NCBI RefSeq assembly: GCF_000020385.1
Contig: NC_010814.1
Location: 2,130,001-2,162,000, forward strand
DNA: 32,000 nt
Reading direction: 5' to 3'
Origin: Trichlorobacter lovleyi SZ
Lineage (GTDB): Bacteria > Desulfobacterota > Desulfuromonadia > Geobacterales > Pseudopelobacteraceae
The notes below the pieces were generated by a model. That model made no database searches. It was not told where the DNA came from and saw nothing but the letters and a program-made list of their open reading frames with translations. The position numbers and the translations under genes were made by a program. This document shows positions 1 through 32,000 of the stretch, piece after piece (within the stretch, counting starts at the first letter, position 1; each line of letters starts with the position of its first letter).

Positions 1-28
1 GTTTCCGGCAACGGCGGGAGCGCAATCC

Positions 29-3000
29 ATGAGACAGCCAATCCAAGCTTTTAGAGCTGCCCAGATTTTACCCACAATGTCACCGTTTGCTGCGGCATGC
101 AGCTGTTTTTGCATTGTTTTAATCATGCTCATGCTGTTGGGGGCAGCGCCGGTCAACGGAAACCAGACCGTTAACACCAATCCGACTATTGAACTGACAC
201 CTGCAGAAAAGGGTTGGATAACTGCTCATAAGCATATCAAGGTAGGAATTGATCCCTCATTCCCGCCGCTCAAGTTCAGTGACAACGGAACCATCAAAGG
301 TCTCGAACTTGACTACCTTAAACTGTTATCTGAAAGGATAGGGCTACAGTTTGAACCGGTAGTTGCCGGTTTCACTGTTTTGGACGAAATGGTTAAATCC
401 GGTGAGGTGGACATGTTTATTTCGTTCAACATCCCGGAACGGCTCGCTTATATGCAGTTCACTGACCCGTTAATTGAATTCAAGCAGATCATCATTAGCC
501 GCCAGGACGCCCCGTTTCTAAGCGGCCTCAGTTCTTTGAAAGGCAAAAAAGTTGCCACGGTCCGTGGAGTAAAACTCTACGACAAACTTTTGAGACCCTA
601 CCCTGAAATCCAGGTGGTTCAATTCAGTTCAATGGATCAAATGTTCCGGGCTGTCTCTGAACACAAGGCAGATGTCTTGATTTCACGAACATTGTATGCA
701 GGGCACATCATCAACAACTATCCTGATCTGAAGGTTGCCGGCGTTATTGATCTTCCAGCGGAACCATATCGCTATGCAGTTCGTAAAGAGTATCCCGAGC
801 TTGTCACTATTCTGAACAAGGCCATCAGCACTATCTCCAGAGATCAGCACGACCTGCTTGCACAGAAGTGGTTCAACATCACCATCGACTACCGTGCCCG
901 CTGGTCTGACATCCCGATCTGGGTCTACCTGCTGGGCGGCGTAGTTATCCTTTTCAGCACCGTTATTATTGTTTCGAACAGGCGCCTCAAACGTGAAATG
1001 GCAGAGCGCAACAGGGCAGAGCAAGCCAGCGCTGATAGCGCAAAACAGCTAAATGCCATTATCAACACAACAGATGCGGGCATAATTCTGGTTTCTCCGC
1101 TGGGAGTGATTGAATTCGCCAATAACCGCATGGCCGATATGTTTACCTTGCCGCTCAATGACCTGATCGGCACCAGATATGTCGAGCGCCTGCATCCTTC
1201 TGAGCGTCAAATTGGCGATGAACGCATGCGGCAGCTGATTAAAGGCGAAATCCGCTCAGTAACCCTGGATCGACATTACATCAGAGCTGACGGGACTGAC
1301 TTCTGGGGGCACCTGTCAGGCAGCCGCATGGAGCATGCTGACGGCAGCCTCAAATCGCTGGTTGGCGTTATTTCGGATATTACCCATCGCAAACAGGCCG
1401 AAGACACCTTGCGTGAAATGGAGGCAACGGCACAGGCAGCCAAGCGCCACCTAGAAGAGGCACAGCGGATAGCACACCTCGGAAGCTGGCAGCTGAATAT
1501 TGTCAGCAATCAGCTAGTCTGGTCTAAAGAGTGTTATGCAATTTTCGGTATTCAACAAGACACGTCTCTGACGTTTGAATCCTTTGTAAACTGCATCCAT
1601 CCTGACGATCGGGACTTGGTGTCTACTGCCTGGAGCAGTGCGCTTACCGGAGCGCCCTACGATATTACCCATCGCATTTGTGTCGGCGACAAGGTGAAAT
1701 GGGTTGTCGAGCAGGCTGACATAGTCTTTGACAACAACGGGAATGCCCTGCATGGGGTCGGCACGGTCCAGGATATTACCGAACGCAAGGAAACCGATAA
1801 CGCGCTACGGGAAGCAAAAGAGCGTTTCCAGTTTGTGATTGAAGGAAGCCAGCTAGGGTTCTGGGACTGGGATATTGCAACCGGCAGTGTGATACGCAAC
1901 GAGCGTTGGGCTGAGATGCTTGGCTACACCGTTCAGGATATTGAAAATAGTGTCAGGCAATGGATTGACTATATCCACCCGGACGACAGAGACCCTGCGA
2001 TGCAGTCGCTGCAGGATCATTTGGACGGCAAGACTGAGATGCATAAGGCCGAATACCGGATGCTTACCAAGGCTGGTCAGTATCGCTGGATACTGGATCA
2101 GGCAAAAATTGTTTCCCGTGACTCGCACGGCAAGCCGCTTCGCATGTGCGGTACCCATACCGATATTACGGAACGCAAACAGATACTTAATGCACTTCAG
2201 GAGAGTGAAGAACGGTATCGCAACCTCGTTGATAACCTGCAAAATGTGGTTGTGTATCAGATCACAGGCGACTTGGAAGGTAACAGGAAATTTGCGTATA
2301 TCAGCCGGGCAGTGGAGCGGTTGAACGAGATTACAGTTGAAGAGGTATTGACAGATGCAAATGTCATTTACCGCCAAATTTTGCCTCAATATCATGATGA
2401 ATTGCAACTGAAAGAGGTTGAAGCAATTAGCAATCATGCACCATTGCACATTGAAGTGCAAAGCCTGTTGCCAAGCGGCATTGTCAAGTGGTTCGAATTC
2501 ACGGTATCTCCACGTATTCGCCATGATGGCCAGATTATTTGGGATGGTGTGGAAGTTGATATCACGCATCGCAAACAATCTGAGCAGGAGCTTATTGAAG
2601 CAAAGCTGTCGGCCGATGCCGCCAATCTTGCCAAAAGTGAATTCCTGGCCAATATGAGCCATGAAATCCGCACACCAATGAATGGGGTTGTTGGCATGAC
2701 GCATCTCCTGCGGACCACCGACCTTACTCCGGAGCAAGAACAGTATCTCGCAAATATTGAAATTTCAGCTAACAGTCTCACCACTCTGATCAGCGACATC
2801 CTTGATCTTTCAAAAATCGAGTCAGGCAAAATGGTGCTTGAGTCTACAGCGTTTTCACTGCGCAGCTGCATTCAGGACATACTTTCAAGCCAACAATTTT
2901 TTATCCAACAAAAAGCTATCCGCGTTACCACCGAGATTGCTGACGAGTTGCCGAATACCCTGATCGGTGATCAGTTACGCACACGTCAGATTCTGTTGAA

Positions 3001-3358
3001 CATCCTTGGTAACGCCATCAAATTCACCGAACAGGGACAAATTAACATCGTTGCAGAGCTGGTGGAACAACACGACCGGGACATCCATGTCAGAATGGCC
3101 ATCAGAGATACCGGCATAGGTATGTCTGAACAACTACAGGAGCAGATCTTTGCTCCATTTGTCCAGGCAGATTCGTCTACTACCCGTCGTTATGGGGGCA
3201 GTGGGCTTGGACTGGCTATCTGCAGAAGACTTGCTGATCTCATGGGTGGCAGAATCTGGGTTGAAAGCCGTGAGGGGGCAGGCAGCTGCTTCTACATTGA
3301 ACTGCATTTCACCGATGCGGGTACGATCAACGTATCCCCCCCCTGTTGCAGTTGCTGA
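29..3358 (+). CDS. Sensor histidine kinase: periplasmic family-3 solute-binding-like domain, TM helix, four PAS/PAC modules, HisKA, HATPase_c. Probably the N-terminal part of a hybrid kinase interrupted by a frameshift.
   Basis: 1109-aa ORF. It has an N-terminal signal anchor, an SBP_bac_3-like region (KVGIDPSFPPLKF, LKGKKVATVRG) and a TM helix IPIWVYLLGGVVILFSTVIIV. Four PAS/PAC units each end in DIT(H/E)RK. H-box SHEIRTPMNG (His codon 2660-2662); ATPase boxes NAIKFT, DTGIGM, GGSGLGLAICRRL. The stop at 3356-3358 lies directly after a C8 run (3336-3343). Confidence 0.9.
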   Translation: MRQPIQAFRAAQILPTMSPFAAACSCFCIVLIMLMLLGAAPVNGNQTVNTNPTIELTPAEKGWITAHKHIKVGIDPSFPPLKFSDNGTIKGLELDYLKLLSERIGLQFEPVVAGFTVLDEMVKSGEVDMFISFNIPERLAYMQFTDPLIEFKQIIISRQDAPFLSGLSSLKGKKVATVRGVKLYDKLLRPYPEIQVVQFSSMDQMFRAVSEHKADVLISRTLYAGHIINNYPDLKVAGVIDLPAEPYRYAVRKEYPELVTILNKAISTISRDQHDLLAQKWFNITIDYRARWSDIPIWVYLLGGVVILFSTVIIVSNRRLKREMAERNRAEQASADSAKQLNAIINTTDAGIILVSPLGVIEFANNRMADMFTLPLNDLIGTRYVERLHPSERQIGDERMRQLIKGEIRSVTLDRHYIRADGTDFWGHLSGSRMEHADGSLKSLVGVISDITHRKQAEDTLREMEATAQAAKRHLEEAQRIAHLGSWQLNIVSNQLVWSKECYAIFGIQQDTSLTFESFVNCIHPDDRDLVSTAWSSALTGAPYDITHRICVGDKVKWVVEQADIVFDNNGNALHGVGTVQDITERKETDNALREAKERFQFVIEGSQLGFWDWDIATGSVIRNERWAEMLGYTVQDIENSVRQWIDYIHPDDRDPAMQSLQDHLDGKTEMHKAEYRMLTKAGQYRWILDQAKIVSRDSHGKPLRMCGTHTDITERKQILNALQESEERYRNLVDNLQNVVVYQITGDLEGNRKFAYISRAVERLNEITVEEVLTDANVIYRQILPQYHDELQLKEVEAISNHAPLHIEVQSLLPSGIVKWFEFTVSPRIRHDGQIIWDGVEVDITHRKQSEQELIEAKLSADAANLAKSEFLANMSHEIRTPMNGVVGMTHLLRTTDLTPEQEQYLANIEISANSLTTLISDILDLSKIESGKMVLESTAFSLRSCIQDILSSQQFFIQQKAIRVTTEIADELPNTLIGDQLRTRQILLNILGNAIKFTEQGQINIVAELVEQHDRDIHVRMAIRDTGIGMSEQLQEQIFAPFVQADSSTTRRYGGSGLGLAICRRLADLMGGRIWVESREGAGSCFYIELHFTDAGTINVSPPCCSC

Positions 3359-3764
3359 AACCAGCTTGCTGGGTCGAAGTCTGACGATCCTGCTTGCTGA
3401 AGACAATCGTGTCAATGCAGAGTTCATTGATAAAATTTTAAGCAGACTAGGGCATCGTGTTATCTGTGTGGAAAATGGCAGGCAGGCTCTGGAAATGCTT
3501 ACTCGACAGAATTTTGACCGCATTCTGATGGATATTCAGATGCCCATACTCGGTGGAGACGCCGCTACCGTGATTATCAGAGAGCAGGAGATACAAACTG
3601 GAGGACATATACCGATTATTGCGTTAACAGCCCACGCAATGCACGAAGAACGGCTCAGGATCCTTGCGCAAGGGTTCGATGCACATATTGCAAAACCGGT
3701 TGACATTTCACAACTTATTTCTGAATTATACAGAATTACGTCGTTGGAATGTTCAGGTGTGTAG
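3315..3764 (+). CDS. Response-regulator receiver (REC) domain, most likely the frameshifted C-terminus of the upstream kinase; less likely a stand-alone CheY-like protein.
   Basis: REC motifs ILLAEDNRVN, DRILMDIQMP (acceptor Asp codon 3531-3533), IIALTAHA and AKPV. The first ATG in this frame (3315) has no Shine-Dalgarno and would leave about 21 linker-like residues ahead of the REC fold. The frame is open from 3150 and overlaps the kinase 3' end. Confidence 0.8.
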   Translation: MRVRSTYPPPVAVAETSLLGRSLTILLAEDNRVNAEFIDKILSRLGHRVICVENGRQALEMLTRQNFDRILMDIQMPILGGDAATVIIREQEIQTGGHIPIIALTAHAMHEERLRILAQGFDAHIAKPVDISQLISELYRITSLECSGV

Positions 3765-3802
3765 CAGGGACATTCGGGGAAGGCTTTTTGCCTTCCCGTT
3801 CA

Positions 3803-4702
3803 TCAAAGCCTGATCAGATCATCATGTTCCTCATCATGGGGATTGATATGGATCATGACATCTCCGACATTGTGAAAACGTTCAAAGATCTGACGTTTCA
3901 CCTCAGTTGCAACATCATGGGACTGCTTGACCGTCATCTCCGGGTCCATATCCAGCTTCAGGTCGATAATAATGTACTGTCCTGATCTGCGGGCACGGAT
4001 TTCATGAACATGCTCGACATGTTCAACCGCCTCAGCCAGGCTGGTAACATCCTGAATGTACTCACCATGTACTGAACCATCCATCAAGTCATGGGTAGCC
4101 CCACGGAAGGTTTCCCAGCCGATATGCAGAATAAAAAAGGATGTCAACGCTGCTGCCAGCGGGTCCATGATGCCCCATCCCAGAAACGCACCAATGACAC
4201 CAACGAGAGTGGCAATTGAGGTCAGGGCATCTTTGCGGTGATCCTGGGCAATGGCCAGCAGAGACGGGCTTTCAAGCTGTCTGCCGGTGGCTGTTGAAAA
4301 GCGATACAACCATTCCTTGATAATAATGGTCAGAGCAGCCGCAGCAACGGCAATCCAGCCGGGAGATTTAAAATCATGGTGTAGAATGGCTTGCACGGCA
4401 TCACCAAAAATCCAGACACCGGTTGCACAAATCACCAGCGAGATCAACAAGGCCGCCAGAGACTCTGCCCGTCCATGACCATAGGGATGCTGCTCATCGT
4501 AGGGCTGACGCCCCAGTTTAAGGGCGACCATGGTACTGCCAATGGCAATAAAATCACAGGCTGATTCAATGCCGTCAGCGAAGACGGCGTCAGATCTGCC
4601 CCAGTATCCGGCAGCCAGTTTCATGACCATCAAAACTGCATTGACCCAGAAACCAACCTGGATAATCCGCTCGGCCTTATCAAAACGTTCATTGCGCTGC
4701 AT
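3803..4702 (-). CDS. Cation diffusion facilitator (CDF) family metal efflux transporter
   Basis: 299 aa with about six hydrophobic helices, HPYGHGRAE after TM3, and a C-terminal cytoplasmic dimerisation-type domain (HEIRARRSGQYIIIDLKLDMD). ATG at 4700-4702 overlaps the recJ stop by 14 nt. Confidence 0.88.
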   Translation of the reverse strand: MQRNERFDKAERIIQVGFWVNAVLMVMKLAAGYWGRSDAVFADGIESACDFIAIGSTMVALKLGRQPYDEQHPYGHGRAESLAALLISLVICATGVWIFGDAVQAILHHDFKSPGWIAVAAAALTIIIKEWLYRFSTATGRQLESPSLLAIAQDHRKDALTSIATLVGVIGAFLGWGIMDPLAAALTSFFILHIGWETFRGATHDLMDGSVHGEYIQDVTSLAEAVEHVEHVHEIRARRSGQYIIIDLKLDMDPEMTVKQSHDVATEVKRQIFERFHNVGDVMIHINPHDEEHDDLIRL

Positions 4703-6449
4703 GGTAATCCTCTGAGGTGCGGAAATCCTTTAACTCCAGCCTGAGTTGCTCCCGGCCATTCCAGGTTTCAAGCTTGACCGTGCAGGCCAGATCCACCAAT
4801 GCCGGCACGGTCCGTTCTGCCATCCCCCACCCCAAGGCCTTGAACTGGAGGCCATCCCGCTGTAGCCGCAGATTGAGATGCCCTTCGCCAAAACAACGGC
4901 AGTCCAGAACCTGCATCTGCCGGAGCAGCAAAACAGGTGTTGTATTGCCCATACCAAATGGGCCCAGACGCTGCAGTTCAGCAACCAGTGCAGATGTCAA
5001 ATCACGGGGGGCAACCTCAACATCCAGCACCAGTTCGGGGATCAGCTCCTGATCCCCGAGCCGCGTCAGCGCCGCCTGTTCAAAGGCATCGGCAAAGGCA
5101 GCCATCTGCCCGGGTTCAACCGTAACGCCGGCCGCGGCACGATGACCGCCGTAGCGTTGAAGAAAGTCAGCACACTCATGCAGGGCCTCCAGCAGATGAA
5201 AACCACTGATGCTGCGGCCCGACCCCTTGCCGGAGGCATCGTCCCGCTCGGCAACCAGCAGGGTGGGACGATAGTAGCGTTCCACCAGCCGGGAGGCCAC
5301 AATCCCCACCACCCCCTGATGCCAGTCAGGGGACGAAAGCACAATACTGTTCCGGTCCTGAAGGCCGCCCTGTGCCTCAATCTGCGCTATGGCTTCGTCA
5401 AAGATCCGGCGTTCCACCTGACGACGCTCAAGATTGGCTCCATCCAACTCTGCAGACAATGCTGCGGCCTGTTGCGGATCTTCAGTCAGCAACAGTTCGA
5501 CACCGGGCACGGCACTCTCAAGACGTCCAACAGCATTCAGCCGGGGGGCCAGCTGAAACCCGACCTGGCCACTACTGACCTCGCCCTTGATACCAGCCAC
5601 CTGTTTCAAGGCAGCCAATCCGATCCGGCAGCCATCACCCATCCGTTGTAGACCTGCTGAGGTCAACAGTCGATTCTGCTCCACCAGCGGCACCAGATCC
5701 GCTATGGTGCCCAGGGCCACCAGATCAAGCCATTGTCGCAGATCAGGTCCATTATCACCAAAGGCCCCCTGGTCACGCAGTCGGCTACGCAGAGCAACCA
5801 GCAGGTTAAAGGCCACCCCTACCCCGGCCAATCCCTTGAACGGATAGCTGCAATCCCGACGATGGGGGTTGATCACCGCGATGGCATCAGGCAATTGATC
5901 CAACGGCTGATGGTGATCGGTAATAATCAGGTCAAGCCCGATGCTGCGGCAGAGTATGGCTTCTTCAATGGCGGTAACTCCGCAATCAACACTGATGGCA
6001 AGCTCGATACCCCGCTCTTTGATCAGTCTCAGCGCATCTCCATTCAGACCGTAGCCATCCTCCATCCGGTTGGGAATGTGGTAAGTAACATTGAGCCCCA
6101 TTGCCCTGAGACCGGAAACCAGCAACGCCGTGGCGCTGATGCCATCCACATCATAATCGCCATAAATACAGACCGTCTCCTTTGCAGCCCGGGCAGCAAC
6201 AAGGCGCACGACAGCCTGCTCCATACCGGCCATCAGGAACGGATCAAGCATGGCCGCAAGGGTTGGGCTCAAAAATGATGCAACCTGCTCCGGCTCTGTC
6301 AGCCCCCGGCTAGACAGGATGCTGGCGGTAACCGCTGAAAGCCCAGTGGCAGCAGACAGGGCGGCTACCGTGGCTGGATCGGTCTGTTTGAGTATCCATT
6401 GTTTGTGCATGGTAGAAACAGAAATCCCCCGGCTGGCGGGGGATTTCAT
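4689..6449 (-). CDS. recJ: Single-stranded-DNA-specific exonuclease RecJ
   Basis: 586 aa with DHH-family motifs DYDVDGISA, SVDCG and ITDHH, plus DHHA1 motif GGHRAAAG. The start at 6449 (ATG) is preferred over the internal ATG at 6410, which lacks an SD. Confidence 0.93.
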   Translation of the reverse strand: MKSPASRGISVSTMHKQWILKQTDPATVAALSAATGLSAVTASILSSRGLTEPEQVASFLSPTLAAMLDPFLMAGMEQAVVRLVAARAAKETVCIYGDYDVDGISATALLVSGLRAMGLNVTYHIPNRMEDGYGLNGDALRLIKERGIELAISVDCGVTAIEEAILCRSIGLDLIITDHHQPLDQLPDAIAVINPHRRDCSYPFKGLAGVGVAFNLLVALRSRLRDQGAFGDNGPDLRQWLDLVALGTIADLVPLVEQNRLLTSAGLQRMGDGCRIGLAALKQVAGIKGEVSSGQVGFQLAPRLNAVGRLESAVPGVELLLTEDPQQAAALSAELDGANLERRQVERRIFDEAIAQIEAQGGLQDRNSIVLSSPDWHQGVVGIVASRLVERYYRPTLLVAERDDASGKGSGRSISGFHLLEALHECADFLQRYGGHRAAAGVTVEPGQMAAFADAFEQAALTRLGDQELIPELVLDVEVAPRDLTSALVAELQRLGPFGMGNTTPVLLLRQMQVLDCRCFGEGHLNLRLQRDGLQFKALGWGMAERTVPALVDLACTVKLETWNGREQLRLELKDFRTSEDYHAAQ

Positions 6450-6460
6450 AACCTTTCAAA

Positions 6461-7033
6461 CTATTTGGCAGCTGGAAGTTGTTGAAGCATCTCTCTGGCC
6501 TGTCTGGCCAGATCACTGGTTTGATCCTTTTGCAACAACGCCTCAAAGGTTGCCCTGGCCTTGGCCGGTTGCTTCAGGTCAACCGCATAGACAATGCCTA
6601 TATTATAAAGGCTTTGCAGATGTTTGGGATCAAGCTTGTTGGCTTTTTCAAAGTTGGCAAGGGCCCGGTCAAAAAAGCCCAGGGCACGGAACATAACGCC
6701 TTGGTCAGTTAACACATTGGCATTGTTCGGATCAATCGCCAGTGCTTTGCCATAGGCCTGCACCGCTTTCTGGGCCTGATTGGCATCAAAGTAGTCGTTA
6801 CCAAGAGTAATCCAGGCCTGCAGATTTTTAGGGTCTTTGGCAACCACTTGCTCAAGCTCGGCAATCCTGGCGGCAGATTGGCCAGGATTGACCATTGCTC
6901 CACCGGCCTGCGGCATTGCTTGTTGACCAGCAGGAGTGACACTGCCGGACATAAACTTCGCTCCCACCAGTGCCCCCAACAGAAAACCGATGATCAGGGC
7001 AGCGACACCAACGATGGTTGTTTCTTTGTTCAT
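6461..7033 (-). CDS. Membrane-anchored tetratricopeptide-repeat (TPR) protein
   Basis: N-terminal TM helix (IVGVAALIIGFLLGALVGA) followed by about 3 TPR units (AWITLGNDYFDANQAQKAVQAYGKALAIDPNN...). The ORF track starts at a TTG (7039). I prefer the ATG at 7031-7033, which sits 6 nt after GGGAGG. Confidence 0.8.
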   Translation of the reverse strand: MNKETTIVGVAALIIGFLLGALVGAKFMSGSVTPAGQQAMPQAGGAMVNPGQSAARIAELEQVVAKDPKNLQAWITLGNDYFDANQAQKAVQAYGKALAIDPNNANVLTDQGVMFRALGFFDRALANFEKANKLDPKHLQSLYNIGIVYAVDLKQPAKARATFEALLQKDQTSDLARQAREMLQQLPAAK

Positions 7034-7044
7034 CCTCAACCTCC

Positions 7045-7986
7045 CTAGGCTTTAACCGGCTGTCCTGTTACAGCATCCTGTTTGTTCATGGCACGTTGTT
7101 CCAGCAGCAGCACCACGGGACTGGCAACAAAGACCGATGAATAGACCCCGACAATAATGCCAACCAGCAGGGCAAAGGAGAAATCATGTATCACCTCACC
7201 GCCCCAGACAAACAAGGCAATGGCAGCTAGAAAGGTGGTCAGGGAGGTGATGATGCTCCGTGAAAGCACTTCGTTGATACTGGTGTTGAAGATCTTATGC
7301 AGAGACCCCTTCAGGTCTTTGTGCAGGTTTTCCCGGATCCGGTCAAAAACAACCACCGTGTCGGTCAAGGAGTAGCCAGCAATGGTCAACACCGCTGTAA
7401 TAAAAAGCAGGTTGAACTCTTTACCGAACAGATAGTAGGCGGCAAACATGGCAAGGATATCGTGCAGGGTGGCAACTATGGCACCAACCCCAAATTTGAA
7501 GTCAAAACGCCAGGCGATGTAGCAGATAATCCCCAACATGGAGATAGCCACGGCGACAATGGTATCTTTACGCAGTTTGTCACCGATGGAGGGTCCTATC
7601 TCGGTGGTACTTTCAACAACAACCTGTAAACCTGGATAGGCTTTTACAAGTGCAGCAGGCACTACTTCAGCAGCCTTGCCAACCACGAGAGCGCTCTTGC
7701 GTGGCAGTTTCACCAGCAACTTGTTACCCTCTTTCACCTCCTGAAGCTCCAGCTCCGCAATACCGCCACTGTGCAGTGCCTTACGGGCATCAGCCAGGGC
7801 AAGCGGTTTATCAAACTTGAGCTGCACCGAGGTGCCGCCGGTAAAATCAATCCCCATATTTGCAGCGCCACGGAACATCTGAATAATTGCGATAATGCCG
7901 ATAATCGAAATAATAGCAGAGATGACAAACGAGATGTTTCGCTTGCCGATAAAATCAAAATTAGTTTTTCCAAGCAATTCCATCAT
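7045..7986 (-). CDS. secF: Protein translocase subunit SecF
   Basis: 313 aa. Typical SecF N-terminus (FDFIGKRN...GIDFTGGT) and six TM segments. It directly follows secD. Confidence 0.94.
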   Translation of the reverse strand: MMELLGKTNFDFIGKRNISFVISAIISIIGIIAIIQMFRGAANMGIDFTGGTSVQLKFDKPLALADARKALHSGGIAELELQEVKEGNKLLVKLPRKSALVVGKAAEVVPAALVKAYPGLQVVVESTTEIGPSIGDKLRKDTIVAVAISMLGIICYIAWRFDFKFGVGAIVATLHDILAMFAAYYLFGKEFNLLFITAVLTIAGYSLTDTVVVFDRIRENLHKDLKGSLHKIFNTSINEVLSRSIITSLTTFLAAIALFVWGGEVIHDFSFALLVGIIVGVYSSVFVASPVVLLLEQRAMNKQDAVTGQPVKA

Positions 7987-7999
7987 GGCAGTATCCCCT

Positions 8000-9592
8000 T
8001 TATATGCTCATCTTTTTGACGTTCCCCTTGTGCAGGAACAGGTCAAAGATCACCTTGGTGCCCATCAACGAGGTAAACAGGTTGATCATGATACCAAGAC
8101 TCAAGGAGACCGCAAACCCCTTGACCGGACCGGTACCAAACTGGAACAACACAGCAGCAGTAATCAGGGCGGTTACGTGAGAGTCCATGATGGTCAGAAA
8201 GGCCTTGTCATAACCGGCCTCTAAGGCGGATTTTGGTGATTTGCCCAGACGCAGCTCTTCGCGGATCCGTTCAAAGATAATGACGTTGGAGTCAACCGAC
8301 ATACCCACCAGCAACACTATAGCGGCAATGCCGGGCAGCGTCAGGGTTGCCCCCAGAGCTGACATGGCCCCCATCAGGTAGAGGATGTTCAGTACCATAC
8401 CCAGGTTGGCCACCATGCCGGACAGCTTGTAGTAGACCGCCATGAAGCCGATGACCAGGGCCACACCGATGGCACCGGCCATCAAACCTTTGTCGATGGA
8501 GTCTTTACCCAGTGACGCGCCGACCGTCACGTTCTGGATGATCTTGACCGGAGCAGGCAGGGCGCCCGCACGCAGCACGATCGCCAGGTCCGAGGCGGTC
8601 TTTTCCGTAAAGTTACCCGAGATCTGGGCTGAACCACCCGAGATCCGCTCCCGGATAACCGGGGCCGAGTAAACATTGCTGTCAAGTACAATGGCAAAAC
8701 GTTTACCCACATTGGCGGCGGTCACTTGATCAAACAACCGTGCCCCCAGTGAGTTGAACTCAATCCCGACATAGGGCTGGTTAAACTGTGAGTCAATCCG
8801 CACCTGGGCATCGGTCAGCAGATCCCCGGTGATCAGGGCCTTTTTGTACACTACCAGAGGAGTCTCGGTAGTTGCACCGGTCACAGGATCTGTGTGTTTT
8901 TCAAACAGCACTTCACTGTCCTCCGGTACGGCTCCGCCGGTGGGTGAAACCCCCTCTTTGACCATTTTGAACTCAAGGCGGGCAGTACGTCCAATCAGTG
9001 CGATAGCACGTTGGGGATCTTTAATGCCGGGCAGCTGCACCACAATCTGGTTGATTCCCTGACGGGCAATTACCGGCTCGGATACACCGAACTGGTCAAT
9101 CCGGTTACGAATAGTCTCAAGAGCCTGGGCAACCGCCTTGTCCTTGCGATCCTGGATATCCTGTTCCTTCATCCGGAGAGCTATCCCGACCATCCCCCCC
9201 TCTTCCACTGTGGGGATCATCTCATAATCGCGATACTTTTCCTTGACCAGCTTCTGAACGGCAGCAGCGGTATCTTTTTCGTACATGACAATCGCTACTT
9301 TATCGCTGCCAGTACGGCTGATCCGTTTGAAACGCAGGTTTTTGCTGTTCAGGGTATCCTCAAGGTCGGTTGCAACCAGATCCAGGGTCCCTTCAACCGC
9401 CTTTGCAGTCTCCACCTCAAGCACCAGGTGAGTTCCCCCCTGCAGGTCGAGCCCCAGGTGGATCTTATCTTTGGGCAACATCCCTTTCCACCAGTCCGGC
9501 AGTTTGGGGTTCAAGGTTGGCACCAGGTAGATGCAGGACAGGACAATAAAGGCTGCGATCAGGGCGATGCGCCATCCGGTTCCCTTAGGCAT
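8000..9592 (-). CDS. secD: Protein translocase subunit SecD
   Basis: About 530 aa with GLDLQGG, a large periplasmic domain and a C-terminal 6-TM block. The ORF track begins at GTG 9598. The ATG at 9590-9592 lies 8 nt downstream of AAGGAG and is the likelier start. Confidence 0.93.
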   Translation of the reverse strand: MPKGTGWRIALIAAFIVLSCIYLVPTLNPKLPDWWKGMLPKDKIHLGLDLQGGTHLVLEVETAKAVEGTLDLVATDLEDTLNSKNLRFKRISRTGSDKVAIVMYEKDTAAAVQKLVKEKYRDYEMIPTVEEGGMVGIALRMKEQDIQDRKDKAVAQALETIRNRIDQFGVSEPVIARQGINQIVVQLPGIKDPQRAIALIGRTARLEFKMVKEGVSPTGGAVPEDSEVLFEKHTDPVTGATTETPLVVYKKALITGDLLTDAQVRIDSQFNQPYVGIEFNSLGARLFDQVTAANVGKRFAIVLDSNVYSAPVIRERISGGSAQISGNFTEKTASDLAIVLRAGALPAPVKIIQNVTVGASLGKDSIDKGLMAGAIGVALVIGFMAVYYKLSGMVANLGMVLNILYLMGAMSALGATLTLPGIAAIVLLVGMSVDSNVIIFERIREELRLGKSPKSALEAGYDKAFLTIMDSHVTALITAAVLFQFGTGPVKGFAVSLSLGIMINLFTSLMGTKVIFDLFLHKGNVKKMSI

Positions 9593-9633
9593 TGGCACGG
9601 CTCCTTCTAAAAAAGTATTTTACCCCCGCCCGA

Positions 9634-9698
9634 CCTCCCCTTGTAGGGGAGGAGATAATCGGGGAAGGTGTTTCAATATCCCCCCTTATCAAGGGGGA
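9634..9698. repeat. Two similar short C-run/G-run hairpins in the yajC-secD intergenic spacer
   Basis: CCTCCCCT-tgt-AGGGGAGG (9634-9652; 8 bp, 3-nt loop) and CCCCCTT-atc-AAGGGGG (9681-9697; 7 bp, 3-nt loop). Both lie in a strongly purine/pyrimidine-skewed 122-bp spacer. Confidence 0.6.
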
Positions 9699-9720
9699 CC
9701 GAGGAGGGTTAGGTAATCGT

Positions 9721-12217
<2,497 letters not shown>

Positions 12218-12233
12218 CTACAGTCCCACCAGC

Positions 12234-13364
12234 CTAGAATTCAGACAGCTTGCTCAGCTTGGTGCCGGGATAGTAGTATGACAGTATCTCGGTATAGCTG
12301 AAACCATCAAGGGCACGCTGCTTGGCTCCATATTGGCATAATCCCACACCATGACCATAACCGGAACCACTGAAATAAGCGGTTCCTCCTTCAACCCTGA
12401 CTGAAAAGTTGGTGCTTCTGATTACTGTTGAGCCGACCGCCATCCTGAATTTAGTGGCAAGGATCGTGATAGTTCCACGTTCTGTTTCCAGCTGCACCGT
12501 CTTCAGACGTCCACGGTTGTTACGCGGGCCGGCCTTGATGTCGGTCAGACCGTACACCTTTTGGGCCTTCAGTGATGACTCAATTTTGGATAAGGGCACG
12601 CTCTGTTCCCAGCTGCTGGTCGTTGAGGTCAGGCCGTACTGACATTCAACACCCTTCAGATACGGAAGGGCCACTCCCCAGACATTTTCTGACGACTCGG
12701 TGCGGCCACCACTGTTGGCATGATAAAAAGCCTGGATAACCGTACCGTTATACGTCAACACCTCACCTTCTGTCTCAATAACGCCGCGTACAGCCCGGCT
12801 ATCTTCCTCATCACTACCTTCGTAGGCCTGATCCATTACCGTAGATTCAAGGTGGTAAAAGGCTCTGCTGCGTTCCTTGCGCTTTGCCACAGCATAGGTA
12901 CGTGCAATTACAGCCTGGGTCTTGATTGATTCCATTGGCCAGGTTGAGGAGATCTCACTTGTAATAACGCCAATCAGATACTGTTCAAGCGGCAGTTCAT
13001 TTATCACCAGTATCTTACCATTGTTCTGGAGCGACAACTCAATCTGACCACGGTACGATTTACCGTTAACCCGCATCAGACCGCCTGCAGCAAGCCGCAC
13101 CAGCTGACTTGAGCTGTTTCCGGCGAGTATCCTGCCCCGTTCACTCCTCACAGCAACAGGGAGGTCAAGCACGATGGGCTTACCGCCGGCATCAGTCGCT
13201 AGTACGCCATCGCCGTCAATGGTCACGGAATCAGCACCCTTGATAATAGCAACTCTGATCAACCCGCTTGACTGAGATGGTTCTTTGGCGCTGGCTATTT
13301 CTACAGAAAAAGCGACAGGCAGCAGACAACCTATGGTTATGATGAGAAGATATAAATATTTCAT
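12234..13364 (-). CDS. SpoIID/LytB-domain protein (secreted, peptidoglycan-associated)
   Basis: SpoIID motifs YHANSGGRTE and GHGVGLCQYGA. The start is trimmed to the ATG at 13362-13364 (MKYLYLLIITIGCLLPVAFSVEIASA, a signal peptide). The upstream 95 codons of the ORF-track call are the antisense reading of the dppD-like Walker A region. Confidence 0.85.
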   Translation of the reverse strand: MKYLYLLIITIGCLLPVAFSVEIASAKEPSQSSGLIRVAIIKGADSVTIDGDGVLATDAGGKPIVLDLPVAVRSERGRILAGNSSSQLVRLAAGGLMRVNGKSYRGQIELSLQNNGKILVINELPLEQYLIGVITSEISSTWPMESIKTQAVIARTYAVAKRKERSRAFYHLESTVMDQAYEGSDEEDSRAVRGVIETEGEVLTYNGTVIQAFYHANSGGRTESSENVWGVALPYLKGVECQYGLTSTTSSWEQSVPLSKIESSLKAQKVYGLTDIKAGPRNNRGRLKTVQLETERGTITILATKFRMAVGSTVIRSTNFSVRVEGGTAYFSGSGYGHGVGLCQYGAKQRALDGFSYTEILSYYYPGTKLSKLSEF

Positions 13365-13407
13365 GAATAAATCCAGAGGGGTCAGATAGAACCATAAAGC
13401 ATGATTA

Positions 13408-13457
13408 CTGTCAAACAGTTTCCCTGCACCGCCCCCCCCTGTTTCGAGGTTTGACAG
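13408..13457. promoter_or_regulatory. Inverted repeat flanking a C8 tract in the divergent spoIID-like / dppD-like promoter region
   Basis: CTGTCAAAC (13408-13416) pairs perfectly with GTTTGACAG (13449-13457). The inner CAAACAG/CTGTTTC is partly complementary as well. A C8 homopolymer lies at 13432-13439 between the arms. Confidence 0.4.
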
Positions 13458-13488
13458 AGACGGTTGCAGCAAGGTAAACTGCGTCACT

Positions 13489-14445
13489 ATGGCACTACTT
13501 GAAATCAGCGACCTGATAACAATCCTACCGACCCAGCACGGTTCTGTCCATGCCGTGAATGGTGCCAGTCTCAGTCTTGAGCGGGGCCAGACCGTGGCAC
13601 TGGTGGGAGAATCAGGCTCCGGCAAGAGCATGACCGCCCGCTCTATCATGGGGTTGATCCCTGCTTCCGGCAGAATCAGTCATGGTTCCATCCGGCTGGA
13701 CGGCCGTGAACTGCTGGAACTGCCGGAGGAGGAGTTACGGCTTTTACGCGGCAACAGGATTGCCATGATCTTTCAGGAGCCGATGACCTCCCTGAACCCT
13801 GTCCTGCGTATCGGCGATCAGTTAATGGAGCCGCTTCTGCTACACCGCGCCATGGATACAGAGACCGCCAGGCAGCACGCAATCGAGCTGTTGCATCAGG
13901 TTGGTATCCCCAGCCCTGAACTGCGGATCAAGGATTACCCGCACCAGCTTTCCGGAGGGATGCGTCAGCGGGTCATGATCGCCATGGCCCTGGCCTGTTC
14001 GCCCGATGTCCTGATTGCCGACGAGCCGACCACCGCCCTTGATGTTACCATTCAGGCCCAGATTCTTGAACTGATTGACCAGTTGCGCCAGGACAAAGGA
14101 TTGGCATTGCTGCTGATTACCCATGACCTGGGTATTGTGGCTGAACGGGCCGACCGGGTACATGTCATGTATGCCGGACGGATTGTCGAATCTGCTCAAA
14201 CCGCAGACCTTTTGACGCAGCCGTTGCACCCCTATACCCGGGGGCTGCTGGCCTCCCTGCCGGAAAATGCCGAACCGGGCAGGCCGCTCAAGACCATTGC
14301 CGGCCATCCTCCCGACATGACCACCGAGATTACCGGCTGTCCTTTCAACCCCCGCTGCCCGGATGCCAGGGATTGCTGCACAGTCATGCCAGAGCAACGT
14401 GACATGGGTTTGTCTCACCTGGTACGCTGCTGGAACTACCTATGA
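13489..14445 (+). CDS. Oligopeptide/dipeptide-type ABC transporter ATP-binding protein (DppD/OppD-like)
   Basis: 318 aa with Walker A GESGSGKS, signature LSGGMRQR, Walker B LIADEPTTALD, and the C-terminal oligopeptide-ATPase extension HPYTRGLL...CPFNPRCP. Confidence 0.9.
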   Translation: MALLEISDLITILPTQHGSVHAVNGASLSLERGQTVALVGESGSGKSMTARSIMGLIPASGRISHGSIRLDGRELLELPEEELRLLRGNRIAMIFQEPMTSLNPVLRIGDQLMEPLLLHRAMDTETARQHAIELLHQVGIPSPELRIKDYPHQLSGGMRQRVMIAMALACSPDVLIADEPTTALDVTIQAQILELIDQLRQDKGLALLLITHDLGIVAERADRVHVMYAGRIVESAQTADLLTQPLHPYTRGLLASLPENAEPGRPLKTIAGHPPDMTTEITGCPFNPRCPDARDCCTVMPEQRDMGLSHLVRCWNYL

Positions 14446-15431
14446 GCCGCTCTATCCTGGCAGCAGATAGGGTGAGCAAGAGTTTTGATCTGAAAGGATC
14501 AGGGCTTAGCGCGGGGAATAAACTACGGCTCAAGGCGGTGGATACCGTTTCTCTGAACCTTACAGCCGGAGAAACCCTTGGCATAGCCGGGGAATCCGGC
14601 TGTGGCAAGTCAACCCTTGCCAAACTGATCACCGGGCTGTTGCAACCGGATAGTGGCGTGGTCAGCTTTCAGGGCAACGATATCAGACAGCTTGCTGCGC
14701 CGGATACCCGGCAGTTCCGTCGTTCTGTCCAGATGGTATTTCAGGACCCGTTCTCATCCCTGAACCCCCGTATGCGGATCGGTGATACCATTGCTGAACC
14801 GCTCCTGATCCATAAGCTGTGCGATGTGGACCGTATCCGCGAAACCAGCGTCAACCTGATGGAGCAGGTTGGCCTGTCCGGTGACCAGTACGACCGTTTC
14901 CCCCACGAATTTTCAGGGGGTCAGCGTCAAAGGATCGGCATTGCCCGTGCACTGGCTGCCAGACCTGCCGTGCTGATTGCCGACGAACCGGTATCGTCAC
15001 TTGATATTTCCATCCAGGCCCAGATCATCAATCTGTTGCAGGATCTTAAACAGCAACATGGTCTGAGCCTGCTGATGGTCAGCCATGATCTCGGCGTGCT
15101 GCGCCATATCTGTGACCGGATAGCGGTTATGTATCTGGGGGCTGTGGTTGAGCTGGCACCGGCCAGTGAGCTGTTTACCCATTGCCGTCATCCCTACAGC
15201 CAGGCCCTGCTGGCTGCAATCCCCAGCATTCACAAGAACTCCGGAATATCCTGCCGGCCATTGCGTTCCCATGACGTACCGTCTGCTGCCAATCTGCCGG
15301 AGGGGTGCCGTTTCCACCCCCGTTGTCCCTATGCTGAAGAGATCTGCAGAAAGGAAAGCCCCATGTTGCAGGAGCAGCGTCCAGGACACCTTGCAGCCTG
15401 TCATCTCAGCGACAGGATATTCACAGAGTAG
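14442..15431 (+). CDS. Oligopeptide/dipeptide-type ABC transporter ATP-binding protein (DppF/OppF-like)
   Basis: 329 aa with GESGCGKS, FSGGQRQR, LIADEPVSSLD and HPYSQALL...CRFHPRCPYA. ATGA overlap with the preceding gene. Confidence 0.9.
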   Translation: MSRSILAADRVSKSFDLKGSGLSAGNKLRLKAVDTVSLNLTAGETLGIAGESGCGKSTLAKLITGLLQPDSGVVSFQGNDIRQLAAPDTRQFRRSVQMVFQDPFSSLNPRMRIGDTIAEPLLIHKLCDVDRIRETSVNLMEQVGLSGDQYDRFPHEFSGGQRQRIGIARALAARPAVLIADEPVSSLDISIQAQIINLLQDLKQQHGLSLLMVSHDLGVLRHICDRIAVMYLGAVVELAPASELFTHCRHPYSQALLAAIPSIHKNSGISCRPLRSHDVPSAANLPEGCRFHPRCPYAEEICRKESPMLQEQRPGHLAACHLSDRIFTE

Positions 15432-15518
15432 AGTAAACTTGATTTGGTATGTGCAGGCTTGGGTGCTGTATGGCTTTTTGAAGCGGGTCAGGCCGGATTA
15501 AGCCCCTAGCCATAATGG

Positions 15519-15887
15519 CTAGAAGACAAAATGCAGTTTGACGCTTAAACCGTTGATTGGCGGCACTTCCTGGTTCGATGCCATGTTGATGCGCGGCACT
15601 TCCTGCTGTGTATGCGGATCTTCCGGTGGACAGTACGCAAACACCATCTGTACGGAGCCATATTTCACCACCAGATCCCCGTTTTCATTCAGCCTCACGG
15701 TTGCGGCTGTTTTCTGTCTGTTCGGGGGAGTCTGTTGCCAGGAGACAGCACTACCTGTGTCATCTTTAAAGAAGACCAGAAGCGATTCAGCACAGACTGT
15801 TTGAGGGACAAGGACGGCAATAAGAGCAGCTACGGCAACAAGACGTTGAAAGGTTACGATGCATAACAACCTGCGACAAGCTGCCAT
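15519..15887 (-). CDS. Small secreted hypothetical protein (122 aa) with an OMP-like C-terminal aromatic motif
   Basis: ATG at 15885-15887, 6 nt after GAAGGGGG. Signal peptide MAACRRLLCIVTFQRLVAVAALIAVLVPQTVCA/ES. The C-terminus LSVKLHFVF alternates hydrophobic residues and ends in Phe. No recognisable family. The ORF-track start (15941) would place the terminator-region hairpin inside the coding sequence. Confidence 0.55.
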   Translation of the reverse strand: MAACRRLLCIVTFQRLVAVAALIAVLVPQTVCAESLLVFFKDDTGSAVSWQQTPPNRQKTAATVRLNENGDLVVKYGSVQMVFAYCPPEDPHTQQEVPRINMASNQEVPPINGLSVKLHFVF

Positions 15888-15939
15888 TGGGAGCCCCCTT
15901 CGGGCATCTGCTGCCCGGTGCCGTTGAAAGTCCCGGCAC

Positions 15940-15987
15940 AAAAAACCGGGACGCGTACGTATCTTGGCAGATATTTCGGCGACCCGG
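15940..15987 (-). terminator. Intrinsic terminator acting as the riboswitch expression platform
   Basis: On the minus strand, CCGGGUCGC (15987-15979) pairs with GCGUCCCGG (15954-15946) in 8 of 9 positions. An inner 5-bp stem UAUCU/AGAUA carries a GCCA loop. U6 follows immediately (15945-15940). The 5' arm is part of the conserved 3' strand of the upstream aptamer. Confidence 0.6.
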
Positions 15988-16050
15988 CTGTCTCAGAGAG
16001 ATCCTGTAGGCTTTCCGTCCCATCCTCGCGAATGGTTTAGTATTATCGTG
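15968..16050 (-). promoter_or_regulatory. GEMM-I-like (c-di-GMP-I / cGAMP class) riboswitch aptamer
   Basis: The minus-strand RNA reads CACGAUAAUACUAAACCAUUCGCGAGGAUGGGACGGAAAGCCUACAGGAUCUCUCUGAGACAGCCGGGUCGCCGAAAUAUCUG. It contains AAACC, a 6-bp helix CCAUUC/GGAUGG capped by the GNRA loop GCGA, GGGACGGAAAGCC, and the 3' element AGCCGGGUCGCCGA. These match the conserved core of GEMM-I as I recall it from the V. cholerae Vc2 aptamer. This is a by-eye call, not a covariance-model score. Confidence 0.65.
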
Positions 16051-16340
16051 TATCCATGGTATGTAGCTTTATAATCCAGCATAAAGCGTGCCCAGTCTGA
16101 TATTTTTTTCAGCAACCCGCCCAATCGGCCGTTTTGAGGAACTGAATCAGTATACCGTCATGGGCAAGCAGCTCGCCTTGTGGCGCTTTTTGTTTTTATT
16201 GAGTGACATTTTTTTGCAGTTTTTTCGTAATTTCCAGCAACCAACATGGATCGCTTGACCAGAGTGTGGGAAACTGCAGAATAATTCAAAACAACCTACG
16301 GCTTTCAAAACAGCCGGCTCCGAAACAAAGAAAGCACACT

Positions 16341-17479
16341 ATGAACTTTACTCTCTTAAAAAAAGACACTCACTCAGCCGCCCGGCTCGGCATCCTCCAG
16401 ACCAGCCATGGCGAAATCCAGACTCCGATCTTCATGCCGGTGGCCACCCATGGAGCCATGAAGCCGCTGACCCCGGCCCAGATCCATGAAACCGGGGCAC
16501 AGATCATCCTCTCCAACACCTACCATCTGCACCTGCAGCCCGGTGAAGGACTGGTCAAAAAGGCTGGTGGACTACACAGATTCATGGCCTGGGAAAAACC
16601 GATCCTGACCGATTCAGGCGGGTTCCAGGTCTTTTCACTGCCCAAGAAGCGGATTACTGAAGATGGCGTCTTTTTCAAACATGAGCTGACCGGCGAAGAG
16701 ATCTACCTTGATCCGGCCAAGGCGATCGGTATCCAGCAGGAGCTGGGCTCAGACATTATGATGGCCTTTGATGAATGCATCCCCTACCCCTGCGACAAGG
16801 CCTATGCCGAGCAGTCCACTAAAAAGACGATCCGCTGGCTGAAGGAGTGTCAGAAAGCCTGGACCAACCGTGAGACCCAGGCCCTGTTCGGCATTGTCCA
16901 GGGCAGCGTGTATGAAGACCTGCGGATCATGTGCGCCAAAGAGATGCGCAAGCTGGACCTGCCCGGCTATGCCATCGGCGGGGTCAGCGTGGGCGAAGGC
17001 CTGGAACTGCTCAAAAAGGTGGTGGGCTGGACCGCCCCGCACCTGCCGGAGGACAAGCCACGCTACCTGATGGGAGTCGGCCTGCCTGAAGATATTCTGG
17101 AAAGTGTTGAGCGGGGTATGGATATGTTTGACTGCGTGATCCCGACCCGCTACGCCCGCAGTGCCACCCTGTTTACCCGGCGCGGCAAGATCAGGGTCAC
17201 CAACAAAAACTACAAACGGGATTTTTTCCCGGTTGACCCCTCCTGCAGCTGCTACACCTGCCAGAACTTCAGCCGGGCCTATCTGCACCACCTGTTTGCT
17301 GCCAACGAGGTGCTTTCGGCAGTACTGTCCGCCATCCACAACGTCACCTTCTACCTGCAAATGATGGCAGAGATCCGTCAAGCCATTGCAGACAACCGCT
17401 TTATGGCCTATAAACAGGCCTTTCTGGCTGAATACCTGGCCTCAGAAAAACAGCCCCAAGGACCAAAGAAACACACAAA

Positions 17480-17483
<4 letters not shown>
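16341..17483 (+). CDS. tgt: Second full-length tRNA-guanine transglycosylase paralog
   Basis: 380 aa from the ATG at 16341; the ORF-track GTG at 16203 adds a non-homologous extension. Motifs: [47 protein letters not shown] and the zinc site CSCYTCQNFSRAYLHHL. Confidence 0.9.
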
Positions 17484-19739
<2,256 letters not shown>

Positions 19740-19765
19740 TCTTGAAGCACCAGTTGAGAGTATTC

Positions 19766-19797
19766 AAAGGACGGGGATATCCCCGTCCTTTGTTTTT
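19766..19797 (+). terminator. Rho-independent terminator after eno
   Basis: AAAGGACGGGG-atat-CCCCGTCCTTT is a perfect 11-bp stem (19766-19791). It is followed by GTTTTT. Confidence 0.75.
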
Positions 19798-19870
19798 GGA
19801 GCTGCTGATCTGGATTTTCAGGCAGCCTGTGGTATAGGTACAGCATCATCCACCTGAAGGAGCAGATCTG

Positions 19871-21388
19871 ATGCCCACAAACACCTGGAACCGCTTTCAG
19901 CAACATCTCTGCCACTGCCCCGAGATCGGCCTCTGGCTTGATATCAGCCGGATGAAATTTGATGACGAGTTCCTGAGCCGGATGGAACCGTCCATGCAGC
20001 AGGCCTTTGATGCCATGCTTGCCCTTGAACAGGGAATCATCGCCAACCCGGATGAAGGGCGTATGGTTGGTCATTATTGGCTACGTAGCCCTGCCCTTGC
20101 ACCCACACCGGAAATCCGTCAGCAGATTGAGTCCACCGTTGACCGGATTGAGTCTTTTACCGCTGACATCCACACCGGCAGGATTTCTGCTCCGGGTAAT
20201 AAAACCTTTTCCAAGCTTCTGATAATCGGTATAGGCGGATCTGCGCTGGGTCCCCAGTTTGTGGCGGATGCCCTGGGCAGCAGCACCGATAAGATGACGC
20301 CCTATTTTCTGGACAACACTGACCCGGACGGCATGGACCGGGTCTTCAGCCAGATCGGCGATCTCTCTGACTGTCTGGTGATTGTAATTTCCAAAAGCGG
20401 TTCCACCAAAGAGACCCGCAACGGCATGTTAGAGGCCCAGGCAGCCTGGCAACGGTCCGGACTGGATTTCAGCAAACAGGCCGTTGCCATTACCGGTGAT
20501 GGCAGCGAACTGGACAAGCTGGCCCTGGCAGAAGACTGGATCACCCGTTTTCCGATGTGGGACTGGGTCGGCGGCCGCACCTCGGTCACCTCGGCTGTCG
20601 GGCTTGTGCCTGCTGCCCTGCAGGGGCTGGATATCCGGGCACTGCTGAAAGGCGCCCAGGTCTGCGACCAGATCACCCGAAGCAGGATTACCACTTTTAA
20701 CCCGGCGGCCCTGATGGCCTTGATGTGGCACCACGCCACGGATGGCTGCGGAAACAAAGATATGGTGATGCTGCCGTACAAGGACCGCCTGCTACTCTTC
20801 TCCCGCTATCTGCAGCAACTGATCATGGAATCCATCGGCAAGGAGCTGGACCTGAACGGCAAACCGGTTTGCCAGGGGTTAACGGTCTACGGCAACAAAG
20901 GCTCCACTGACCAGCATGCCTATGTGCAGCAGTTGCGGGAAGGGGTGCACAACTTCTTTGTAACCTTCATCGAGGTGTTGCAGGACCGCCAGGGCAGCTC
21001 CATGCAGGTTGAGGAAGGAGTGACCAGCGGCGACTTTCTGTTCGGCTTCCTGTACGGCACCAGACAGGCCCTGTCTGAGAAGGGGCGCGAGTCCCTGACC
21101 ATCACGGTTGAGCAGATTGATACTGCCACCATCGGCGCCCTGATCGCCCTGTTTGAACGAACTGTCGGTCTGTATGCCTCACTGGTCAACATCAATGCCT
21201 ACCACCAGCCGGGTGTAGAAGCAGGCAAAAAAGCTGCCGGAGCTGTAATCACGCTCCAGAAAAAGGTGCAGGCATTTTTGGCTGCAAATGCGGATGAAAC
21301 CTCACCTGAGAAGATTGCCAACGCGATCGGTGCAACGGAACAGATAGAAACCGTGTACGCCATTCTGCGGCGTCTGCAGCACCGTTAA
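19871..21388 (+). CDS. pgi: Glucose-6-phosphate isomerase
   Basis: 505 aa with PGI motifs GIGGSALGP and [10 protein letters not shown], and a C-terminal region [24 protein letters not shown] lies 8 nt upstream of the ATG. Confidence 0.9.
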
Positions 21389-21408
21389 CCCAACCATAGC
21401 TATTTACA

Positions 21409-21456
21409 GACAAAGGCTCAAGCGCCAGAAAACATCCTGCCGATTGAGCCTTTGTC
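21409..21456. terminator. Long perfect hairpin between the convergent pgi and ABC ATPase genes (possible bidirectional terminator or RNA-stability element)
   Basis: GACAAAGGCTCAA (21409-21421) pairs perfectly with TTGAGCCTTTGTC (21444-21456): 13 bp with a 22-nt loop. There is no clear T-run on either strand. Confidence 0.4.
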
Positions 21457-21484
21457 ATATTGTGCCATTACCCCGTAACAGGAT

Positions 21485-22576
21485 TCAACTTCTCTTCAAC
21501 AACACCGTCACCCTGTTTATTTCTTCACAGCGCTGGTAGTCGATCTGCTGTGCCAGGTGGGTGATGATATTCAGCCCCAGCTCATCGGGCAGGCGGTCTT
21601 TATCCAGCAGGTTGACCGCCTCTCCCCGGTTCTCCAGAATGATCTCCAGGCTCTCCTTCTTTTCAGAATAGGCGATGGTCAGGTCAAGGGCGGTTGTGGC
21701 CAGCAGCGGGGTATGGATCTGCAGCAGTTCTTCCACCAGCAGCAGCAGGTTGTGCCGGGTCTTTCTGGGCAGGATCTGCCGTTCGCAGAAGATCTCGATC
21801 TCCGCATTCATGGCGTACAGGTCATAGTCAGTTGAGCTGATGCAGTAGTTGAAGCTGCGGATCCGGTTGATAAAGGCCCTGGTCTTTTCCTTCTGAGGGT
21901 TTTCAAAGATCTGCTGCGGGGTGCCTTCTTCATAGATCAGGCCTTCGTCCATGTAGAGCACCCGGCTGGAGACATCACGGGCAAAGTCCATCTCATGGGT
22001 GACGATCAGCATGGTCATGCCGTCCTTGGCCAGTCTGCGGATGACCGCCAGTACCTCGCTGACCATGGTGGGGTCAAGGGCCGAGGTCGGTTCGTCAAAC
22101 AGGATGATCTCCGGGTTCATGGCCAGGCAGCGGGCAATGGCCACCCGCTGTTTCTGACCACCGGACAGTTCATCGGGGAAGCTGTCGGCCTTTTCAGCCA
22201 GCCCCACCAGTTTGAGGATCTCCAGGGCCTTCTGTTCTGCTTCCTGTTTGTTGATCCCCAGCAGCCTGACCGGACCGATGGTCAGGTTTTCCTGGACGGT
22301 CAGGTGGGAGAAGAGGTTGAAGGATTGAAAGACCATGTTCATCCGCTGCCGGATCCTGGGGATGTCGCTCTTTTTGTCCAGCAGGTCGATCCCGTCTACG
22401 GCGATTGATCCGCCGCTGGGTTGTTCCAGCAGGTTGAGACAGCGCAGGAAGGTGGATTTGCCGGTGCCGGACGGTCCGATGATGGAGATGACTTCTCCCT
22501 TGGCAACGCTGAGGGAGATGTCTTTCAGTACGGTGACCTCACCGTAGGTCTTTGAGAGGTGTGCTACCCTGATCAT
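21485..22576 (-). CDS. Polar-amino-acid-type ABC transporter ATP-binding protein with an extra C-terminal domain of about 120 aa
   Basis: 363 aa. Residues 1-240 form a GlnQ/ArtP-like ATPase ([38 protein letters not shown]). Residues 241-363 are additional. ATGA overlap with the upstream permease gene (22573-22576). Confidence 0.9.
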
Positions 22577-24819
22577 GCCCTGCCTGCCTTTCTCTTTTTG
22601 TATTTGGGATCAGTGATCCGTTCCAGGTACTCAAGGGATTGCATCAGTGTCCATGAGATCAGGAAGTAGAGGATGGCCACCATGACCAGGGGAAAGAAGG
22701 CGTCAAAGGTGCGGCTGCGGATGATGTCGCTGGCCTTGGTCAGATCCTGTACGGCGATGTAGCCGACAATGGAGGTCATCTTGACCAGGGAGATGAACTC
22801 GCCTTTGTAGACCGGCAGGATCCGCCGCACCATCTGGGGCAGTACAATATGCAGGAAGGTGCTGGTCCTGGTGAAGCCTAAAGAGATACCAGCCTCGGTC
22901 TGCCCCTTTTCCACCCCTTCAATGCCGGTCCTGAAGATCTCGGCGGTGTAGGCGCCGAAGTTCATCCCAAAGGCGATCACCGCCACAATGACCGGGCTGA
23001 TGTTGATTGAGGCAAAGACGACATAGAAGATCAGCATCAACAGCACCAGTACCGGTGTGCCCCGCAGGATGGCGATGTAGAGCCTGGCAGGGGCAGAGAG
23101 CAGCCTGCTCTTTGCCATCCGCATGAAGCAGATCAGCGCCCCCAGCAGGGTGCCGAAGAGGGTGGCGAAGACCGAAATGACCACGGTGGTCTTGAGACCG
23201 TCCAGGATCAGCAGATACCGCATCTCATGGATGATGTTGCTCTGAAAACTGGTGACAAGGTCGCTGAAAAAGGAGGGAGCGGCCGTTGTCGCAGATGAGC
23301 CGGTCTTTCTGACCAGCACCGATATATCATTTGTAATATAGGGAACAGAAAAATTGATCAGCTTCTTCCGCTCTTCTGTCACGTTGAAATTGGAGAGTGC
23401 AAAGTCAATCTTGCCTGATTGCAGCGCTGGAATCAGGGCTTCAAAATTCATGTCGATGATCTCTATTTTTTTATTGAGACGTTCCCCGAGCAGCTGGCTC
23501 AGTTCACGGTCAAGCCCGGTGATGATGCCGTTTGACTGGAATGAAAACGGTTCAAGGTTGGCGCAGGTTCCCATCCGCAGCACACCGCTGGTATGCACAG
23601 CTTTAGCGGGCTGCAGCTGCGGGGTGGCGGTGTATTTTGTATCAACCCATTTTGTTCTCAGGCGCTGCAGTTCACCTTCCTGTTTCAAGCTTTGTAATGC
23701 CTTGTTCATTTCTGAAAGCAGTGCGGTATTATCCTTTCTGAGCGCTGCAGCCACTTCCAGTTTATCCACCGCTTGATCAAGAATCATCAGCTCCGGATTC
23801 TTTTCAGCCAGATTCAACAGTACGCTTTTGTCATAGACAAAGGCATCCGCCTTATTGGTCGTAATCGCCAGGGCGGCGTCCGCTGCTGCCGTAAAAACCT
23901 GGAATTGCGAGCCTGAAAATTTTTGACGGGCTGCCATTTCGCCCGCCGAGCCGGGCAGAACGCAGATCCGTTTGCCTTTCAAGCTGTTAAGCGTGCTCAG
24001 CTCTGACCTGTCTGATACTGTAGAAAGAGGCGCAACAGCGGGTTTTCTGACCAGCATGACCTGTTTATTGGCAAAATAGGGCTGTGTAAAGTTGACTGTC
24101 TTTTTGCGCTCACTGGTTGCTGTCATGCCGCTGATGATCAGATCAACCTTGCCCGACTGCAGGGCCGGAATCAATGCCATGAATTTCATATTAAAAAATT
24201 CAACCGGTCTCTGAAGTTTTACAGCAATGATACGGGCCAGTTCACCGTCAAAACCTGACACTCTGCCGTGGTCATCTACAAAACTGAACGGCTCCCGTGT
24301 GGCGCTCACCCCTATTTTGAGGATCTTGCCCTGCCTGAGTGGTACGACATCAAGTTCTTGATACGGACTTAAATCCGGCTTCAACCACCGTTTTTCCATA
24401 TCCGCCAGCGTGCCGTCAGCTTTCAGTGCAGCAACAATCCGATCCACCGTTGCCAGCAACTGATCATTGTCTTTTCTGACGGCAATGGCGGTATCTTCAA
24501 AATCAAGCGGCTCCGGCAGGATTCTTAATTCAGGATTCTTTTTTGAGACCTGCAGGGCAGCCGGAAACAGGGTGATGATCGCATCCAGCTGCCCTGATTT
24601 TATGGCTGCAACAGCATCCATGATGTCGTCAAAACTCTTGACCTGGGCTTTGGGAAACCGCTTGGCAGCAACAGCCTCGCCGGTTGAACCGGTCATCACG
24701 CCGATCCTGGCTTTTTGGGCATCGGCAAAACCGACTATAAGCTTTTCATTCTTGCTACAACCGCTCAAGAAAATACTCAGCACCCAAAAGACAAGTGCCA
24801 AATGTACAGCTTTTATCAT
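22573..24819 (-). CDS. Lipoprotein fusion: solute-binding-domain modules (family 3) fused to a polar-amino-acid ABC permease
   Basis: 748 aa with a lipobox signal [24 protein letters not shown]_bac_3-like sequence spans aa 27-147, 165-392 and 413-505. The TMD (aa ~530-735) carries the EAA loop [21 protein letters not shown]. Confidence 0.9.
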
Positions 24820-24822
24820 GCA

Positions 24823-26769
24823 TTACCCTTTCCGATCATCCTGTATCCCCCGGTATTTTATGGCGACCATGGTAACGTCGTCAGATTGCGGAGCGCCATT
24901 GGCATGGTGTGTAATTTCGTCACGAATATAATGCACCATGTCAGTCAACTCCAGATCGGGAACACGTTGCAGGGCCTGCAGCAACTGTTCCTCCCCATAC
25001 AGCTCGTCAGCACGGTTGGTTGCCTCGGTAACACCGTCGGTATACATGAACAATGTATCTCCCGGCTGCAGGGTAAGATGCTCGGTTGTATAGGTCATAT
25101 CCTGCATCGGACCCAGCACAAAACCTGGTTTCAGGTTCAGATAGCGTATCTTTTGAGACTCTATCAACAGCGGCGGATTATGGCCTGCATTGGCAAAACG
25201 GACTTCTCCGGTTCTAACATCCAGAATGCCGCAAAAAACCGTAGCAAACATGCAGCTGTCATTGTCAGTGGCAAGTACGTTATTGACATAGCCAAGTATC
25301 TGGTCAGGCTCACCCAGCCGCTGTCCTTCAGACTTCAGGAGGGTCTTTGCCACCATCATATACAGTGCGGCAGGCACCCCCTTGCCGGCCACATCAGCAA
25401 TCAGGAAGCAGAGATTATGCGCATCAATAAAAAAGAAATCATAGAAATCCCCGCCAACCTCCTTGGCCGGGTCCATTGAGGCAAAGATATCGAACTCCGG
25501 TCGATCCGGAAACGCGGGAAACAGACGGGGAAGCAGGCTGGCCTGGATATCGGTGGCAACCTTGAGTTCACTCTTGATCCGCTCTTTGGCCGCAGTGGTC
25601 TCGGTCAGATTCCTGATGTACTCCTTGAGAGACTCCTTCATCATCTGAAAGTCCTGGGTGAGCAGGCCGACTTCATCTTTTGTGCGGATCGGCGGAAGGT
25701 CCAGATCAAAGTTGCCTGATGCCATCAGGTGGGTTGCTGCAGCCAGCGAACGCAGCGGTTTCGTGATGGAGCTGGCAATGGAAACCACCGCCGCAGTCAG
25801 AACGAGGATGCCGACAAACCCCATGGCAGCCATGGTCATGCTCAAGCGCCTGACATTTTCCAGCAGCTCCGACTCAGGAAACACTACAGCAAGCGTCCAT
25901 CCGGTTGATCTGATCGGTGTGTAGTACATCCAGCTCCTGACACCCACCAGGCTCTTGTAGAGTATGAAACCGGATTCTCCCCTGACCATCTTTTTACCCA
26001 GTTCCCGCAGTGACGGATCCTTGCGTTCCTCGGCAATGCTGAAGAAGGTCTCATTCATAACTGCATCCTTCAACGGATGGGCGAGCAACATCCCGTTACG
26101 TGAAAGAAGCGCGGCATAACCGGTCTTGAGTATCCTGGTAGAGGAAACAAGCTTTGTCAGAGAGTCCAATGAGATATCAGCCGTCACGACCCCTTTGAGA
26201 TGCTTTATTCCGTTGACCGTATCGTAAAAAGGTACCGAACAGGTGGACATTGAAATATTGCCGGCCCCTTCGTCAAAGTACGGTTCGCTCCATTCACGCT
26301 TGCCAAGTTCCCGCGGGATCTGGTACCAGTCCCAGTAGAGGTACGGCACGTGCTGGTAGGCTGTTTCCAGGCGACTGAAGGCAATCGATCCCTTTTCCCG
26401 GTAAAAATAGGGAGCATACAGACGGGTAGATTTGCTGAAGGCGTAGGGTTCAAAGGCCACAGTAGATCCGTATATCTCCGGATTTTTCTCAACTGTTGCA
26501 CGGATCAGCGCCAACAGTTCCTGCTCACTATAGCGGCCGGTTTCCAGTGAACGGGCCACCCCTTCTGTCACCTTGGCGACTGCAACAAGCTCTGTCTCCA
26601 CCCGGTGCACCAGTGACATGGCAAGATTGCGTGCGTTGTTTTCCAGCTCCTGTTCCAGTATCTGCCGGGAACGGTAATAGTTGTAGCCGAGCGCTGCGGC
26701 AAAGATGCACGAGCAACAGAGTGTGATTACGAATACCAGCCTGACGACAATGCTACTTTTCCCGGGCAT
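24823..26769 (-). CDS. Membrane sensor phosphatase: extracytoplasmic Cache-like domain, HAMP, PP2C/SpoIIE (RsbU-type) phosphatase
   Basis: TM1 (VVRLVFVITLCCSCIFAAALG), a periplasmic region of about 270 aa, TM2 (MTMAAMGFVGILVLTAAVVSI) and a HAMP linker. PP2C motifs GGDFYDFF, DVAGKGVPAAL, TDGVTEA and DDVTMVAI. The preferred ATG is 26767-26769, 4 nt after GGGAGG. The ORF-track ATG at 26793 has no SD. Confidence 0.88.
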   Translation of the reverse strand: MPGKSSIVVRLVFVITLCCSCIFAAALGYNYYRSRQILEQELENNARNLAMSLVHRVETELVAVAKVTEGVARSLETGRYSEQELLALIRATVEKNPEIYGSTVAFEPYAFSKSTRLYAPYFYREKGSIAFSRLETAYQHVPYLYWDWYQIPRELGKREWSEPYFDEGAGNISMSTCSVPFYDTVNGIKHLKGVVTADISLDSLTKLVSSTRILKTGYAALLSRNGMLLAHPLKDAVMNETFFSIAEERKDPSLRELGKKMVRGESGFILYKSLVGVRSWMYYTPIRSTGWTLAVVFPESELLENVRRLSMTMAAMGFVGILVLTAAVVSIASSITKPLRSLAAATHLMASGNFDLDLPPIRTKDEVGLLTQDFQMMKESLKEYIRNLTETTAAKERIKSELKVATDIQASLLPRLFPAFPDRPEFDIFASMDPAKEVGGDFYDFFFIDAHNLCFLIADVAGKGVPAALYMMVAKTLLKSEGQRLGEPDQILGYVNNVLATDNDSCMFATVFCGILDVRTGEVRFANAGHNPPLLIESQKIRYLNLKPGFVLGPMQDMTYTTEHLTLQPGDTLFMYTDGVTEATNRADELYGEEQLLQALQRVPDLELTDMVHYIRDEITHHANGAPQSDDVTMVAIKYRGIQDDRKG

Positions 26770-27787
26770 TGGACCTCCCGCTGAAGGTGGCATAGTCGGG
26801 ATAGCTCCGGATCAGACCATTTGCACGCAGAGCACGGCCAACCCCCTCATAATCCTGCTGTTTGAGCAGGCCCGGTAATCCTCGGGGAGCGTCGTACATG
26901 ATCAGATCCCGCATCCGGTCAAGCATCCATTTCTGATGAACCCGGTTGGCAGGTATCTGAGCCTCGCGCATATACTTGATGACAACATCCAGCGCTTCAT
27001 CCGGATGGGCAAAGGCGTAATGCCACCCCTCCAGCGAGGCCGCCACAAAGGCTTTTGCCAGGGCTGGATCATTTTGCAGTGTCTTTTCCAGGGTATAAAT
27101 CCCGTCTTCCGGGTACTGCATCCCCAGTTCATGAAGTGAGAAAACCTGCAGCTCATCGGGATCAAGCCCTGCATTGAGCATCACATGGTACTCGTTATAC
27201 CACATGGCGGATGTCACATCGATGCCGTCGCGCAGAAAGAGGTTTATCGTGTGTGACTGGGGAACCTCCCGCACCTTGATCCCGTACCTGGCGACCAGAG
27301 CACGCGGTGGTATTGACAACTCTCCTCCCCACATCCCTACCTTCCTGCCGTTCATATCCTTAACAGTTTTAATGCCGCTGGATTTTTTAGCGACCAGCAT
27401 CATTGAGGAACGCTGAATGATCTGCGCCAGGTTCACCAGTTTTACACCGGCAGAGTGGCGTTTCAGCGCCGTTGTCAACCAGAGCACGGCAAAATCCGCC
27501 TTGCCCTCCTGCAGGGTCTGTGCAGGAGAATAGCCCGGTCCGGCCTTGAGAATCTTCAGGTCAATGCCGTGGCGGGCATAGATCCCTTTGTCAAGGGCCA
27601 CATAATAGCCGGCAAACTGGGCCTGGGGGCTCCAGAGCGGCATCAGGGAGGCCTTTTTCAGGGCAGTTTCAACGGCGCCGGCAGGAGACCAGGGGGCATA
27701 ACAGAGTACAAACAGCATCAGTGCGCTGATCTGCCTCAGCCAGGTCCATCCGTTGTGATTGCGTTGTGATTGGAGTGAGATGGTCAT
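26753..27787 (-). CDS. Periplasmic NMT1/THI5-like (nitrate/sulfonate/bicarbonate family) substrate-binding protein
   Basis: 344 aa with a signal sequence (LRQISALMLFVLCYAPWSPAGA). Family-typical N-terminal block PLWSPQAQFAGYYVALDKGIYARHGIDLKIL and the later block GRKVGMWGG. The stop overlaps the start of the phosphatase gene. Confidence 0.78.
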   Translation of the reverse strand: MTISLQSQRNHNGWTWLRQISALMLFVLCYAPWSPAGAVETALKKASLMPLWSPQAQFAGYYVALDKGIYARHGIDLKILKAGPGYSPAQTLQEGKADFAVLWLTTALKRHSAGVKLVNLAQIIQRSSMMLVAKKSSGIKTVKDMNGRKVGMWGGELSIPPRALVARYGIKVREVPQSHTINLFLRDGIDVTSAMWYNEYHVMLNAGLDPDELQVFSLHELGMQYPEDGIYTLEKTLQNDPALAKAFVAASLEGWHYAFAHPDEALDVVIKYMREAQIPANRVHQKWMLDRMRDLIMYDAPRGLPGLLKQQDYEGVGRALRANGLIRSYPDYATFSGRSNAREK

Positions 27788-28000
27788 AGTGTCTGCCGGT
27801 CAGGTACAAAACCAGCCACATTCCTCATGAAGTTTTCAGGGGATATGGCAAAATCGGTGCAAGCAGTTATTGGGATCAACATCTTAGTTGTTGTTTGCAA
27901 ATGGTAACACCAGCACGGCAACTGTCAATCTGAAAGCGGGTTCATCATCAAATGCAGACAGTGCATGGCCGCATTGCGCTCCCGCTTGCAGCGAAATTCT

Positions 28001-29197
28001 CTAACTGCAGCAACTCTGCATCTGCAACGCACCGGCCGGGCAGACATGGCTGCAGAGTGAACAGCTCTTGCAGACAGTCGGATCGATCCCCGGCAGCCCC
28101 TTGTTCCAGCTGATGGCCTGGTAACCTCCGTCGCGACAGGCAGTAAAGCAGGCGCCGCAGTGAGTACAACGCTCAGCCAGCAGTCTTGGAGAAACCATCG
28201 TGCCAGCGGGCAACTTCTTGAAACTGGTGGCTGAATCTCGACAGAGCCCGATAAAATCAACCGGAGCGGTAAAATCATGCCACGTCATGAACTCCCGCAG
28301 TTCCTGTTGCATTCTGTCAATTATGCCAAAACCATGCAGCATTACTTCGGTGGCCATCTGCACGACAGGTGCACCCAAGAGCATGAACTCCACGGCGTCA
28401 AAGCCGTTGGCGATGCCACCGCTGGCCATGACCGGTAAACCGGGTGACTGACAGAGTTCGCTGACTGCCCGCAGGGCAATCGGTTTGATACCAGGGCCGG
28501 AATAACCGCCATAGCTGGTTTTGCCGCCGATATCAGGTTTTGGCCGCAAGGTACGCAGATCAAAGCCAAAGAATGAGGGAATGGTATTGATGGCACAGAA
28601 CCCGTGAGCACCGGCCAGGGCCAGCTCTTCTGCAATATTCTGGATGTTGGCTACAGCGGCAGTCAGTTTGGGAATCACCGGAATGGTGATCTCTTTACAG
28701 TCTGTTACCCAACGGGTGATCTGTGCCGCATAGTCCGGATTCTGACCGATGGCTGCCCCACGGCCCCGTTCCGGGTAACCGTGGGGGCAGGAAAAATTAA
28801 GTTCCAGCAGGTCTGCCCCGGCATCCTGACAGCCCAGGGCAAGGGAGTGCCACTCATCAGGTGAATTGGCAGCCCCCATGATACTGCCAATGATCGGACA
28901 ATCGGGAAAATCAGCCTTGATGCACCGGATGGCCCGATACCACTCATCCGGTGCCTGTTCACTCAACAGCTCCAGGTTTTCAAAACCGGTGATCCGGTTG
29001 CCATGCCTGATTGCAGCAAAACGGTTGGGCAGGTTGTGTACCGGTTCGCGAATAAGGGTCTTGATCACGGCCCCGCCCCACCCTGCTTCAAAGGCACGCC
29101 GCACCATGTCAGCGGTGGCGGTGGGTGGGGCCGAGGCCAGAACAAACGGATTCCTGAAGACTACTCCCAAATAGGTTGAATCCAGGACAACAGGCAT
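28001..29197 (-). CDS. DHOD/DPD-family flavoprotein with a C-terminal 2x[4Fe-4S] ferredoxin domain (PreA-like dihydropyrimidine dehydrogenase subunit)
   Basis: 398 aa with VVFRNPFVLASAP, the active-site loop LNFSCPHGYPERG and the FMN-binding end GGIANGFDAVEFMLLGAPVVQMAT. Cluster motifs CTHCGACFTAC and CKSCSLCSHVCP. AGGAG lies 7 nt before the ATG at 29197. Confidence 0.85.
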   Translation of the reverse strand: MPVVLDSTYLGVVFRNPFVLASAPPTATADMVRRAFEAGWGGAVIKTLIREPVHNLPNRFAAIRHGNRITGFENLELLSEQAPDEWYRAIRCIKADFPDCPIIGSIMGAANSPDEWHSLALGCQDAGADLLELNFSCPHGYPERGRGAAIGQNPDYAAQITRWVTDCKEITIPVIPKLTAAVANIQNIAEELALAGAHGFCAINTIPSFFGFDLRTLRPKPDIGGKTSYGGYSGPGIKPIALRAVSELCQSPGLPVMASGGIANGFDAVEFMLLGAPVVQMATEVMLHGFGIIDRMQQELREFMTWHDFTAPVDFIGLCRDSATSFKKLPAGTMVSPRLLAERCTHCGACFTACRDGGYQAISWNKGLPGIDPTVCKSCSLCSHVCPAGALQMQSCCS

Positions 29198-29289
29198 ATG
29201 GTTACTCCTGTCTTCATCAAAACTGCAGTAACGTGATACCGCTTAAAAGGATCAATCTGCAGTATTGCAACCTTTTCCTTGCTCTCCGA

Positions 29290-31389
29290 TTACAGCGTGG
29301 GATACAAGGTCTGCAGGTGTGCCTTCATGGCCGGGCTGAGCTGTTTGAACAGCTGGGCATTGTATGATGCGTTGTACGGTACCCCTTGCAGGGTCAGATC
29401 AACAAACTGGATTGATGGATCGGTATAGGCATCTCCGGAATGTGCTACAGCAATATCACCTCCCTGCACCCGGGTCGGGTCTATGGGACCAAAGTCATTA
29501 CCATAGTATGTCGCATAGTTTGGAGGATTGCCTTTTAACGGATTTTGCAGAATCTGCTGCGTTGCAATGGCATACTTGCGTGATGTTGCTGCGGGTGTGC
29601 CTTCTTTTACTGCGATATCAACATTCACCGCCTCAATTGAGATGCTGTAGTCGCTATTAATGAAGATCTCGAAGGTGCGGAACTGCTGCGGGAAATCACG
29701 CAGTGATGAGCTTTCAACCTGCCAGAAGCCGTTTTCAGGAACGCCTCCGATAGCAGGCGGTTGAAATGCCTTGACAGTGTTGACATGACGGTGCCCGGCG
29801 ATCCACATCAACAGGTTTGTGCTGTTCTGAAGGGTAGTAACCAACTCCGTAATAGTGCAGGCATTCGTGATTGTGGCGTTGGAATCACCAAGCCACCATT
29901 CCAGTTCAGTGCCAACGTTGCTAACACAGATCGGGATATGGCAGGCAATGATCATCAGCTGATTGGCTGCCTGACCATCGGCAAGTTCCGCCTTAAGCCA
30001 GTTCCAGCGTGCTGCATCGAGGAAGCCGTGACCATGAATATCGAGAGAACCGTCGTCTTCACGCTGGGTATCATCCAGTACAATCACCTTCAGCGGCACA
30101 CTTGCCTTGGGCACAAAACTGTAGCAGGCAAACCCGGCTCTGTCAGCAGCCGGAACCAGACCAAAATTGGGGTTGGAAGTAACCAGGTTAAAACCATGGC
30201 CGACCGGACTGGTGGTTGTCTTGAAAAACTCCTGAATCCAATCGGTTCTAGGTAACGAGCGACGGTTGGGGTCGGCAACCACCTTGGGAGCCGTTGCGAG
30301 AGTTCCTGCGAATTTTATGGTACCCAACGGAGTTGTACCGTCAATTACGCCTTGATAGTATCTGTCATTTGAATCATTCAGCCTGGTATTGTTGATATTG
30401 GCCGGGAATAAGGCCGGTTGTGTAAGGGTGACGGGCGTAAGCAGGTCATTTGACACTGACCAGACCGTATCGCTAACGTATGACTCAGCAAGGCCGGCAG
30501 TCTCAGAGATTGGGAATGAGCCGATCATGAAATGGTCATGATTACCAAGGGCCTGATAAAACGGGATCGATTTATCCAGACCGGCAGCCTTGAACGGCTT
30601 CTGGTAATCAATGCTGTCGGCCCCGTCATGGGCACCGGAACTGGGTGTAATCACCTTACCGTCAATGATATCAAGATACCACCTGAGTTCGTTGTACATA
30701 CTAGTGTTGCAGACATCACCCAGCGAAATAAAGAAATCAAAGGGATCTTTCCTATGCAGGGCATTTGCCGTCTGAATGGCCGCATCAAAGACCTGGGGGG
30801 TGTACAACATAACACCGGAGTAGATGGAGCTGTTTTGCCCGGCAAAACCAGGAAGGCTTTGCTGGAGATAGATCAACTGATTGGGCGCTTCCTTGTCAGT
30901 CAGATGGATATCGGTCATGGCAAAGAAGTTCAGCAGCCGTGTCTTTTTGGTAACTAATGCGGCACTATAGCCGCTTGGCATGATATCGGTCCGCTGCACG
31001 ACCGGCAGTGGCCAGTCGACATAGCTCCATTTGCCATACCCCAAAGAATCATAGTCGGCAATCCGGTACAGCTGATTCCATTTAAGCGCGCTCTTGCCAT
31101 TGGGACTGTAGAGCGGGTCAGGCGGATCAGGCATTGTACCGGGAGAAGGAGCTGCAGAAGCCGGCGTGTAAGGGAATGAGATCATCCGCTCACTGGTTTT
31201 AACCACCTTTGAATCAATCGGGTATCCGGCAATCTGGGCTGAGCTGCTACTGCTGCTGCCACATCCATAATTAAGCGAGCCCAAAGAGATACAGGCAGCT
31301 GTTCCGGCAGTGTATTTGATGAAATCCCGTCGTGAAACTTCACCGCTTTTTTTCTGTTTATTCTCCTGCATCTTGACTTCGTCACTCAT
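29290..31389 (-). CDS. Tat-exported large metallophosphoesterase (calcineurin-like fold with long inserts; resembles the TIGR03768-type family)
   Basis: 699 aa from the ATG at 31387-31389 (SD AAGGGGA). Twin-arginine motif SRRDFIKYTAGTAA. Phosphoesterase motifs MTDIHLTD, LGDVCN, GNHDHF, ACHIP and GHRHVN. The ORF-track start at 31449 overlaps the upstream paralog stop and is not needed. Confidence 0.85.
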   Translation of the reverse strand: MSDEVKMQENKQKKSGEVSRRDFIKYTAGTAACISLGSLNYGCGSSSSSSAQIAGYPIDSKVVKTSERMISFPYTPASAAPSPGTMPDPPDPLYSPNGKSALKWNQLYRIADYDSLGYGKWSYVDWPLPVVQRTDIMPSGYSAALVTKKTRLLNFFAMTDIHLTDKEAPNQLIYLQQSLPGFAGQNSSIYSGVMLYTPQVFDAAIQTANALHRKDPFDFFISLGDVCNTSMYNELRWYLDIIDGKVITPSSGAHDGADSIDYQKPFKAAGLDKSIPFYQALGNHDHFMIGSFPISETAGLAESYVSDTVWSVSNDLLTPVTLTQPALFPANINNTRLNDSNDRYYQGVIDGTTPLGTIKFAGTLATAPKVVADPNRRSLPRTDWIQEFFKTTTSPVGHGFNLVTSNPNFGLVPAADRAGFACYSFVPKASVPLKVIVLDDTQREDDGSLDIHGHGFLDAARWNWLKAELADGQAANQLMIIACHIPICVSNVGTELEWWLGDSNATITNACTITELVTTLQNSTNLLMWIAGHRHVNTVKAFQPPAIGGVPENGFWQVESSSLRDFPQQFRTFEIFINSDYSISIEAVNVDIAVKEGTPAATSRKYAIATQQILQNPLKGNPPNYATYYGNDFGPIDPTRVQGGDIAVAHSGDAYTDPSIQFVDLTLQGVPYNASYNAQLFKQLSPAMKAHLQTLYPTL

Positions 31390-31448
31390 AGAGTTCCCCT
31401 TTGCTTGGATGTTGCTGCCTGATACTCTCTGCAACCCCAGTCCCTGCA

Positions 31449-32000
31449 TTATACCGGTGTGCCTGCGTTGGCGATGACTGCCTGCATTGTTGGAGTCAAT
31501 TGTACCACCAGTTCTGCATTTATCGAGTGGGAGGTAGCATCACCCATCGGAACGTGCGCGGTGATCCGTGCCGTGGCAATGGCGTTGCCCCGCGAGGTTG
31601 TTGCCGGAGATGCAGTTGATACTGCAGGATCAACATTGGTGATGATGATTGAGACGGTGTTATTGGTGTTGCGGTAGATCCTGAAGGTGCGGAACTGCTG
31701 TGGAAAATCCCGCAGTGACGAGGTCTCAACCTCCCAGAAACTGCGGGTAGGATCGGTGGGGTGAATCTGCGGCGTAACGGTGTTCATATGGCGGTGCCCG
31801 GCAATCCACATGATCAGGTTCGGATAGCCCTGAAGCACGGATAGCAATGCATCATCATTGACAACGGAATAGACGGGCATTGGGAGAAACAGCGTCATGA
31901 TCTGAGGATTTGTGGCCACTTGGGCAGGATCCGTCACCAGGTCTTTATACACCCTGAACGGTATATGTGCTGCAATGATCATCAGCTGGTTATTGTCCTG
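31449..32000 (-). CDS. Paralogous metallophosphoesterase, C-terminal part only (gene continues beyond the window end)
   Basis: The frame stays open to position 32000 (reads QDNNQLMIIAAHIP...). It aligns with the downstream paralog at NQLMIIA(C/A)HIP, MWIAGHRH(V/M)NTV and SSLRDFPQQFRTF. Confidence 0.8.
   Translation of the reverse strand, partial: QDNNQLMIIAAHIPFRVYKDLVTDPAQVATNPQIMTLFLPMPVYSVVNDDALLSVLQGYPNLIMWIAGHRHMNTVTPQIHPTDPTRSFWEVETSSLRDFPQQFRTFRIYRNTNNTVSIIITNVDPAVSTASPATTSRGNAIATARITAHVPMGDATSHSINAELVVQLTPTMQAVIANAGTPV

Follow-up and report, generated by a model that had tools for sequence, protein, structure and literature searches.

Introduction

The closest described relatives of the riboswitch analysed here are Vc2, the V. 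cholerae c-di-GMP-I aptamer (RF01051), and Gs1761, a GEMM-Ib aptamer in the pgcA leader of G. sulfurreducens (4YAZ). Vc2 reads the ligand through G20 at the Hoogsteen edge of Gα, through intercalation of A47 and through Watson-Crick pairing of C92 with Gβ, and the equivalent nucleotides in the Gs1761 cGAMP riboswitch are A14, A41 and C75 (PMC5888326, PMC6140456). An A at position 20 is the defining substitution of the cGAMP-sensing GEMM-Ib subclass (PMC6140456, PMC9481103). Selectivity requires this A but is not ensured by it, as cGAMP and c-di-GMP are both bound by several A20 aptamers found in nature (PMC6140456). In G. sulfurreducens, cGAMP binding was demonstrated to stabilise the anti-terminator; deletion of gacA, which encodes the cGAMP synthase, lowered all GEMM-Ib-controlled transcripts and increased termination near the aptamer, while mutations in the terminator bypassed the cGAMP requirement (PMC6456294).

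The locus described here lies in a window of 32,000 nucleotides, the whole 32-kb stretch of T. lovleyi SZ DNA that was analysed. T. lovleyi, formerly Geobacter lovleyi, belongs to the clade in which GEMM-Ib was discovered, and no mention of the locus in G. lovleyi was found in the literature searched. The original prediction, which was made from the sequence alone, had proposed a GEMM-I-like riboswitch with a mutually exclusive terminator and a non-canonical ligand pocket upstream of a small gene. Our analysis suggested that this element is very likely a typical representative of GEMM-Ib, an already known class, with the c-di-GMP-I fold and an A at position 20.

Identification of the aptamer

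Re-reading of the minus strand at 15968-16056 gave UGGAUACACGAUAAUACUAAACCAUUCGCGAGGAUGGGACGGAAAGCCUACAGGAUCUCUCUGAGACAGCCGGGUCGCCGAAAUAUCUG and located the sequence quoted in the original prediction where it had been reported. The whole 32-kb window was scanned against 4227 Rfam families at curated gathering thresholds, and the sole match was to c-di-GMP-I (RF01051) at 15975-16051 on the minus strand, covering the full model (1-87) with E=1.7e-4 and 39.4 bits, where the gathering score is 35. A more permissive Rfam scan showed no further RNA family anywhere in the 32-kb window, and no tRNA genes were found in it. The c-di-GMP-I-GGC model (RF03167) gave the best-scoring alignment and aligned end to end (44.3 bits against a gathering score of 59; E=2e-7 over the window), sharing with the window element the same short P3 and P1. 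As RF01051 exceeded its threshold and was the only match in the window, and as RF03167 aligned end to end, the aptamer can be considered real and not a chance resemblance, and the GEMM-I-like assignment holds under the covariance-model check. The aptamer is intergenic and, like the downstream ORF, lies on the minus strand, in a 5' leader that also contains a predicted expression platform. The features of the leader are listed in Table 1.

Membership in c-di-GMP-I-GGC itself was rejected, since the RF03167 score fell below 59 and the base equivalent to A47 is an A in the window (16014, GACGGAAAG) but a G in the model consensus (GACGCGAAG). Relatives of the window element scored 47.6-48.3 bits with RF03167, also below 59.

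Table 1. Features of the riboswitch leader and its gene, with window positions given 5' to 3' on the transcribed strand except where two dots mark a range (A2, class alignment).
Feature	Position	Strand	Basis
GEMM-I/GEMM-Ib aptamer (P1-P2-P3)	15970..16055	-	RF01051 39.4 bits; RF03167 44.3 bits; class identity; pairing
P1 outer	GAUA 16054-16051 with UAUC 15973-15970	-	A2 covariation; MFE fold of transcript ending at 15968
P1 inner	C16048-G15977, G16047-C15978	-	Covariance-model and class alignments
Junction	AUAAU	-	Covariance-model and class alignments
A at the Vc2 G20 / Gs1761 A14 position, selects the first base of the ligand	16041	-	Model position 11 (RF01051); PMC6140456, PMC5888326, PMC9481103
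Two pairs after position 20	C16040-G16015, U16039·G16016	-	Alignments; AAA platform comes next
P2 hairpin CCAUUC-GCGA-GGAUGG, GNRA tetraloop	16035-16020	-	Covariance model; folding
A equivalent to Vc2 A47 / Gs1761 A41, intercalates between the two ligand bases	16014	-	Covariance-model alignment; invariant A2 column
P3 with UCU loop and AG bulge	16012-15981	-	Covariance-model alignment; orthologues; A2
Conserved GCCGAA junction	15980-15975	-	Covariance model; A2
C equivalent to Vc2 C92, in GCCGAA	15979	-	Covariance model; A2; numbering checked against PMC5888326
Intrinsic terminator	15988-15940	-	-21 kcal/mol; MFE once 15946-15940 is transcribed; conserved in orthologues
Second hairpin GUCCCGG-U6GUG-CCGGGAC	15952-15930	-	Conserved in orthologues; folding
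Hairpin CGGGCA...UGCCCG	15917-15901	-	Folding; stem conserved and loop variable in orthologues
Shine-Dalgarno AGGGGG	15899-15894	-	Follows the CGGGCA...UGCCCG hairpin
Candidate sigma-54-type -24/-12 element GGGCACGCTTTATGCT (GG-N10-GC)	16093-16078	-	Weak evidence
Regulated gene, 122-aa signal-peptide protein of an uncharacterised family	15519..15887	-	Public gene calls, same ORF exactly

Ligand pocket and comparison with described riboswitches

In the covariance-model alignment, A16041 stands directly 5' of the first P1b pair, and this placement of the A preceding CU at the G20 position settled the meaning of the AUACU stretch, which the original prediction had called unusual and left open. 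Among the canonical GEMM-I contacts G20, A47 and C92, the last two are present and the G20 to A replacement is the sole departure. The pocket is therefore non-canonical as the original prediction had maintained, in that G20 is replaced, but it is not unusual, because A, A and C at these positions form the known GEMM-Ib signature. The accompanying caution that c-di-GMP could not be presumed to be the ligand was well founded. Based on the A20 rule and the clade of the host, the ligand is most likely 3'3'-cGAMP. No homologue of the Hypr GGDEF protein GacA (cGAMP synthase) was identified in the 32-kb window.

Like the window element, Gs1761 has A in place of G20 and then C-G and U·G pairs, the same A47 and C92 equivalents, a GCGA-capped P2, a short P3 and a terminator overlapping the 3' strand of the aptamer with ON logic, and its host also belongs to Geobacterales. 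The window aptamer is about 90% identical to the sequence that we take to be that of Gs1761 (PDB 4YAZ), and this presumed sequence reproduces the published numbering of A14, A41 and C75 as well as the U72/C73 swap. The two systems differ in their target, as Gs1761 controls the cytochrome PgcA whereas the window element would control a 122-aa secreted protein, and in their arrangement, the window having a single aptamer and not a tandem one. Two further differences from Gs1761 are the A·C mismatch that P3 carries in the window lineage and an additional conserved hairpin located downstream of the U tract.

With Vc2 the window element shares the three-helix fold, the AAA platform, the GNRA tetraloop of P2, A47 and C92, but G20 is changed to A and the adjacent pairs are changed from G-C/C-G to C-G/U·G. 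P3 is much shorter than in Vc2 and RF01051, with an insert of 6 nt in comparison to 18 in the model, so that the long P3 with its tetraloop receptor is absent from the window.

Distribution of the ACT-type aptamers

Species-representative genomes were scanned with the pattern AAACC-N10-14-GGGRCGGAAAGCC, which yielded at least 132 matches that represent a sample and not a census. The triplet preceding AAACC split the matches listed into an ACT type (at least 47) and a GCC type (at least 71). The GCC-type matches listed were distributed over many phyla, and the ACT-type loci listed came from Geobacter, Geomonas, Geotalea, and Geobacteraceae or Desulfuromonadales, besides broadly labelled MAGs. 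The sole ACT exception among the matches listed was L117, on a 2.8-kb contig (JBAYZR010000436.1) assigned to a Pedobacter sp. MAG (Bacteroidota). This contig carries a perfect Geobacterales-type ACU GEMM-Ib aptamer together with its terminator, and its inclusion in the Pedobacter MAG is most likely a binning error. The window aptamer is of the ACT type and was 74-94% identical (mean 88%) to the 46 aligned ACT members among the matches listed.

A tight coupling between position 20 and the second of the two pairs flanking the AAA platform was also observed, counted in aptamers in which the 3' side of these pairs is GG. Among the matches listed, A20 was associated with a U·G second pair (ACT 47 vs ACC 2) and G20 with a C-G second pair (GCC 71 vs GCT 4).

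Secondary structure and covariation

Pairing was evaluated in a class alignment of 49 sequences (A2), in which 26 pairs were scored and controls were generated by sliding the 3' partners by 1-3 columns. Pair cells were standard in 94.1% of A2 in comparison to 31-47% in the slid controls, and changes on both sides were found in 6 of the 26 pairs, spread over P1, P2 and P3 and including three pairs of P2. Covariation was taken from paralogous and heterologous class members instead of the orthologous leaders, which are near-invariant. The aptamer, the terminator, the post-terminator hairpin and the pre-Shine-Dalgarno hairpin were almost unchanged among seven orthologous leaders of the Trichlorobacter type, and these leaders thus show conservation and not covariation. 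The upstream spacer of the same seven leaders varied, and their downstream proteins were only 77-90% identical to that of the window.

The covariance-model alignment reproduced the AAACC...GGGAC core, the 6-bp P2 with its GCGA tetraloop, the C-G/U·G pairs beside the AAA triplet and the 3' AGCCGGGUCGCCGAA element, all of which had been recognised beforehand, while the two remaining helices had to be redrawn. P1 had been assigned to the inner GAUA (16047-16044) pairing with UAUC, and this assignment was rejected because the third base of the inner GAUA varies between U, C and A across the class with the 3' UAUC unchanged. It is the outer GAUA that covaries, with pair 4-96 of A2 occurring as AU in 34, GU in 9 and GC in 3 sequences, and the covariation places P1 at 16054-16051/15973-15970, where in the window it can be extended by G16055·U15969. 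P3 as defined by the covariance model and the class alignment is composed of AGCC/GGUC, C/G, GG/CC and (A)UCUC/GAGA(C) with a UCU loop, which is drawn differently from the short hairpin sketched earlier.

Within P3 the window lineage has one mismatch, A16002·C15990, where the diverged orthologues are all G-C. G occupies the position of 16002 in 46 of the 49 rows of A2, and A16002 is common to the window lineage and six assemblies that encode an identical downstream protein. The mismatch costs about 4 bits of Rfam score and could weaken folding.

Terminator and expression platform

The outer stem of the terminator is formed by GCCGGG.CGC (15988-15979) and GCG.CCCGGU (15954-15945), in which CCGGGUCGC (15987-15979) pairs with GCGUCCCGG (15954-15946) ahead of U6 (15945-15940), and the inner stem is formed by UAUCU (15973-15969) and AGAUA (15964-15960). 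Its 5' arm consists of the 3' strands of P3 and P1 of the aptamer. When progressively longer transcripts were folded, the aptamer fold with P1, P2 and P3 was the MFE structure up to 15968 (-17.8 kcal/mol), and once transcription reached 15946-15940 the terminator replaced P1 and P3 in the MFE fold (-29 to -32 kcal/mol). A predicted hairpin of -21 kcal/mol, the U6 tract and a 5' arm shared with P1 and P3 thus bear out the proposal of a terminator that is mutually exclusive with the aptamer.

A two-tier terminator on the 3' strand of the aptamer was predicted by MFE folding in 40 of 48 ACT-type leaders, comprising 46 from the pattern-scan matches listed, the window and one ortholog. The 85-nt 3' segment of the window itself falls outside these 40, as an alternative long-range structure was slightly more stable in this fold, and the advantage of the window terminator would thus be kinetic and not thermodynamic. 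Across the seven orthologous leaders, a 2-nt loop indel was the only change in the terminator.

The overlap of the terminator 5' arm with the aptamer 3' strand, together with predicted folds that switch with transcript length, supported the ON-switch logic of the original prediction. As P1 and P3 held by the ligand would deny the terminator its 5' arm, binding would switch the gene on. The most likely function is that of a 3'3'-cGAMP-dependent ON switch acting by anti-termination, as for pgcA of G. sulfurreducens, and we infer an ON rather than an OFF response from the architecture and from the published G. sulfurreducens work. When no ligand is bound, polymerase would reach approximately 15946, at which point the 3' half of P3, GCCGAA and the UAUC of P1 would pair with GCGUCCCGG/AGAUA, the terminator would form before U6 and transcription would stop at approximately 15940. 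With the ligand, most likely 3'3'-cGAMP, read by A16041, A16014 and C15979, P1 and P3 would stay closed, the 5' arm of the terminator would be unavailable and polymerase would read through into the gene at 15887.

Leader beyond the terminator and candidate promoter

The ATG at 15887 follows the U tract by 52 nt and has AGGGGG upstream, in agreement with the earlier estimate of about 50 nt between the end of the terminator and an ATG with a Shine-Dalgarno sequence. The second hairpin re-uses the 3' arm of the terminator and can form only after read-through. When the full leader was folded, its MFE structure further showed the CUCUCU 5' strand of P3, once freed, paired with the Shine-Dalgarno AGGGGG (within 15894-16000). 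The CUCUCU/AGGGGG pairing and the 15952-15930 hairpin, both predicted by folding, hint at a possible additional layer of translational control.

Upstream of P1 by approximately 25 nt, the candidate sigma-54-type element was nearly invariant (1-2 substitutions) in five orthologous leaders in which the flanking spacer is variable. The sigma-54 pattern is about as frequent in the window as expected by chance (27 matches vs 26), and the element was absent upstream of most other class members (GEMM-Ib leaders). A consensus scan found no sigma-70 promoter directly upstream, and a TATAAA-like stretch considered as a sigma-70 element was rejected as it is not conserved. A joint reading can be formulated in which a sigma-54-type promoter, a cGAMP anti-terminator and a translational layer together control an undescribed, Geobacterales-wide family of secreted proteins of about 120 aa that would be an old, core component of the cGAMP regulon, and in this combined form it is quite unlikely.

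Downstream gene and its protein family

The 122-aa ORF has been called in public assemblies including GCA_050171295.1, and its product begins with an N-terminal hydrophobic signal-like helix. The closest named relative is the T. lovleyi hypothetical protein FY034_09185 (90% identical). Searches of the 122-aa protein gave no match in NCBIfam and no credible match in Pfam, where a single alignment far below threshold (E 0.069; 13.5 bits vs a 27-bit cut-off) was obtained. Its AlphaFold model, which is of low confidence (pLDDT 67, pTM 0.37), has a signal helix and a four-stranded sheet.

An exhaustive HMMER search identified 24 remote homologues (P0006-P0029), nearly all of 74-164 aa with one repetitive outlier of 553 aa, and the motifs LNxNGDL, AYxPPE and a C-terminal GISxKxxxxF were common to the relatives of the protein. 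With Rfam, an ACU-type aptamer was found upstream of both checkable homologues, P0010 (38% identical) and P0019 (30%). The occurrence of the aptamer upstream of homologues that are this divergent indicates that the pairing of riboswitch and gene is old and conserved. The public gene calls of P0010 and P0017 were observed to carry false N-terminal extensions reading MGRKAHRVSLRQPG, which is the translated aptamer core.

Alternative interpretations

The identity of the ligand is the point on which another interpretation has the most to be weighed, as the fold is that of GEMM-I by its RF01051 match and the aptamer could be bispecific or bind c-di-GMP. The class founder Gs1761 (PDB 4YAZ) presumably has the same AAUACU...GGAAAGCC...GCCGAA pocket as the window, which we counted against this interpretation, and the window sequence groups with the ACT class of Geobacterales, which is a tight one. 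Both ligands are bound, via protonation of the adenine, by published A20 aptamers such as Cbe 1-2 and, under some conditions, Gs1761 (PMC6140456). For Gs1761, PMC6456294 cites Kellenberger 2015 as reporting an approximately 1200-fold selectivity for cGAMP. A bispecific or c-di-GMP-binding aptamer is on this evidence unlikely, and 3'3'-cGAMP is the ligand favoured here.

Two further interpretations would remove the regulatory function or replace it with a coding one. A decaying aptamer, reduced by the G-to-A change in P3 and the U·G of P2 to a constitutive terminator or attenuator, would agree with the presence of the A16002·C15990 mismatch and with the Rfam score of 44.3 bits in comparison to 48.1-48.3 bits in the orthologues. 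It is very unlikely, because the mismatch is a single terminal one in a 5-bp stem extension and A2 pairs 55-77 and 59-72 tolerate non-pairs, the pocket nucleotides are all preserved and no other helix is disrupted, and the identical leader was found in at least six independent assemblies. It is hardly credible that the ORF at 16023-15787 (MGRKAYRISLRQPGRRNI...) is coding, either for a small protein of its own or for an N-terminal part of the downstream gene product, although this ATG-initiated ORF of 78 aa spans the aptamer and its counterpart was joined to the homologues P0010 and P0017 in public gene calls. The ORF is out of frame with the 122-aa gene (136 nt offset) and contains the terminator, its conserved 'peptide' is the translated aptamer core, and the variation seen across the class is compensatory in the helices. 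A GEMM-Ib riboswitch in the leader of the 122-aa gene is the reading retained here.

Significance and genomic context

The GEMM-Ib class is already known and Rfam's own threshold detects this member; the significance of the locus is therefore modest and extends little beyond annotation. The new information, likewise modest, consists of the corrected P1 and P3, the conserved link to a small secreted family and a possible sigma-54-type promoter, for which the evidence is weak. GEMM-Ib, which has been characterised in G. sulfurreducens and G. metallireducens, also occurs in the organohalide- and nitrate-respiring T. lovleyi lineage, and a database entry that labels such a locus 'c-di-GMP-I riboswitch' probably gives the wrong ligand. 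This analysis also points to small secreted proteins of an uncharacterised family as conserved targets of the cGAMP pathway, which may provide a lead for work on surface or extracellular functions under cGAMP control in Geobacterales.

Two queuine tRNA-ribosyltransferase (TGT) paralogues were found within 6 kb of each other in the window, at 10041-11183 on the minus strand and 16341-17483 on the plus strand. One paralogue adjoins queA, and the other is divergent from the riboswitch gene and is followed by an unannotated 291-aa protein.

Follow-up and report, generated by a model that had tools for sequence, protein, structure and literature searches.

A putative partner-switching module directed at a polar-amino-acid ABC importer in Trichlorobacter lovleyi SZ and related loci

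Four genes of Trichlorobacter lovleyi SZ probably constitute a single operon encoding a polar-amino-acid ABC importer whose activity is gated by a signal, and they appear to belong to a widespread family in which a partner-switching module of the RsbU/RsbV/RsbW type acts on an ABC importer instead of a sigma factor; we put the probability of this joint reading at roughly 0.58. The genes lie on the minus strand at 21485-27787 of the 32-kb stretch of DNA that was analyzed (the window) and encode, in this order, an NMT1-like binding protein, a dCache-HAMP-PP2C phosphatase, a permease fused to solute-binding domains (SBDs), and a GlnQ-like ATPase with a C-terminal domain (CTD) of ~125 aa. The related loci may further represent a phylum-spanning class of partner switch with an ABC importer as target, in which a duplicated copy of the kinase lost catalysis and was fused to the nucleotide-binding domain (NBD) as a receptor for the STAS protein or kinase; for this claim we regard the odds as even. 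If the proposal is correct, an extracellular cue acting through a binding-protein-assisted Cache-PP2C sensor would switch amino-acid uptake on or off post-translationally, and in T. lovleyi one STAS/kinase hub would join several sensor phosphatases and several importers, with gene conversion homogenizing the importer tails and so keeping them compatible with that hub. A preliminary description of the DNA knew of no characterized example with this composition. No publication on this architecture was found, and a system with an ABC importer under such control is apparently undescribed.

Operon, sensor and importer

All four ORFs were recovered, tightly packed and with the junctions given in the preliminary description. 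The NMT1-like ORF (26753-27787, 344 aa) is followed by the PP2C ORF, which covers 24823-26793 (656 aa) from an upstream ATG or 24823-26769 (648 aa) in the public gene call, where the ATG at 26769 is preceded by GGGAGG; its start overlaps the NMT1 stop by 17 nt, or by 41 nt with the upstream ATG. The permease ORF (22573-24819, 748 aa) starts 3 nt from the PP2C stop and is joined to the ATPase ORF (21485-22576, 363 aa) by an ATGA overlap. At least five independent Logan assemblies reproduce the adjacency of the NMT1, PP2C, and permease genes at 99.99-100% identity.

The upstream untranslated region of about 210 bp and the downstream 13-bp hairpin reported earlier were also found. The intergenic region ahead of the first gene measures 213 bp (27788-28000) and carries on the minus strand a promoter-like site (27901..27928, TTGACA-16-TACCAT), sigma-70-like and TG-extended, which is a consensus match only (10/12 matches); no Rfam family was matched between 27700 and 28100. 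Downstream of the ATPase gene, a perfect 13-bp stem with a 22-nt loop (21409..21456; arms 21456-21444 and 21421-21409; -32.1 kcal/mol, z = -5.9) has no U-tract and is situated between the convergent ATPase and pgi stops, which are 96 bp apart. This element may serve as a bidirectional terminator or stabilizer.

The first gene encodes an NMT1/THI5-like periplasmic solute-binding protein (PF09084, E = 2.7e-44) with an N-terminal signal-like segment. In most canonical loci such a gene immediately precedes the PP2C gene, and its product is proposed to be a co-sensor for the Cache phosphatase. The phosphatase itself is a membrane sensor with the architecture TM-dCache-TM-HAMP-coiled linker-SpoIIE/RsbU-type PP2C, comprising a dCache domain (about 25882-26658; MCP-like_PDC_1 2.5e-28, dCache_1 3.1e-17), a HAMP domain (about 25621-25779; Pfam HAMP 6.7e-12) and a PP2C domain (about 24853-25422; SpoIIE PF07228 3.6e-53, profile positions 2-191 of 192) in which the metal-binding motifs GGDFYD, ADVAGKG, YTDG, and SDDVT are all present.

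The periplasmic part of the permease (23299..24750, minus strand) begins with a lipoprotein-like signal (LSGC) and matches SBP_bac_3 (PF00497, 2.3e-75) and TIGR01096 (273 bits, above 256). It consists of the C-terminal two-thirds of an SBD (24361-24750; profile coordinates 73-226 of 227), one full SBD (23620-24333; 2-227 of 227) and the N-terminal third of another (23299-23592; 2-99 of 227). These coordinates show circular permutation and not the simple tandem array that had been assumed; the permease thus carries two circularly permuted amino-acid-binding SBDs rather than the canonical SBP_bac_3 topology. The same pattern, with 0, 1, or 2 full SBDs, was present in every related locus inspected. 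The transmembrane domain (TMD; 22573..23256, minus strand) is of the polar amino-acid HEQRo type (BPD_transp_1 5.1e-17; TIGR01726 75.9 bits, cutoff 42.2), and residues 1-238 of the ATPase (21863..22576, minus strand) form a GlnQ/HisP-like NBD (ABC_tran 3e-38) which scored below the equivalog cutoffs of both GlnQ NF007027 (306.8 bits, cutoff 379) and EhuA (299 bits), too low to assign a substrate. Together these domains fit a PAAT-type (GlnPQ/HisQMP-like) ABC importer, the ATPase resembling GlnQ and not MlaF. GlnPQ of Lactococcus lactis, a PAAT-type importer with tandem SBDs, likewise takes up polar amino acids through a permease that bears its SBDs N-terminal to the TMD and works with a GlnQ-like ATPase, but here the SBDs are circularly permuted and the ATPase carries a putative pseudo-RsbW domain.

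The C-terminal domain of the ATPase

The extra C-terminal domain of the ATPase had been singled out as the key to phosphatase-transporter coupling, and this was supported. The domain (aa 239-363; 21488..21862, minus strand) is identified by PF13581, AF2, Foldseek, and hhalign as a probable kinase-dead GHKL domain of the RsbW/SpoIIAB type. With respect to PF13581, the window CTD reached E = 7.4e-4 at 20.0 bits, under the gathering threshold of 27.4, while 38 of 44 CTD homologues matched at E <= 0.01 (best 4.3e-8). The AF2 model (pLDDT 91) has the element order beta1, alpha1, alpha2, beta2, beta3, lid, alpha3, beta4, beta5, and its top 22 PDB matches in Foldseek were all anti-sigma-factor kinases (TM 0.55-0.74), among them UsfX as the best structural match, SpoIIAB, RsbW, Rv1364c, and SiaB. 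Alignment by hhalign with SpoIIAB, RsbW, and K6, the small RsbW-like kinase encoded by related operons, gave a probability of 97.6% and E = 4.6e-12. Sequence and model together indicate that the CTD has the RsbW/SpoIIAB fold and is specifically related to the small kinase of the same operons.

The residues that bind Mg-ATP in such kinases (N-box Asn, G1 Asp-x-Gly, G2 Gly-x-Gly) are not retained as a set. The N-box Asn of K6 aligns to a gap, and the neighboring Q52 is Gln in only 36/44 sequences; G1 position 82, an invariant Asp in K6, RsbW, and SpoIIAB, is Ser in 29/44 and Asn in 6/44. The ATP lid is shortened by an 11-residue deletion and the GGLG of the G2 box is reduced to (E/D)-L-G. What remains of the kinase motifs is E49, equivalent to the catalytic Glu, and a single Gly in each box. 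As neither the N-box Asn nor the G1 Asp is kept, little of the lid remains, and G2 is incomplete, the CTD is predicted to be a pseudokinase.

Two motifs are common to the CTD and K6 and absent from SpoIIAB and RsbW, namely an alpha-1 E-x-x-(A/C)-(D/E)-(R/K) and a C-terminal Y-(R/Q)-R...N-x-L. These family-specific motifs suggest that the CTD was derived from K6 and binds the same partner, and we propose that the STAS protein, the RsbW-like kinase, or both dock on it. The preliminary description had regarded the CTD as the only candidate partner of the phosphatase. This must be revised, since a kinase-dead RsbW-like domain would be the STAS-binding side of a partner switch and not a PP2C-type substrate.

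STAS and kinase genes in related loci and in strain SZ

Compared with the components of an Rsb partner switch, the 32-kb window encodes the PP2C and no STAS protein, RsbW-type kinase with N/G1/G2 boxes, or sigma factor, as had been noted; when all window ORFs 35 aa or longer were scanned leniently with a STAS profile, no match had an E better than 2.3. The implication that a STAS protein and a kinase are missing from the pathway did not hold, as both are encoded within the operon in relatives and by orthologues elsewhere in strain SZ. Among species-representative genomes, 203 related stretches from many phyla were found, and the arrangement NMT1, Cache-HAMP-PP2C, SBD-permease, ATPase-CTD is found repeatedly in Desulfobacterota, Chlorobiaceae, Methylococcaceae, Burkholderiales, Bacteroidota, Rhodothermales, and Victivallales. 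This conservation of gene neighborhood supports the functional coupling of phosphatase and transporter put forward earlier.

In other phyla, and in most lineages overall, the same four genes are followed by a 111-aa STAS gene and the ~140-aa K6 gene. In every one of the 21 fully flanked loci that have a PP2C gene upstream, the STAS gene comes directly after the ATPase gene, and K6 adjoins STAS in 29 of the 39 STAS-bearing loci. The operon STAS matches PF01740 at 1.2e-18, and its conserved phospho-serine motif YISSAGLR is invariant in 41 operon-encoded copies. K6 belongs to PF13581 proper (74-97 bits), with all catalytic motifs intact; the only invariant columns common to K6, SpoIIAB, and RsbW are E47, N51, D81, G107, and G109. 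Around the six genes of the canonical loci no sigma factor or further output gene is conserved, which leaves the transporter as the sole remaining candidate output.

Strain SZ encodes a STAS protein (ACD94477.1), 69% identical to an in-operon STAS, and an intact K6 kinase (ACD94476.1) away from this locus. The preliminary description had named a canonical STAS/RsbW pair elsewhere, acting as sole partner of the phosphatase, as the finding that would speak against its proposal, and of this the existence of the pair is borne out. The Trichlorobacter operon that houses the pair encodes a Tll0287-HAMP-PAS sensor, an HD-GYP-like protein, STAS, K6, OEP, PAS-MFP, and MacB; both T. thiogenes and T. lovleyi show translational coupling of STAS and K6 to the HD-GYP-like gene upstream and to the OEP/PAS-MFP/MacB pump genes downstream. 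Being housed in a different operon, the pair could serve another output.

A second SZ cluster contains a transporter and a Cache-PP2C, and its ATPase (ACD94439.1) is 98% identical to that of the window. The two transporter tails share an intragenomic repeat of 1.76 kb (21503..23259) covering the TMD, the NBD, and nearly the whole CTD, with 99.1% identity in DNA. Short-read contigs break at the boundary of this repeat.

Proposed mechanism, alternatives and known systems

Every interaction in the mechanism we favor is drawn from homology and synteny. A periplasmic cue would be read by the NMT1-like protein and the dCache domain, and the PP2C would be switched through HAMP to remove the phosphate that K6 places on the STAS serine. 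Unphosphorylated STAS would then bind a pseudo-RsbW CTD dimer under the NBDs, or pull K6 off the CTD, and either event would alter NBD closure and hence transport, by activation or inhibition. In T. lovleyi a single STAS/K6 hub might integrate at least two sensor phosphatases and control at least two importers, with gene conversion keeping the importer tails near-identical and thus compatible with the shared STAS/K6 partner. The integration of phosphatases would parallel Bacillus, where RsbV receives input from both RsbU and RsbP.

Rather than acting through STAS, the PP2C could dephosphorylate the transporter directly, for example at the invariant CTD Ser70 or on the SBD-permease. In keeping with this, S70, E71, and K72 of the 'YSEK' turn show full or almost full conservation across 44 CTDs, and a Cache-HAMP PP2C gene stays within 1-4.3 kb of the CTD-bearing ATPase gene in both T. 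lovleyi clusters and in all Trichlorobacter/Geobacter type-II loci, where STAS and K6 are not adjacent. SpoIIE/RsbU-family phosphatases, however, have phospho-STAS as their characteristic substrate, and a phospho-serine STAS accompanies the upstream PP2C in all 21 fully flanked loci and is available with K6 in trans in strain SZ. A kinase that would act on the CTD is not apparent, and the CTD has no kinase motifs of its own. We consider direct phospho-regulation quite improbable. The transporter might instead be an input, as the preliminary description had raised, and act as a 'transceptor', with the transport or ATP state of the NBDs altering the hold of the CTD on STAS or K6 and with another target, such as the HD-GYP protein or MacB efflux pump of the Trichlorobacter STAS/K6 operon, as a possible output. 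Translational coupling of the pair to those neighbors favors such a role; the HD-GYP/MacB context is, however, lineage-specific, and the canonical six-gene operons of other phyla, with no further conserved gene, would be left with two inputs (Cache sensor and transporter) and no output. We consider this unlikely, though by a narrow margin the likeliest of the alternatives.

An extra domain below the NBD dimer controls NBD closure in MalK-EIIAGlc inducer exclusion and in MetN C2 and ModC trans-inhibition, and the CTD could be an ordinary regulatory or dimerization domain of this sort, binding a small ligand in its degenerate nucleotide pocket for trans-inhibition, with PP2C, STAS, and K6 merely co-located and regulating some other process. 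The former ATP-pocket residues E48, E49, E81, G84, N88, D97, and G100 are strongly conserved, as would be expected for a ligand site, and in 22/50 fully flanked CTD loci PP2C and STAS are both missing from the vicinity, so that the CTD there would act in trans or independently of the switch. The MalK, MetN, and ModC domains, cited as examples in PMC7367683, likewise lie beneath the NBDs and respond to a ligand or a phosphorylation-dependent protein (EIIAGlc), but have OB-like/TOBE or ACT-like folds and not GHKL, and no dedicated partner-switching module. Against co-location by chance stand the specific homology of the CTD to the same-operon kinase and the tight, phylum-spanning synteny of overlapping or adjacent genes, and we rate this explanation the least probable.

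For the proposed partner switch acting on the importer, the closest known systems are the RsbU-RsbV-RsbW and SpoIIE-SpoIIAA-SpoIIAB modules of Bacillus and the mycobacterial UsfX/RsbW1-RsfA/RsfB, which share all three protein families with the six-gene system: SpoIIE/RsbU-type PP2C, single-domain phospho-serine STAS, and HATPase_c_2 Ser kinase (N, G1, G2 boxes). Unlike those modules, the present system has no sigma factor and carries a second, apparently kinase-dead RsbW-like domain fused to the importer NBD. Its phosphatase, a membrane-bound Cache-HAMP sensor, has a periplasmic binding protein of its own, and the STAS/kinase pair of T. lovleyi is encoded apart from it. Kinase-negative RsbW homologues such as RsbW1/UsfX still bind STAS antagonists (PMC7693655). 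A STAS protein, MlaB, binds and regulates the ABC ATPase MlaF, and phospho-control of the equivalent Thr has been proposed in a study that reported no further STAS-ABC pair among PDB entries (PMC7367683). The likeness to MlaFEDB, a small STAS protein acting on an ABC transporter through its ATPase subunit, is a functional analogy only, as MlaB docks straight onto the helical subdomain of the NBD, MlaF has a C-terminal 'handshake' tail and lacks an RsbW-like domain, a dedicated kinase/phosphatase is not known, and Mla transports lipids whereas the system here is an SBD-fused amino-acid importer.

Partner switches with non-sigma outputs include SiaABCD of Pseudomonas, HsbR/HsbA, BtrUVW, SypE/SypA, and HenR/All4160 (bioRxiv 10.64898/2026.04.08.717354). 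In these, as proposed here, PP2C/STAS/kinase logic acts directly on an enzyme or machine and not on transcription; their outputs are a diguanylate cyclase, flagellar/T3SS regulators, and an EPS enzyme, none being a transporter, and none has a pseudokinase domain fused to the target as the CTD would be. SiaA is also a HAMP-PP2C membrane protein; the phosphatase studied here matches NF038263 at 93 bits, far under the cutoff of 700.

Layout of the operon and identity of the ATPase C-terminal domain

The four minus-strand genes of the operon (21485-27787) were found at exactly the positions given for them in the preliminary description, and the finer details of the layout were also borne out. The NMT1-like gene (26753-27787, minus strand, by ORF check) had been said to overlap the phosphatase gene by 17-41 nt; the overlap is 17 nt if translation starts at the ATG at 26769 and 41 nt with the upstream ATG. 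The start at 26769 is preceded by GGGAGG and yields a phosphatase of 648 aa, the same as in public records. As described, 3 nt separate the phosphatase stop from the permease start, and the permease and ATPase genes overlap as ATGA. The upstream untranslated stretch, put at about 210 bp, proved to be an intergenic region of 213 bp carrying a good sigma-70-like site, and an Rfam search of this 5' region gave no match. The downstream 13-bp hairpin has a perfect stem (-32.1 kcal/mol, z = -5.9) and lies in the 96 bp that separate the stop of the ATPase gene from that of convergent pgi; a generic terminator scan did not report it because of its long loop and lack of a T-run.

Pfam and NCBIfam searches assigned the products as NMT1, dCache-HAMP-SpoIIE(PP2C), SBP_bac_3 with BPD_transp_1, and a GlnQ-like ABC ATPase. 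Exact look-up of the 748-aa permease returned no match. The substrate-binding domains (SBDs) fused to the permease (23299-24750) are circularly permuted. In every locus inspected (the window and related loci L008, L015, L028, L030, L037, L066 and L083) the order was the C-terminal two-thirds of an SBD, n full SBDs, an N-terminal third and the transmembrane domain (TMD), with n being 0, 1 or 2, and at n = 0 the two fragments make up exactly one SBD. GlnP of L. lactis is not known to have such an arrangement. The free 261-aa SBP encoded in L083 also has the permuted order.

The C-terminal domain (CTD) of the ATPase, at residues about 239-363, matched PF13581 (HATPase_c_2) with E = 7.4e-4 and 20 bits, which is below the gathering score, while 38 of 44 taxonomically diverse homologues of the domain matched the same family, the best at 4.3e-8. 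An AlphaFold2 model of the CTD, built with the homologue alignment as input, had a pLDDT of 91 and a pTM of 0.84. When this model was compared with the PDB by Foldseek, the best 22 matches were all anti-sigma-factor kinases (TM up to 0.74), including UsfX, SpoIIAB, RsbW, the RsbW domain of Rv1364c, and SiaB. Judged by these family matches, the predicted structure and the fold search, the CTD is an RsbW/SpoIIAB-type GHKL domain fused to the ABC nucleotide-binding domain (NBD). Sequence searches of the CTD against the PDB, with either the single sequence or a profile, gave chance matches only, and hhalign against single SpoIIAB or RsbW sequences aligned the G2 region only (E about 0.1).

HMMER, run exhaustively over 1.84 billion cluster representatives, recovered 103 proteins at E <= 0.001, 29 of them at <= 1e-10. 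The matches were mostly fragments or ATPase C-termini, and the CTD family is therefore modest in size and specific. The top representative, P0018 (140 aa, from a 590-bp ENA contig), begins with about 25 residues of an operon-type STAS N-terminus (MEFQSRKEAGATILTISGRLDAVTTP) and passes into the CTD where the two have similar peptides (PEYEK / PDYDLY); it reflects either an error of assembly or natural recombination of a STAS gene with the CTD.

A STAS protein and a kinase in related operons

Gene-neighbourhood conservation was examined by a pattern scan of species-representative genomes, which gave 203 related stretches; 80 loci and two metagenome contigs were analyzed. These came from Geobacterales and other Desulfobacterota, Chlorobiaceae, Methylococcaceae, Burkholderiales, Acidobacteriota, Bacteroidota/Melioribacter, Rhodothermales, Victivallales and Syntrophomonas. 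When every ORF was searched with profiles, the order NMT1, dCache-HAMP-PP2C, SBDs-TMD, NBD-CTD was confirmed to recur, and in the recurrent layout a small STAS gene lies directly 3' of the ATPase gene. Among 50 loci with full flanks, STAS was directly downstream in all 21 loci with an upstream PP2C gene. Where the PP2C gene was downstream, STAS was directly downstream in 2 loci and not in 3 (the Trichlorobacter-type arrangement); where no PP2C gene was nearby, the corresponding numbers were 2 and 22. In L049 a SBP_bac_3-PAS hybrid kinase, directly 3' of the CTD-ATPase gene, takes the place held elsewhere by STAS. Two canonical operons of Chlorobiaceae / Pelodictyon (L009 and L059) have two tandem SBD-TMD permease genes before a single NBD-CTD ATPase gene, which suggests heterodimeric permeases or two permeases served by one regulated ATPase.

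The operon STAS proteins (41 copies) are about 111 aa long, match PF01740 and carry an invariant YISSAGLR, the motif that contains the phospho-serine in RsbV/SpoIIAA-type proteins. When the flanking ORFs were clustered, a sixth conserved gene, for a protein of ~140 aa (K6), emerged immediately next to STAS, and no other gene was conserved around the six. Of the 39 loci with STAS, 29 have K6, which is encoded on the same strand or, in Methylococcaceae, convergently, and its matches to PF13581 were strong (74-97 bits). In an alignment with verified SpoIIAB/RsbW proteins the only invariant columns were the catalytic Glu, the N-box Asn, the G1 Asp and two G2 glycines, and K6 is predicted on this basis to have Ser kinase activity.

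When a profile of the CTD family was aligned with one of K6/SpoIIAB/RsbW, the probability was 97.6% and E = 4.6e-12 over 124 columns; the kinship of the CTD with RsbW was clear only through the fold search and this operon-kinase profile. The kinase Glu is kept in the CTD as the invariant E49. The N-box Asn falls in a one-residue alignment gap, with the adjacent Q52 being Q in only 36 of 44 sequences, and the G1 Asp position is occupied by Ser (29/44) or Asn (6/44). The ATP lid is shorter by 11 residues and the G2 GGLG is cut to (E/D)-L-G. The CTD is accordingly predicted to be a pseudokinase. It shares with K6 two motifs that are not in SpoIIAB/RsbW, namely E-x-x-(A/C)-(D/E)-(R/K) in helix alpha-1 and a C-terminal Y-(R/Q)-R...N-x-L, and these suggest that the CTD was derived from a copy of the operon's own kinase, with the partner-binding surface retained. 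In mycobacteria, kinase-negative RsbW homologues still bind STAS antagonists (PMC7693655).

The second cluster of T. lovleyi SZ and a STAS/kinase pair in trans

The statement that no STAS, RsbW-type or sigma-factor gene is present was upheld across the whole 32-kb window. The STAS/K6 pair of T. lovleyi was located by synteny, then by a metagenome scan and finally by exact look-up. In T. thiogenes, STAS and K6 share a contig with a type-II cluster, a paralogous cluster of Trichlorobacter/Geobacter which combines a CTD-ATPase with a Cache-HAMP-PP2C without adjacent STAS/K6. The gene order there is Tll0287-HAMP-PAS sensor, HD-GYP-like protein, STAS, K6, OEP, PAS-MFP, MacB, and another SBP with an SBD-TMD transporter. 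A metagenome contig that shares 99.1% identity with L083, itself a contig of T. lovleyi level, has the same arrangement, and exact look-up of its proteins identified ACD94477.1 (STAS) and ACD94476.1 (kinase) of T. lovleyi SZ. The identity between the SZ STAS and the STAS encoded in the L028 operon is 69%, comparable to the 73-79% found for the NMT1 and PP2C proteins. In two Trichlorobacter loci (L100 22-6224; L090 7528-15617) STAS and K6 are translationally coupled, with 4-nt overlaps, to the upstream HD-GYP-like gene, itself preceded by the Tll0287-HAMP-PAS sensor gene, and are coupled downstream to genes for an OEP / PAS-domain-bearing MFP / MacB-type efflux pump. Because of this coupling, the Trichlorobacter switch may also have a bearing on the turnover of c-di-GMP or on another ABC machine.

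The operon ATPase (ACD95737.1 / WP_012470076.1, from the finished genome of Trichlorobacter (Geobacter) lovleyi SZ) has a 98% identical paralogue, ACD94439.1. Contig L089, which carries the exact ACD94439.1, encodes a permease, the ATPase-CTD, Fe-ADH, a 146-aa ORF and an MR_MLE epimerase-like gene, and then a second dCache-HAMP-PP2C (716 aa), an ABC_sub_bind binding protein and two Mem_trans genes. The same cluster type occurs in T. thiogenes and other Geobacteraceae. The 146-aa ORF was considered as a cryptic STAS and rejected, as STAS checks were negative. The phosphatases of both SZ clusters are 57% identical in the PP2C domain and only 27% in the sensor.

The TMD, NBD and CTD lie in a 1.76-kb intragenomic repeat (window 21503-23259; L089 1-1757; L083 9295-11092), with 99.1% DNA identity between the two SZ tails (TMD-NBD-CTD), and the heads (upstream segments) of these operons are unrelated. 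This pattern indicates recent gene conversion. The window head is nearest to canonical six-gene loci such as L028 (NMT1/sensor/PP2C 73/79/79%), while the tail is nearest to type-II tails of the same genus (TMD/NBD/CTD 88-92 / 91-94 / 81-86%), with lower values of 77/84/67% against L033, a STAS-linked tail of that genus. The differing affinities of head and tail suggest that sequence of the paralogue has replaced the original tail of the window operon.

Short-read contigs stop at the repeat edge, and the repeat accounts both for these breaks and for the hybrid of head and tail in L083. This MAG contig (DAHVKC010000040.1) has a third head (Peptidase_M14, SBP, SBD-TMD) on the window's tail, the ATPase gene and those beyond it being identical; of the 25 mismatches in L083, 12 fall inside the repeat, a higher density than elsewhere, and it is probably a chimera or recombinant. 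That the window operon itself is an assembly chimera was rejected, as the SZ genome is finished and the repeat explains the break. Logan contigs confirm the head-to-TMD junction over five positions that distinguish the window from L083.

The type II/III transporters (L008 5116-18024; L089 1827-9992; L083 6109-8372) lie amid murein-peptide-recycling-like genes: a GH3 NagZ-like gene, an M14 peptidase (MpaA belongs to this family) and a member of the MR_MLE family (L-Ala-D/L-Glu epimerase-like). Such surroundings hint that these importers take up amino acids or peptides derived from the cell wall. The PP2C sensor that accompanies them is partnered with a PF04392 ABC_sub_bind protein, not NMT1.

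A proposed partner switch on an ABC importer

By sequence, the components amount to a complete RsbU/RsbV/RsbW set, to which the transporter adds a pseudo-RsbW domain, with no sigma factor or other conserved output. We propose that the Cache sensor, probably with the translationally coupled NMT1-like binding protein, controls the PP2C via HAMP, and that the PP2C and K6 jointly set the phosphorylation state of STAS. Unphosphorylated STAS would then bind the CTD, or titrate K6 off it, and so alter NBD dimer closure and transport. The computation leaves the partner of the CTD as either STAS or K6, and the sign of regulation could go either way. In T. lovleyi, one STAS/K6 hub would be fed by two sensor phosphatases with divergent periplasmic domains and would control two importers with near-identical CTDs; the near-identical tails would be rationalized by both importers being under the one hub.

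Three rival explanations bear on the same set of components. The PP2C might dephosphorylate the transporter directly, the transporter might act as input to the pathway, or the CTD might be a ligand-binding domain unrelated to the switch. For control of the importer by STAS or K6 through the CTD, a functional analogy is offered by MlaB-MlaF (PMC7367683), and according to the same paper the PDB holds no other STAS-ABC pair. Partner switches with non-sigma outputs are already known, including SiaABCD and HenR/All4160 (bioRxiv 10.64898/2026.04.08.717354). Full-text literature searches found no characterized example of this composition, in agreement with the preliminary description, and no description of an ABC NBD joined to an RsbW-like domain or of an ABC importer as the target of a partner switch. 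Other functional analogies are EIIAGlc-MalK and the regulatory domains of MetN and ModC. Few cases of post-translational control of ABC importers are known (MalK-EIIAGlc, MetN, ModC, MlaB), and partner switching is still viewed mainly as sigma-factor control.

If the proposal is true, this would be a case of a complete RsbU/RsbV/RsbW-type switch wired to a transporter, would explain what a GHKL pseudokinase domain does on an ABC ATPase, and would allow an extracellular signal to gate nutrient uptake without transcription, by a testable route. About 200 loci in organohalide-respiring and metal-reducing Geobacterales, green sulfur bacteria, methanotrophs and other groups would also gain a better annotation than their present names, which are 'amino acid ABC transporter ATP-binding protein', 'STAS domain protein' or 'ATP-binding protein'. 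As T. lovleyi SZ and T. thiogenes are in culture, the prediction is open to experiment.

The other genes of the window are housekeeping genes: an SBP-PAS histidine kinase and response regulator, a CDF transporter, recJ, secDF, tgt, queA, spoIID, oligopeptide ATPases, eno, pgi, a PreA-like DHODH and a TAT metallophosphoesterase. The sensor histidine kinase (29-3764, 1109 aa) consists of a periplasmic SBP_bac_3, PAS domains, HisKA and HATPase_c, is similar to the hybrid kinase of L049, and is overlapped or adjoined downstream by the response-regulator ORF. Two genes of the queuine tRNA-ribosyltransferase (TGT) family (10041-11183 and 16203-17483) lie within 6 kb near queA; the product of the second has 426 aa and is extended at its N-terminus, and the 291-aa ORF that comes next has no Pfam match.

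What the first reader, a model, noticed from the sequence alone, without database searches (positions are those of the whole stretch)
21485..21856. The C-terminal extension of the ABC ATPase resembles a degenerate RsbW/SpoIIAB-type GHKL (HATPase_c_2) domain
GlnQ-type ATPases end near residue 240, here at ...[13 protein letters not shown]. This protein continues for about 123 residues, and none of the known ABC regulatory add-ons (TOBE, NIL, CBS) is evident. The order of elements follows anti-sigma-factor serine kinases. First an N-terminal strand/helix ([23 protein letters not shown]). Then a helix [15 protein letters not shown] where the N-box (E..N...H) would lie; the Asn is not evident. Then [12 protein letters not shown] at the G1 position (D-x-G-x-G, here E-N-R-G-E-A). 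Then [17 protein letters not shown] at the G2 / GlGL..i..l.D.v.y position. Finally a strand [10 protein letters not shown]. The catalytic residues look degenerate, so it may be a pseudo-kinase docking domain. Its co-operonic placement with an RsbU-type phosphatase makes a partner-switching-like interaction plausible. This rests on by-eye pattern matching only.
Basis: inference. Interest (0 to 1): 0.65.

Follow-up and report, generated by a model that had tools for sequence, protein, structure and literature searches.

The report
Kinase-dead RsbW-like domain on ABC ATPase
The ATP-hydrolysing subunit of an amino-acid importer carries a catalytically dead copy of an anti-sigma-factor serine-kinase domain at its tail, and in many bacteria its gene sits beside a phosphatase, a small STAS protein and a real kinase, so uptake is probably wired to a protein phosphorylation switch that has not been described for ABC transporters.

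Summary
Residues about 237-363 of the 363-aa GlnQ-type ATPase (window 21485-22576, minus strand) form an RsbW/SpoIIAB-type GHKL domain.

- **Fold evidence:** Pfam HATPase_c_2 is the only hit (E 6e-4, below the curated cut-off). It matches 24 of 26 homologues. hhalign against the stand-alone kinases encoded next to relatives gives 99.6% probability. The AlphaFold2 model (pLDDT 91) has anti-sigma serine kinases as its 22 best Foldseek PDB hits.
- **Dead ATP site:** In all 80 extension sequences examined (79 relatives plus the window), the N-box Asn and the G1 Asp are absent and 11 ATP-lid residues are deleted.
- **Distribution:** The fusion occurs in at least 218 species across several phyla, always on polar-amino-acid ABC ATPases.
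- **Gene linkage:** 53 of 81 loci carry a dCache-HAMP-PP2C phosphatase, a STAS protein or an intact RsbW-like kinase nearby. The STAS gene directly follows the ATPase gene in 31 of 77 loci.
- **This window:** It has the phosphatase in the same operon but no STAS or kinase gene.

My best reading is a pseudokinase docking domain that couples a GlnPQ-like importer to a partner-switching module, most likely by binding unphosphorylated STAS. The partner, the sign of the effect and the direction of signalling are inferred. No paper describing this was found.

The parts
21485..21868 (-). C-terminal RsbW/SpoIIAB-like pseudokinase domain of the ABC ATPase (residues 237-363 plus stop). Topology is b-a-a-b-b-a-b-b.
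   Evidence: Pfam HATPase_c_2 E 6.2e-4. hhalign against neighbouring kinases 99.6%. AF2 pLDDT 90.9. The Foldseek top 22 hits are anti-sigma serine kinases. Translation checked.
21719..21733 (-). N-box remnant E282-E283-L-L-Q286. The Mg/ATP-binding Asn of the kinases is replaced by Gln, with a one-residue deletion just before it.
   Evidence: Alignment columns 109-114: Asn in 0/80 extensions and 29/30 kinases. Translation is EELLQ.
21623..21631 (-). G1-box remnant N316-R-G318. The adenine-binding Asp of the kinases is Asn here (Ser in most relatives); the Gly is kept.
   Evidence: Asp in 0/80 extensions and 29/30 kinases; Gly in 79/80. Translation is NRG.
21575..21586 (-). Site of the 11-residue ATP-lid deletion (between D331 and E332) and the G2-box remnant E332-L-G334. 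Kinases have G-G-L-G here.
   Evidence: Columns 168-181 of the joint alignment: gap in 80/80 extensions; the first two Gly are lost. Translation is DELG.
21869..22576 (-). GlnQ/ArtP-type ABC nucleotide-binding domain (residues 1-236) with intact Walker A, signature, Walker B and H-loop motifs.
   Evidence: NCBIfam GlnQ E 8.6e-92 and Pfam ABC_tran E 3e-38. Foldseek: ArtP 2olj 56% identity, TM 0.95 on the target. Motifs [28 protein letters not shown] and VTHEM read.
22573..24819 (-). GlnP-like subunit: two tandem SBP_bac_3 substrate-binding domains fused to a BPD_transp_1 permease (748 aa). Its end overlaps the ATPase start by 4 nt.
   Evidence: Pfam SBP_bac_3 E 2.3e-75 (3 stretches) and BPD_transp_1 E 5.1e-17. 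Coordinates.
24823..26793 (-). Membrane RsbU-type phosphatase: periplasmic dCache sensor, HAMP, cytoplasmic PP2C (SpoIIE family), 656 aa. It ends 3 nt before the permease gene.
   Evidence: Pfam SpoIIE E 3.6e-53, MCP-like_PDC_1 2.5e-28, dCache_1 3.1e-17, HAMP 6.7e-12. The same protein family (F2) lies in 40 of 81 related loci.
26753..27787 (-). NMT1/THI5-like periplasmic binding protein, first gene of the operon. It overlaps the PP2C gene by 41 nt.
   Evidence: Pfam NMT1 E 2.7e-44. It is paired with the PP2C gene in 25 related loci as well as the window.

Best explanation
Gene 21485..22576 (-) encodes the ATPase of a GlnPQ-type polar-amino-acid ABC importer. Its last ~127 residues are a catalytically dead copy of an RsbW/SpoIIAB-type serine-kinase (anti-sigma-factor) domain, joined without a linker to the last helix of the nucleotide-binding domain.

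The domain keeps the Bergerat fold and a highly conserved first helix. It has lost the Mg-binding Asn, the adenine-binding Asp and the ATP lid, so it most likely neither binds ATP nor phosphorylates anything.

**Proposed mechanism (inferred).** The domain is the docking site through which a partner-switching module controls, or reads, the transporter.
1. A membrane dCache-HAMP-PP2C phosphatase, present in this operon, dephosphorylates a small STAS protein.
2. An intact RsbW-like kinase re-phosphorylates that STAS protein.
3. The unphosphorylated STAS protein binds the pseudokinase domains hanging under the ATPase dimer. This changes how readily the two nucleotide-binding domains close, and so switches amino-acid uptake on or off within seconds.

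**Status of each step.**
- Shown here: the fold, the loss of the catalytic motifs, the exclusive fusion to polar-amino-acid ABC ATPases, and the conserved gene linkage.
- Inferred: the identity of the binding partner, the sign of the effect on transport, and the direction of information flow.

In the organism of this window the STAS and kinase genes are not in the 32 kb examined. The partner must be encoded elsewhere, or the domain talks directly to the co-operonic phosphatase.
For: **Fold and homology.**
- HATPase_c_2 is the only Pfam family hit for the extension, and 24/26 members match it.
- hhalign against the co-located kinase family gives 99.6%, E 5e-24.
- an HMM built from those kinases hits the window protein at E 7e-13.
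- the pLDDT-91 model has UsfX, SpoIIAB, RsbW, SiaB and Rv1364c as its best PDB matches.

**Dead active site.**: N-box Asn 0/80, G1 Asp 0/80, 11-residue lid deletion 80/80. The neighbouring kinases keep all of these in 28-30 of 30.

**Always on an ABC ATPase.**
- 218 relatives; all 80 retrieved loci encode the domain on a GlnQ-type ATPase, at about residues 237-363 of a ~363-aa protein wherever the gene is complete.
- more distant members are TMD-NBD-ext and SBD-TMD-NBD-ext single chains.

**Gene linkage.**
- PP2C in 40, STAS in 42 and a stand-alone kinase in 36 of 81 loci; at least one of them in 53.
- Among 36 loci with 8 kb or more on both sides: PP2C 23, STAS 22, kinase 18, all three 16.
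- The STAS gene starts within -60..+120 nt of the ATPase stop on the same strand in 31 of 77 loci, across Chlorobiaceae, Desulfuromonadales, Methylococcales, Burkholderiales, Syntrophomonas, Victivallales and Rhodothermales.
- One search confirms these neighbour families as Pfam STAS (1.3e-21) and HATPase_c_2 (9.4e-28).
- the STAS family keeps the phosphorylatable D-Y-I-S-S-A-G-L motif.
- Fully flanked loci L041, L064 and L077 have the adjacent STAS gene but no kinase gene, so ext plus STAS looks like the core pair.

**Covariation.**: STAS divergence tracks extension divergence after controlling for the NBD (partial r 0.51 against 0.00). This is weak evidence.

**Geometry.**: in the full-length model (pLDDT 87) the last NBD helix (230-236) runs straight into b1 of the domain (239-246). 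This is the position that regulatory domains occupy in MetN and MalK.

**Precedents.**
- A STAS protein (MlaB) binds and regulates an ABC ATPase (PMC7367683).
- Kinase-negative RsbW homologues act purely as binding partners (PMC7693655).
Against: - No interaction has been measured; gene linkage is the main argument.
- The window itself has no STAS or kinase gene, even at E<=10.
- 10 of 36 fully flanked relatives have none of the three partner genes nearby.
- A contig carrying the identical 363-aa protein (L001) has no PP2C upstream. The linkage is therefore frequent but not obligatory.
- In the closest relatives (Trichlorobacter clade, L003 and L005) the gene directly after the ATPase is the PP2C, not STAS. 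This fits a direct domain-phosphatase contact at least as well as STAS binding.
- The window sequence scores 20.2 bits on PF13581, below the 27.4-bit curated cut-off.
- The SpoIIAB surface that holds SpoIIAA includes the ATP lid (my recollection, not checked), and the lid is deleted here.
- The mirror-tree signal may only reflect similar evolutionary rates.
- I ran no control set of extension-less GlnQ loci; the expected background rate comes from general knowledge.
Confidence: 0.6

Rival explanations
1. RsbT-like effector reading, with the transporter as the sensor. The pseudokinase domain binds the cytoplasmic part of the co-operonic dCache-HAMP-PP2C, as the GHKL protein RsbT binds and activates RsbU in Bacillus subtilis. 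The conformational cycle of the importer (substrate flux) then tunes phosphatase activity. The output of the pathway lies elsewhere, at a STAS protein and its target. Information would flow from transporter to switch, not from switch to transporter.
For: - In this window the only partner-switching gene present is the PP2C, in the same tightly packed operon.
- 11 loci, including the window and its nearest relatives, have a PP2C but no STAS or kinase gene nearby.
- In L003 and L005 the PP2C gene starts at -9 and +1 nt from the ATPase stop, the slot that STAS occupies elsewhere.
- Both proteins sit at the membrane.
- The RsbT-RsbU precedent is established knowledge, not tested here.
Against: - STAS, not PP2C, is the gene most tightly and most widely juxtaposed with the ATPase (31 of 77 loci).
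- Loci with STAS but no PP2C within reach exist (L025, L029).
- The PP2C here has a HAMP domain in front of the catalytic domain. It lacks the helical N-terminal domain through which RsbU binds RsbT (the comparison with RsbU is from memory).
- RsbT is an active kinase with an intact lid.
Confidence: 0.2
2. Plain regulatory or dimerisation domain with no link to phospho-signalling. The RsbW-like domains of the two ATPase subunits form a SpoIIAB-like homodimer under the nucleotide-binding domains. Like the C-terminal domains of MetN, ModC or MalK, they hold the subunits together or bind a small-molecule ligand (trans-inhibition by the transported amino acid, or adenine-nucleotide sensing in the remnant pocket). 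Alternatively they heterodimerise with the stand-alone kinase, as RsbW3 does with RsbW1.
For: - SpoIIAB/RsbW proteins are homodimers, and a kinase-negative RsbW3 pairs with RsbW1 (PMC7693655).
- The domain sits exactly where MetN and MalK carry their regulatory domains.
- It is conserved at 58-70% identity to the window's extension even in the 10 fully flanked loci that have no partner-switching genes nearby.
- The identical protein occurs without a PP2C neighbour.
- Several residues around the former ATP pocket stay conserved: E282, E283, G318, N322, D331, G334.
Against: - It does not explain why a STAS gene directly follows the ATPase gene in 31 of 77 loci from many phyla, or why 53 of 81 loci carry partner-switching genes.
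- The Asn, the Asp and the lid that bind nucleotide are all gone, which makes adenine-nucleotide sensing unlikely.
- No ligand-binding family (ACT, TOBE, NIL, CBS) is detectable.
Confidence: 0.15
3. Active kinase after all. The extension still binds ATP in an unusual way and phosphorylates the STAS protein or the transporter itself. The ATPase would then be a bifunctional transporter-kinase.
For: - Homology to true kinases is clear.
- Some loci have STAS but no separate kinase gene nearby (L041, L064, L077).
- The double Glu of the N-box helix and the central G1 Gly are kept.
Against: - Three of the four nucleotide-binding elements are missing in every one of 80 sequences, including an 11-residue deletion that removes the lid and its conserved Arg and Gly.
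- Intact kinases of the same lineage are encoded alongside in 36 loci, so there is no need for a second one.
- Kinase-negative RsbW homologues are documented (PMC7693655).
Confidence: 0.05

Closest known systems
RsbW / SpoIIAB / UsfX anti-sigma-factor serine kinases (Pfam HATPase_c_2, PF13581) of partner-switching systems
   Same: - Same fold and secondary-structure order. These are the best structural matches (8ih8_C, 1tid_A, 6m37, TM 0.54-0.73).
- Detectable sequence homology.
- In relatives, encoded next to a STAS protein with a phosphorylatable Ser and to a PP2C phosphatase, as in rsbV-rsbW and spoIIAA-spoIIAB.
   Different: - Not a free ~140-aa protein but the C-terminal domain of an ABC transporter ATPase.
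- N-box Asn, G1 Asp and the ATP lid are lost in all members.
- No sigma-factor gene was noticed among the recurrent neighbour families.
- Kinase-negative members of the family are known (RsbW1 and RsbW3 of M. smegmatis, PMC7693655), but not fused to a transporter.
MlaFB: the STAS protein MlaB bound to the ABC ATPase MlaF of the MlaFEDB lipid transporter (PMC7367683)
   Same: A single-domain STAS protein encoded with an ABC transporter, acting on the ATPase subunit. It is the one documented case of STAS-mediated control of an ABC transporter.
   Different: - MlaB binds the nucleotide-binding domain itself. MlaF has only a short C-terminal tail and no RsbW-like domain.
- The paper's abstract describes no kinase or phosphatase acting on MlaB.
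- Mla moves lipids, whereas this is a binding-protein-dependent amino-acid importer.
- MlaF aligns only with the NBD of the model (6xbd_I, 240 columns).
C-terminal regulatory domains of ABC importer ATPases: MetN C2/NIL, ModC and MalK TOBE-like, OpuA CBS (review PMC10710835)
   Same: An extra domain directly after the nucleotide-binding domain, positioned to dimerise beneath the NBD pair and gate ATPase closure. It has the same place in the polypeptide.
   Different: - Unrelated fold. The Pfam scan of the extension finds none of these families.
- MetN and MalK superpose on the model only over the NBD; full-length alignments have rmsd above 7 A.
- Those domains bind small ligands or EIIA-Glc. 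This one descends from a protein-binding kinase.
Partner-switching systems with non-sigma outputs, e.g. SiaABCD of Pseudomonas aeruginosa (SiaB-SiaC structure 6kko)
   Same: A PP2C phosphatase, an RsbW-like kinase and a phosphorylatable partner protein controlling an enzyme rather than a sigma factor. SiaB is among the structural matches (rank 19).
   Different: - There the output enzyme is a diguanylate cyclase that has no kinase-like domain (from my own knowledge, not checked here).
- Here the presumed output carries a dead copy of the kinase as its docking module, and the output is a transporter.
GlnPQ of Lactococcus lactis and ArtP/HisP-type polar-amino-acid ABC importers
   Same: - Tandem substrate-binding domains fused to the permease (748-aa GlnP-like protein).
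- The ATPase is 56% identical to ArtP over the NBD, with a GlnQ-model match at E 8.6e-92.
   Different: Solved ArtP, HisP and TTHA1159 chains are 240-258 residues and end where this protein's extension begins.

Membership tests
HATPase_c_2 (PF13581) / RsbW-SpoIIAB GHKL fold | Bergerat alpha/beta-sandwich fold with the RsbW/SpoIIAB secondary-structure order | tested here: met
   AF2 model pLDDT 90.9 with topology b-a-a-b-b-a-b-b. The 22 best Foldseek PDB hits are all RsbW-type proteins: E 5.6e-6 to 1e-2, TM up to 0.73.
HATPase_c_2 (PF13581) / RsbW-SpoIIAB GHKL fold | Sequence match to the Pfam model above its curated cut-off (27.4 bits) | tested here: not met
   The window extension scores 20.2 bits, E 6.2e-4. 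24/26 homologues match at E<=1, best 6.3e-7. Some database members carry a precomputed PF13581 hit. Homology is nonetheless secure by profile-profile comparison (99.6%).
RsbW/SpoIIAB-type serine protein kinase (catalytically active) | N-box Asn that coordinates Mg-ATP | tested here: not met
   Asn in 0/80 extensions (Gln 67, Glu 4, Ala 3, others 6) against 29/30 neighbouring kinases. The window has Q286.
RsbW/SpoIIAB-type serine protein kinase (catalytically active) | G1-box Asp that binds the adenine amino group | tested here: not met
   Asp in 0/80 extensions (Ser 50, Asn 13, His 5 and others) against 29/30 kinases. The window has N316.
RsbW/SpoIIAB-type serine protein kinase (catalytically active) | ATP lid and G2 box (G-G-L-G) | tested here: not met
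   11-residue deletion in 80/80 extensions, removing a conserved Arg and Gly. Only L-G of G-G-L-G remains.
RsbW/SpoIIAB-type serine protein kinase (catalytically active) | ATP binding and phosphorylation of a STAS protein | not testable with these tools
   Needs biochemistry.
Partner-switching system (PP2C + STAS + RsbW-like kinase) | RsbU/SpoIIE-type PP2C phosphatase encoded with it | tested here: met
   Window 24823-26793, SpoIIE E 3.6e-53, same operon. Present in 40/81 related loci.
Partner-switching system (PP2C + STAS + RsbW-like kinase) | Single-domain STAS protein with a phosphorylatable Ser | tested here: not met
   None in the 32-kb window, even at E<=10. In relatives it is present in 42/81 loci and directly downstream in 31/77, with a conserved DYISSAGL motif. 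The feature is met for the family but not within this window.
Partner-switching system (PP2C + STAS + RsbW-like kinase) | Catalytically intact RsbW-like kinase | tested here: not met
   No second HATPase_c_2-like ORF in the window. Present in 36/81 related loci with N-box, G1 and G2 intact.
Partner-switching system (PP2C + STAS + RsbW-like kinase) | Mutually exclusive, phosphorylation-dependent protein-protein binding | not testable with these tools
   Only gene linkage and a weak covariation signal are available (partial r 0.51).
Polar-amino-acid (GlnQ/ArtP/HisP) ABC importer ATPase | ABC_tran domain with Walker A, Q-loop, signature, Walker B and H-loop; a partner permease with fused SBP_bac_3 domains | tested here: met
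   GlnQ model E 8.6e-92 (306.8 bits, below the equivalog cut-off of 379) and ABC_tran E 3e-38. ArtP 56% identity. Motifs read. Permease 22573-24819.
Known ABC C-terminal regulatory domains (TOBE, NIL/C2, CBS, oligo_HPY) | Pfam match of the extension to one of these families | tested here: not met
   The Pfam scan of residues 241-363 at E<=10 returns HATPase_c_2 only. A PDB profile search gives no significant match. MetN, MalK and CysA superpose on the NBD only.

The most novel reading that the evidence does not exclude
A previously unrecognised class of ABC-transporter regulation. A partner-switching phospho-relay (periplasmic dCache sensor phosphatase, STAS protein, RsbW-like kinase) gates amino-acid import post-translationally, by docking the unphosphorylated STAS protein onto a dead-kinase domain fused to the ATPase. 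The STAS protein would then switch partners between a live kinase and its own fossil copy on the transporter. The module is spread by horizontal transfer across at least seven bacterial lineages. The converse is also possible: the transporter would be the sensor that feeds nutrient-flux information into the switch.
Probability: 0.45. Interest if true: 0.8.

Novelty: new variant of a known kind. Interest (0 to 1): 0.68.

Why it matters
**A gap in transporter regulation.** Post-translational control of bacterial ABC importers is known for only a handful of systems: MetN, ModC, MalK/EIIA-Glc, OpuA, NrtCD/PII and MlaFB. A 2023 review of the subject does not contain the words STAS, anti-sigma or partner.

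**A gap in partner switching.** Partner-switching systems are widespread outside Firmicutes, but most of their outputs are unknown. This family would fill both gaps:
- a new regulatory-domain type for ABC ATPases;
- a concrete, testable non-transcriptional output for partner switching;
- a clear example of a pseudokinase retained as a docking module in bacteria.

**Annotation.** In the first 120 database clusters every source name given is just "amino acid ABC transporter ATP-binding protein" or a similar generic ABC name, so the feature is invisible to users.

**Testability.** Cultured hosts exist among the retrieved loci: Trichlorobacter thiogenes (PP2C linked), Methylobacter marinus (all three partner genes) and Methylovulum miyakonense (PP2C and STAS). 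The components are small, soluble and easy to express.

Tried and rejected
- **PDB sequence-profile search with the extension family.** Only chance-level hits (E >= 0.19). Sequence alone does not reach the solved anti-sigma kinases; the structure search did.
- **NCBIfam scan of the extension.** No family.
- **TOBE, NIL, CBS or other ABC add-on.** Rejected: no Pfam hit at E<=10, and the structural matches say otherwise.
- **A STAS or second kinase gene hidden in the window.** HMMs built from the neighbour families, run with filters off against all six-frame ORFs of 40 aa or more, found nothing better than E 1.3.
- **Long 571-573-aa versions in L060 and L068.** These looked like a new N-terminal domain but are ORF-calling artefacts in GC-rich DNA. 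The true start is the usual MIKVEHLSK.
- **P0092 and P0151** have the extension in odd positions relative to SBP or permease domains. They are probably merged gene calls; I did not pursue them.
- **Literature.** Six full-text searches and three paper look-ups found no description of an ABC ATPase fused to an RsbW-like domain. Absence from this library is not proof of absence.
Full report
**1. The observation**

The ORF at 21485..22576 on the minus strand encodes a 363-residue protein.
- Residues 1-239 match the 240-position NCBIfam GlnQ model end to end (E 8.6e-92), and Pfam ABC_tran covers residues 17-165.
- Walker A (GPSGTGKST), signature (LSGGQKQR), Walker B ([11 protein letters not shown]) and H-loop (VTHEM) can be read in the translation.
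- So there is a real extension of about 125 residues. It is conserved: 43 database proteins match it, always behind the C-terminal end of an ABC domain, with 57-70% mean column identity.

**2. What the extension is**

Four independent lines give the same answer.
1. A Pfam scan of the extension at E<=10 returns one family only, HATPase_c_2 (PF13581). The match has E 6.2e-4 and 20.2 bits and spans profile positions 7-125 of 127, but it lies below the curated cut-off of 27.4 bits. Scanned one by one, 24 of 26 homologues hit the same family, best E 6.3e-7.
2. The relatives' neighbourhoods contain a stand-alone ~140-aa HATPase_c_2 protein (Pfam E 9.4e-28). An HMM built from that family hits the window protein at E 7e-13. 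A profile-profile comparison of the two families gives 99.6% probability, E 5e-24 over 117 columns.
3. AlphaFold2 on the family alignment gives a confident model (pLDDT 90.9, pTM 0.85) with topology b-a-a-b-b-a-b-b.
4. Foldseek against the PDB returns RsbW-type proteins, nearly all of them anti-sigma-factor serine kinases, as the 22 best hits. These are UsfX (8ih8, 8jzt), SpoIIAB (1tid, 1th8, 1l0o, 1til, 1thn), RsbW (6m36, 6m37), SiaB (6kko) and the RsbW domain of Rv1364c (3ke6), with TM up to 0.73. Histidine-kinase CA domains come next, at much weaker scores.

A sequence-profile search of the PDB found nothing significant. No TOBE, NIL or CBS family was detected. The fold assignment made by eye is therefore correct.

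**3. The catalytic site is dead**

I aligned 80 extensions (79 from related loci plus the window) with 30 neighbouring intact kinases.

| Element | Extensions | Neighbouring kinases | Window residue |
|---|---|---|---|
| N-box Asn | 0/80 (Gln in 67) | 29/30 | Q286 |
| G1 Asp | 0/80 (Ser 50, Asn 13) | 29/30 | N316 |
| ATP lid (11 residues, with a conserved Arg and Gly) | deleted in 80/80 | conserved Arg 28/30, Gly 29/30 | gap between D331 and E332 |
| G2 box G-G-L-G | reduced to (E/D)-L-G | G, G, L, G in 29, 29, 30, 30 of 30 | E332-L-G334 |

- Kept in the extensions are the double Glu of the N-box helix, the central G1 Gly (79/80), and an almost invariant first helix ([12 protein letters not shown]-x-F-C-E).
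- Some of the intact neighbour kinases carry a recognisably similar helix, for example AVNLEIEDFCEQNEILPNK in L070. This points to descent of the extension from this kinase lineage.
- Kinase-negative RsbW homologues that act only as binding partners are documented in Mycobacterium smegmatis: RsbW1 and RsbW3, the latter pairing with RsbW1 (PMC7693655).

**4. Position in the protein**

- A full-length model (pLDDT 87.1) shows the last helix of the nucleotide-binding domain (230-236) running straight into strand b1 of the extension (239-246), with no linker.
- The NBD is ArtP/HisP-like (2olj: 56% identity, TM 0.95 on the target).
- No solved ABC ATPase matches the two-domain arrangement. MetN, MalK, CysA and PotA superpose well on the NBD only.

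**5. Distribution**

- A scan of one genome per GTDB species found 218 relatives, of which 80 loci were retrieved.
- They come from Geobacter/Trichlorobacter and other Desulfuromonadales, Desulfobacterales-like MAGs, Chlorobiaceae, Methylococcales, Methylophilales, Burkholderiales, Ignavibacteria/Melioribacter, Rhodothermales, Victivallales and Syntrophomonas.
- In all 80 loci the extension is encoded on a GlnQ-type ATPase. Wherever the gene is complete it sits at about residues 237-363 of a ~363-residue protein.
- An exhaustive phmmer search of 1.84 billion cluster representatives found 137 matches at E<=1e-3. The full-length ones I scanned are ABC ATPases, including TMD-NBD-ext (569 aa) and SBD-TMD-NBD-ext (882-883 aa) single chains.
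- A full-length search lists at least 120 clusters at 72-91% identity. Every source name given is a generic one, "amino acid ABC transporter ATP-binding protein" or similar.

**6. Genomic context, the key new result**

In the window the operon on the minus strand runs in this order:

| Gene | Coordinates | Junction with the next gene |
|---|---|---|
| NMT1-like binding protein | 26753-27787 | 41-nt overlap |
| dCache-HAMP-PP2C phosphatase | 24823-26793 | 3-nt gap |
| SBD-SBD-permease | 22573-24819 | 4-nt overlap |
| ATPase with extension | 21485-22576 | - |

I called ORFs in all loci, clustered them and annotated the recurrent families.

| Recurrent neighbour | Loci (of 81) | Loci with >=8 kb both sides (of 36) |
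|---|---|---|
| dCache-HAMP-PP2C (F2) | 40 | 23 |
| ~111-aa STAS protein (F3, Pfam STAS E 1.3e-21) | 42 | 22 |
| intact ~140-aa RsbW-like kinase (F4) | 36 | 18 |
| NMT1-like binding protein (F5) | 25 | 18 |
| at least one of PP2C, STAS, kinase | 53 | 26 |
| all three | - | 16 |
| none of the three | - | 10 |

- The STAS family keeps the phosphorylatable D-Y-I-S-S-A-G-L motif.
- The STAS gene starts within -60..+120 nt of the ATPase stop, on the same strand, in 31 of 77 loci that have enough downstream sequence. This holds in lineages as distant as Chlorobium, Methylobacter, Burkholderiaceae and Syntrophomonas.
- Three fully flanked loci (L041, L064, L077) have the adjacent STAS gene but no kinase gene. 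This suggests that extension plus STAS is the core pair.
- By general knowledge, a given 20-kb region has only a few per cent chance of holding any STAS gene, and well under 1% of holding it in that exact slot. I did not run a matched control.
- A mirror-tree test on 28 loci shows that STAS divergence follows extension divergence beyond what the NBD explains: partial r 0.51, against 0.00 for NBD given extension. This is weak evidence, because both are simply the faster-evolving sequences.

**7. The window is an incomplete case**

- No STAS or second kinase-like ORF exists in the 32 kb, even with filters off at E<=10.
- Downstream of the ATPase lies a convergent glucose-6-phosphate isomerase gene.
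- The nearest relatives (Trichlorobacter clade) also lack adjacent STAS and kinase genes. They have a 716-727-aa dCache-HAMP-PP2C downstream, directly abutting the ATPase stop in L003 and L005.
- The identical 363-aa protein occurs on contig DAHVKC010000040.1 (GCA_027321085.1). That contig is 99.8% identical to window 11484-23282 and then diverges inside the permease gene. It has a separate SBP and an SBP-permease, and no PP2C, upstream.
- Both arrangements recur in other taxa, so both are probably genuine. A chimeric metagenome assembly cannot be excluded.

**8. Mechanism**

*Shown:* an intact polar-amino-acid ABC ATPase carries a rigidly attached, kinase-dead RsbW-like domain, and that architecture is strongly and specifically linked to the three components of a partner-switching module.

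*Inferred, best model (confidence about 0.6 for "docking module of a partner-switching circuit", lower for the specific partner):*
1. The unphosphorylated STAS protein binds the pseudokinase domains beneath the NBD dimer and alters NBD closure.
2. The stand-alone kinase phosphorylates STAS and removes it.
3. The dCache-HAMP-PP2C, sensing a periplasmic ligand perhaps together with the NMT1-like binding protein, restores it.

The sign of the effect on transport is unknown.

*Rivals:*
- **(a) RsbT-like contact.** The extension contacts the PP2C directly, with the transporter acting as flux sensor. The window's own gene content and the Trichlorobacter arrangement favour this.
- **(b) Ordinary dimerisation or ligand-binding domain,** or a heterodimer with the kinase in the manner of RsbW3.
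- **(c) Residual kinase activity.** This is unlikely given section 3.

**9. Comparison with what is known**

- The domain is a homologue of the RsbW/SpoIIAB family by fold and profile. It fails every tested catalytic criterion and the Pfam curated threshold. I file it as a divergent, kinase-dead member of the fold, not as a kinase.
- The nearest functional precedent for STAS acting on an ABC ATPase is MlaB-MlaF (PMC7367683). There the STAS protein binds the NBD itself, and the paper's abstract describes no kinase or phosphatase.
- The nearest architectural precedents are the MetN, ModC, MalK and OpuA regulatory domains (PMC10710835), which have unrelated folds.
- Partner-switching systems with non-sigma outputs (e.g. 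SiaABCD; SiaB-SiaC is PDB 6kko) are the nearest in logic.
- Six literature searches and three look-ups found no description of this fusion.

**10. Verdict**

- The feature is a new variant of known kinds: a known fold and a known signalling logic in an undescribed fusion with a transporter.
- It is widespread, unannotated and experimentally tractable.
- Interest 0.68.

Noticed in passing
window 23282 (inside the permease gene 22573-24819); L001 9295-21092: A public contig (GCA_027321085.1, DAHVKC010000040.1) is 99.8% identical to window 11484-23282, including an identical 363-aa ATPase. It then diverges completely inside the substrate-binding part of the permease gene. It carries Peptidase_M14, a separate 261-aa SBP and a 516-aa SBP-permease, in place of the window's NMT1 protein, PP2C and fused 748-aa protein. 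This is either recombination between paralogous transporter operons or a chimeric metagenome assembly.
   Followed up: partly
window 22573-24819 (-); L056, L064, L065, L069, L072: The permease carries two tandem SBP_bac_3 domains, like GlnP of Lactococcus. In relatives the same gene grows to 1000-1272 aa, apparently with three or four binding domains, or is split into separate SBP and SBP-permease genes.
   Followed up: partly
window 26753-27787 (-) and 24823-26793 (-): An NMT1/THI5-like periplasmic binding protein gene overlaps the start of the dCache-HAMP-PP2C gene by 41 nt. The pair recurs in 25 related loci, which suggests a binding-protein co-sensor for the phosphatase.
   Followed up: partly
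window 21785-21790 (F263-C264) and 21854-21865 (R238-I-R-S241), minus strand: Phe263-Cys264 in helix a1 is invariant in all 80 extension sequences. The R-I-R-S motif at the NBD-extension junction is nearly invariant (Ser in 73/80). These could be a redox-sensitive Cys or a phosphorylatable Ser. Nothing was tested.
   Followed up: no
L008 10429-12692; L002, L004 (Trichlorobacter clade): In the closest relatives two further genes lie between the ATPase and the downstream PP2C. One, by eye, looks like an enolase-superfamily racemase/epimerase; the other is a multi-pass membrane protein. Neither was scanned against a family library. A glycoside hydrolase family 3 gene lies upstream (Pfam Glyco_hydro_3, E 1.2e-71). 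This may hint at the transported substrate.
   Followed up: no
L061, L062, L065, L069, L072, L073, L075, L078, L081 (mostly Methylococcales; L072 Rhodothermales): In these loci the intact RsbW-like kinase gene lies about 370 nt (364-519 nt) downstream of the ATPase stop, just past the STAS gene, but on the opposite strand (convergent). In Chlorobiaceae and Desulfuromonadales it follows on the same strand.
   Followed up: no
window 29290-31449 (-) and 31449-31982 (-): The 719-aa ORF and the adjacent 177-aa ORF share a near-identical C-terminal stretch (…LIMWIAGHRH.NTV…FW.VE.SSLRDFPQQFRTF…). This looks like tandem paralogues, and the stretch resembles a metallophosphoesterase motif by eye. The upstream paralogue appears truncated to its C-terminal part.
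   Followed up: no
window 18129-19739 (+): The mechanical ORF for enolase starts about 105 codons too early and overlaps the preceding 291-aa ORF. The real start is probably the Met of [15 protein letters not shown]. The same gene is called at 431 aa on the related contig.
   Followed up: no
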